A stretch of 64,000 nucleotides of DNA from Hemiscyllium ocellatum. Lineage: Eukaryota. The position numbers were made by a program, and so were the translations under genes. The notes below the pieces were generated by a model. The model was not told the DNA's origin and ran no database searches. It saw only the letters and a program-made list of their open reading frames with translations. Shown here piece by piece: positions 1 to 64,000 of this stretch (the first letter of the stretch is position 1; the number at the start of each line of letters is the position of its first letter). The DNA lies in NCBI RefSeq assembly GCF_020745735.1, contig NW_026867487.1:5039239-5103238 (forward strand), given 5' to 3'.

Positions 1-113
1 TGTTGAGCTGTTCAATGTTTGTGAGAAGATTTGTAGCTCGGGTGCTGGTTGTTGTGGTTCTGTTCGCCGAGCTGGGAGTTTTTGTTGCAAACGTTTCGTC
101 CCCTTTCTAGGTG
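1..113 (-). mobile_element. Truncated Penelope-like pLTR fragment at the window edge
   Basis: Minus strand reads ...ggggacGAAACGTTtgc, the 3' half of a hammerhead-like motif of the kind found in PLE terminal repeats. The sequence changes abruptly at ~113. Confidence 0.45.
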
Positions 114-114
114 T

Positions 115-1075
115 TCTTTTTTGCCATTTGAAGCATTCAGTAGAGCGGTGTAAGGACACATTAACATTCTTTTCAGCTGCTTTTGGAACTTGTTCTGGGT
201 TGCCACATAGATGAAGACATTATTGCAGGAGCTGATTATCTGGAGCTTGTCGACTGTTTCTTGAAGAATGTTCTGCGGGTCTTTGAATTTCAAGCTGCCG
301 GCGTAATGCTCATTAGTAATCAATCGGTAGAGGAAGCGACCCATACAGTTGGCCAACAGGGAGAGGAAGCTGAGAGAGATGGCGAAGAGCAGGACGATGG
401 ATCTCTTGCGGGTCACCATCTTTACCATTCTCACTGCCCCTGAGTCTCCTGCGTGCTCTGCCAGCTAATATGACGTGTCTGCCCGTCAGGGCATTGAGCA
501 GAAGAATGAGGAGGAATGGGAGTAAGGGAGTTAAGAATCGTTCGAGCCAGTGTAAGACCCGCCAGGCAGGCAAAATGTGGAACTTACGTGTGATATGACA
601 GAAGCATGGCACCTCGTCGAGGATGTGCATAGACTGGGTGTAAATAAAGTAGAAAGGGACGTTCTTGAAATAGCTCAGGGAAAAGGTCACTGCTAAGGCC
701 AGCGATTCAATTTTCTGAGTACAATATCTGGCCTTCAAGCTCTGGAGAGAAATGTTCACAAACCTTCACAATTGTGAAGGCCGCTGTCCGACAGGAAGAG
801 CATTCCCAGGTTGCGTACACCAGCACAGTATTGAGACTGTAGCCAGGGGTAGCGAAAAGGATACTATAGCCTTAATAAATACAGTCATTCCTATTAAGTA
901 TCGCATTTGCCATGATGACAAGCAAATTGCTCAACACTATGGCCACCAGATAGTAAGAAAAGCACAGAACGCATCTGCACCAGTCTCGGGAGGTAGTCAT
1001 AATTGCCGCCAGTTTGGCTGTGAAGGTACCAAGAGAGGAGTATATAGCCAAGTGAACTGAGACTATACCGATGCC
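115..1075 (-). pseudogene. Intronless rhodopsin-class GPCR pseudogene, GPR139/GPR142-like (shark expansion type)
   Basis: Stitched minus frames give TM2 YYLVAIVLSNLLVIMANAILNR, TM3 YSLNTVLVYA, TM4 KNVPFYFIY, TM5 LTPLLPFLLILLLNALT..RARRRLRG, TM6 KRSIVLLFAISLSFL and TM7/H8 LQIISSCNNVFIYVATQNKFQKQLK. There is a premature TAA at 872-874 and frameshifts near ~757 and ~400. Confidence 0.85.
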
Positions 1076-2240
1076 TTGCTATCCAACCCAAGCACATTTT
1101 GCCACTTGCTCCTTCAGCCGTTATTCATACAAAGTCTCATGCGCTCAGGAACTCTATACTTACTGAGCAACATTGGCTTTCAATCCAGCAACGTCAGGGC
1201 TATAATAATCTCATGCATCATCATTTTAAAGTATTGGTACAGTCTTCCCACTATCTACAGCCATCTGAGATGACTGTTCCTATAATTCTGGCCTGACACC
1301 AATCCTTATTTCGGTAGCAGCTGTGCACGTAAATGTCTTCATCTCCCTTATTTACTCCCTCAACTACTGTCGCCCTCCATTTTATTTCAGGACATGATTT
1401 AGAATATCTCTTCGATCAAGGATCTGGGTGTCAACATTAATATCACCTTCCGTTCTTTATAGCCAACTTTACTTGTGATACATGATAAGCAGCAACCACA
1501 CCAAACATAATGCGAGAGCTGAAGATAGAAGCAAACTCTATTCTGAAGTTTAAATTAACGATGATCTCCTTGCCATCACTAGCGACAGCCCACTAATGAA
1601 GGAAAAGCGTAATTATCCAAAGTAAAAGCAAAACTTACAACTACTATCAAGACAAACCGAAAGTATAATCCATAACAATTATTGTATTTCGGCACACGTT
1701 TCAAAAGTCTCCATAATTAATTTCGATGACCACATTGACATGTTAAACATGTATGAAATATTCTGCTGACATTATTCTTAACAAGAAATATTAAATACGC
1801 TAGATGGGTTTTATTTTTGTTACATTGTGATGCTATGTAGTTAAAAATCTAATTAATCAAAGTTCATTCGTGGCTATTCATATTTCAGAAATCTAAATCT
1901 ACTTCCTTTAACACATTTGGATGGAATCCATTTGGGTCTCCGTGAATTGACCACACTTTAATTCCATTAATTTCTTCATTTTCGATGTTTTGTTTACCTT
2001 AATTTTATTCAGTATCTATTCCAGATCCACTAATTATTTTCTCATGGCGTCTAACAAGTAATCCTCCTTTCTACTGCAAACACTGAGACAAAATAACTAC
2101 TGAACATGTCTGGCATTTGCATATAGGCAATGAAAATATCCTCGAGTAAAAAATGAGGTCTGCAGATGCTGGAGATCACAGCTGAAAATGTGTTGCTGGT
2201 TAAAGCACAGCAGGTCAGGCAGCATCTCAGGAATAGGGAG

Positions 2241-2275
2241 TTCGACGTTTCGAGCATAAGCCCTTCATCAGGAAT
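2241..2275 (-). ncRNA. Minimal type-I hammerhead ribozyme motif in PLE pLTR (left arm)
   Basis: Reverse complement reads attc-CTGATGA-a-gggc-ttat-gctc-GAAA-cgtc-gaa. Confidence 0.75.
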
Positions 2276-4403
2276 GAGAGAGAGTAGCCAAGCAGGCTAA
2301 GATAAAAGGTAGGGAGGAGGGACTTGGGGGAGGGGCGATGGAGGTGGGATAGGTGGAAGGAGGTCAAGGTGAGGGTGATAGGCCGGAGTGGGGTGGGGGC
2401 GGAGAGGTCAGTAAGGAGATTGCAGGTTAGGAGGGCGGTGCTGAGTTGAGGGAACCGACTGAGACAAGGTGGGGGGAGGGGAAATGAGGAAACTGGAGAA
2501 ATCTCAATTCATACCTTGTGGTTGGAGGGTTCCCAGGCGGAATATGAGGCGCTCCTCCTCCAGCCGTCATGTTGTTATGTTCTGCCGATGGAGGAGTCCA
2601 AGGACCTGCATGTCCTCGGTGGAGTGGGAGGGAGAGTTAAAGTGTTGAGCCACGGGATGGTTGGGTTGGTTGGTCCAGGCGGCCCAGAGGTGTTCTCTGA
2701 AGTGTTCCGCAAGTAAGCGGCCTGTCTCCCCAATATAGAGGAGGCCACATCGGGTGCAGCGGATGCAATAGATGATGTGTGTGGAGGTACAGGTGAACTT
2801 GTGGCGGATATGGAAGGATCCCTTGAGGCCTTGGAGGGAAGTGAGTGTGGAGGTGTGGGCGCAAGTTTTACATTTCCTGCGGTTGCAGGGGAAGGTGCTG
2901 GGGGTGGAGGTTGGGTTGGTGGGGGGTGTGGATCTGACGAGGGAGTCACGAAGGGAGTGGTCCTTGCGGAACGATGATAGGGGAGGGGAGGGAAATATAT
3001 CCTTGGTGGTGTGGTCCGTTTGGAGGTGGCGGAAATGACGGCGGATGATACGTTGTATGCGGAGGTTGGTGGGGTGGTAGGTGAGAACCAGTGGGGTTCT
3101 GTCTTGGTGGCGGTTGGAGGAGCGGGGCTCAAGGGCGGAGGAGCGGGAAGTGGAGGAGATGCGGTGGAGGGCATCGTCGATCACGTCTGGGGGGAATCTG
3201 CGGTCCTTGAAGAAGGAGGCCATCTGGGCTGTGCGGTGTTGGAACTAGTCCTCCTGGGAGCAGATGCGGCGGAGACGAAGGAATTGGGAATATGGGATGG
3301 AGTTTTTGCAGGGGGCAGGGTGGGAGGAGGTGTAGTCCAGGTAGGTGTGGGAGTCAGTCGGTTTATAGTAGATGTCTGTGTTGAGTCGGTCGCCCGAGAT
3401 AGAGATGGAAAGGTCTAGGAAGGGGCGGGATGAGTCTGAGACAGTCCAGGTGAATTTGAGGTCGGGATGGAAGGTGTTAGTAAAGTTGATGAACTGTTCA
3501 ACCTCCTCGTGGGAGCACGAGGCAGTGCCGATACAGTCATCGATGTAGCGGAGGAAAAGGTGGGGGGTGGTGCCAATGTAGTTGCGGAAGATGGACTGTT
3601 CCACATATCCTACGAAGAGACAGGCATAGCTGGGGCCCATGCGGGTGCCCATGGCAACCCCTTTAGTTTGGAGGAAGTGGGAGGATTGAAAAGAGAAGTT
3701 ATTCAGGGTGAGGGCCAGTTGAGTCAGTCGAAGGAGGGTGTCAGTGGAAGGGTACTGGTTGGTACGGCGGGGAAGGAAGAAGCAGAGGGCTTTGAGTCCT
3801 TCGTGATGGGGGATGGAGGTGTACAGGGACTGGATGTCCATAGTGAAAATAAGGCGTTGGGGACCGGGGAAGCGAAAATCCTGGAGGAGGTGTAGGGCGT
3901 GGGTGGTGTCCCGAACGTAGGTGGGGAGTTCTTGGACTAAAGGGGACCTCTATATTGGGGAGACAGGCCGCTTACTTGTGGAACGCTTCAGAGAACACCT
4001 CTGGGCCGCCCGGACCAACCACCCCGTGGCTCAACACTTTAACTCTCCCTCCCACTCCACCGAGGACATGCAGGTCCTTGGACTCCTCCACCGGCAGAAC
4101 GTAACAACACGACGGCTGGAGGAGGAGCGCCTCATATTCCGCCTGGGAACCCTCCAACCACAAGGTATGAATTGAGATTTCTCCAGTTTCCTCATTTCCC
4201 CTCCCCCCACCTTGTCTCAGTCGGTTCCCTCAACTCAGCACCGCCCTCCTAACCTGCAATCTCCTTACTGACCTCTCCGCCCCCACCCCACTCCGGCCTA
4301 TCACCCTCACCTTGACCTCCTTCCACCTATCCCACCTCCATCGCCCCTCCCCCAAGTCCCTCCTCCCTATCTTTTATCTTAGCCTGCTTGGCTACTCTCT
4401 CTC

Positions 4404-4438
4404 ATTCCTGATGAAGGGCTTATGCTCGAAACGTCGAA
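4404..4438 (+). ncRNA. Minimal type-I hammerhead ribozyme motif in PLE pLTR (right arm)
   Basis: CTGATGA at 4408-4414, stem II gggc/gctc, GAAA at 4428-4431, palindromic ACGT stem III, predicted cleavage after C4435 (GUC). Confidence 0.75.
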
Positions 4439-5588
4439 CTCCCTATTCCTGAGATGCTGCCTGACCTGCTGTGCTTTAACCAGCAACACATTTTCAGCAA
4501 TGAAAATATCCTCAATTGCAGTTTTATTGGGCTAACATTGCCTGGCCACTTCTTTCTCTTTATGGAAATATAACATTGCACTCTTCAGTTCAAATGATTG
4601 CTGTGTAATTGTCTACCTGGCTATCGTCCATTTTCTTATCTTAATCGCCAAAACATAATCAAGGAAAGAAGCATTTGTAGAATGACTCGGAATATTGCAT
4701 AGTCTGTGGAGGATGGTGGAGGGGGTAAAGGGTGACTGTTTGCGTAAAGGTTTTGTGATTGGACTTGTATCAAGAGGACCAGGCTAATATTCTGGGGACA
4801 ATAGCTGTTGAAATGGAAATTGAATTCCTAAATAATCTTATATTAGCTAGACGCCCTATAACGGTGGTTGTGAAATTGTCATCGATTGCTCAAAAAAACA
4901 AATTTATTCTTTGTAATCTGACAGGAATGGAAATCTGCCATTCCGAATTGATCTCAGCTTGGTTTATCTACAGACCGGGAACCCTTTGAAATGACTGACC
5001 AATCACTCAATGAGCTATTACTGGTGTTTTCAGTCATGCCCAATTTCCATGAGCGAATAGAAGAAAACGTAGATCATGACCCACACATTGCATCATTAGT
5101 TTATTCTTCTGAGTCCTGCCCGTCCAGCAACATTTTAAGTGCAACTTTTATTCTTGTCTTTCAGCTGAAGAACATATGATTGTAATAGCTGAGAGGCAAC
5201 GGTTCATGGGCTCCCTTATGCGAGTATTCATTTCAAATGAGATTCTGATGCAAGTTTTTTTCTTAAAAGAAAAATGTTCCACACGTCAGGAAAAGGTGAA
5301 CAGAGTTGCAGCATGATCTCAAGTCAGCGACAAATACCAAGGCTGCAATGAAAGTGGGCCGAGGGCTTGAAAGAAGTTACTGAGAAAGATAAAGAGTGTG
5401 GGAAGGTGATTTTGTGCAGCAGCCCTTGATGGGAATGCAACTGTCATCAGAGCAGCCAATCTCGTCCATGAAAACTCCTTTCAGTTTCTTCCTAAGTGAT
5501 GCCTGACCCAAATCTGACGTAGAATTTAATATTGGACAGATAGCATAAGTAAAACCTTCTGCTTTATTTTATGTTGAGCACTAACTCT

Positions 5589-6271
5589 ATGTGCTCCCCA
5601 TGTTACTTCTTGATAGTAACGGTCTTCCTATCCAGTGAAAGAAGTTAGTTGAAAAGTAATCATCCAGGAATTATATATACTGTACTCTTGGGGTTTGAAT
5701 CATGCTGCTTTTGTGTTACAGGATCGAATGGCGTGGATTCTGTGTGTCAGGATTCACCCGAATTGATGCTTCTATAAGGACCAGGCATGGTAAAGTGTCA
5801 GTACTCAACAGCTGTACTTTCTCCAACTCTGTTCCGGTTCTCATAGGGAAACTCCAGGGTATTTGTTGAAGATTGTACTCTTTGCTACTTTCTTCGCAGC
5901 CCTACCACCCTCCCCCCACCCTTCCCTCACCCCCCCCCCCAACACCCATTTATCTCTCCATGCTGGAGGCTCCCTGCCTCCATTCCTGATGAAGGGCATT
6001 GCCAGAAACGCCGATTTTCCTGCTCCTGGGCTGCTGCCTGACCGGCTGTGCTTTTCCCGCACCACTCTAATCTAAACTCTGGTTTCCAGCATCTGCAGTC
6101 CTCACTTTCACCTATTTGTTGAAGATGTATGGCACGGGAGTTGAAGGTACATCTCCAGATAAGCCACAAAGGCTCTGTGCTAATTTATGGAAAACAAAAA
6201 CAAAATGGCTATTTCAAAATGGGCGGGACAGTTCTGCCTGACAATGCCATGCATTTACGTGCAAGGGATCC
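5589..6271 (+). pseudogene. TCR V pseudogene (Va), interrupted by a PLE fragment
   Basis: Leader 5589-5634 MCSPCYFLIVTVFLS with phase-1 GT. V exon from 5722 (SNGVDSVCQDSPELMLL*GPGMVKCQYST..LF[R]F) with stops and frameshifts. 3' part PDNAMHL[R]ARD. Heptamer CACACTG at 6272-6278 with a decayed nonamer. Confidence 0.8.
5874..6112 (+). mobile_element. Solo PLE pLTR fragment inserted in the Va exon, 14-bp TSD
   Basis: TSD tatttgttgaagat at 5860-5873 and 6113-6126. Degenerate hammerhead motif CTGATGA..GAAACGCC at ~5982-6015. Confidence 0.8.
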
Positions 6272-7382
6272 CACACTGACGCATAGATACAATGAACTCT
6301 GAAATTTCCATTTAGTGTCGAATGGAGGGGCCTCTCTCACAGATAAACAAATACAAAATTTTGTCCTCCATGGTTTGAGTCACAAGAACTTCCCGAAAAC
6401 AAAACTTCAACAAAATACGACACTCGACTTGGAAAGGCGGTATAATATCACAATTTTTATTTCAAATCGTGTTTCCACTATAGACAACTTCGCAGATTTG
6501 TTTGATCCCTTCAATTGACTTTTTTTTGCCTCTTCAGGCAGTTTTCATGCCTGGCTGTAATGTTGCAGAACCTTTCCACATTTCCCTTCAACATCTATTT
6601 TGAATGTTGGCAGGAACGAGCCTGGACGGTAATTCCCAGCTCCCACGAACAATGTCTGCATCCAGGCCGAGTGAACAGTTTCCAGCGGCTTCACTCTCCT
6701 GGGGATGTCGACTCCTTTTTTGGGTGTCATGTCTCCAACTGCTGTCCATTCATCGAGGGGTGCCACTGATTTGAAGTGCCAAAAACATCACCTTGAGTCT
6801 CTCCGGTGGGAAGTAAACCAAAACTGTACACAGCAACAAATTCAGTCTAATCAGTTGCTGTCAATGAATAAACCGAGGCTCCTCATGTACATTCAACGCA
6901 TCTATTTGTTTGAGATAAATATTTCTAATCAGTTCGTGACCAGACTGTCAGGTCTACTGGCGATCAGACGTCTACATTTAACTGTCTATTTCTCTGTTCA
7001 GCAGAATGAGGTGAACGTCAGAAGCACAGACTTGTGGGAAGGGAAATGAAGTCAGATTAATCATATATAGCACTTGCAGGTGCTAGCTGTGAGAGAAGTG
7101 ACATCAGACCAGTCTCAGTCAATGCTTTTTTTTTTTTTCTTATTCGATATTGTGCAGATTTTTGAGACGCAAAACAAGACCAGGAATCATCGCAGTAACA
7201 ATGCTTTTATTACTGCATTGGCATTCATTGTCAGCAAGTTGACCAAAACTCTAAGAAAGGGTTTAATTTCTGCATTTTTAAATGCGAAATAAAACAGCAT
7301 CCTTTTCAACAAGCATTGGACTCTGGTTACAGCACACTTGAGTTGTTGTGAACCGATTTTATTTTAATCATGTCGTAATCAT

Positions 7383-7699
7383 GGGCGGCACGGTGATTAG
7401 CACTGCTGCCTCACAGCGCCAGAGACCCGGGTTCAATTCCCGCCTCAGGCGACTGACTGTATGGAGTTTGCACATTCTTCCCGTGTCTGCGTGGGTTTCC
7501 TCCGGGTGTTCCGGTTTCCTCCCACAGTCCAAAAATGCGCAGGTTAGGTGAATTGGCCATGCCAAATTGCCCGTAGCGGTAGGTGGAGGGGTGAAATGTA
7601 GGGGGATGGGTCTTGGTGGGTTGCGCTTCGGCGGGTCGGTGTAGACTTGTTGGGCCGGAGGGCCGGTTTCCACACTGTAAGTAATCTAATCTAATCTAA
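7383..7699 (+). mobile_element. HE1-type tRNA-derived elasmobranch SINE
   Basis: gggcggcacggtg..ttagcactgctgcctcacagcgccagagacccgggttcaattccc head (A/B boxes) and (aatct)n tail. Confidence 0.85.
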
Positions 7700-7847
7700 A
7701 AACACACAAAAAACTGTGATGATCCCAGTATTAAGGGATTATGCATTTTGAAACACCTTATAAAAGCAGATTTTTTTCCCCTCAAGTAAAGATGAAATTG
7801 ATAGAGATGTTTTACACTGACTTAGGTTTCTTGGCGGGATAATCATA

Positions 7848-7978
7848 AATGAAGAGAAAGTGAGGCCTGCAGTTGCTGGAGATCAGATTCGAGAGTGTGG
7901 TGCTGGAAAAGCACAGCAGGTCGTGCAGCATCCGATGAGCACGAGAATCGACCTTTCGGGCATGAGATTCCTGATGAA
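7848..7978 (-). mobile_element. Miniature PLE pLTR insertion with an inverted junction inside the hammerhead, 12-bp TSD
   Basis: TSD gggataatcata at 7836-7847 and 7979-7990. The minus-strand pLTR tail stops in hammerhead stem II and is followed by plus-strand attcCTGATGAa. Confidence 0.75.
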
Positions 7979-9714
7979 GGGATAATCATAGAGACAATGT
8001 TTTGGGCTAGGGAGGATTCCAAAATCAATGTGTCTTCATTGCAAGAGTCAGAAACAAAATTGATTCCAAAATTTAAGAGAAGCCTAATTCTTCTTCGGAA
8101 TATGGACTCTCCGGCTCAAGAGCGGCTGAACCAACTGCACAAATTCATAAAGGAGAAGTCAGGTAAATAGATGAAGAACAGATGGAAATAGAGGCACGAG
8201 CATTGAAACAGAAGAAGCGGAAAGCCCCAAATTTCTTCTGTGATGTGACAACATGGATATAGACCAACAGTCGTATTCGTGTACAAATTTCTGTTCAATT
8301 TCATGTCACAACGAACACCATTTTTTGTACACTCATCTCGATCCAAGTTAAATTTATTCAACGAATTCCTCTTTCTTTAGCCTTGTATTCCCGATCTGGG
8401 CGCTGGAATTTCTGTGTCTCGGCGGGACAGATGGAGGTGCAAGATGCCAGTTAAAACTGTACCTAAACTAACGAAGGGTATTGCATGAGTCCCGTCAGTA
8501 ATCATTTAGTCAAACGAGTTTGCAGTCCGGAGGGACAAGAGTGGCGGTGCTAAATCTGATTTCCCTCAGAACTAGTTTTCCTATATAGTCCCGCTGTCAG
8601 ACAAGTTGCACTGACTGACAACATCAGGGCCGCTGCTGCCTTACATCATGTTCTATGATTCTAAAATGAGCCTCTCAGCGATCGGAGCATGTGAAAGCCT
8701 GATACAATCGCCGCCGCCGGTTTCTGGGCCGCAGCTGCTGCCTGTTGCAGACTGGACACAGCAACAGATCACAAACGGAAACTTCAGGATTTACTTGCGA
8801 GGGAGACCACAGACCATAATCCATGGAAGCATCATTATATAAACGCCCACATCCATTGATGATTCTGACATTGACTATGTGTTGGAGGAAATGGCTGCTA
8901 TTGATTTGTGAATTTCTGATAACTTGCCACTCCGATGAAGAAGGCAACACTTGAAGTGGCTTGAAACGAAATATATCCCAGTCCAAACGTCTCAGAAATA
9001 TTTCATTCAAAGGAACAAATAGTAGTGATATGAAATATCAATTTACAGTGGGCACTGAAGCCTGTCCAGTGAAAGTTGAAACAATTGTAGGAATCTTGAT
9101 TACAGAGCTCTCAATGTTAAAGACATTTACATATAATCGATCAAACATCTATAATACTAGCAGGCGCACGACGTTGTTATCAAGACAGGAAGCTAATGAA
9201 CAAGCATTAGTTCAACAATAATCTATAGCAAAGGACCTGCAGGTTCGTGGAATAGCTGATTGATGATCAAAAGCCAGACTAAGGACAAAAGCCAAATTGA
9301 AATATGTCAGGAAGAATGGTGGGATTGCTTTTTGGATATTGGACACGTCACATAACGTTAATCTGCCACGTTTCTGTTGTAATTTTATCTTGTGTCGTAC
9401 GTAGTTCTGAAGCTGATGTTTCATGTTTTCTGGTGTGTACCTCCTTCACTTGGCTGGAGCACAATGCCAGATACTTCTATTGCAATCACCGATTTGCACA
9501 ATGACATAAATTCTCCAAGCGCATGTTTGCATTTTAGTCAAATGTATTCAACATAAAGTGAGGACAGAGATCCTTCTCGGAAGCTGCACCCATTGACCTC
9601 AGTGTGTTAATTATTTTGTTATATTTGAACTTGGCTCATTCTGGTATAAAGGTAGGAAGTAAATGTTACTCTCGACTCGACTACCACATCTTGCACTTTG
9701 TTCCATTGGGGCGC

Positions 9715-9753
9715 TGTTATTGTACGAGGCTCAGCCTGGTTCCTGTCACTGTG
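9715..9753 (-). other. 23-RSS of Vb1
   Basis: CACAGTG (9753-9747), 23-bp spacer, ACAATAACA. Confidence 0.9.
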
Positions 9754-10267
9754 TCTCTCAGTCCGCAGTAATATACTGCGCTGTCAGACAGCTGCAGTTC
9801 ATAGATGGTGAAATTCCCCTCATTTTTTGACTTGTCCAAAGATGCAGAAAATCGATCGGACACCCCCTCTCCTCTCCTGATACTGCCATAGTTGTGAACG
9901 TAGATTAAGAATATTGGAGATTTCCCTGGATCCTGGCGGTACAGTTGCAACGTATACGTGTCATCTGTGGTCGAATATCTGAAATGAATGGTGACTGAAT
10001 CTCTTTCAAATTGTGTCACTGTAACCGGCTTCTGTGAGATCGAATCGGCACAATTAACACCTTTGCAAATATAGAAAAAAAGTGACATTAAAATGATGAT
10101 GATGACGAATGTGACAAGTCAACGCATACACTGTAATAGAGGGAAATACAGACAAATCGAAAATTGCAATAAACATTTTACCTAGAAGAGAATATTTTAC
10201 AACTCAGAAACTTACCTGTTAAGAGTGTTGCAGTAGTGAGAAACGAGTAAATGGTAATAGTCGACAT
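9754..10267 (-). CDS. TCR alpha/delta-type V segment Vb1, non-canonical (Cys23->Phe, Trp41->Leu)
   Basis: Leader exon 10267-10216 MSTITIYSFLTTATLLT(G) with GT donor. V exon 10060-9754 is open and ends YYCGLRD. Confidence 0.9.
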
Positions 10268-10394
10268 GTTTGCAGAGCAGATGGTGGGCTAGAACAAAGA
10301 AAGTTGAAGCTGATTCTTTTGAGCTGGCAGTCAATGGGTGTCATATCCGGTCTCGCTGCCGAATTGTTCCCTTCTGTCAGAGTCATCATATATC

Positions 10395-10440
10395 ACCCAA
10401 TCGGCTAACACCCGCTTTGTTCTCCAGTCCATGACGTCAA
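10395..10440 (-). promoter_or_regulatory. Vb1 promoter: CRE palindrome and CCAAT box
   Basis: TGACGTCA at 10432-10439 and ccaat at ~10397-10401, 130-170 bp upstream of the ATG. The CRE is also present at 55337-55344 (Vb3). Confidence 0.6.
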
Positions 10441-10729
10441 CGTGTTGACCGCATGAACTCCACTGGGAAATACGTGAGGCGTTTGCTCCCTCCAACCTGC
10501 TCCACGAGTGGATAATATGGTGGTTGATCCGTATCATTTCCAAATTCTGGCAGACAACTCAAATCATACCTGTCCTTTTTGATTCATCAATCTATCAATA
10601 TCGGCCCAAAATCAACTCCACGCCAGGGCAAGAAATACTTGCTGATCTCTGTAAAAAACTGATGGGAGCACTAACTTCAACTCTCCTCTTCAACAATGTC
10701 AGTCATGTTCACTGCAAGTTAATATTTCA

Positions 10730-11610
10730 TGCTGACTGAATTTAAGAGCAGGAAAATTCTGCTCCAATTGTACAAGGTGTTGGTGAGGCCGAACCCAGTG
10801 TATTATGCGCAATTCTGGTCTCTATACTTGAGGAAGGATTTAATGGCTTTGGAGGCGGTGCAGAGGAGGTTCACCAGATTGATTTCTGGGAGGATGGGGT
10901 CAACCTCTGAGGAGAGGTAAAACTGCCTGGGGCTTTACTCGGTAGAATTTGGAAGAACGAGAAGCGATCTTACCAAAACATATGCAATGATGAAAGTGAT
11001 ACGTAAGATAGAGGGAGGCAAGTTGTTTCAGCTGGTGGGTGAGACGAGGTCGAGGGGACGTGGTGTCAAAATTAGGGGGAGTAGATTTAGAACAGAGATA
11101 AGGAAGAGCTATTTTTCCCGTGGGCGGCACGGTGGCACTGCTGTCTCACAGCGCCAGAGAGGCGGCTTCAATTCCCCCCTCGGGCAACTGTGTGGCGTTT
11201 GCACATTCTCCCCTGGTTTACTCTGGTGCTCTGGTTTACTCCCATAATGCAAACGTGTGCAGGTCAGGTGAATTGGCCAGGCTAAGTTGCCCGTAGTGTT
11301 AGGTGAAGGTGTAAATGTAGGGGAGTGGGTAGCGCTTCGGTGTGGACTTGTTGGGCCGAAGGGCCTGTTTCCACACTTTAAGTAATCTAATCTAATAGTG
11401 AATTTGTGGAATTCGCTGCCCAAGGAAGAGTAGAAGCAGCTTCATTGAATTTATCCAAGACGCATTTGAATGAGTTTTTGCATGTTCTGTAAAATAAGGG
11501 TTATGGGTCTAATGCAGGTCAGGGGAGCTGAGACAATGGATATACTTTAATGAATGGTGGAGCAGGCTCGACGGGTCAAAGGGCCTCTCCTACGTCTATT
11601 ACTATGTGGC
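10730..11610 (+). mobile_element. CR1-clade LINE 3' fragment with a nested SINE
   Basis: LYKVLVRPNPVYYAQFWSLYLRKDLMALEAVQRRFTRLI matches the CR1 ORF2 C-terminus. Homologous remnants at ~36765-37340 and ~55610-56010. Confidence 0.8.
11122..11396 (+). mobile_element. HE1-type SINE, present only in unit 1
   Basis: Typical head and aatct tail. Absent at the homologous sites ~37140 and ~55800. Confidence 0.8.
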
Positions 11611-11828
11611 ATCGCTTTAACATTTCAAGAGCTCTTTGCTCTTCACAATCAACTGGCACAGTGATATAAGAATAGTTTCAATATAGAAAAGCGCAGAAAG
11701 AGATATTTTGGGACTACTGATGTTTGTCGTTTCGTTTTCAATATCTTATCAGTTGACAATCCAGTGACATATCCGAAATGTGGCTCAGGACGTAGGTAGG
11801 GAATGGAGGGTCATGAGTGTGTTTGGCT

Positions 11829-11867
11829 AGTTTTTGTACGGACTGACTGCAACTCTTTGTCAGCGTG
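11829..11867 (-). other. 23-RSS of Vc1
   Basis: CACGCTG, 23 bp, ACAAAAACT. Confidence 0.88.
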
Positions 11868-12302
11868 AGACTCAGCGCACAGTGATAGACGGCAGAGTCA
11901 GATACAAGAGCAGCTGCGATATTTAAAGGAAGTACTTTCTTTTCTTTGTCCAGAGTGGAAGAGAACCTGTCAGAGAAAGCTGGAAAGGTATGTCCTTCTT
12001 CCTTGTTGAATCTTCTCAGTAAATATCTCAGAGTTTTCCCCGGATACTGGATGTACCAAAAGAGCACTGCAGTAGTGTACTGTGCTGAGTAATTACAGTT
12101 CAGGATTACAGTCTCTCCTTCTTGAACCGTTTTTTCAAGTGGATGCTGGGAAACTGAATCTTGGCCACTCGCACCTGCAACAAACACGATGAAGTTGTCA
12201 ATAAGTTGAAGGTCGAACTGGTGAAGCGTATCTTGACGATTTTAAGACAGACTTACCTGACACCACTGTCATTATTATCAGTAAAGTGCATAAAAAGCAC
12301 AT
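11868..12302 (-). CDS. TCR alpha/delta-type V segment Vc1, apparently functional
   Basis: Leader 12302-12257 MCFLCTLLIIMTVVS(G), 82-nt GT-AG intron, V exon 12174-11868 with LNC, FWYIQ and VYHCALS. Confidence 0.92.
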
Positions 12303-12452
12303 GTTTCAGGTTCGACAGTTAACAACACACTTTTGAAATATTTTCACCTACTGCTGTTACATGAAGGACTGAGCCCCGATCAGAAACAACCTTCACTCTC
12401 TGGATAAGTGAGATATATGTTCCCTTAATTCAATTGGCTGCTTTCTCAGATC

Positions 12453-12473
12453 TGACGTCAACAGTGGACCAAT
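12453..12473 (-). promoter_or_regulatory. Vc promoter CRE with adjacent CCAAT
   Basis: TGACGTCA at 12453-12460, also at 38201-38208 (Vc2) and 56825-56832 (Vc3), about 140-150 bp upstream of each ATG. Confidence 0.6.
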
Positions 12474-13071
12474 CACAGTTAATACAGGACCGAATACAGC
12501 TGACTCACTCCAATCTCTTCCCTGGCTGTCTTGCTCAACCTGTTGCTATTTCCCATATTTTCAGCCATTATGTCTCCCCCTCTCCCCTCCCCGCCCCCTT
12601 CACACTATATTTTCTGCAGCGATCGGTCGGCCACTCTTCCGAGAAGTAGATCTTTCTCTGTAGGTAGAATGAAATGTAAAATAATTCAAAATCATTTTAT
12701 TACTCAGGTCTCAATTCATGTGGACAGCCAAAGCCCAGAGTTAATTGTCACCGTGTATAGTTCAGCAAGGAAATGCCAAGCAGTTAACCACCTCGAAACT
12801 GAGTTGTGGTACTAGTGGGACTCATCGTGTTTTGACAAATTGCTGACTTCATAACAGAAACAATTTATCCCTTGAATTTTAAAATTTTCACTGTATCAAT
12901 CACCTCAAGAACCAGATTTCAGACTGTAAACAGTTTTCAAAGATAGTTTGGCATTGGATCTGGGACTTTTAGAAGTGAAAATTGATTAAGTTACTTACTG
13001 AGGGATGCATTGCAACAGAACAACACCTTTCGAAATGCTTCCACAAAACAATTTGATGTAGCCATAAAAAG

Positions 13072-13073
<2 letters not shown>

Positions 13074-13129
<56 letters not shown>

Positions 13130-13131
13130 AC
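13074..13131. repeat. (CT)n(CA)n compound microsatellite
   Basis: Seen directly. The homologous site in unit 3 (~38820-38858) is (GC)n(CA)n. Confidence 0.95.
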
Positions 13132-13134
13132 GTT

Positions 13135-13500
13135 GTATGGAGGACGACTGGTTCATCACTCAGGGGAGGATAGTACGTGTTAATCAGCAGGAGATTTATT
13201 TGGACATGATTAACCTTCTGCCATGGGACTGCATGAAATATGGAAACAATGCTAAGGATTGTGAGGGCAACTCCCTCCCGACTGAATACAGTGGAGTGGC
13301 TACCTCTGCTCAATCAGTCCTGTGAGTGGGGTGGGATATACCCAGGGAGGGTGATCGTTGTGTCTCAGATGTTGTGTATCAAATATGATTCCATAGCTAT
13401 GAATATGTCAAACTGTTGCTTGACCAGTCTCTAATACAGCTCTCCAACTTTGGCACCATTTCCCCAGAAGTTCGTAAGGACAACTTTGCAGAGTCCACTT
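13135..13500 (-). mobile_element. Old CR1/L2-type LINE relic, APE endonuclease region
   Basis: SREGVALTILSIVSIFHAVPWQKVNHVQINLLLINTYYPP. The unit-4 copy (~57420-57780) reads KQQPDKLITIESYLIDNIQDTTATIPVYVPSHRQDR. Also at ~38860-39135. Confidence 0.7.
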
Positions 13501-13600
13501 TTCTCTTTCTGCTGTTATTTTTTTCTAATGCATCATTCGATGCCATGTGGATCGTACCGTTGCTTTCCTTTGTTGAGACTTCAAAGAGATTGATAGACTT

Positions 13601-13925
13601 GGGTGGCATGGTGCCTTAATGGTTAGCACTGTTGTCTCGCAGCACCAGGGACCGGCGTTCAAGTCTAGCCTCGGGAGACTGTCTGTGTAGAGTTTACACA
13701 TTCCTCCACGTTTATGTTGGTTTCTTCCGGGTGTTCCCGTTTCCTCCCACTATATAAAGATGTGCATGTTAGGTGAATTGCCCACACTAAAATTATCCAT
13801 ATTGCTCAAGGCTGTATCGGGGAGATGTAGAGTTATGGGGTTGAATCTGGGTACATTTTGGAGGGTTGTGTGGACTTGTTGGGCCAAATAGCCTGTTTTC
13901 ACACTGCAGGGATTGTATGACATCT
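13601..13925 (+). mobile_element. Older HE1-type SINE shared by units 1, 3 and 4
   Basis: Same flanks as the copy at 57870-58210 and the truncated copy at ~39137-39430. Confidence 0.75.
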
Positions 13926-13944
13926 ATGAATACAGGACCTTGCT

Positions 13945-14190
13945 AGTCCAGTGCTGTCGATCCGTAGTCACAAATGGGCTAGACCAGGTGAGGACAGAGG
14001 TTTACCCGGAAGTACATTAGTGAATGAAATCAATCAATTGACAATGTTGTCGTGGCCATTGTTAGATTCTTAATTCGAGATGTTTAATTTCATTCCATTC
14101 AAATTCCACCATCTACTTTGATGGGATTCGAATCCCGGTTCGCTGAATATTAACTGACTCTCTACAATAATAATCAAACGATAATACTAA
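13945..14190 (-). mobile_element. Decayed tRNA-derived SINE (common shark repeat)
   Basis: aaattccaccatct..gggattcgaatccc is the reverse complement of a tRNA B-box head. Copies at ~39445-39700 and ~58225-58480. Confidence 0.55.
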
Positions 14191-14649
14191 TAGGTTAGCT
14201 CTTCTCACTTTTTAAAACTTTCTCCAAAGCTTTCCTTTTCAAACATACCTCCCATTTCCTTTCGAAAGTTCCCATTTAAGTTATTTTGATCATCATTTTA
14301 GGTAATGTATTCCACCTCAGTTTAATAAGTTAGGAGAAATGAGGCATATCTCAAATGTCAGTGCGTGGGATGTACATATCACTAGAAGTGGAAATTCTTG
14401 GACACAATGCAGGTCTTTCCTTATCTAGTATTCGAGCTATCACCATTATTAAGGAACAGATTCATTTCACTTCCACTTCAACCTGCGATTTTACTGCAGA
14501 TTTTTACCTAATTTATTTCAAATGGGCTTTTGCCCACAAACCAGGACGGTAACACAAACAGGTTCAAATGTTGGAGAATTATCAAGTGCCCATTTTCAAA
14601 CTGGAAACTTAAACCTGCCACTTTACTTTCAGTCAGGGACAAATCACAA

Positions 14650-14915
14650 ACACAGCAGTCTGCGTTTCAGATCTCCAGCATCCGCAGTTACCTTTCATGT
14701 TATGAATGTGATCACAGCCTTTTTGAGAAAGGAATTTTAAAGCATCAAGAGGTTTGGCAAACATTCACAACAGGGAGATACGATGCTCAACCTGTGTGCC
14801 TTCATGGATTCGATTAATCACCTCCTGAACAGACATAAAGATATCAAGGACGAACCATGCATGTGTGACGACTGTGGCAAGGAATTTAATTAGCCATCCT
14901 AGCTGGAAATCCTTG
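14650..14915 (+). pseudogene. Decayed C2H2 zinc-finger gene relic
   Basis: SCYECDHS, IHNRE..CSTC and RHKD..EPCMCDDCGKEFN*PS*LEI in mixed frames. Copies at ~59450-59720 and, split by a PLE, at ~39980-40163 / 42831-42930. Confidence 0.55.
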
Positions 14916-16339
14916 GATGAGTGACATGAGGAATAAATTTCCGGAGTTCGTTGTGAACTTTTCTGAAGCAAAACGTTGCATTACCAAATTAAAATCAGCT
15001 TGTTTCAGATTTGGGATTGGTTAAAGAGAGAGGGCAAGCAATCATTTTGTACCTGGTACAAGTCTGTTTAACTTCTTATGTTCAGCAAAAGAACTATGAG
15101 TTCATTCTTATTGACAATAATATTCACTTTATTGTCACACTTAATATGAGAGCTACGAACTAATATAAAAAAACACTACGAACTATCTTATGCTTTAATT
15201 TAACCTTGTATATTCGTATACCACCACACTCGAACTTGGCCATGCTCCATGTGATGACGTTTTACTTTCCTTTCGATGGTCTTAAAGGTGTCTTCTCCTT
15301 CGTAGGTTATTCTCGTGTTACCTTCCTGAGCGGGGTTTTGTGAAGAGTAACTGCCAACGGATTGCTCAGGTTCGATTAACCTAAACGATCAGACTCAACC
15401 AGGTCTTGGCGCGTTGATGGCAGAGTGGCCCTTAGCCATGCAATAGGGAAGGTGCTGGGTGCACGTAACCTCCTACAAATAGGGGTGCTAGGCACTCTCT
15501 GTCTAGCGAATGATTCACTACTCTCAATTGTCCCGAGGGCGTCATTCCATTGTTCCACTCAAGTCCAACTTCAGGTGTGTATTGCAGGGTTTGCTGCTGT
15601 CAAGCGTCTGTGGGTAGCTGCAGACTGTCCGGATTCTGCAACATACGGATGAACAATCACTTTAGTCGAGGCTGAGTTCGAGTTCCCAGCATGCTCTAAT
15701 CATTGTTCATCTTTTCTAACACCATATAAAGTGTACTAGTGCCATCATAAGTTCATTATTTGAGGTAATGCTTCTGGCCACAGTTACCTTGCTCTTCAGA
15801 AGTCCTATTGAATAGACAACATAATGTTGTGCAATTTTTAATCAAGATTTAAAGTGACACCATTCATTCTGGAAATAGAGTCTGAAACCTGAACAATGGA
15901 AATTGGTTTTGATGGACTACCAATATACACAAAATGATTTGGAAGTGCACAGGCAGTGCTGAGTGGTTGAAGAGATATTATATGATCTGTAATTATTATT
16001 TGTTCCTTGAAAGCAGAAACATGTTGCAGGAAAAATAAATCAACCATGGCTAACAAAAGATTGAAGGTCCGAAGTTATATGGTTTGCAAGGCTGCTAGAA
16101 ACAATGAGAAGCCAAATGTTTGAAAGTAATTCAAAATTCAACAAAGGATGAACCAAAGACGGATTAAAGGTGAAAAGAGAAGATGCATGGAATCTTGAGG
16201 AATTATTAATGTGGACTGCAGAAGTTGCTTACATAGATGAAATGCAGAAAAACGCAAAAAAAATACTGAATTGATTCCTCGGCCATCAGCTCCAACATAC
16301 ACTGCCTTATCACTAATGCACAGTTGCAGAAGGGTGGCC

Positions 16340-16625
16340 ACAATATGCATTGCAGTAATTCGTCAAGTGACCAGCAACAGAACATTCTCATGCTCTCTAC
16401 CACCTAGAAAGACAAAGACAGTAGATGCATGGGACCACTTCACTTTCAGGCCATACTCGGCCGTGACTTGGACGGACGTCACATTCTTTCACGATCTCTT
16501 GATCAAGATCCTGGAACTCTCTCGCTAACAACAATGTGGGTGCCCGAACTCAGCAAGAATTGCAGACATTCAAGAAGGCAGGTCACCACCACATTCTCCC
16601 AGGCAGTTAGGTTTGGTCAATGCTG
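16340..16625 (+). mobile_element. Old LINE (L2/CR1-like) 3' relic
   Basis: caagatcctggaactctctcgctaacaacaatgtgggtg..ttcaagaaggcaggtcaccaccac resembles a common shark LINE tail. Copies at ~44420-44680 and ~61220-61470. Confidence 0.55.
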
Positions 16626-17634
16626 CTCTCCCTGGTTCTCTGTGCTTAAAGTGATATAATACCACCCTCTGCTGGCGCTACACACCACTGCACTGGCAGA
16701 GTGTAAAAATCATTGGGGGTTATGCCAGAGCAATGGCAGCAACGCGCTACATTGTTCAAATGTACAACACCACCTGCTCACACACTTAGTCAACGTGGGG
16801 ATGTCAGACCTGGTTAAGGTGAACCATTGTGTGCCACTTCCAGCAAATGAATGTGCCTGGAGAGGACAGATTAAGAAGCAGCAAGTCCTACAACCAGAAG
16901 TGTCAACACAGCAAACACTATGAAAAGTAGACATTGAAATATCAGCCCCGTTTTCCCTGTCACCCATAACATAACTGTTTTTTTGTGACTGGTTTCTCTG
17001 TATTCAAGGAATACAGGGTGATAGTTATTCATGACAGTAAGAGTTGCAACCAATTGAGATATATATCATCAGTTCATAATTGTTAAAAGGCATCTGGAAT
17101 ATATTAATTAGCAATGAATACCAATACATGTTAAGTTACAGAGGCCTGGGCCAGACTCTCTTATAATTTGGGACTAAAGGACAGACAAATCTGGAATTTT
17201 GTAAACTTTGATAAATTCTTTTGCTTTTAGGATACCTCGAGGGACTGTAGGTCTTATGGCTATCCAGGCATTCCAATCATCCAGCTGTTTTCAGAAATGT
17301 AAGTGCTTAAATTTCTTCTTTCATGGGAAATTTGGGTCTAGAATTACATTTGCATCATTATCCCTCACAATTAAATTAGATTCCGATTTCCTAAATACAC
17401 TGACTACGCTGGAAAAAGTCGGACTTTGAACGATGCTCCAGCGCCTAGGTCGTATTATCCTGCTGCATGAAACGTACTTTGGTAGTGTCCATCGCTCACT
17501 TACAATGGAGACATTCAGCATCACTTGCGGACATTTCTCAAATAAAGACCACTGCCCTATGAGGCACGACATTCCCAAATCTCACAGTGCTTTGACAGAT
17601 AAGTTTTCCCTCGCCTCCGATTTAAATGGAGAGA

Positions 17635-18230
17635 GTTATAGAGTCCTACAATACGGAGACAGTGCCTCTTAATCAAATGATCCATGCCATCCACCAACGC
17701 TAACACCATTTCCCTGCACTTGGTCTATATCCTTCTAATCCTTTCCTATCCATGGACTTGTCGAAATCCCTTTTAAATGTTGCTAATGTAGCCGCCTCAG
17801 CCACTTCTGCTGGCAGTTCATTCCACTTGAGTACTACCCTCTGTGTTAAAAAAGTTGCCCACAGGTTCCTTTTTATTCTTTTCCCTTCAACTGATGCCCT
17901 CTCGTTCTTATTTCCCCAACTTTGGACAAATGATTGAGTGCATTCACACTATCCATGCCTCTCATGGTCTCAAACACCTCGATAATATCCAACCCAGACG
18001 CATCCACACTTCCCTCAATCTCCTACACTCTAATGATAAATGCCTAACCTCTCCTTCTATTTCAGAACATTGAATCCAGGCAACATGCTTGTACATTTCT
18101 TCTGCACTCTTTCTATTTAAATAAATACTTCATATAGCAAGGTGACCAAATTGAACATCCTTACTGAAGTCCTGTATAATCGCAACATTACTTCCCAATT
18201 TCTATACTAAATTCCCTGACTGATGAAGGC
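17635..18230 (-). mobile_element. CR1-clade LINE 3' fragment
   Basis: Reverse complement encodes the CR1 ORF2 tail (KKFTSILPGLNGL..ERLDKLG in the unit-4 copy). Copies at ~45700-46265 and ~62515-63100. Confidence 0.75.
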
Positions 18231-18889
18231 TAGTGTGCCAAAAACCTTTTTCACTGTCCTATCTAACTGTGACTTTCAGACAACCGTGCACCTGAACATT
18301 GGGATCGGTCTGTTGCATTACATTCATCATGAAACTCTTGTTTTGAATTCACTTTCCAAAATGCAAGACCTCACACTTATCTATATCAGATTCTACATGC
18401 CATTTCTGGCCCAGTTCCCCAGCTGATCAAGACCTGCTTCAATATCTGATAACCTTCCTGAATGTTCACTATATCTCCGATTTTAGTGTCATCTGCAAAC
18501 GTACTGTTCATGTCTTGTACATTGTCATCCAAATCATCAATATCGGAGCATTGGATACCTTTTGAAAAATAGATGCATTTAAACTATAACCTGTCGTTGT
18601 AGTACGTCGTTAATATTAGGAAGTAGTCCCTGAAATGTTCCCAATTGAGCACTCTTAAAAAATGTGATGCTTTCTGAAATACATGCTGCTTGGATTCGAC
18701 AGCAGTGGTGGAACTATATGATCTTAATCAAAAGACAGCAACAGGTATAGAACTTTGACACTGTAATTTTTTCAATATCAAGCCAGAAATAATTTCCATT
18801 GCACTCAGAGATGGACACAGACATTCACACGCATGTGTGTGCACACACAAAGAAACACACACAGGCACGCACATCTAAACACACACATA

Positions 18890-19360
18890 AAATCTGTGAA
18901 ACCAATCTGAACCCATCTAACCCACCCTATTCCGTTCTCAGCCATATGCCCATCCAATGACCGTTTAAAATCACTTAAAGTTGGAAAATCTACTACTGTT
19001 AAGGAAGTGCATTCCACGCCCCTTCAACTCTCTGAGTAAAGTAACTACTTCTGATATCTGTCCTATATCTATCACTCCTCAGTTTAAAGCCATGTCCCGT
19101 CGTGCTCGCCATCGCCATCCGAGAAAAAAACGCTCTCCCTGCCCACCCTATTTAACCCTCTGATTATCTTCTATGTCTGAATTAAGTCGCCTCTTAACCT
19201 TCTTTCTAACGAAAACAACTTCAAGTCGCTCAACCATGCTTAGTAAGACCTTCCCTCCATACATGCAACATCCCCGTAAATCTCACCTGAACCCTTTCCA
19301 AAGTTTCCGCATCCTTCCTATAATAGTGACCGAAACTGTACGCAATGTTCCAAGTGCAGC
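18890..19360 (-). mobile_element. CR1-clade LINE 3' fragment shared by units 1-3
   Basis: Homologous to ~27610-28150 and ~47200-47740 at the same position upstream of Vd. Confidence 0.7.
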
Positions 19361-20161
19361 AGCGTCATTCAGATTCAATTTCTGAAGGGCCAGTATAATG
19401 AATGCGCAGCATCTTCCAATAGAAGGAGATTAAAAAGATGCTTGCATGGTTTTATGTAGGCCCCGTCAGAGAGAGGTGGGTGAAGGTGCGCGTTTTTTTT
19501 TGTGTGTGTGTATACAGGTGAGAGAGAGGTTGATTTCAGAGAGAGATCACCTTTGAAGGCCATAACATAATGAGTTACTAATCTTGATCTTCCTGCTAAT
19601 ATCGCATCATGGTGAGGTGATACGCCGCTTCAAATCACTCACCAAAATTTTAGGATTAATATTGAGATCAGTTGCTTGTTTCAAGAAGGCAGATGGAAGT
19701 GTGGAAAACACTGTCAGTTGCAATGAGTGAAGAAAATACCCCGAAACCATTGGCTGCTGCATCTGAAATAAAACGTGCTGAGTAAATCAAGCTACCATTT
19801 TGTTTTGGGCGAGGGGTGGGGGGTGGAGAGGGAGAAGGATATTTTGATTATCATTGACTACGATACGTGTGAACTCAATTGTGTTGAGAAAATTTCCGTC
19901 ACAATTTCCGGACGTAACCACTAGAAGGCAGGGTGAATCAGTGACATGAATTGAATGTGAGGGCGGAGTAACATTACGCAGAGTGTGCGCAGCTGTTAGT
20001 GTGAAAGACTTGGTATCAAAAAGTGAACTCCAAGACATAAAATATTCCACAATTTCGAAGGAAGGCTACATTGTGCTCAACACGAAAAGAGGATTTTTCT
20101 AGTTATTAATTTCTTTTTCTCAAGAAAATTCTGTGGGCCTTACGTTTCATGTAACTTGATC

Positions 20162-20493
20162 ATGTTTCAAATTTACCAAGGTCTTTTCTTGCTTTCCTCT
20201 CTAATCTACATGGTAGAAACTGGAGAAGATGAAGTAAGGCAACTGGCTCGGAAAACAGTTGTTCAGGAGGCAGAAAACGCTTCCATGGAGTGCTCCACAA
20301 CAACATTGGGCACAGTGCATTGGTACAAACAGTTCCCGAACCAGCCACCCCAGTATCTGGTGATGGCTAAAACAGAAGCTGATCAACATGAGAGGATCTC
20401 TGCTTCATTCAGTACAGTCAACAAACACAGTACTCTAAGTGTGAGAGACGCCAGACTTAATGACACCGCCATCTATCTCTGTGCCAATGGGGG
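20162..20493 (+). CDS. TCR V segment Vd1, single-exon leader+V, compact domain
   Basis: MFQIYQGLFLLSSLIYMVETG-EDEV..MEC STTTLGTVH W YKQ..DTAIYLCANG in one uninterrupted frame. Confidence 0.88.
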
Positions 20494-20532
20494 CACAGTG
20501 TCATAAACAGAGGGCGAGTCTGAACAAAAACC
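20494..20532 (+). other. Consensus 23-RSS of Vd1
   Basis: CACAGTG, 23 bp, ACAAAAACC. Confidence 0.95.
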
Positions 20533-21089
20533 TATACCGAGTGGGAGTGCCGCAGTTCTGAGCATTAATATTATTATTTCTGGGCTTTATAAGGGGAACG
20601 TGATCACGATTAAAAAAAAGAAATAATATGGCCGAGCAAAATGCAAAGAGTGCAAGAAGTGAAGAGAATTGGAAATCTGGGCAGAGACAAAGGAAACATA
20701 TACATATATGCTAACATCAGTGAAAGGAAAGATGAGAGAAAGAGCAGAAATAACGTAACAATCCACGTAGAAGAGAGAATGGTGATAAACTATTGAAAGA
20801 TAAATAGAAAAATAACGTGTGATACACAGATGTTAAGTATTAAAATCATTTAAGTCATAAATCAATGGTGAAGAAAAGTAAAGTGGCCTTACTTTTAACA
20901 TCATTCACATTTCATGAACAGTTACACAATCCAGTCGTCTCAAAAATGACTCCACAAAGCTAATCATTCGATATCATCACATCCATTGAGTTGCTCATTT
21001 CCTTGTCAAACAACGTTTCTAGATGTCCCGCCAGAGGAAGCTGTAGCCTTACTCATCTAAACTCTTTATACCCTTCTTGCAGAGTCTTT

Positions 21090-21430
21090 GTGCAATTCTA
21101 ATCACTTGCCTTGCCATTTAGTTTTGTGTGTTTGCAAAATATATTCTCTTCTGTCAATAATATGCATAAACGTGTACTCTGTTCTCTCGCCATTCCTATT
21201 CAGATCTTCAGAGAAACTGTCATCATGATTTCTTCCTTCAAAAAAATATCGTATTAGGATTGCACAGGCAATTCTGGCATGTATCACTAATACACCTTGA
21301 AAATGTGGCATTGAGCCGATTTATCTGGGTGCTGCAATGTATCTGGTATAGATACCATGGATACATTTGCTATGGCACAGTGTAAAATTCAAGAAATGTC
21401 CATAGGTATGAATCTTATCAGAAAATGCAA
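21090..21430 (-). pseudogene. Highly decayed V-gene relic between Vd and Ve
   Basis: The unit-2 copy (~29890-30190) reads AAPGQNVSLP[Y]S..FSESLNGNGERAEVHIN..FCQR followed by CACAAAA. The unit-3 copy (~49560-49890) keeps a phase-1 donor TCT G|GTAAGA. Confidence 0.45.
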
Positions 21431-21621
21431 CAAAATCAATATTCCACTCTATCATTTAAGTAATTGAAAACGTAGACTTTTTAAAAAAAAAATTGACATC
21501 ATCATTTTATGCAAAACCCCCAAGTATACTGACTCTCAGGCTGGGCTAAAGGCAGGTCTCAAAAGGTATGAGAGCAGTTCTCTTAACTAGGGAACTCCTG
21601 TTCTAATACTCGAACAACATG

Positions 21622-22263
21622 GTTAAAAGTCACACAAAACCAACTTGTCAACCAATAGGTTTAGTTGGAAGTTTCCGGAGCGCTGTGCTTCATCAGGTGG
21701 TTGTGGAGTTTAAGTCCATAAAACACAGAATTTATAGCAAAATTTTACAGCGTGATGTCACTGAAATTATGCATTGAAAAAATACCTGGATTGTTTGTTA
21801 AGTCTCTCATCTTTTAGAAGCAACATGTTGCTTTCAGTTCTTTCTTACGTAAATTTCAGAATTTTTTTAAAGTTCCATTCTCAAGAGAACTTTAACAATT
21901 GGTGTCATGTCGGCCCAGTTAATGCCGGCAAGACACTCATTGTTAAAGTTCACTTGACAATATAACCTTAAAAATAAATATGTGAGTTACATATGAAAGA
22001 ACTAAAACCAAGATATCTATACTAAAAGATGAGGCTTAACAGACAATCAAGATCTTTTTTTTTCAATACATGATTTCAATTACAATCACACTGAAAACGT
22101 TGGCTATAAATTCTGTGTCTTACAATCTTATACTCCACAACCATCTGATGAAGGAGCAGCGCTTCAACAGCTAGTGGTTCCAAGTAAACCTGTTGGACTA
22201 GAAACTGGTGTTGTGTGATTTTTAGCTTTGTACATCCCAGTCCAGCACCGCCACCTCCAAACT
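21622..22263. mobile_element. Non-autonomous fold-back PLE remnant (inverted pLTR arms), 10-bp TSD, unit 1 only
   Basis: TSD gaacaacatg at 21612-21621 and 22264-22273. Arms ~21622-21820 and ~22020-22240 are inverted homologs carrying decayed CTGATGA motifs. The site is empty in units 2 and 3. Confidence 0.75.
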
Positions 22264-22424
22264 GAACAACATGAACTGAGTTCCTTCTCTGACTTCGCCT
22301 ACGGACAAATAAAACTGCCAAATACCAATGTTGGTTCAATTCTTTCTAAAACCCGCTGTCTGGTGAATAAATCCACTGTGTTCCTTTCTCATGCGGCCAC
22401 CTGAAATGAAGTTCAAAGAGCCAG

Positions 22425-22510
22425 TAGCTGATTGGTTGAATCGAACAACAAAGGCGTTTGAAACTCATTGGTTGTCACCCGATGTCTTTGTCAATAATGA
22501 ACCAATGGGA
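22425..22510 (+). promoter_or_regulatory. Clustered CCAAT boxes upstream of the Ve distal leader
   Basis: gattggtt, cattggtt and accaat, conserved at ~30535-30615 and ~50225-50305. Confidence 0.5.
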
Positions 22511-22597
22511 AGATATCCGGAAAGGTTACCGATTCTTGACTAAAGCTATTTTAGCTTCAACCGTTCTGCTGACATTCACTGTGATCTCTCTGCAACA

Positions 22598-23689
22598 ATG
22601 TCACCTGAAGCACTGTGTTTATTCCTCACGACTGCAGCTGTTCTAACGGGTAGGTTGGTAACTTGAGGATCTCTGTATTTCAGATCCGCAGTGGCAATTG
22701 CAGTTGTCCGAGCAGTTCCATCAACACAGAGGCAGCCATACATTCTCTCCAAATGAAAATCATCATGTGGAGACAAAGTTGTCCAACACCAGCACTGTTT
22801 GCGATGAGTTAGCAAAGGACCCCTAATGAAAGACAGTGGAAGAGTTAGTCTGGGAGTTAAGCAGGACTGAGTCCATTCAGATACTTTGATAGAGGTGAGA
22901 TATTTAAACTCACGTACCGTCTGCAGTTTTCCCTTCGGGATCGGAAAAGACATGGAAAATGACCTTATTAGACAGTGTGATCTATTTACTGAAGGAGGTT
23001 TTATTTAATCTGTCAAAGCCCTTTACCAACATATCTGCTGAGTTGCATGAAATTAATTCCTGTTTATCTTCCCTAACGTAGTTCTCAGTTTATTGTTCAA
23101 GGTGACAGGATGACACTGGCACAAGCATACTGAAGTGTTTTCTGTAATTTCCTGGTTCTCCTGGAGTCTATAACTTCAAGTGCTGATCTTGCTAATGTTG
23201 ACCTTTGCGACATACTCTGTATGCCTCCGTCTAAGTTTGTTCTTCTCATCCTATGATCTGTATGTCCTTCTTTACTATGATCTGCCTATACCGCTCGTAA
23301 ACAAAGCTTTTCACTGCCCTGAGGTACGCATGCCAATAAGTCCATCAATTGACCAATCAAATAAATCGATCAATCAATTTTACAGGACTTTGTCGAGGAG
23401 ATTCTGTCTCACAGACAATGGCTTCGATCGTAGTGAATGAGGGAGACAGTGTCTCGATGTTCTGTAATTATACCACAACAAGCAATGCTCCTTACCTTTT
23501 CTGGTATCGTCAACATTCCAGTGGCTCCATGGAGTTTCTGCTACAGAGGAGCAAATTTGGCGTGAACACAGAAAGTTTTGAAGGAGACCGGTTATCCTCA
23601 GAGCTCGAGCATGTCAACCACACCATCTACCTGAAAGTGGTGAAAACAGAACTGTCAGACTCTGCAATGTATTACTGCGCACTGAGCCC
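22598..23689 (+). CDS. TCR alpha/delta-type V segment Ve1 (distal leader 22598-22649; V exon 23386-23689)
   Basis: Leader MSPEALCLFLTTAAVLT(G)|GTAGGT, phase 1. V exon GLCRGDSVSQ..MFCNY..FWYRQ..SAMYYCALS is open. 23-RSS CACGGAG/ACAAAAACT at 23690-23728. The leader assignment is inferred. Confidence 0.8.
22690..22995 (+). pseudogene. Decayed V exon relic inside the Ve intron
   Basis: Unit-2 copy: KCKIIM..PIPALF[G]. Unit-3 copy: YPTPALF-(t)gg-tat. Unit-1 and unit-2 copies end ..LLDS/GV(I/T)..tac-TGA, a DSAxYYC remnant. Confidence 0.5.
23221..23296 (+). pseudogene. Dead proximal leader exon of Ve
   Basis: MP(P/L)S(K/W)FV(L/P)LIL*..LL*SAYTA(G)|GT, phase 1, 89 nt from the V acceptor. Two in-frame TGA in all copies (also 31325-31400 and 51000-51075). 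Confidence 0.7.
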
Positions 23690-24769
23690 CACGGAGACTC
23701 AGAACTGGACTGACCCTGTACAAAAACTGTCAGGGAGTCACTGAACATGACAGTGTGTCAGGCAAACGGTGAGATCAGGAGTGGATCTGAAATTGTACCC
23801 GAATTCGCAGTGATATCTGATAATTTTCATTTGAATACATAATTGCAATAAGCTAAATCTGCCAGTTTCGTGAATGAAAAGTGATTACATGATTTTTTGC
23901 CCTTAAGATGTACCAAAGCATTCCACGTTTACAGCGATGTAGAAAATGCAACAACCAGTTACATCTAACAAAAGTCAAAACATTTGATTGGAGAAACAGT
24001 CGTCGTTCACATGATTCTGTTGGGTCACCTGAATCTCTGGAGCAACTGGAATAGCATCAATCATTTCGTGGGATATTGAGTCCTGCCACTGCAGCTGCAT
24101 GTCAGGATTTTGCAAATAACGAAGGACAGAATCGTTTATCCAGGACTTCGCAGGCTTGCTTTCGGATACCAATCAGAGAGTAGGATGTAACTCCGATCTG
24201 AACAACACTAACCAAACAAACGCACTCAATAGCGGCTGATTGACAAGTCAAGGTCACCGGTGAAAGTCTCAGTCTGGTGTGGTTTCTATTTCTTTGGCTG
24301 CCTAGAAATCAACATTTCTCACACAGCACCTAAATTCATTGATTGTTTCCCAATCGTTCACATCTGATTATGTCAATTGTATAAGGACTAGAGGTGCCCT
24401 CCCCTCCCTCTGGCGACATTTAAGAGAATCCGAATACTATTGTGACCACAAGTTGCATTGGAGATGGTGAAGGTGATCTGCCTCTTGGCAGATGGAAGGA
24501 CACTCACAGTGCGATTAGCAAGGGAGTTCCACAATTTTGATTCAGCTACAGTGAAAGAGGATATTCAAGGTGAGCTGGTGATTTATTTTCAGAGAAAGTC
24601 ACAGGTGGTATTGTAATCCCAACGTTTGGAAATTTCAAATTGACTTAGTTTCTTCGTGAATATACAACTCTTCTAGGATTCTGTTCATCTAACGGCATGG
24701 ACACTTAACAGCGACTGCAGTGAGGTTTCCTTTGTGAGTCAGTAAACAAATGGACTGACACTGATTCAA

Positions 24770-24865
24770 AAGATGGGGGTTGCTGGAAAAGCTTGGCAGG
24801 TCTGGTGGCATTGTGAAGAGAAATTAAAGTTTACATTTTGGGTCCCGTAACCCTTCCTCAGAAAT
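24770..24865 (-). mobile_element. Decayed PLE pLTR of a second family (CTGAGGA hammerhead variant)
   Basis: Reverse complement CTGAGGAagggttacgggaccc-aaaatgta. Copies at ~32915-33005 and ~52590-52675. Confidence 0.5.
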
Positions 24866-24919
24866 GAAACAACATTTTCAATGCAACCCCTGGTTGAAGA
24901 CGTCTCTTGACACGGTCCA

Positions 24920-25335
24920 CCTGCGTCACCACACACTGCCTTTAAACCAGCTGCTGATGAGTTGAGACTGTCCCAAACCTCCTGCTGAAATGTGCCTCTG
25001 CCACGTAAGTTTGGAGAAAAATGCAATGCTTTTGTTGAGGTTCGTCCTGAGCAGCTCCATATACTCTGCAGTCCGTTCCCTGGATACACATTTTTAGAGA
25101 CATCAACTGCATCTTGAGAACTATCAAAATATTGAAAGGCACTCTTTGATCTGCCCGAGCCTTGATCGTCTACCAGAACAAGGAGTTCACCCCGATTGAG
25201 TGTTGCAGGTTGACATATTCCAATGACCAGGACTGCATGCTGTGGTCTGCATTAAAGCTTGGGTCAGCCACTGCCAAGACACAGTGGGGAAAGACCACCG
25301 TCTGAGGTCTTCCTGCTCAAGATAAATGGCGGTCC
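24920..25335 (+). mobile_element. Tx1/L1-clade LINE 3' relic
   Basis: ETVPNLLLKC..VWRKMQC..LKLGSATAKTQWGKTTV-like remnants. Copies at ~33090-33500 and ~52760-52945 (internally deleted). Confidence 0.55.
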
Positions 25336-25594
25336 ATTCAATTATTGGACTGTCCTCGTGTGCCCAGTATATGGAAACAGAAGTATTGTATGTGCAAGAG
25401 AGGTGTTTGGTTTTCGAACGTTCTGTGTGTTTACTTGATATGCAACTGTGCAGAAATGAACAGTTTCTGGTTCAATGTATATGCACAAAGAGATCTGTTT
25501 TAAGAATAAACTATGTTTTTGAAATCAAAATAAGTTTACTGAGGTGCAATTATTGCTTGTTGAAAAGTTCACTCAATACCCTGAACTGGCGATG

Positions 25595-25690
25595 ACAAAT
25601 AAAGTCAAAAGTGTGGCACTGGAAAAGCACAGCAGGTCAGGCAGATCAGGAGAGTCGACGTTTCGAGCTTAAGCTCTTCATCAGGAGTGA
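25595..25690 (-). mobile_element. PLE pLTR remnant with a near-intact hammerhead core, shared by units 1-3
   Basis: Reverse complement CTGATGA-a-gagc-ttaa-gctc-GAAACGTC at 25654-25687. Degenerate copies at ~33800-33885 and ~53245-53335. Confidence 0.65.
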
Positions 25691-28600
25691 TGCAATTACT
25701 CACTTTCTCCCCAGCTTGATGTAAAGTCAATCATAGCAAGTTTCGAAGGTGTCTGCGAAGACTGTTTTGCTTTCACCAGACAAAGATGAAATTTAATCAC
25801 AAAGTGCGTCGGAATGACATGATGATATAATAGATGAGGAACATGCAAGAAAATCAGAAACAGCTACAGAGCTTCAAAAGATATGGCCATATCTGTCAAA
25901 AGAGAAATAGTGTTACCTTTTCGAATCTGATATGACCCCACTTTAGAACGTTCCGTTCGAGTGATGTGTTCACAGCTACTGTGATCATGGTTGAGAGAAG
26001 GCACTGTTAACCACAATATTCTCCATGCGACTGAGGTGCATTGGTGAAAATAGATTCTGTATAATCTGATCTCCCAACATTCACTATGTCGGTTCAAACT
26101 GAAAGCCAACTGCGTTACCGTGACAATCCCAATTTTATTGTTTCTTTCTCCATTCTAATTTGCCCGCTTCTGCAATGGGTGCATTTTGCTCTTCCAGATC
26201 TAACCCGAACTTCGAATGAAATATATCCCAGTCCAACTGTTCTAGAAATATTTAATTCAAAAGATCACATAGTTGTGATATGAAATATCAATTTAGAGTG
26301 GGATCTGAAGCTTGCCCAGTGAAAGTCCAAACAATTGCACTAACCTCACTACAGAGCTCTCAATGTTAAAGACATTTACATGCAATAGGATCATATATCC
26401 ACAATATTAGCTGGTGCCATGACATTGATATCAAGAAAAGGAGCTTACGAACAAGCATTAGTACAACAATAATCTATGGCACAGGAATAGTGATCTGCAC
26501 GTTCCTGGAATAACTAATGGATGATCAAAAAACAGACCGAGGACAAAAATCACATTGAAGTATATCAGGAAGAATGACGGAATTTCTTTTAGATACTAGA
26601 TGAATCACGTAGCATTGATCTAAGTCAAGATTCAAATGTATTCAGCATAAATTGAAGACGTAGGTTTTTCTCGGATGCGGCAGTATTGTCCTGTGTCTGT
26701 TAATGATTCTGTTTTATTTGAACTTGGCTCATTATGATATAAAGACCTGTCTGTTGCACTACACTCCTTATGTCCCTACCATCCATCATGAAACTCTTGC
26801 TTTGAAATGACTTTCCAAAATGCAAGACGTCACACTTAACTATATCAGGTTCCATTTGCTATTTCTGGCCCAGTTCCCCAGCTGATCAAGTTCCTGCTGC
26901 AATTTCTGATAACCTCCTTCACTGTGCATGATACCTCCGATTTTAGTGTCATCTTCAAACTTCGTGCTCATGCCTTGTACAATCTCATTCAAACCACTGA
27001 TATGAGAACATTGGGTAGCTGTTTTAAAATGGATGCATTTAAAACTTTAATGCCTCATTCTATTACGTCATGAGTATTCGAAAAATTCCCAATCTGAGGC
27101 CTTTCAAAAGAATCTGATACTTTTTGAAACATCTACCACTTCAATTCGACAGTGGGTGGTGGAATGATATGATCTTATTCAGAACACAGCAACAAGCAGT
27201 GAACTTTGACACCGTATTTCTTTCAACATCAAGCCAGAAGCAACTTCCATTGCACGCGTGAATGGACATATACATCCACATGCACGCGGGTACACACACA
27301 CACACACACATACACACACACACATACATACACACGCGTGCACACCAACAGACAAAGATAAACACAGGCACACACACAAAGACATGCACATGAACACACA
27401 GAAATGCACATTTGTAGTCACATAAAATTACACATATACACACACAGCAACAAACATAAAGAGAACTGCACACAGAAATATACATAGAAAGATACACACC
27501 AACTCCCAGAGGCACCACGCACACATAAAAGCACGAACCTTATGTTCAGCACGTCCCCTGCTCGCTTTCATTTTTCCCGCCATCTGTTTCTCCACTTCTG
27601 TCAGCATTTAGAACAGAGAACACAGAACATTGCAACGCAGTCCAAGCCCTTCAGCCCTCGATGTTGCATTGACCTGTGAAACCAATCTGAACCTCATCCA
27701 ACATACGGTACTCCGTTCTCATCCATATGTCTAACCAGTGACCATTTATATGGCCTTAAGGTTGGCGAGTCTACTAAAGTTGCAGGAAGCGCGTTCCACG
27801 CACCTTTTACTCTCTTAGTGAAGAAACTACCACTTGTGTCTGTCCTTTATCTGTCATTCCTCAGTTTAAAGCCATGTCCCGTCATTCTCGCCATTGCAAT
27901 CTGAAGAACAAGCTCCCACTGTCCATCAAATCTAACCATCTGTTTAACTTCTATGCCCCAATTAAGTATCTCTCACCCTTCTTATTTTTAACGAAAACAT
28001 CCTCGAGTCTCTCAGCCTTTCCTCGTAAGACCTCGCCTCCATAACAGGCAACATCCAAATAAATCTCGCCTGAACTCTTTCCAAAGCTTCCACATCCTTC
28101 CTGTAATACAGTGACCAGAACAGTATGCAATGCTCCAAGTGTAGCCGTACCGTTCAGGTTCAATTTCTGAAGCACCAGCATAATAAATGCACAGCATCTT
28201 CCAATAGAAGGCGATTTCAGAAATGCTTGCGTGGTTTTGGGCAGACCCCTTCAGAGACAGGTGGGTGAAGGTGTGCGTTTGTGAATGTGTGTGTGTGTGT
28301 GTGTGTGCGAACATGTATGTGTATGCATGTGAGAGAGGGGTTGATATCAGAAAGATCACCCTTGAGGGCCATAATACAATGAGTTACTAATGTTGTTCTT
28401 CCAGTTAGTACAGTGCACGAAATGGAAACACATGTTCAAATCGCATCACGCTGAAGTGACACGCCGCTTCAAATCACAGGCCAAGATTTTAGGATTAATA
28501 TTGAGATCTTTTGCTTGTTTCAATAAGGCTGATCAAAGTTTGGAAGTCAGTTTCAGTTGCAATGCGTGAAGAAAATACCCTGAAATCGTTGGGTGCTGCA

Positions 28601-28973
28601 TTGAAATAAAAACGTGCAGGGTATCACAGGCAACCTTTTTTTTGGGTGGTGGTGGGGGGTTTATTTTTGTTTTCATTCGGCTGAAGTCAATTCTGGTGAG
28701 AAAATTGCCGTCACAATTTCCGGACATTACCACTAGAGGGCAGGGTGATTCTATGACATATATTGAATGTCAGGGCGGAGTGACATTACACACAATGTGA
28801 GCAGCTGTTCGCGTCAAAGGCTTGGAGCAGAAAATAAGCTTCAAGACACAACTTATTCTGCAACTTCGAAAGAAGGCAGCACTGTGGCTGAGCCGAAAAC
28901 AGCGTTTTTCGAGTCATTAACCCCTTTTTTATTCAACAAACTGTATGGACTTCATGTTTCATGTAAAGTGATT

Positions 28974-29308
28974 ATGGCTCAAACTTTCCGAATTCTTTTC
29001 ATGCTTTCCTCTCTGATCCACATAGTAGAAACTGGAGAAGATGAAGTAGTGCAACTTGCTCGGTGGATAGTTGTCAAGGAGGCAGAAAACGTTTCCATGG
29101 AGTGCTCCATAGCAACGGCATCTGGCATAGTGCATTGGTACAGACAGTTCCCGAACCAGCCAGCCCAGCATCTGGTGATGGCCAAAACAGAAGCTGATCA
29201 ACATGAGAGGATCTCTGCTTTAGTCAGTACAAACTACAAAAGCAGTGTCCTAAGCGTGAGAGACGCCAGACTTGATGACGCCGCCATCTATCTCTGTGCC
29301 AGTGGGAG
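28974..29308 (+). CDS. TCR V segment Vd2, single-exon leader+V, apparently functional
   Basis: MAQTFRILFMLSSLIHIVETG-EDEV..MEC..VHWYRQ..DAAIYLCASG. Consensus 23-RSS at 29309-29347. Confidence 0.88.
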
Positions 29309-30700
29309 CACAGTGTTACAAACAGAGGAAGAGTCTGAACAAAAACCTACACCGCGTGTGAAGACCGCAGTGCTGTGTATTCATGTTATTATGTCAAGGC
29401 TCTCTAATTCAATGTTAAGGGGAATGTGGTAACAAACAAATTGCAGCCGAGCAAGATGTAAAGAGTGCAAGAGGTGCAGAGAATTGGAAATCTGGGCGGC
29501 GACAAAACATACATATATACGTATGCATACATGAGTGAAAGATGGGAGAAAGTGCAGAAATAAAGGAATAATACATGTCGAAGAAAGAATGGTGATAATC
29601 CATTGAAAGATAGAAGGATAAAATAACAAGTATCATGCATACATGTTAAAACTTAGATCATTTTAAGTCGTAAATCAACCGTGAAGTAAAGAGGCCTTTC
29701 TTTAAACATCATTCACATTTCAATAACAGTTACATAATTCAGTCGTCTAAACTCCAATCTTACGATATTATCCCATCAAAGCAATTGTTCATTTCCGTGT
29801 GGTGCAACGTTCTTTGATACCCCCACCAGTGAAAACTGTAGTCGAACTCACTTAACCTCTTTATGTCCTTTTCGCAACATCCTCATCACTTGCCTTGCTA
29901 TTTAGTTTTGTGTCTTTGGCAAAATGCATTCTGTTCTGTCAGGATTTGTATTAATATGTACCTCTGCTCTCTCACCATTCCCATTCAGACTTTCAGAGAA
30001 ACTGTGTGATCATGTCTTCCTTCAAAAATATTATAGTATTCGGGTGCTACAGGCCACTCTGGCATGTATCATTATTGTAACTTGAGAATATGGCAGTGAA
30101 ACATTTTGTCCAGGTGCTGCAATGTGTTCGGTGTAGATACCGTGGATTCATTTACGATGGCACAATGTAAAATTAAAAATCAGAAAATGCAACAAAATCG
30201 CAATTCCACTCAACTGCTTTAGTAATTGAAAGTGCACTTTTTTTTTAATGGACATCATCACTGTGTTCAAAACACTCAAACACACTGACCCTCAGCCTGG
30301 GCGAAAGGAAGTTCTCAGAACGCCAGAGAGCAGTTCCCATAACTGCAGAACTCTATTTTCTGGCACTCGAACAACGTGGACTGTGTTCCTTCTCTGACTT
30401 CGCCGACATAGAACTAAAACTGCCAAATGTCATTATTGGTTCAAAATCTATGTAAAACCCCATTGTCTGGCTAATAAATACACGGTGTTCCTTTCACTTG
30501 TGGCCATCTAAAAGGAAGTTCAAGGAGCTTAAAGTTGATTGTTTGAATTGATGAACAAAGGCGTTTGACACTGATTGGTTGTCACCTCATTCCTCTGTCA
30601 ACAATGAACCAATGGGCAGAGATCCGGAAATGTTAGCAATTCTTGACGAAAATTATTTTAACTTCGATCTGCTCACATTCACTGTGATCTCTTGCCAACA

Positions 30701-31792
30701 ATGACACCTGGAGCATTGAGTTTATTCCTCACAGCTGCAGCTGTTCTAACCGGTAGGTTGATAAATTGAGGATTATTTTGTTTCAGATCCCCAGCTTCAA
30801 TTACATTTAACTCAGCAGTTCCATCAACGTAGAGGCAGCGATACGTTCTCTCCAAATGTAAAATAATCATGTGGGGCCAAACGTTTCCAATACCAGCACT
30901 ATTTGGGATGTGTTAGCAAACGACCCAAATTGACAGACAGTGGGAGAGTTAGGCTGGGAATTAAGAAGGACGGGGTCCGCCCAGATACTTTGACAGAGGC
31001 GGGAGCTAAAAACTCATCCACCGTCTGCAGTTTTCCCTTCAGGATCAGGAATGAAATGGAACATGACCTTGTTAGACGGTGTGACCTGTATACTGAAGGA
31101 GGTTTTATTTAATCTCGCAAAGACCTTTACTAATACAGCTGCCGAGTTGCGTGAAATTAATTTCCGTTTATCTTTCTTAACTTATTTCGCAGGTTATTGT
31201 TCAAGGTGACAGGATGACTGTGGCATAAGAATAATGAAGTGTTTTCTGTAATTTCTGGATTCTCCTGGAGTCTCTAACTTCAAGTGCTGATCTTGCTAAT
31301 GCTGACCTTTACGACATAGCCTGTATGCCTTTGTCTTGGTTTGTTCTTCTCATTCTATGATCTGTATACACTTCTTTACTATGATCGGCCTATACCGCTG
31401 GTGAAGAAAGCTTTTCAGTGCACTGAGGTACACGTAACACATAGTTCATCAATTAACCAATCAAGTAAATCGATCAATCAATTTTGCAGGTCTTTGTCGA
31501 GGAGATTCTGTCTCACAGACACCGGCTTCAATCACAGTGATTGAGGGGGACAATGTCCAGTTGTTCTGTAATTATACCACAACAAGCAGTACTCCTTACC
31601 TGTTCTGGTACCTACAACATTCCAATGGTTCCATGGAGTTTCTGCTACGGAGAAGCAAATTTGAAGCGAACGCCGAAAGGTTTCAAGGGGACCGGTTTTC
31701 CTCAAAGCTCGATCATGTGAACAGCACCATCAACCTGAAAGTGGTGAAAACAGACTGGCAGACTCTGCAATGTATTACTGCGCACTGAGCCC
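30701..31792 (+). pseudogene. V segment Ve2, frameshifted
   Basis: Leader 30701-30752 and V exon from 31490. One G is missing at 31754/31755 (acagactgg versus acagagctgg in Ve3), upstream of DSAMYYC. RSS at 31793-31831 is intact. Confidence 0.88.
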
Positions 31793-34464
31793 CACGGAGA
31801 CTCAGAACTGGGCCGACCCTGTACAAAAACTGTTAGGGAGTCACTGAACATGACAGTGTGTCAGGCAAGCGGTGAGATCAGGAGTGGATCTGAAATTGTA
31901 CCCGAATTCGCGGAAAATCTGATACTTTTTCACTTGAATACATGACTTTATTCGTTATAAATATGTTATTGAGATAAACTAAAGCAGTCAGTTTCGTGAA
32001 TGAAAAGTGAATGCATGATTTCATGCCTTTTGAAATGTCCGAAAACGTTCCACAATGAGCGACGTAGAAAATGCAGCATCGAGTGACATCCAACAAAATC
32101 CAAAGCATCTGGTTAGTGAAACAATGATCGGTCACGTGATTCTGATCGGCCACGTGCATCGCTGGAGCAACCTGAATAACATCAAACATTTTGTGCTGTA
32201 TTGAGGTCCTGCCTCTGCAGCTGCATGTTAACCGTTTCAAAATAGAGAGAGACAGATTCGTAGGCCCAGGATAATGCAGGCTTGCTTTCAAATACCAACA
32301 GCAAGTGGGATGTAACTCCGATCTGAACAACACTAACCAAACAACACACTGAATAACGGCTAATTAATGAGGCAAAGTGACCAGCGGAAGTCTTATTCGC
32401 ATGTGGTTTCTGCTTGCTGGGCTGTCTGGAAATGAACATTCTTCACCAAACACCTAAATTTGTTGATTGTTCCCAATCGTTCACATCTGATAACGTCAAT
32501 TTTATAAGGACGAGAGGATCCTGTCCTCCCTCTGGTGACATTTAAGAGAAACCAAATACTAGTATGACCACAAATTGCATTGTAGAAGGTGAAGGGGATC
32601 TGCCTCTTGGACTGCTGAACTCCTTGAGATGGAAGGAAACTCACAGTGCTGTTAGCAAGGGAGTTCAAGAATTTTTGACTCAGCAACTGTGAAAGAATAT
32701 ATACTGTTCTAGGTAAGATGGTGACTTACTTTGAGAGAAAGTTACTGACGGTATTATAAGCCAAACGGTAGGAATTTTCGAATCGATTTAGTTTATTCTT
32801 GGACGTATGCCTCCTCCAGGATTCTGTTCATCTCACAGTCTGGACACTTATCAGTGACTGCAGGGGGTTTCTCTTGGGGTCATTAAACTGACGGACTGAT
32901 GCTGATACAAAAACGGGGGTTGCTGGAAAAGCTCAGCAGGTCTGGTGGCATCTGTGAAGAGAAATTAAAATTTACATTTTGTGTCCTGTGCCCCATCCTC
33001 AGAATTGAGACAACATTTTCAATACAACCCCTATTTGAAGACATCGCTTGGCTGGTGGTGGGAAGGGCACGACCGTGCATGCATGGTCCGCCTCTGTCAC
33101 CACACACTGCCGTCGAACTGGCTGCCGAGAGTTTGGAACTGGCATACATCTCCTGCTGCAATGTACCTTTGCTAAGTAAGTGTGGAGGAAAATGCAATAG
33201 TATTGTTGAGATTCGTCCTGAGCAGCTCCATGTAACTGACGGTCTGTTCCCTCGGACACAAACCTTTACATCAACTGTATCTTGAGGACCATCAAAACAT
33301 TGAAAGACACTCTTTGGTCTGCCTGAGACTTGTTCGTCGTCCAGAAGAAGGAATTGACTCAGATAGAGTGTTACGGATTAAGATATTCCAATGACCAGGA
33401 GTACATGCTGAGGCTCGCATTAAAGATTGGGGCAACTACTGCCAAAACACAGTGGGGAAAAGACCACAGTCTGAGGTCATCCTGCTGAAGGTAAATGAGC
33501 GTCAATTCAGTTATTGGACTCTCCTAGTGTGGCAACTATATATAGATTGTACTGCTGCATGTGCAAGAGAGGTCTTTGGCTTTGTATATAATCAAACTCG
33601 AACGTTCTGTGTACTTACTTGATATGCAACTGTGCAGAACAGAACGTTTTTTGGTTCAATTTATATGCACAAAGAGTTTTGACTCAGAATATACTTTATG
33701 AATAAAATATATTTTCGAAATTAAAGCAAGTGTAATCGAGGCGTGATTAATCCTTATTGAAAACTTCACCCAATACACTGATGTGGCGACATGAACCAAA
33801 GTCAAAAGTGTGGCACTGGAAAAGCACAGCAGATCAGGCAGATCAGGAGAGTCAACGTTCCAAGCTTAAGTTCTTCAGGAATGATGCACTCGTCACTTTC
33901 TCCCCCGACTTGAAGTAAAGTCAGTCATAGCAATGTTCGAAGGTCTCTGCAAAGACTGCTTTATATTCACACAAAAAAAACCAAGTGGATTTAGATCATA
34001 AAATGCTACCATGCGTAGGAATGGTAAGATGATGTAATCGTTGAGAAATGTGAAGTACAATCAGAAACTATAGAAGCTACAGAGCTTCAGCAAATCTTGC
34101 AGTATCTGTCAAAAGAAAGTAGTGTTAACCTTTTGAGTCTGATATGACTCCTCTTCAAAACGTTTCCTTCGAGTGGTGTTTTCTCAGCTTTTGCGACAAT
34201 GGTTGAGAGAACACATCATTAACACCAATGTTCTCCATGCTACTGAGGTGCATTGGTGAAAATTAATTTCGTATAATCTGATCTCCCAATCTTCACTATG
34301 TAGGTGCAAACTGAAAGCCAGAGGCGTGACATTGACAATCTCAATGTTATTGTTCCTCTCATCATTCTAAACTGTCCGCTTCTGAATTGGCTGTATTTTG
34401 CCCTTTGAGGTCTATCCCCAACTTCGAACGGAATCTATCCCATGCCAACTGTTGCAGAAATATT

Positions 34465-35074
34465 TCGAAGTATTGAGTACAGGATGTGGGGGTAATGTTG
34501 CGGCTTTACATGACATTGGTTAGGCCACTGGTGGAATATTGTGTGCAATTCTGGTCTCCTTCCTATTGGAAAGACGTTGTGAAACTTGAAAGGGTTCAGC
34601 AAAGATCTACAAGGATGTTGCCAGGGTTGGTGGATTGGAGCTATAGGCCGAGACTGATTAGGCTGGGGCTGTTTTCCCTGGGCATCAGGGGCGGAGGGGT
34701 GATCTTATAGATGTTTACACAATTATGGCGGGCATGCATAGGGTAAATAGACTTTTTTTTCCCTGGTGTCGGGGAGTCCAGAACTAGAAGGCATAGGTTT
34801 AGGGCGAAAGGGGAAAGATATAAAAAAAGACCTAAAGGACAACTTTTTCACGCAGAGAGTGGTACGCGTATGAAATGAGTTGCCAGAGGATGTGGTGGAG
34901 CCTTGTACAATTGCAACACTTTCGAGGCATTTGGATGGGTATATGATTAGGAAGGGTTTGGAAGTATATTGGCTGGGTGCTGGCAGGTGGGACTAGATTG
35001 AGTTGGGATATCTGGTCAGCATGGTCGGTTTGGACCGAAGGGTCTGTTTCCATGCTATACATCTCTATGACTCT
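34465..35074 (+). mobile_element. CR1-clade LINE 3' fragment, unit 3 only
   Basis: LYMTLVRPLVEYCVQFWSPSYWKDVVKLERVQQRSTRMLPG with a ctctatgact tail. Flanks match the uninterrupted sequence at ~9000-9035. Confidence 0.85.
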
Positions 35075-35834
35075 AAATAGTTGCAATACAAAATACCAAT
35101 TTACAGTGGGCACTGAAGCTTGTCCAGTAACAGTCCAAACCATTGTAGTAACCAGAGTGTACATCTCTTAATGTCAAATTTATTTATACACATTAGGACT
35201 AACATCTACAATATTAAATGTTGCCGTGACATTATTTTCAAGACAGGAAGCTGATGAACAAACATTAGTTCGGCAATAATCTATTGCACAGGAGAAGTGA
35301 GCTGCAGGTTCCTGGAGTAGCTCATAGATGATCAAAAACCAGACCGAGGACAAAAGCCAAATTGAAATATATCAGGAAGAATTATAGGATTGCTTTTGGA
35401 TATTGGACAAATTACATAGCATTGATTGAATGTCAAGTTTCTTTTGTCGTTTTATTCTATGCCGCACATAGTTCTGAAGCTGATTATTCATGATTTCTGG
35501 TGTGCACCTCCATCACTGGTTGGAGCACAATGCCAGATATTTCTAACAGTAATTCAATTGCAAACCCTTTCAGTTGCCCAATGGCATAAATTCTCCAAAG
35601 GCATGTTTGCTTTTTACTCAAATGCATTCAGCATAAATTGAGGAAAGAGATCCTTCACGGATGCTGCACCCCTTGACCACTCTGTGTTGATTATTTCGTT
35701 TCACATGAACTTGGCTCATTCTGGTATAAAGGTAGGAAGTAAATGTTACTCTCGTCTCGACTAGCCACACTTCGCACTTTGTTCCATTGGGGCGCTGTTA
35801 TTGTACGAGGCTCAGCCTGGTTCCTGTCACTGTG

Positions 35835-36349
35835 TGTCTCAGTCCGCAGTAATATACTGCGCTGTCAGACACCTGCAGTTCATAGATGGTGAAATTCCCC
35901 TCATTTTTTGACTTGTCCAAAGATGCAGAAAGTCGATCCGACACCCCTTCTCCTCTGATGATATTGCCAAAGTTGTCAACGTAGATTAAGAATATTGGAG
36001 ATTTCCCTGGGTCCTGACGGTACAGTTGCAACGTGTACGTGCCATATGTGGTCGAATATCTGAAATGAATGGTGACTGAATCGCTTTCAGATTGTATCGT
36101 TGTAACCGGCTTCTGTGAGATCGAATCGGCACAATTAACACCTGTGCAAATATTGAAAGAAAGTGACATTAAAATGACGATCACTATGAATGTTACCGAG
36201 TCAACGCATATACTGTAATCGAGGGAAACACAGACAAATCGAAGATTGCTATAGATATTTTACCTAGAAGGGAATATTTTACAACTCAGAAACTTGCCTG
36301 TTAAAAGCGTTGCAGTAGTGAGAAACGAGTAAATAGTAAGAGTCGACAT
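35835..36349 (-). CDS. V segment Vb2, non-canonical (no Cys23/Trp41), GC-AG leader intron
   Basis: Leader 36349-36298 with donor GCAAGT. V exon 36141-35835 is open. 23-RSS CACAGTG/ACAATAACA at 35834-35796. Confidence 0.88.
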
Positions 36350-37629
36350 GTTAGCAGAGCAGATGGCGGTTTAGCATGAAGAGAATTGAAGCTGATTCTT
36401 TTGAGCTGGCAGTCAATGGTGTGTCATATCCGGTCTCGCTGCCGAATGGTTCACCTCTGTCAGAATCATCATACCGCACCCAATCAGCCAGCAGCCGCTT
36501 TATTCTCGTCCTCGACGTGTTGACGGCATGAAATCCATTGGGAAATAGGGGAGGCCGTTTGCTCCACTAGTGAACAATATGGTGTTTGATTCATATAATT
36601 TCCAAATTCTGGCAGCCTACTCAAATCTCATCTGTCTTTTTGATGCATCAATCTACCAATATCGACTCGAAATGTCCTCCACCCCAGGGCAAGAAATACT
36701 TTCTGATCACTGAATAAAGCTGAGGGGAGTACTAACTTCAATTCTCCTCTTTAATGCTCATTGAATTCAAGAGCAGGGAGGTTCTGCTGCAATTGTGCAA
36801 GGTGTTGGTGAGTCCATACCGGGAGTATTGTGCGTAGTTCTGTACTCCTCATTTGAGGATGAATTTACTGGTTTTGGAGGCGGTGCAGAGGATGTTCGCC
36901 AGAATGATTGCACGGAAGAGGGGGGTTAGTCGAGGAGGAGACGTTGATTCGCCTTGGACTGCACTCGCTCGAATTTAGAAGAATGAGAAGCGACCTTGGT
37001 GGTACGTATAAAATTATGAAAGGGATGCATTAGATAGATGGAGACAAGTTATGTCTGCTGGTGGGTGAGACTAGGACTAGAGGACATGGCCTCAAGATTA
37101 CTGGGAGTGGATGTATGGTAGCATAAAGGGAGGAACTGCATTTCCTGGAGACAGTGGAATTCCCTGCCAATGGAAGCAGGACAAGCAGCTTCATTAAATT
37201 AAATTAAGACACGTTTGAATGAGTTTTTGCATGTTCAGGAAAATAAGAGTTATGGGGACAATGCAGGCCAGAGTAGCCGAGGCAATGGATAGATCTTAAT
37301 GAATGGCGGAGCGGGTTCGACGGGAGAAATGGACATCTCCAGCTTCGATTAGTTTGTGCCATCGGCTCCAGAAAACGAGAGCTGCTAACTCATCACCAGG
37401 AACTGGCATAGCGATATAAAATATTTTCATGTAGAAAAGTGCACAATGTGAATTGCAGAAAGTGGGATTTTGGAACTATTGAAGTTTGTCGTTTCGTTTC
37501 CAATGTCTTATCAGTTGAGAATTCAGCGACATATCAGCAATGCGGCTTAGGATGGAGGTAGGGAATGAACGGTCATGTGTGTGTCTGGCTAGTTTTTGTA
37601 CGGACTGACTGCAACTCTTGATCAGCGTG

Positions 37630-38062
37630 ACTCAGCGCACAGTGATAGACGGCAGAGTCAGAAACTAGAGCAATCGTGATATTTTTAGGAAACGTTTTCA
37701 GCTTTTTGTCCAGAGTAGAAGAGAACCTGTCAGAGAAAGCTGGAAAGGTATGTCCTTCTTCCTTGTTGAATCTTTTCAGTAAATATCCAGGAGCCTCCCC
37801 GGGATACTGGATGTACCAAAAGAGCACTGCAGTAGTGTACTGTGCTGAGTAATTACAGTTGAGGATTACAGTCTCTCCTTCTTGAACCGTTTTTTCAAGT
37901 GGATGCTGGGAAACTGAATCTTGGCCACTGGCACCTGCAATGAAAACAATGAAGTTGTCAAAAATTTGAAGGTCGAACTGATGAAGCGCATCTTGACGAT
38001 TTTAGGTCAAACTTACCTGTCACCACTGTCATTATTATCAGTGAAGCACCTAAAAAGCACAT
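37630..38062 (-). CDS. V segment Vc2, open reading frame
   Basis: Leader 38062-38017 MCFLGASLIIMTVVT(G). V exon 37934-37630 is open, with a coding end 2 nt shorter than Vc1. 23-RSS CACGCTG/ACAAAAACT at 37629-37591. Confidence 0.88.
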
Positions 38063-40163
38063 ATTTCAGGTTCGGCACTTCTCACAATATTTTGACCTTC
38101 TGATCTTACATGAGGGACTGAACCCCGATCAGAATAAATCTTCACTTTCTGGGCAAGTGAGACATTTGTTCCCTTGATCCAATTGGCTGGTTTCTAGATA
38201 TGACGTCACCAGTCATATAATAAAGGACAGACTGCACCTGACTCTCTCCAATCTCTTCCCTGGCTGCCTTGCTCACCCTGACACTCTTTCCCATGCGTTC
38301 AGCCACTATATCTTCTTCCGCCATTGCACGAAACTTTCTGCAGTGATCGATCGGCCACGCTTCAGAGAGATAGATGTTTCTCTGTAGCTCAGATAAAAGG
38401 TGGAATAATGCAAAATTATTTTATTACTCAGGTATCAATCAATGTGTACAGGCAAGATCCGTAGTTAATTGTTACTGCGTGAAGCCCAGCGGGGAAATGA
38501 CAAGCAGTTACCTTTTTCGAAACTGAGTCGTGGTACCAGTGCGGCTCATTATGTTTTGACAGTTTGCTGACCTTAAGCAGAAACAATTTGCATCCCATGA
38601 ATTTTAAAGTTTCACGGCATGAAACACTCCACCAACCAGATTTCAGATTATATCAGTTTTCAAAGATACTTTGGCATCCAATCTGGAACGTTTGGAAGTG
38701 AGAATTAATTAAGTTACTTGCCGTAGACATCTTCACACGATCGTGATGAATTGCAACAGGATGACAGCATTCACCCTTTCGAACCGTTCTTGCAAAACAA
38801 TTTGATGCATCCGAAACATGCACGTGCGCACGCGCGCGCGCACACACACACACACACAGAGGCAATATGGAGAATGACAAATTCATCACTGAAGGTCGGA
38901 CAGTATGCGTTGATCAGCAAGAGATGTACTTGGGCACGAATAACCTTAGGCCATGTGACTTCATACGGTGTGGAGACAATACCGAGGATTGTGAGAGCAA
39001 ATCCCTCTTGATTGCATGCAATGCGTGGCTGCCTCTGCTCAAAGTGTCCTGCAGGTGTGACGGGAATTACCCAGGGAGGGTGATCGTTGTGTCTCAGATG
39101 TTGTCTATCAGATATGATTCCATAATTATGAATCTGCCTCACAGCACCAGGGACTAGCATTCAATTCTAGCCTCGGGCGCCCCTCTGCGTAGAGTTTGCA
39201 CATTTCCCGTGTTTGCGTGGTTTTCTTCCAGGTGCGCTGGTTTCCTGCCACTATCAAAATATGTGGAGATTAGGTGAATTGGCCATGCTAAAATTATCCA
39301 TACTGCTCAGGGATGTGTCACGGGTGATGTAGAGTTATCGGATTGATTTGGGTTGGTTACCTTTCAGAGGGTGATGTGGATTTGCAGAGTCAAATGGCAA
39401 ATTTTCACACTGCAAGGATTCTGTGACATCACTAAAAAGAGTAGCTTGCCAGACCAGTGTTGTGGATCTGTAGTTACATGTGGGACAGACGAGGTGAGGG
39501 CAGAGGATGTTCCGAATTACATCATTGAATTACGTCAATCAACTGACAACAACATGGTCTTTGTTAGAATCTCGAATACAGATTTTTAAATTGTATTCAA
39601 TTCAAATTTTATCATCTGGTTTGGTGGGATTCTAATCCCGCTTCCCAGACCATTAACTGACTCTCTGCAATAATAATCTACCGTTAATACTAATAGGTTA
39701 TCTACTCCCAGTTTTGTGAACTTTCTCCAAAGTTGTCCTTTTCAAATATACTTTCCATTTCCTTTTGACGTTCCCATTGAAGATTTACTGATCATCATTT
39801 CAGGTAATGCATTCCAGCTCATTTTAATTCGTTAGAAGGAATCAGGCATATCACAAAAGTCAAAAATAAGAAAGGGAACACGAACAGGTTCAAATGTTGG
39901 AGAATTGTCAAGTGTCATTTTCAAACTGGAAAGTTAAACCTGCCACTTTACTTTAAGTCAGGAACAAATCACAACCACAACCGTCTATGAGTTTCAGATC
40001 TCCAGCATTCACAATTACGTTTCATATTATGAATGTGAACGCAGCCTGACTGACAAAGGAATTTTAACTCATCAGGAAGTTTGACAAACAGTCACAGCAA
40101 GGAGATACGATGGTCAACCTGTGCATGGTCATGGATTCTATTGATCACCTCCTAGATAGAGAC

Positions 40164-42830
40164 CCAGGGGAACACTACCCCTGCTCATGACTCCACCCCC
40201 GTTACCCCGAGGGGAACACTACCCCTGCTCATGACTCCACCCCCATTTCCCCCACCATCACACCCACTCCAGTTACTGGCTCCACTCCTGGCTCCACACT
40301 CACACTAGATCCCAGCTCCCAGCCCTGCCGAGTTTTCATCATCCCTCCAGACCTCGCCCTCACTGAGGACGAACGATCAGTCCTCAGCAAAGGACTCACC
40401 TTCATCCCCCACCCCGTCCATGCATCAATGAATTTAATACATGCCGTGACGTCGAACAAGTATTCCGTTGCCTCCGACTCCGAGCTTGCTTTCATAATCA
40501 TGATTCCCGCCCACCTTCCGAGGACCCATTCGCCCACCTCCAACACACTGCATCCAACTGGACACCCCGCGCTGGCCTATTACCTGCCCTCGACCTGCCA
40601 TCAGGACATTTTCCGCCTCAACCTGTCTACCTCCCCTCCCGAACTCCAACCTCTGACTCTCACAACGCATAGCCATCCAATCCCTCTGCTCCGATCCCAA
40701 CATCACCATCAATCCAGTGGTAAATGGGGTGCAGTGGTAGTCTGGCGCACTGACCTCTACACCGCTGAAGCCAAATGCCAACTAGAGGACACCTCTTCCT
40801 ACTGCCCCCTCGACCATGACCCCACTCCCCATCACCAAACCATCATCTCCCAGACCATACAGAACCTCATCTTCTCTGGAGATCTCCCACCCACAGCTTC
40901 CAACCTCATAGTCCGGGAACTCCGCACTGCCCGGTTCTCCCTCCTTCCCAGGATCCACAAGCCTGACAAACCTGGCTGACACATTGTCTCAGCATGCTCC
41001 TGCCCCACTGAACTCATCTCTATCTACCTCACACTGTCCTATTCCCCCTAGTCCAGGAACCCTCCACGTACGTTCGAGACACCATCCACGCCCTTCACCT
41101 CCTCCAAGACTTCCATTTCCACGGCCCCCAACGCCTCATCTTCACCATGGATATCCAATCCCTCTACGCTTCCATCCGCCATGACCAAGGCATCCAAGCC
41201 CTCCGTTTTTTTCCTCTCCAGACATCCCCAACAGTACCCTTCCACCGACACTCTCATTCGTTTGGCCGAACTGGTCCTCACCCTTAACAATTTCTCCTTT
41301 TAATCCTCCCACTTACTCCAGATCAAAGGGGTAGCCATGGGCACACGTATGGGCCCCTGCTATGCCTGTCTCTTTGTTGGCTAAGTAGAACAGTTGATCT
41401 TCCGTAATTACACCAGCACTACTCCCCACCTCTTCCTCCACTACATTAATGACTGCATTGGAGCCACCTCGTGCTCCCGCGAGGAGGTCGAGCAATTCAT
41501 CAACTTCACCAACACATTCTACTCTGACCTTAAATTTACCTGGACCATCTCTGACACCTCTCTCCCCTCCTGGACCTCTCCATCTCCATTCATGATGACC
41601 GACTTGACACTGACATTTTTTACGACCCACTGACTCCCACAGCTACCTGGATTACACCTCTTCCCACCCTACCTCTTGCAAAAATGCCATCCCTTTACTT
41701 CCAATTCCTCTGCCTCCGCCGTATCTGCTCTCAGGAGGACCAGTTCCACTATAGAACACAACAGATGGCCTCCTTCTTTAGTGACCGTAATTTCCCTTCA
41801 AACGTGGTTAAAGATGCGCTCCAACCCATCTCGTCCACATCCCGCACCTCCGCCCTCAGACCCCACCCCTCCAACCGTAAACAGGAGAGAACGCCCCTGG
41901 TGCTCACCTTCCACCCTGCAAACATTCGCATAAACCAAATAATCCGCCGACATTTCTGCCACCTCCAAAAAGACCCCACCAACAGGGATATAGTTCCCTC
42001 CCTGACCCTTTCCGCCTTCCACAAAGACCGTTCCCTCCGTGACTACCTGGTCAGGTCCACGCCTCTGAACAACCCACGCTCCCATCCTGGCACTTTTCCC
42101 TGCCACCGCAGGAACTGTAAAACCTGTGCCCACACCTCCTCCCTCACGTCTATCCAAGGCTCTAAAGGAGCTTTCCACACCCATCAAAGTTTTATCTGCA
42201 CATCCATCAATATCATTTATTGTATCCGTTGCTCCCGATGCGGTCTCCTCTACATTGGGGAGACTGGGCGCCTCCTAGCAGAATGCTTTAGGGAACATCT
42301 CCGGGACACCCGCACCAATCAACCACACTGCCCCGTGGCCCAACATTTCAACTCCCCCTCCCACTCTGCCGAGGCCATGGAGATCCTGCGCCTCCTTCAC
42401 CGCCGCTCCCTCACCACCAGACGCCTGGAGGAAGAACGCTTCATCTTTCGCCTCAGAACACTTCAACCCCAGGGCATCAATGTAGACTTCAACAGTTTCC
42501 TCATTTCTCCTTCCCCACCTCACCCGAGTTCCTAACTTGCAGCTCAGCACTGTCCCCATGACTTGTCCGGACTTGCCCTACCTGCCTGTCTCCTTTTCCA
42601 CCTATCCACTCCACCCTCTCCTCCCTGACCTATCACCTTCATCCCCTACCCCACTCACCCATTGTGCTCTATGCTGCTTTCTCCCCACCCCAACCTCCTC
42701 TAGCTAATCTTTCCACGCTTTAGGCTCACTGCCTTTATTCCTGATGAAGGGCTTCTGCCTGAAACGTCGATTTCGCTGCACATTGGATGCTGCCTGAACT
42801 GCTGTGCTCTTCAAGCACCACGAATCCAGA
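40164..42830 (+). mobile_element. Decayed Penelope-like element (RT + GIY-YIG + 3' pLTR), unit 3 only
   Basis: MDIQSLYASI at 41147, GVAMGTRMGP, YIND (decayed YIDD), IIYCIRCSRCGLLYIGETGR at ~42210-42270. Several stops and frameshifts. Splits the ZNF relic (compare 59620-59640). Confidence 0.9.
42737..42771 (+). ncRNA. Minimal hammerhead ribozyme motif in PLE pLTR
   Basis: attc-CTGATGA-a-gggc-ttct-gcct-GAAA-cgtc-gat. Confidence 0.7.
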
Positions 42831-45800
42831 ACAAAGACGATATTGTCAAGGAGGAACCATGAATATGTGAGGACTGTGGCAAGGGATTCAATTACCAACC
42901 TAGCTGGAACTCCATTGACAAAATCTATGGGAGATGAATTTCTGGAGTTTGCTGTGAAGCTTTCTGAAGCAAAACGTTGAAGTACCTAATTACAATCAGT
43001 TTGTTTTAGGTATAGCATTGGTTGAAGTAAGAGAAAAATTAATAAGGTTGTACCTGCCACACAGTGTGCTTGAGTTCTTCTATACAGCAAAAGAACTGTG
43101 AGTCGACTCTTATAGAAAATGATATTCGTTTATTGGACATAATTAGCATCAGAACCACAAGCAAATGAAATAACACAACGACCTATCTTCTGCTTTAATT
43201 TAACTTTGTATGTTCGCATACCACTGCACTCAAAGTTGGCCAGGCTCCATGTGGTGACGATTTCCTTTTCTTCAGATGGTCTTAAAGGTACATTCCCTTT
43301 TGATGGTTATTCTCGAGTTACGATCCTGAGTAGGGTTTTGTGGTGACTGCTCTTCTTCCGAGGCTTCGTGCCCTTTTGGGCGGATTTTGAGGATCTGCCA
43401 ACAGATTGATCAGGTTCGATTAGCCTGATTGGTCAGACCCAGACACGTGTTTTCACGTTGATGGCTGGGTAGACTTAGGCGTCCAATACGGTAATTGTTG
43501 GGTGCACGTAACCTCCTCCAAATAAGGGTGCTCGCTGCCTCTCTATTAAGCGAAAGACTCAATTCTCCCAATTGTCCCGAGGGCGACATTTCATTATCCT
43601 ATCCAAATCCAACTTCAGTTGTGTATTGCAGTCTCTGCAGCTGTCAGGTTTGTTTGCAAACCGTCTATGGGCAGCTGCAGGGTGTATGGATACTGCATCA
43701 TGTGGATTAGCACTGCGACTTTAGTCAATGCTTAGTTTGATTTCCCAGCACGCTTTAATCATTGTTAATCTTTGGTAAGTCCATGTTAAGTGTATTAGTG
43801 TCATCATAACTTCATTATTTCAGGTGGCGCTTCCGGCCACAGTAACCTTGCTCCTGTTGAATAGAGTTCATAATGTCGTGCAATTTTCAATCAAGGTTAA
43901 AAGTGACATTATTCATACAGGAAATAGTGTCGCAAACCTGATCAATGAAAACTATAAAAATTGGAGTGGCAAATTGTTCCTGATGGATTGCCAAAATACA
44001 CAAAATAATTTGCAAGTACACAGGCAGTACTGAGTGATTGAAGAGGTATTATATGATCTGTAATTATTATTTGTTCCTCGAAAACAGCGGTGTGCAGCTA
44101 GAAAAATAAATCAGTTATGGATAGTGAAAGATTGAAGACATGTATACTGTATGTCTTGCAAGGCGGCAAAAAAGTGAGAAGCCAAATGATTGAAAGCAAT
44201 TTAGAATTCAATAAAGGATTGACCAAAAGACTGATTAAATGGCAAAAGAGATGTATGGAATCTCAGAAGAATCATAAATATGAACTGTATAAGTTGCTTA
44301 CATAGATAAAATGCAGAAAAGCACGAAAACATGCTGGATTTTCACCGAAGCCATCAGGTCCAATATTCACTGCCCTATCATTAATGCATAGTTGCAAAAG
44401 TGTGGCTGCAGTATGCACGACAGTAATTCGCCAAGTGTCCTGCAAAAGAACATTCCCATCCCCTCACCGCCTAGAAAGACAAAGACGTGAGATACAAAGG
44501 AACACTTCAGGCCGCACTCGGTCGTTACTTACACTTAAGTCACATGCTTTCATGATTACTTGGCCAAGACCCTGGAACACTCTTGCTTAGAACAATGTGG
44601 ATGCTCAACTCAGCAAGTAATGCAAACATTGAAGAAGGCAGGTTGCACCACCTCCTCCCCGACAAATAGGTTTGGTCAAAGCTTCTGTCCCTGGATCTCT
44701 GTGCTCCATGTGATACAGTGCTACCCCCTGCTGGCGGCTTCATGCCATTGCACAGGCAGAGTCGAAAGTCGTTGGGGATTATGTCAGAGGAATGGCAGCA
44801 ACGCACTGCATTGTTCAAACGGACAACATCATCTGCTCACACACTTCGACATTGTGGGAATGACAGAATTGATCAGTGTGAATCATTGTGAGCCACCTCC
44901 AGCAAACGAATGTGCCTGGAAAAGGCAGACTAAGAAGCAGCAAGTCCTCCAACCAGAAGTCTCAACACAGGGACCACTGTGAAAAGGAGGCATTAAAATG
45001 CCAGCCCAGTTTTCCCTGTCACCTGTAACACAAATGTTTTGTATGTTTGGTTTCTCTGCAGTCAAGGAATACAGGGTTATAGTTGGTTCAAGATAGTAGG
45101 AGTTGCAACCGATTGAGTTATATATGGTGAGTTCATAATTGTTCACCTGCCTCTGGAATATATTTTTTTGAAATCAATACTAATATGTGTTAAGTACAGA
45201 AGTCTAGGCCGGGTTGTCTGCTAAGTTGGGACTAAAGCACAGGTAAATCCGGAATTTTGCGAACTTTGATCAATTCTTTAACTTTTGGGATACCTCCAAG
45301 GACTGCAGGTCTTGCCGTTATTCAGGCATTCCAATCATCCAGCTGTACTGACAAATGTAATTACTGATGTTTCGTCTGTCATGGGAGATTTAGCTAAAGA
45401 TTTGTATTTGCATCATTACCCCTGAAAATTAAATTAGATTCCCAATTTCATAAATACACTGACTACGCTTCAAAACGTTGGATTTTGAACGATGCTCCAG
45501 CGCCTAGAACGTATTATCCTGCTGCATGAAAAGTGTTGTAAAAGTTTCCATCCCTCAGTTACAGTGAAGACATTCAGAATTAGTTGGAGACATCTCTCGA
45601 TAAAGGCAACTGCCTTTTGCGGATGGACATTCCCAAGTCTCACAATGCTCTGACAGATAAGTTATCCCTCGTCTCTGATTGAATGGATAGAGTCCTACAA
45701 TATGGAACAGGCTTTCTGTCTCAAATGGCTGAAGCCATCATTCAACCCTTATACCATTTCCCTACACTTGACCCATACCTTTCCTAATCCTTTCCTATCC

Positions 45801-47866
45801 ATGTACTTGTCTGAATGCCTTTTAAAAGTTGCTAATCTAGCCGCCTCAACCACCTCCGCTGGTATTTCGTTCCACATGAGTACGACCATCTGCATTAAAA
45901 AAGTTGGCCCTTCGGTTCCTTTTCTTCTTTCCCCTGAAACTAATGCAACTTAGTTCGTGATTCCCCAACTCTGGGACAAAAGACAGTGAATTCACACCAT
46001 CCATGCCTCTCATAGTCTTGTACACCTTCATAAGCTCCACACTCCCCACTCACACTCCATTCAATCTCCTACACTCTAAAGATAAATGTTCTAGTTTTTC
46101 CAACCTCTCCTTGTAAATCAGACCATTGAGTCCAGGGAATATGCTTGTAAATTTCTTCTGCACTCTTTCTATTTTAATAAATACTTCATATCGCAGGATG
46201 ACCAGACTGAGCACAATCCCCCAAATGCGGCCTCACCAACTTCCTGTACAATTTGTACATTATTTCCACTTTCCCTGACTGAAGAAGGCTAGTGTGCCGA
46301 AACCTTTTTCACTGTCCTGTCTAACTGTGACTTTCAGAGAACCGTGCACCTGAGCACCAAGTTCTGTCTGTTGCACTACACTCCTTCAGGCCCGACCATC
46401 CAGCATGAAGTTCTTGCTTTGAATTGACTTTCCAAAATGCAAGACGTCACACTTGTCGAAATCAAATTTCATTTGCGCTTTCTGGCCCAATTCCCCAGCT
46501 GATCAAGGTCCTGCTATAATTTCTGACAATCTTCTTCACTGTCCATGAACGTTCCGATGTTAGTGTCATCTACAAACGTACTGTTAATGGCTTGTACATT
46601 CTCATCCTAATCATTGATATCGGAACATTGGATAGTTGTTTAAAAATGGATGAGTTTAAACTATAAACCCTAGTTCTAGTACGCCATGAATAGTAAAAAG
46701 TAGCCCTTAAAAATTTTCCAAACTGAACCCTCTTAATAGAATATGATGGTTTTTGAAATGCGTGCTTCGGCAGCAGGTGGTGGAACTATATGATCTTATT
46801 CAGAAGACAGCAACAGGCAGAGAACTTCGACACTGTCATATTTTCAACATCAAGCCAGAAGTAATTTCCTTCGCACACTGAGATGGGCACATCCATTCAC
46901 GCGCAATTGCGTGCACACACACACACACACTCACACACACAAAGACCAGCTGACAAAGATAAATACAGACACACACACACACAAGTAAACACAAACAAGT
47001 ACATGCACATGAACACACAGAAAAGCAAATTGGTAGCCACATAAAGGCACACATATACACAGGCAGAAACATACATAAATAGATGCGCACATCCAAAGAC
47101 ACACAGACACCCAGAGGCACGCGCGCACACACACAAAAGCATAAAGCCGAAATTTAGCAAGTTCCCTACTCGCTTTCATTTTGCACCGCATCTGTCGCTC
47201 CACTTCTGTCCACATTTAGAATATAGAACATTCCAGCGTAGTGCAGGCCCTTCGGCCCTCGATGTTGCGCCGACCTGTGAAACCAATTTGAAGCACGTCG
47301 AATCTACGTTTTTCCGTTCTCGTACACATGCCTCTCCAATGACCATTTAAGTGCCCTTAAAGTTGGCAAGTCTACTACTGTTGCAGGAAGTGCGTTCCAC
47401 GCCCCTCCCACTCTCTGCGTAAAGAAACTACCTCTGATATCTGTCCAATATCTATGACTCCATAGTTTAAAGCCATGCCCCGTCGTGCTAGCCATCGCCA
47501 TCTGAGGAAAAAGGCTCTCACTGTCCACCCCATCTAACCCTCTGATTATCTTCTATGTCTCAATTAATTCATCTTTCAACCTCCTTCTCTCCGATGAAAA
47601 TAGCCTCAAGTTCTTCAGCCTATCCATGTAAGACCTCCCATCCGTAACTGGCAACATCCCAATAAACCTGTTCTAAAACTCTTTCCATAGCGTCCACGTC
47701 CTTCCTAAAGCGTGATTGGAACTATATGCAATACTTCAAGTGCTGCCGCACCACTTAGTTTCAACTTCTGATGCACCAGCATAATGAATGCACAGAATCT
47801 TCCAATAGAATGAGATTTCAGAGATACTTGCCTGGTTTTGGGCAGACCCCATCAGAGAGAGGGTGA

Positions 47867-47914
<48 letters not shown>

Positions 47915-48614
47915 GCGTGGTGCGTGCGTGCAAGCTTACGTGATTGCACGTGAGGGAGGGGTTGATTTCAGAAAGATCACCCTTGAGGAACATAATAATA
48001 TAACGAGTGACCAATGTAGCTCTTCCTGATAGTATGGTGCATGGAATGGAAATAGCTGTTCATATTGCATTACACTGAGGAGACGTGCTGCTTCAAATCA
48101 CAGGCCAAAATTTTAGGATTAATGTTGAGATATTTTGCTTGATTTAGTGAGGCTGCATAAAGTGTGGAGTACAGTTTCAGTTGCAAAGCGTTAATAAAAT
48201 GCCCCTAAATCGTTGAATGCTGCATTTGAAATAAAATGCGCAGAACAAACCAGGCAACGATTTTTTGTTTGGGGATGGGGGAGGGGGAAGAGGATATTTT
48301 CGTTTTCATTGACCACGATCGTGGGAACTCAATTGTGGTGAGAAAATTTATGTAGCAATTTCCGAAGATAAGCACTAGAGGGTAGAGTGAATCTGTGACA
48401 TATATTGAATCAGAGGGTGGAGTGCCAATACACACATTGTGAGCAGCTCTTTGTGCGAAAGGCCTGCTACGGAAAGATAAATTTGAAGTGATAACTTATT
48501 TCACAACTTCGAAAGAAGGCAGCGCTGTGTTCGACACGAAAAGAGTGTTTTTCTCATTGTTAACTCTTTTTTTTCCAACAGAACTCTGTGGAAACTTACT
48601 CTTCAGGTAACTTG

Positions 48615-48950
48615 ATGATGTCTCAAATTTACCGACTTCTTTTCCTGCTTTCCTCTCTGATCTACAAGGTAGAAACTGGAGAGGATGAAGTCATGCAACT
48701 TGCTCAGTGGAAAGTTGTTAAGGAGGCAGAAAGCGCTTCCATTGACTGCTCCACAACAGAAACATTTGACAGAGTGCACTGGTACAGACAGTTCCCAAAC
48801 CAGCCGCCCCAGCATCTGGTGATGGCCAAAAGAGAAGCTGATCAACATGAGAGGATTTCCGCTTCAGTCAGGACAGATTACCAACACAGTGTCCTGAGTG
48901 TGAGAGACACCAGACTTAACGACACCGCCATCTATCTCTGTGCCAATGGG
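48615..48950 (+). CDS. V segment Vd3, open single-exon ORF with a broken RSS heptamer
   Basis: MMSQIYRLLFLLSSLIYKVETG-EDEV..DTAIYLCANG. The heptamer reads GGCAGTG (2-bp CA deletion versus Vd1); spacer 23 bp, nonamer ACAAAAACA. Confidence 0.85.
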
Positions 48951-50390
48951 GGCAGTGTTATAAACAGAGGGAGAGTCTGAACAAAAACATATGCTGCACT
49001 GCTGTGCATCAATGCAATTATTTCAGGGCTCTATAATTCGATGTTAAGGGGACCACGGTAACAGAAAAAGAGACAGAACAGCCGAGAAAGACGTAAAGGG
49101 TGGACGAAGTGAAGAGAATTGAAAATATGGTGAAGACAAAGCAAGCACATTCACATATGCTAACATCAGTGAAATAAAAGATGAGAGAAAGTGCGGAAAT
49201 AAAGTAACAACTCATATAGAAGATAAAATGATGGCAATCTATTGAAAGATAAATGCAAAAATAACGAGTGTCATGCATAGACGTTAAATATTAAATCAGT
49301 TTAAGTCATAAATTAACCTGGAAGGATAGTAATATGGCCTTTCTTTTAACATCATTCAAATTTAATTAACACTTACGCATTCCAATTTTCTCAAAAATGA
49401 TTCGAATAAGCTAATCATTTGACATCATCCCATCGACTCAACTTTTCATTTCCTTGAGGTGCAACGTTCCTAGATATCTGTTCCAGTGGAAACTGTAGTC
49501 CCACTCACTTGAATTCTTTGTGTCCTAATCGCAGACACTTTGTGTCATCCTCACCACTTGCCTTGCCATTTACTTTTGCGTCGTTGGCAAAATACATTTT
49601 CTTCTGTCAGGATTTCTATTAATGTGTACCTCTGCTCTCTCACCATTCCCATTCAGACTTTCAGAGAAACTGTGTCATCATGTCTTCCTTCAAAAAATAT
49701 TACAGTATTTGGGTGTTGCATGCAACTCTTGTATGCATCACTAATACACGTTGAAAATGTGGCAGTGAACCGTTTTGTCTTTTTGCTGTAATGTACCCGG
49801 TGTAAATACCGTTGATACATTTGCGATGGCACAATGTAAAATTAAAGAAATGTCGATTGCTATGACTCTTACCAGAAAATGCAGCAAAATCGACATTCCA
49901 CTCAACTAGTCAAGAAATTGAAAATGCACATTTTTTTAATGGTCATCGTCACTGTGTCCAAAAAAACTCAAACACACTGACTCTCAGTGGCGAAAGGAAG
50001 TTCTCAAAACGCCAGAGAGCAGTTCTCTGAACTGAAGAACTCCAGTTTCTGACACTCGAACCACGTGGACTGCGTTCCTTCTCTGACTTCGCCTGCAGAG
50101 AACCTAAAACTGCCAAATATCAGTGTTGGTTCAAAATGTATGCAAGACCCCGTTGTCTGGCTAATAAATTCACGGAGTTCCTTTCTCTTGTGGCCATATG
50201 AAATGAAGTTCAAAGAGCGTGAAGCTGATTGGTTGAATAAATGAACAAAGACGTTTGACAATCATTGGTTGTCACCTCATGCCTTTGTCAACAATGAACC
50301 AATAGGCAGAGATCCGGAAATGTTAGCAATTCTTGACGAAAAGTATTTTAGCTTCGATGTGCTCACATTCGCTGTGATCTCTCGGTAACA

Positions 50391-51469
50391 ATGACGACTG
50401 GAGCGTTGTGTTTATTCCTCACAGCTGTAGCTGTTCTAATGGGTAGGTTGATAAGTTGACGATCTTTTTCTTTCATATCCACAGTGACAATTACATTAAC
50501 CCCAGCAGTTCCATCAAAGTAGAAGGAGCGATGCATTCTCTCCAAATGAATATAACCAAATTTATCCAACACCTGCACTATTTGGTATGAGTTAGCAAAA
50601 GACCCAATTGAAAGACTGTTGAAGACTTAGTCTGGGAATTAAGAAAGACGGGGTCTGTTCAGATACTTTGACAGAGGCGAGAGCTATAAATTAACATACC
50701 GTTTGCAGTTTTCCCTTCAGTATCGGGAACGAAATGGAAAATGAACTTGTTAGGCGGTGTGACCCGTGTACTGAAGGAGGTTTTATTTAATCTGGCAAAT
50801 CCCTTTACCAATACAGCTGCCGAGTTGCATGAAATTAATTTTTGTTTTTCCCGAACTTATTTCGCAGGTTATTGTTCAAGGTCACGGGATGACTGTGGCA
50901 TCAGAATAATGAAATATTTTCTGTAATTTTCAGATTCTCCTGGAGTCTCTAACTTCAAGTGCTGATCCTGCTAATGTTGAGTTTTGCGACGTAACCTGTA
51001 TGCCTCTGTCTAAATTTGTTCCTCTCATTCTATGACCTGTACATCCTTCTTTGCTATGATCTGCCTACACCGCTGGTAAAGAAAATTTTCCAGTACACTG
51101 AGGTACTCGTGACAAATAGTCAATCAATTGACCAATCAAGTAAATCGATCAATCAATTTTTGCAGGGCTTTGCCTAGGAGATTCTGTCTCACAGACACCG
51201 GCTTCAATTGCAGTGAATGAGGAGGACAATGTCCAGTTGTTCTGTAATTATACGACAACAAGCAATACTCCTTACCTGTTCTGGTACCTCCAACATTCCA
51301 ATGGTTCCATGGAGTTTCTGCTCCGGAGAAGCAAATTTGGCGCGAACGCAGAAGGGTTTCAAGGAGACCGGTTTTCCTCAAAGCTCGATCATGTGAACAG
51401 CACCATCAACCTGAAAGTGGTGAAAACAGAGCTGGCAGACTCTGCAATGTATTACTGCGCACTGAGCCC
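50391..51469 (+). CDS. V segment Ve3 (distal leader 50391-50442; V exon 51166-51469)
   Basis: Leader MTTGALCLFLTAVAVLM(G). V exon is open. 23-RSS CACGGAG/ACAAAAACT at 51470-51508. Confidence 0.8.
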
Positions 51470-54400
51470 CACGGAGACTCAGAACTGGGCCGACCCTGTA
51501 CAAAAACTGTCAGGGAGTCACTGAACATGACAGTGTGTCAGGCAAGCGGTGAGATCAGGAGTGGATCTGAAATTGTATGCGAATTCGAGGAAAATCTGAT
51601 ACTTTTTCACTTGAATACATACTCTATTCGTTATAAATATATTAGTGAAATAAACTAAAGCTGTCAGTTTAGTGAATGAAAAGTGAATACATGATTTCAA
51701 ACCTTTTGAAATGTCCCAAAGCGTTCCACGTTTACTGCAATGAGAGATAGCGAAAATGCAGCAACGAGTTACGTCCAACAAAATCCAAAGCATTTGGTGA
51801 GGGAAACCTCGTGATTCTGATCTGCCACGTGCATCGCTGGAGCAACCTGAATAACATCAAACATTTTGTGTGTAGTGAGTACTGTCTCTGCAGCTGCATG
51901 TTAACAGTTTCAAAATAGAGAGAGACAGATTCGTTGGTCCAGGATAACGTAGACTTGCTTTCAAATACCAACCAGCAAGTGGGATATAGCTCCAATCTGA
52001 ACAACACTAATCAAATAAACACACTCAACAATGGCAGATTAATGAGGCAAAGTGATTAGTGGAAATCTTATTCGCATGTGGTTTCTGCTTATTGGGCTGT
52101 CTGGAAATGAACATTCTTCAACGAACACCTCAATTTTGTTGATTGTTCTCAATCGTTCATACCTGATTATGTCAATTGTGTAAAGACAAGAGGATCCTGT
52201 TCTGCCTCTTGCGACATTTAAGTGAAACCGAATACTATTACGACCACAAATTGCATTGGAGAAGGTGGAGGTGATCTGCCTCTTGGACTGCTGAGCTCTT
52301 TGAGATGGAAGGAAACTCACAGTGTTGTTAGCAAGGGAGATCCAGAATTTTGACTCAGCGGCTGTGAAATAATATATATACTGTTCTCTGTAAATTGGTG
52401 ACTTACGTTGAGAGAAAGTTACAGGTGGTATTGTAATCCAAACATTCGGAATTTTCGAATCGATTTTGTTTAGTCTTGGATATATGACTCCGCTGGGATT
52501 CTGTTTATTCAACTGCCTGGACACTTATCCCTGATTGCAGAGATTTTCCCTTTGGGTCATGAAACTAATGGACTGATACTGATACAAAAACCGGGGTTTC
52601 TGGAAAAGGTCTGGTGGCATCAGTGAAGAGAAATTAAAGTTTACGTTTTGTGTCCTGTGCCCTTTCCTCAGATTTGAGACAACATTATCAATACAACCCC
52701 TATTTGAAGACATCGTTTGGCTCGTGGTAGGAAAGGCACTACCATAAATGCATAGTCCGCCTGTGTCACCACAAACTGCCCTTGAACTGGCTGCCGAGGG
52801 TTTGGCATTGTCACAAACTTGTCGATCAAATTTTGCAGATTGAGATATTCTCATGATCAGCTCTACATGCTGAAGTCCACATGAAAGATTGGGGCAGCTA
52901 CTGCCAAGACACAGTGGGGAAAGACCATAGACTGTGGTCATCATGCTGAAGGCAAATGAGGGTACATTCAATTCTCGGACTTTCCTAGTGTGTCAAATAT
53001 ATGTAACTAGCAGCGTTGTATGTGCAGGAGAGGTCTTTGCTTTGTATTTAGTCAAACTCGAACGTTCTGTGTGTTTACTTGATAAGCAACTGTGTAGAAC
53101 GGAACAGTTTTTAGTTCAAGGTATATACATGAAGATATTGTTTTATGAGTAAACTATATTTTTGAAATTAAAAGAAGTTCAATTGAAGTGTGATTATCGC
53201 TTATTGAAAACTTCACCCAACACCCTGCTCTGGCGACGTGAAATAAAGTCAAAAGTGTGGCACTGGAGACGCACGACAGGTCAGAAAGATCTGGAGGGTC
53301 AACGTCTCGAGCTTAAGCTCTTCATCAGGAATAATGCAGTCCTCACTATCTCCCCCGACATGAAGTAAAGTCACTCATAGCAATTTTGAAGGTCTTTGCA
53401 AAGACTGCTTTTTATTCCCCCCTCCCCAACAAAATGAAGTTAAATCACAAAATGATAACATTGCAAAGGAATATTACGGTGATGTAATCGGTGACAAATA
53501 TGCATTAACATCAGAAACAGCTACGGAGCTTCAACAGATCTGGCAATATCTGTCAAGAGTGAAACTATGTTAACTTTTCGAGTCTGATATGATTCCTTTT
53601 CAGAACGTTTTGTTCTCAACTTTTGTCATAATGGCTGAGAGAACACACCGTTAACGCCATGTTCTCCAGGCTACTGAGGTGCATTTGCGAAAATTGATTC
53701 CGCATAATCTGCTCTCCCAATCTTCACTGTGCAGGTGCAAATTGAAAGCCAATGGCGTGACATTGACAATCTCAATTTTATTCTTCCTCTCACAACTCTA
53801 AACTGTCCACTTCTGAAATGGTTGCATTTTGCTCTTTCATGTCTAACTCCAACTTCGAACGAAATATATCCCAGATCAAACGTTCCAGAAATATTACATT
53901 CAAAGGAACAAATGGATTTGACATGAAATATCAACTTACAATGGTCACTGAAGCCTGTCTTGTGAATGTCCAAACAATTGTAGTAAACTGATCAGAGATT
54001 TCTTAATGTTAAAGACATTTACATGTATTAGTATGAAGTATCTACATCATTAGATTGTGCCATGACATTGTTATCAAGACGGGAAGCTAATGAGCAAACA
54101 TCAGTACAACAATAATCAATCACAGAGGAAGCATAAGCTGCAGATACATGGAATAGCTAATGGATGATCAAAATCAGACCGAGGGCAAACGCTAAATTGA
54201 AGTATATCAGGAAGAATGACAGATTTGCTTTTGGATATTGGACGCATCTCATCTCATTGCTCGAAGTCAAGTTTCTGTTGTCACTTTATTCAGTGTCGCA
54301 GGGAGTTCTGAAGCTGATGATTCATGATTTCTGTTGTGCACCCCCTTCACTGGCTGGAGCACAATGCCAGATATTTCTAGCAGTAATTCTATGTCAATCA

Positions 54401-54670
54401 CGTTCATTTGCCCAATGGCATCAATTCTCTGATCGGATGTTTGCATCTTATTCACTTGTATTAAACATAGAGTGAGAAGACAGATCCCGCTCGGAGTCAG
54501 CACCCATTGACCCTTCGGTGTGAAATATATTTTTTTAAATTTGAACTTGGTTCATTCTGGTATTAAGGTAGGAAGTAAATGTTACTCTCGACTTGACGAG
54601 CCACATTTAGCTCTTGGTTCCATTTGGGCAGTGTTTTTGCACGAGGCGCAGCCTGGTTCCTGTCACTGTG

Positions 54671-55184
54671 TCTCTCAGTCCGCAGTAATATACTGCGCTG
54701 TCAGACACCTGCAGTTCATAGATGGTGAAATCCCCCTCATTTTTTGACTTGTCCAAATATGCAGAAAATCGATCAGACACCCCCTCTCCTCTGCTAATAC
54801 TGCCAACGTTGTCAACGTAGATTAAGAATATTGGAGATTTCCCTGGGTCCTGACGGTACAGTTGCAAAGTATGCAAGCTATAGGTGGTCGAATATCTGAA
54901 ACGAATGGTTACTGAATCTCTTTCAAATTGTCTCACTGTAACCGGCTTCTGTGAGATCGAATCGGCACAATTAACACCTGTGCAAATATAAAAAGAAAGT
55001 GACATTAAAATGACGATCACGATGAATGTTACCGAGTCAACGCATATACTGTAATCGAGGGGAACACAGACAAATCGAAAATTGTTATAGATATTTTAAC
55101 ACTACAGAATATTTTACAACTCAGAAACTTGCCTTTTAAGAACATTGTAGTAGCGAGAAATGAATAAATAATAACAGTCGACAT
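54671..55184 (-). CDS. V segment Vb3, non-canonical (no Cys23/Trp41), GC-AG leader intron
   Basis: Leader 55184-55133 MSTVIIYSFLATTMFLK(G) with donor GCAAGT. V exon 54977-54671 is open. 23-RSS CACAGTG/GCAAAAACA at 54670-54632. Confidence 0.88.
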
Positions 55185-56239
55185 GTTTGCAAAGCAGATG
55201 GTGAGAACAAAGAAAATTGAAGCTGATTCTTTTCAGCTGGCAGTCATTGGTGTGTCATATCCGGTCTCGCTGCTGAATGGTTCGGAATCACCATATATCA
55301 CCCAATCGGCTAACAGCTGCCTTGTTCTTCAGTCCATGACGTCAACATGTTGACCACGGGAAGTCTGGTGCTAAATGAAGGAGGCTGTTTGCTCCATTCA
55401 ACCTGCTCCACTAGCGAACAATATGATCCACATCATTTCCAACTTCTGGCAGACTACTCAATACACATCTTTTGATTCATTAATCTATCAATGTCGACCC
55501 AAAATATACTCCACGCCAGGGCTTGCTGATCACTGAATAAACCTGACAGCAGCACTAACTTCAATTCTCCTCTTTAACAAAGTCAGCCCTGCTCACTAGT
55601 GCTTAATAGTTAATGCTGATTGCATTTAAGGGCATGGAGGTTCTGCTGTAATTGTACACTGTGTTGGTAAGGCCGCACCCGGAGTATTGTGCACAGTTCT
55701 GACCTCCTTACTTGAGGAAAGATTTACTGGTTTGGAGGCGGTGGCCTCAATATTAGGGCAAGTGGGTTTAGGATTGAGTAAAGGAGAAACTGCTTTTCCC
55801 AGAGACAGTGGAATTCCCTGCCAAAGGAAGCAGAGGAGGCAGTTTCATTAAATTTATTCAAGACACATTTGAATGAGTTTTTGCATATTTGGGAAAATAA
55901 GGGTTATGGGGATAATGCAGGTTAGAAGAGCCGAGACAATGGATAGATCTTCATGAATGGCAAAGCGGGATCGATGGGTCAAACGGCCCTCTGCTTCTTC
56001 TATTACTATGTGCCATCGGCGGGCACAGCGACACAAGAAGGTTTTATGCAGAAAAATGCACAATGTGAAATGCAGAAAGAGTTATCTTGGGATTACAGAT
56101 GTTTGTCGCTTGGTTTCCAATTGGTTGACAATTCAGCGACATATCAGAAATATTGCTTAGGATACATGTAGGGAAAGGAGACTCATGAGTGTGTCTGGAT
56201 AGTTTCTGTATGGACTGACTGCAACTCTTGATCAGCGTG

Positions 56240-56674
56240 AGACTCAGCGCACAGTGGTAGACGGCAGAGTCAGATACAAGAGCAACAGTGATATTTAAAG
56301 GAAATATTTTCTGCTTTTTGTCCAGAGTAGAAGAGAACCTGTCAGAGAAAGCTGGAGACGTCTGTTCTTCTTCCTTGTTGAATCTTCTCAGTAAATATCC
56401 CGGAGCTTCCCCGGGATATTGGATATACCAAAAGAGCACTGGAGCAGTGATCTGTGCTGTATAATTACAGTTGAGGATTACAGTCTCTCCTTCCTGAACC
56501 GTTTTTACAACTGGATCCTGGGAAACTGAATCTTGGCCACTCGAACCTGCAACAGAAATAATGAAGTTGTCAAAAATATGGAGGTCGAACTGGTGAAGTG
56601 CATATTGATGATTTTAGGTCAAACTTACCTGACACCACTGTCATAATTATCAGTAAAGCACATAAAAAGCACAT
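56240..56674 (-). CDS. V segment Vc3, open reading frame
   Basis: Leader 56674-56629. V exon 56546-56240. 23-RSS CACGCTG/ACAGAAACT at 56239-56201. Confidence 0.9.
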
Positions 56675-57869
56675 TTTCAGGTTCGGCAGTAAACAATGTA
56701 TTTTTCAAAATATTTTGACCTTCAGATGTTACATGCGGGGCTGAAACCCGATCAGAAACAACCTTCACTTTCTGGACAAGTGAGACATATGTTCCCTTGA
56801 TCCAAATGGGTGGTTTCTCACATCTGACGTCAACAGTGGACCAATCACAGTTAAGACAGAACCGAATAGAGCTGACTCTCTCCAATCTCTTCCCTGGCTG
56901 TCTTGCTCACGCTGTTGCTTTTTCTCATGCTTTCAGCCGTTATATCGTCTTCCACCATTACACTATATTTTCGGCAGCAATCGATCGGGCACTCTTCACA
57001 GAGGTAGATCTTTCTCTGTAGGTGAGATGAAAGGTGAAAAAGTGCAAAATTGTTTTATTACTCAGGTCTCAATCAATTTGCGCAGCCAATGTCCACAGTG
57101 AAGCTGAGCGAGGAAATGACAAGCAGTTATCTACCTCGAATCTGAGTTGTGGTGCTAGTGGGGCTCATTGTGTTTTGGCAGTTTGCTGACTTCAAACAGA
57201 AACAATTTTCACTGCATCAAAAATCCCACCAACCAGATTCAGATGACATCAGTTTTCAAAGACAGTTTGGCATCAAATCTGGAAGTTTTAGAAGTAAAAA
57301 TTGATTAGTTACTGACAGAGGACATGATGAATTGCAACAGAATGACGTCATTTGCCCTTGAGAACTGCTTCCGAAAAACAATTTGATGCAACCATAAGAA
57401 CAGTGACACACACGCAAGCAATATGGAGTGATTCATCACTCAAGGTAGTACAGTATGCTTTAATCAGCAGGAGAATACTTGGGCATGAATAACCTTAAGC
57501 CATGGAACGTCATGATGTATGGGGACGATACCGAGGATTGTGAGGGCAACTCCCTCCTGATTGCATGCAATGGCCTGGCTACCTCAGCTCAATCTATCCT
57601 GCCGGTGGGATGGGACATACACAGGGATGGTGGCCGTTGTGTCTTGGATGTTGTCTATCAGATATGATTCTATTGTTATGAGCTTGTCAGGCTGTTGCTT
57701 GACTCGTCTGTAAGACAGCCCTCCAACTTTGGCACTACTTCCCACATGTTCGTAAGGACAACTTTGCAGAGTCCACATTACCTTTTCCTCAGTTATTTTT
57801 TTTCCCTGACGCTATGTGGATCATACCGTTGCATGTCTTTGATGAGAATTCAAAGAGATTGGTAGACGT

Positions 57870-58210
57870 GGGCGGCACGGTGGCGCAGTGGTTCGCACTG
57901 CTGCCTCGCAGCACCAGGGACCGACATTCGATTCGAGCCTTGGGCGACTGTGTGGAGTTTGCACATTCCCCCGTGTTTGCATGGGTTTCTTCCATGTGCT
58001 CCACTTTCCTCTCAATATCCAAATATGTGCAGGCTAGGTGAATTGGTCATGCTAAAGCTATACATAGTGCTCAAGGATGTGTAGATAGGGTTCGTCAGGG
58101 GAGATGTAGAGTTATTGGGCTGAGTCTGGGTGGGTAATCTTCAGTGGGTGGTGTGGACCTGTTGGGGCAAATGGCCCGTTTTCACACTGCTGGGATTCTA
58201 TGATATCTAC
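57870..58210 (+). mobile_element. HE1-type SINE (homolog of 13601-13925)
   Basis: gggcggcacggtggcgcagtggttcgcactgctgcctc head. Confidence 0.8.
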
Positions 58211-58861
58211 GAATAGAGTAGCTTGTTCCACCAGTGTTGTGGTTCTGTAGTCGCATATGAGCCAGACCAGGAAAGGACAGACGAATTCCGGAAGTACTTT
58301 ATTGAATCACGTCAATCAATCGACAATGTTGTCATGGTCATTGTTAGATTCTTAATTCTAGATGTTTAATTTTATTCATATCAAATTTCACCATCTACTT
58401 TGATGTGATTCGAATTCTGTTTCCCAAACATTAACTGACTCCCTGGAATAATAACACCGCGATAATATTAATAGGTTTTCTCCACCTACCTTTAAAAATT
58501 TTCTCCAAAATTTTCCTTTTCAAACATACTTCCCATTTTCTTTTGAAAGTTCCCATTGAAGATGTATTCGTCATTATTTCAGCTAATGCATTCCAGTTCA
58601 TTTTAATTCATAAGAAGGAATGAGCATATCTCAAAGGTCAGTGTGTAGGATGCACATATCACGACAAGAGGAAATTCTTGGACACAATGCAGGTCCTTCT
58701 TTATCTAGTAGTCAAACTATTATCATTATTAAAGAACTCCACAGATGCATTTCACTTGCACTTCCACCTGCAATTTTATGACAGAGTTCATCTAACTGCT
58801 TTCAAATGTGTTTTTGCCCATAAATCAGGACGGTAATGCAAACAGGTGCAACTGTTGGAGA

Positions 58862-59372
58862 ACGTTGTGAAACTTGAAGGGGTTCAGAAAAAATTTACAC
58901 GGATGTTGCCAGGGTTAGAGGATTTGAGTTATAGGGAGAGACCGAACAGGCTGGGGCTGTTTTCCCTAGCGTGTCGGAGGCTGAGGGGTGACCTTATAGC
59001 GGTTTACAAAATTATGGGGGACATGGATAGGGTAAATAGGCAAAGTCATTTCCCTGAGCTATGGGAGTCCAGACCTAGAGGGCATAGGTTAAGGGTGAGA
59101 GGGGAACGATATAAAAAAGACCGACAGGGCAACTTTTTGACACAGAGGATGGTATGTATATGGAATGAGCTGCCAGAGGAAGTGGTGGAGGCTAGTACAT
59201 TTGCAACATTTAAGAGGCATTTGGATGGGTAGATAAATAGTAAGGGTTTAGAGGGATATGGGCCGGGTGCTGGCAAGTGGGGCTCGATTGGGATATCTGG
59301 TTAGTATGGACGAGTTAGACCGAAGGGCCTGTTTCCACGCAGTACATCTCTATGATTCTATGCTTATGACTC
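58862..59372 (+). mobile_element. CR1-clade LINE 3' fragment, unit 4 only
   Basis: VVKLEGVQKKFTRMLPGLEDLSYRER..FLTQRMVCIWNELP with a ctatgattctatg tail. The site is empty at ~14575. Confidence 0.85.
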
Positions 59373-62300
59373 TTATTGTCAAGTGTCGTTTTCAAACTGC
59401 AAACTTAAACCTGACACTTTATTTTCAGTGAGGAACAATTCACAAACACAACCATCTATGAGTTTCAGATCTCCAGCATCCAAAATTGTGTTTCGTCTTA
59501 TGAATGCAATCACAGCCTTACTGAGAAAGGAATTTAAACTCATCAAGAAGTTTGACAAACATTCACAGCACGGAGACACTATGCTCAACTTATGTGCAGT
59601 CATAGATTCAATCAATCATCCCCTGAGCAGACACAAAGACGACGTTGTCAAGGAGGAACCATGAATATGGGAAGATTATGGCAAGGGATTCAATTTCCCA
59701 TCCTAGCTGGAAATCCATTGAAGAAATCTGTGGGAGATGAATTTCTGGAGTTTGTTATGAACGTTTTTGAAGCAAAACGTTAAAGGACCAAATCAAAATC
59801 AGCTTATTTTAGGTTCAGCCTTGGTTAAAGACGGAGAAAAATTCATACTGTTGTACCTGCCACACAGTGTGTTGAAGTTCTTTGATTCAGCAAAAGAACC
59901 GTGAGTCGACTCTTACAGAAAATGATATTCGTTTATTGGACACAATTAATATGAGAACCATAAACCATAAAAAACTACATTTCTTATGATTTAATTTAAC
60001 TTTGTGCATTCGTATACCACCACATTCAAACTTGGCCAGGCTCCATATAACGATGCCTTCCTTCACTTCCGATGTCTTGACGGTGTCTTCTCCTTCGGTG
60101 GTTATTCTCGAGTTACCATCCTGGGTGTGGTTTTGTGTTGACTGCTCTCCTTCCGAGATTTCACGCCTTTTTGGGAGGATGTTGAGTATCTTCCAACAGA
60201 TTAATCAGGTTCGATTACCCTAAAGGATCAGATCCAACCAGGTGTTGGCGCGTTGATGGCAGGTTGGCCCTTAAGCATCCAATATGGTAAATGCTGGGTG
60301 CACGTAACCTCCTCCAAATAAGGGTGCCAGGCGCCTCTCTCTCCAGTGAATCGTTCATTACTTCGAATTGTCCCCGAGGGCGGCATTCCATTGTTGCATT
60401 CAACTCCAACTTCAGGTGTGTGTTGCAGGATCTGCAGCTCTCAGGTTTGTATGCAAACCAACTGTGAGCAACTGTAAGCTTTCGGGATTCTGCAGTATGT
60501 GGATGAGCACCGTCTCTTTAGTCAAGGCAGAGTTCGATTTCCCAGGATGCTTTAATCATTGTTCATCTTTTCTAACTCCATGTTAACTGCAATAGTGTCT
60601 ATCATAAGTTTATTAATTCAGGTGACACTTCAGGCCGTAATAACCTTGCTCTTCAGAGGTGCTGTTGAATACAAAACGTAATGTTGTGCAAATTTAATCA
60701 AGTTTCAAAGTGGCATCATTCATTCTGTAAATAGAGTCTGAAACCTGAACAATGGAAACAATGAAAACTGGAGTCGGAAAATGCTAATGATGGATTGCCA
60801 AAATACACAGAATGATTTGGAAGTACACAGACAGTACTGAGTGGTTGAAGAGGTATTATATAGTCTGTAATTATTATTTGTTGCACGAAAACAGAAACAT
60901 GTGGTTGGAAAATAATTCAACTGTGGCTAACGAAAGATTGAAAATACCCATGTTGTATGCTTTGCAAGGCCACAAGAAACATAGAAGTGAAAGGATTGAA
61001 AGCAATTTAAAATTAAAGGAAGGATGACTAAAAGACCGCTTAAAGGGGAAAAGGGAAGATGCATGGAATGTCAGGTCAATCATAAATTTGGACTGCAGAA
61101 GTTCCTCATGTCGATGAAATGCAGAAAAACACAAAAACATACCGGACTGACACCTGCATCAGCAGCAATATTCACTGTCTTATCACGATTGCACAGCTGC
61201 AAAATTATGGCTGCAACATTGCATTGCAGTAATTTGCCAAGTGTCCTACGACAGAACATTCTCATTCCCTCTACTCCTTAGAAAGACAAACACAGTAGTT
61301 GCATGGGGCCACTTCACTCTCAGGCCATACACGGCACAACTTGGATCACTTGGTCAGGACCCTGGAAATGTCTTGCTAACAACAATGTAGGTGCCCAACT
61401 CAGCAAGCAGTGTAGACATTCAAGAAGGCAAGTCACCAACACTTCTACCAGACAGTTCGGTTTGGTCAAAGCACTCTTCCTGGTTCTCTGTACTGGAAGT
61501 GACAAAATGCCACCCTCTCCTGGTGGTTACACACCACTGCACAAGCAGAGTGGAAAAATCGTTGGGCATTATGTCAGAGGAATGGCAGCAACGCATTGCA
61601 TTTTTCAAATGTACAACAGCATCTGCTCACACACTTATTCAGTATGTGCACGATAGGCGTGATCAGTATGAAATATTGTGTACCACCTTCAGCAAATGTG
61701 CCTGGAGAAGACAGATTAAGAAGCAACAAGTCCTACAACCAGAAGCGTTAACACAGTGAACACAGAGACAGGATCCATTAAAATGCCAGCCCAGTTCTGT
61801 ATGCCTGGTTTCTCAGCACCAAAGGAATACAGGGTGGTAGTTGTTCATGGCAGTAAGACTTGCAACCGATTGAATTATATATCATCCGTTCATAATTTTT
61901 AACCTGCATCTGGAATATATTCATTTATAATGAATGCTCATTTAGGTTAAGCGCAGAAACCCGGCCGGGCTTTCTGTTAATTTGGGAATAAAGGGCAGGT
62001 AAATCCGGAATTTTGTGAACTTTGATCCGCTGTTGAACTTTTGGGGTAACTCCAGGAACTGCAGGTCATATGGCTGTGGAGGGATTCCAATCATCCACCT
62101 GTATACGGAATTGTAAATATTTACATTTTTTCTGTCATGGGAAATCCTTCTAAATTAGACCATTGAGTCCAGGCAACATGCGTTCAAATTCCTTCAGCAC
62201 TGTTTCAGTTTAATAAATCTGTATTTGCATCAATATCCATAACAATTAAATTAGATTCCCGATTTCCTAAATATACTGACTACGCTTCAAAAAGTCAGTT

Positions 62301-64000
62301 TTTGAGCGACGCTCCAGCGCCTAGAACGTATTATCCTGCTGCATGAAAAGTTATTTTGAAAGTTTCCATCCCTCAGTGACGGTGAAGACATTCAGAATCA
62401 GTTGGAGACATCTCTCGATAAAGACCACTGCCTTTTGAGGAAGGACATTCCCAAGTCTCACAATGCTCTGACAGATAAGTTATCCCTCGTCTCTGATTAA
62501 ACGGGTAGAGTCATAGAGTCCTACAATACGGAACAGCCTCTCTGTCTCAAATCCCCGAAGCCATCTGTCAACCCGAATACCATTTCCCTACACTTGACCC
62601 ATACCTTTCTAATCCTTTCCTATCCATGTACTTGCTGAATGCCTTTTAAATGTTGCTAATGTAGCCACCTCAACCACCTCCGCTGGCATTTCATTCCACA
62701 TGAGTACGACACTCTGCATTAAAAAAGTTGGTCCTTCGGTTCCTTTTCTTCCTTCCCCTTAAAGTGATGCCCTCTACCTCTTGATTCCCCACCTCCGGGA
62801 AAAAGATTGATTGAATTCACACTATCCATGCCTCTCATGGCCTTGTACACCTCCATATGTTCCACACTCTCCACCCCTATTGCAATCAATGTCCTACACT
62901 CTAAAGATAAACGTCCTAGTTTGTCTAACCTCTCCTTGCAAATCAGACCATTCAGTCCAGGCAATATACTTGTAAATTTCTTCTGCACTCTTTCCATTTT
63001 AATAAATCTTTCATACAGCAAGGTGACCAGACTGAGCACAATAACCCAAGTGCGGCCTCACCAACGTTGTGTACAATTGTAACATTATTTCTAATTTCTA
63101 TACTCAATTCCCTGACTGATGAAGACTAGTGTGCCAAAACCTTTTTCACTGTCCTGTCTAACTGTGACTTTCAGAGAACCATGCACTGAACACCGAGGTC
63201 TGTCTGTTGCACTACACTCCTTAAGGCCCTACCATACAACATGAAGTTCTTGCTTTGAATTGACTTTCCAAAATGCAATACGTCGCACTTGTCTATATCA
63301 AATTCCATTTGCGATTTCCGGCCCACTTTCCCAGCTGATCAAGGTCCTGTTGTAATTTCTGACAACCTTCTTCATTGTCCATGAAAACTCCGATTTTAGT
63401 ATCATCTACAAACTTACTGTAAATTTTCATCCTAATCATTGATATCAGAACATTGGATAGCTGTTTAAAAACGGATGAGTTTAAACTATAACCTCTCGTT
63501 CTAGTACGTCATGCAGATTAGAAAGTAGCCCTTGAAATATTTCCAATCTGAGCCCTCTTAAAAGACTGGCTTTCAGATTTTGGAAACTCGTCAGATGACT
63601 AAAAGCTCTTCTCACTTTCCCTGAATCTCATCATCCCTCTTACTTTAAAATTATGCAGCGGTCATTGAAGCGTTCACCAATGGGAAACTTATGTCTGTGC
63701 ATTTGATCCTGTCCTTTCAATCAAAACTCGAATTTCAATCGAATTTTAGTCAATACAATATTATTGCCCTCATGCCACATTAAGGTTAACTAAAACTTTA
63801 CTGAGCTGCTGAGCGCTGTAAAGCTTGGTTGATTGGATCCACCATGCCAAATTGTTTTCACTTGTTTAGATTTCCGTAATCTATGCAACACGATCAAGAG
63901 AGTTGACAAATAAGAGAAACACAGCTTCTTTTATAGATTAAGCCTTATTATAATCTAGAATTTCGAATGTAAGTGGGAATTCATTCAACACACATAGAAA

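Follow-up and report, generated by a model that had tools for sequence, protein, structure and literature searches.

Genes and features at the locus

The window, a stretch of 64,000 nt from Hemiscyllium ocellatum (positions 5,039,239 to 5,103,238 of contig NW_026867487.1, assembly GCF_020745735.1), comprises a shark V cluster of the TCR alpha/delta type, with 4 V families in 3 copies each, two families lying on either strand. A literature search on the TCR loci of this species found none. We describe here the family that we call Ve, whose 3 copies (c1 to c3) are ~84% identical to each other by alignment and whose features are listed in Table 1. The family sample consisted of 8 loci from two hemiscylliid sharks, namely the 3 window copies and 5 loci fetched from Chiloscyllium punctatum (L001 to L005), onto each of which profile pieces of the window unit were mapped. 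The identity between c1 and the contig L004 is 93-95% throughout, flanks included; for L002, L003 and L005, the V-exon protein is only ~62% identical to that of Ve. The L003 contig also carries, at 4671-4782 of the minus strand, a partial, inverted V-exon fragment of the Ve type, ~2.4 kb upstream of the intact gene.

Table 1. Features of the Ve genes and of the neighbouring VF family, in window positions
Feature	Positions	Strand	Remarks
Ve copy 1 (c1), unit	22300-23800	+	direct reading, alignment
Putative promoter and 5' UTR, c1	22400-22597	+	motifs, conservation, homology
Leader exon (L-PART1), c1	22598-22649	+	ATG start, 52 nt, phase 1, donor GG/GTAGGT
Leader intron, c1	22650-23385	+	736 nt
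Putative 'decayed V exon' of the sequence-only reading	22685-22996	+	intron sequence common to the whole family, in L001-L005
Subfamily-specific block adjoining the acceptor	23176-23385	+	~210 nt; in c1-c3, L001 and L004 only
V exon, c1	23386-23689	+	L-PART2 G-LCRG, then DSVSQT...YYCALSP; Pfam V-set E 1.5e-11
23-spacer RSS, c1	23690-23728	+	CACGGAG, 23 nt, ACAAAAACT
Conserved block just after the RSS	23729-23800 (also 31832-31900, 51509-51575)	+	~70 nt, alignment
Ve copy 2 (c2), unit	30412-31903	+	leader 30701-30752, intron 30753-31489, V exon 31490-31792, RSS 31793-31831
Ve copy 3 (c3), unit	50105-51577	+	leader 50391-50442, intron 50443-51165, V exon 51166-51469 (open), RSS 51470-51508
VF promoter and 52-nt leader	10217-10439	-	MSTITIYSFLTTATLLT; homologous to the Ve 5' module
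Other VF promoter/leader copies	36300-36505, 55140-55336	-	

In copies 1 and 3 the Ve V exon is open and encodes a V-set domain in which Cys23, Trp41 and Cys104 are recognizable (FC...WYRQ...YYCAL); copy 2 is frameshifted by a 1-nt deletion near 31754. The exon is 89% identical to that of the C. punctatum sequence P0001. In 3/3 copies it is followed directly by the 23-RSS given in Table 1, the core of which (heptamer CAC, nonamer ACAAAAAC) is invariant across all 8 loci. An earlier interpretation of this DNA, made from the letters alone and referred to below as the sequence-only reading, had likewise counted two copies with an intact exon and RSS. In c1 the acceptor AG at 23384-23385 is preceded by a weak, A-rich pyrimidine tract, and lies behind the ~210-nt block described later in this report.

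Putative promoter and distal leader

We observed inverted CCAAT motifs (ATTGG) near 22432 and 22468 and a CCAAT motif near 22504, which places the three of them 90-170 nt upstream of the leader ATG of c1. The putative Ve promoter is homologous to the promoter and leader of the V family at 9762-10046 on the minus strand, here called VF (nhmmer E 1.6e-8; z 7.8). Downstream of these motifs lies the distal leader, which reads MSPEALCLFLTTAAVLT, MTPGALSLFLTAAAVLT and MTTGALCLFLTAVAVLM in the three Ve copies and is open in each of them, as is the Ve-family leader in every copy where it is readable. It encodes a hydrophobic signal peptide, and joins in frame and in phase 1 to G-LCRGDSV of the V exon. 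On this point our results agree with the sequence-only reading, which had placed an intact 52-nt phase-1 leader ~740 nt upstream of the V exon, behind CCAAT boxes; we read it so in 3/3 copies.

Conservation against the diverged C. punctatum paralogs, expressed in bits/nt, was 0.48-0.60 for the promoter and 0.50-0.92 for the leader, as compared with 0.69-0.73 for the V exon and 0.59-0.62 for the RSS plus 60 nt. Parts A and B of the intron gave 0.20-0.35, and the flanks 0.06-0.23. Constraint on the distal promoter and leader thus resembles that on the V exon and RSS, whereas the intron after the distal leader drifts close to the neutral flanks, and is itself neutrally evolving sequence.

Leaders joined to the V exon in other sharks

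A protein search with the Ve V exon yielded three informative sequences. P0002, a C. punctatum gene model, reads MSTGALFLTAAAVLSG followed by LSRGDSVSQ; P0003 (UniParc UPI0001F848B3), a V-J-C-alpha sequence of 212 aa, reads MLPEARYLFLNAAVLLTG followed by LCRSDSVSQ; and P0016, a Stegostoma tigrinum model named 'T cell receptor alpha chain', reads MLPSVPHLFITAVVALPV followed by LCRGDSVTQ. In all three a homologous leader runs into LC(R/S)xDSV(S/T)Q precisely where the exons were predicted to meet, and the junction T-G/LCR that they contain is the one predicted from a splice of 22649 to 23386. Because of this match, the residues that stand before LCR in the cDNA are those of the distal exon and not those of the ATG-initiated stretch closer to the V exon. 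The claim of the sequence-only reading that Ve takes its leader from the exon ~740 nt upstream is therefore borne out by the junction shared among these homologues, and from these other species we infer that the same splice is used in H. ocellatum. The identity between the distal Ve leader and the leader of P0003 is 59%. It should be noted that V joined to C-alpha was seen for family members of other sharks only (P0003 and P0016), and that the C. punctatum models derive in part from ab initio prediction, with P0001, P0004 and P0005 having other 5' ends. An exhaustive search of representative sequences gave mostly concatenated multi-V gene models, and no NAR-type partner was seen.

According to the primers given in Ott et al. 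2018 (eLife; PMC5931798), the nurse-shark alphaV1 leader contains MLPEA and C-alpha contains SKGLLSTN. Since both of these primer sequences are present in P0003, it is most likely a nurse-shark TcR alphaV1 cDNA, an identification made by primer match rather than through a named record, and the Ve family appears to correspond to TcR alphaV1. The V domains of the two are 67% identical and have the same L-PART2 and start (LCR-DSVSQ), and the leaders are homologous, with MLPEA...LLTG in the nurse shark sequence vs MSPEA...VLTG in Ve. In P0003 this V is used with C-alpha. For the nurse shark, the comparison covers cDNA-type sequence.

The ATG stretch and the block next to the V exon

The sequence-only reading had taken a stretch close to the V exon for Ve's own leader, now dead. 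In c1 this stretch runs for 76 nt from an ATG at 23221 to 23296; its codons 12 and 20 are in-frame TGAs, and it ends at a GT (23297) located 89 nt before the acceptor. The two TGAs and the 89-nt spacing stand in 3/3 window copies, and the same two TGAs occur in L001; the identification as a leader is not supported beyond chance. We defined a leader-like candidate as an ATG, 40-82 nt and a phase-1 GTRR, with two or fewer stops, and found ~4 of these per kb per strand in the window, with 0.57 expected in a zone of 140 nt. At this frequency, about one proximal 'leader' is expected by chance. Moreover, the block that contains the stretch is absent from L002, L003 and L005. An apparent 24-nt duplication, by which the 76 nt had been explained as 52 + 24, was not confirmed either: Tandem Repeats Finder reported nothing there, and by eye the two units match at 16/24 positions. 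In our main reading, this stretch resembles a leader by chance only, inside a block limited to one subfamily. Within the subfamily that bears the shared stops, V-exon dN/dS is 0.3-0.7, which argues that these genes have been kept working by another leader.

In L002, L003 and L005, where the ~210-nt block is absent, a good acceptor, which aligns to ~23160-23168 of c1 (cctggttct..ag), stands immediately before the V exon. The L002 acceptor, near 8266, has 2 extra nt, so that splicing from the usual donor would shift the frame. No further copy of the block was found by nhmmer in the window and the 42 kb of C. punctatum loci, and none of the window's leader regions proved similar to it. The V-exon tree, which is unrooted with the outgroup too distant and support of 36-65%, is compatible with insertion as well as with deletion of the block; of the two, a precise deletion restoring an in-frame acceptor would seem less probable. 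We also observed that the block carries two CCAAT motifs, and that it occupies precisely the space that separates the ancestral acceptor from the V exon.

The long leader intron

A usual V-gene leader intron is ~0.1-0.3 kb long. The leader introns of the Ve copies measure 736, 737 and 723 nt, and those of the C. punctatum loci 718, 412, ~435, ~525 and ~916 nt, the last of which includes an extra repeat-like insertion. The Ve-family range of 0.4-0.9 kb compares with 148 nt in VF and ~80 nt in Vb, two neighbouring families of the window. An extra repeat-like insertion of ~400 nt lies within the leader intron of L002, at 7820-8220.

Promoter, leader and intron parts A and B (the first ~500 nt) occurred in the same order in 5/5 C. 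punctatum paralogs, and a leader with a long intron was found in 8/8 family members examined from the two species. As this layout is common to all 8 members, including the ~62%-identical paralogs, it is ancestral to the family and older than the split into subfamilies. The central claim of the sequence-only reading, that the distal leader had been captured from an upstream gene after Ve's own had died, is not supported, given this result and the chance-level occurrence of the proximal stretch.

As part of the same proposal, a decayed V exon had been placed directly behind the distal leader, at an acceptor ~34-42 nt from the donor. We did find an AG there, 35 nt after the distal donor in c1 and present in most copies, and examined the intron for remains of a V gene by several methods. 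A V-domain HMM built from 35 V sequences gave only negative scores with six-frame intron translations from the 8 loci, the plus strand being no better than the minus strand. In frameshift-tolerant local alignments of protein to DNA against the window's four V families, forward scores equalled those of reverse-complement and shuffle controls; a lone outlier, c3 vs Ve1 (score 53), dissolved in tblastn. An approximate ancestral intron consensus from three lineages gave nothing convincing, with shuffles reaching the score at proportions of 0.04-0.9. None of ten open intron pieces matched an Ig family in Pfam, the 22685-22996 segment resembled none of the window's V exons at the DNA level, and we detected no RSS relic in 22650-23385. 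Resemblances to FR1, FR3 and IgNAR motifs that were seen by eye in the intron had no test to back them and were set aside as pattern-seeking. The proposed decayed V exon is thus without a V-set signal by HMM, frameshift-tolerant alignment or Pfam. These tests are weak for an old relic: a positive control put the detection limit near 30-40% substitution, and since power is lost beyond this range, an old V relic is possible, though nothing shows one.

Interpretation and alternatives

We consider, with a probability of about 80%, that Ve is an ordinary two-exon germline TRAV (TCR alpha/delta V) gene, the long leader intron of which is the ancestral layout of its family. Transcription would begin behind the CCAAT/ATTGG boxes; the 52-nt leader at 22598-22649 would be spliced in phase 1 over the 736-nt intron to 23386, giving ...AAVLTG-LCRGDSVSQ...; and the 23-RSS at 23690-23728 would serve V-J joining.

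The capture idea can be moved back in time, to before the family diversified. A V gene with a VF-like promoter and leader would then have died, and its leader would have been spliced over the corpse (~500 nt) to the next V. The unusual length of the leader intron in all members fits such a history, as does its neutral evolution, which is what a corpse would undergo; yet V-set signal is absent from every frame, every copy and the approximate ancestral consensus, with forward scores equal to those of controls, a VF-like V with <40% decay is excluded, and the intron has no RSS relic. The Ve 5' module is homologous to that of VF, whose intron is only 148 nt long, and this could be read as the trace of a VF-like donor. 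However, V-domain identities are 38% for Ve-Vb, 35% for Ve-VF and 38% for VF-Vb, with no mosaic pattern, and such equal distances (35-38%) combined with a shared 5' module are sufficiently explained by common descent of whole genes, without recombination. The AG 35 nt after the Ve donor, which would be the dead gene's acceptor, has its counterpart in a TTCTAG ~34 nt after the donor in the VF intron itself, so that its presence in Ve does not require an acceptor to have stood there. In the aggregate, we regard an ancient capture as unlikely. The corresponding statement about the DNA, that the first ~500 nt of the intron are an eroded, extinct V gene or V cassette and that the whole family stems from an ancient fusion through which a downstream V gene acquired its neighbour's promoter and leader, is in our view improbable. 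If true, and demonstrated in an outgroup, it would illustrate on a modest scale the reshuffling of V-gene 5' modules.

The VF genes have a peculiarity of their own: in 3/3 copies (9762-10046, 35843-36127 and 54679-54963, all on the minus strand) Phe replaces Cys23 and Leu replaces Trp41.

It is also conceivable that the window Ve copies are silent pseudogenes, in which the weak acceptor went unused once the 210-nt block had arrived and no leader is joined to the V exon. Copy 2 is indeed frameshifted, the acceptor has a pyrimidine tract rich in A, and the P0001 model begins inside the V exon. Set against these points are the dN/dS of 0.3-0.7, the invariant RSS, the conservation of promoter and leader across copies that all carry the block, and the P0002 model from C. 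punctatum, which splices across it. We judge this explanation to be very unlikely.

Hardly credible is a further explanation, in which Ve is or descends from the leaderless supporting V-delta of NAR-TCR (a likeness raised as an alternative in the sequence-only reading) and the upstream sequence is a dead NAR-TCR V-D-J cassette. The order of leader, something else, and acceptor with V is superficially similar, but the defining features are absent: CDR1 (NYTTTSNAPY in c1) lacks a Cys in all copies, and cDNA-type sequences of relatives from other sharks have the leader directly on V, together with C-alpha. An FGIG occurs in c1 but in none of the other copies, and searches of the intron for RSS, conserved J motif and V signal were negative.

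Relation to known systems

Ve, as the ordinary TRAV gene that we take it for, resembles standard vertebrate TRAV genes in its leader exon of ~50 nt, its phase-1 split codon, its V-set domain with Cys23, Trp41 and Cys104, and its 23-spacer RSS, and differs from them in its leader intron of 0.4-0.9 kb. The supporting V-delta of NAR-TCR (Criscitiello et al. 2006, summarised in PMC1845163) has no leader, carries a conserved Cys in CDR1, and is located downstream of a NAR V-D-J. Ve is like the supporting V-delta in that its V exon is entered through a splice acceptor, with other or non-coding sequence between leader and V. It is unlike the supporting V-delta, as there described, in having a family-specific leader in cDNA, no CDR1 Cys, and relatives that pair with C-alpha; nor was a NAR V, D or J detected upstream of Ve.

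Human VH transcripts in T cells (PMC2189686) are reported as a case in which a V leader is replaced by another 5' exon through splicing. The likeness is that a V-exon acceptor can take an exon other than its own leader. The human transcripts described there are sterile, with unrearranged VH and in the wrong cell type, whereas the distant exon of Ve is a regular, conserved leader.

For annotation, our results mean that V genes of the Ve family need a leader exon modelled 0.4-0.9 kb upstream of the V exon. Without the distal leader, these genes look leaderless or gain false 5' exons, as in 3 of the 5 C. punctatum models. The results also remove a proposed case of promoter/leader capture, and show that chance alone can place a leader-like stretch with stops close to a V exon; they are otherwise ordinary.

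Other features of the window

The ~70-nt block just after the RSS is 96-99% identical among the window copies and L001/L004, vs ~75-85% in the flanks. It holds a palindrome, CACTG-aacatga-CAGTG, and is partly retained in the diverged C. punctatum paralogs. Elsewhere in the window, an inverted repeat with 97% identity between its arms (2181-2741 vs 3947-4498) lies in a G-rich, strongly skewed segment; near 41-43 kb (41049-42808), the opposite strand carries a related counterpart of this segment.
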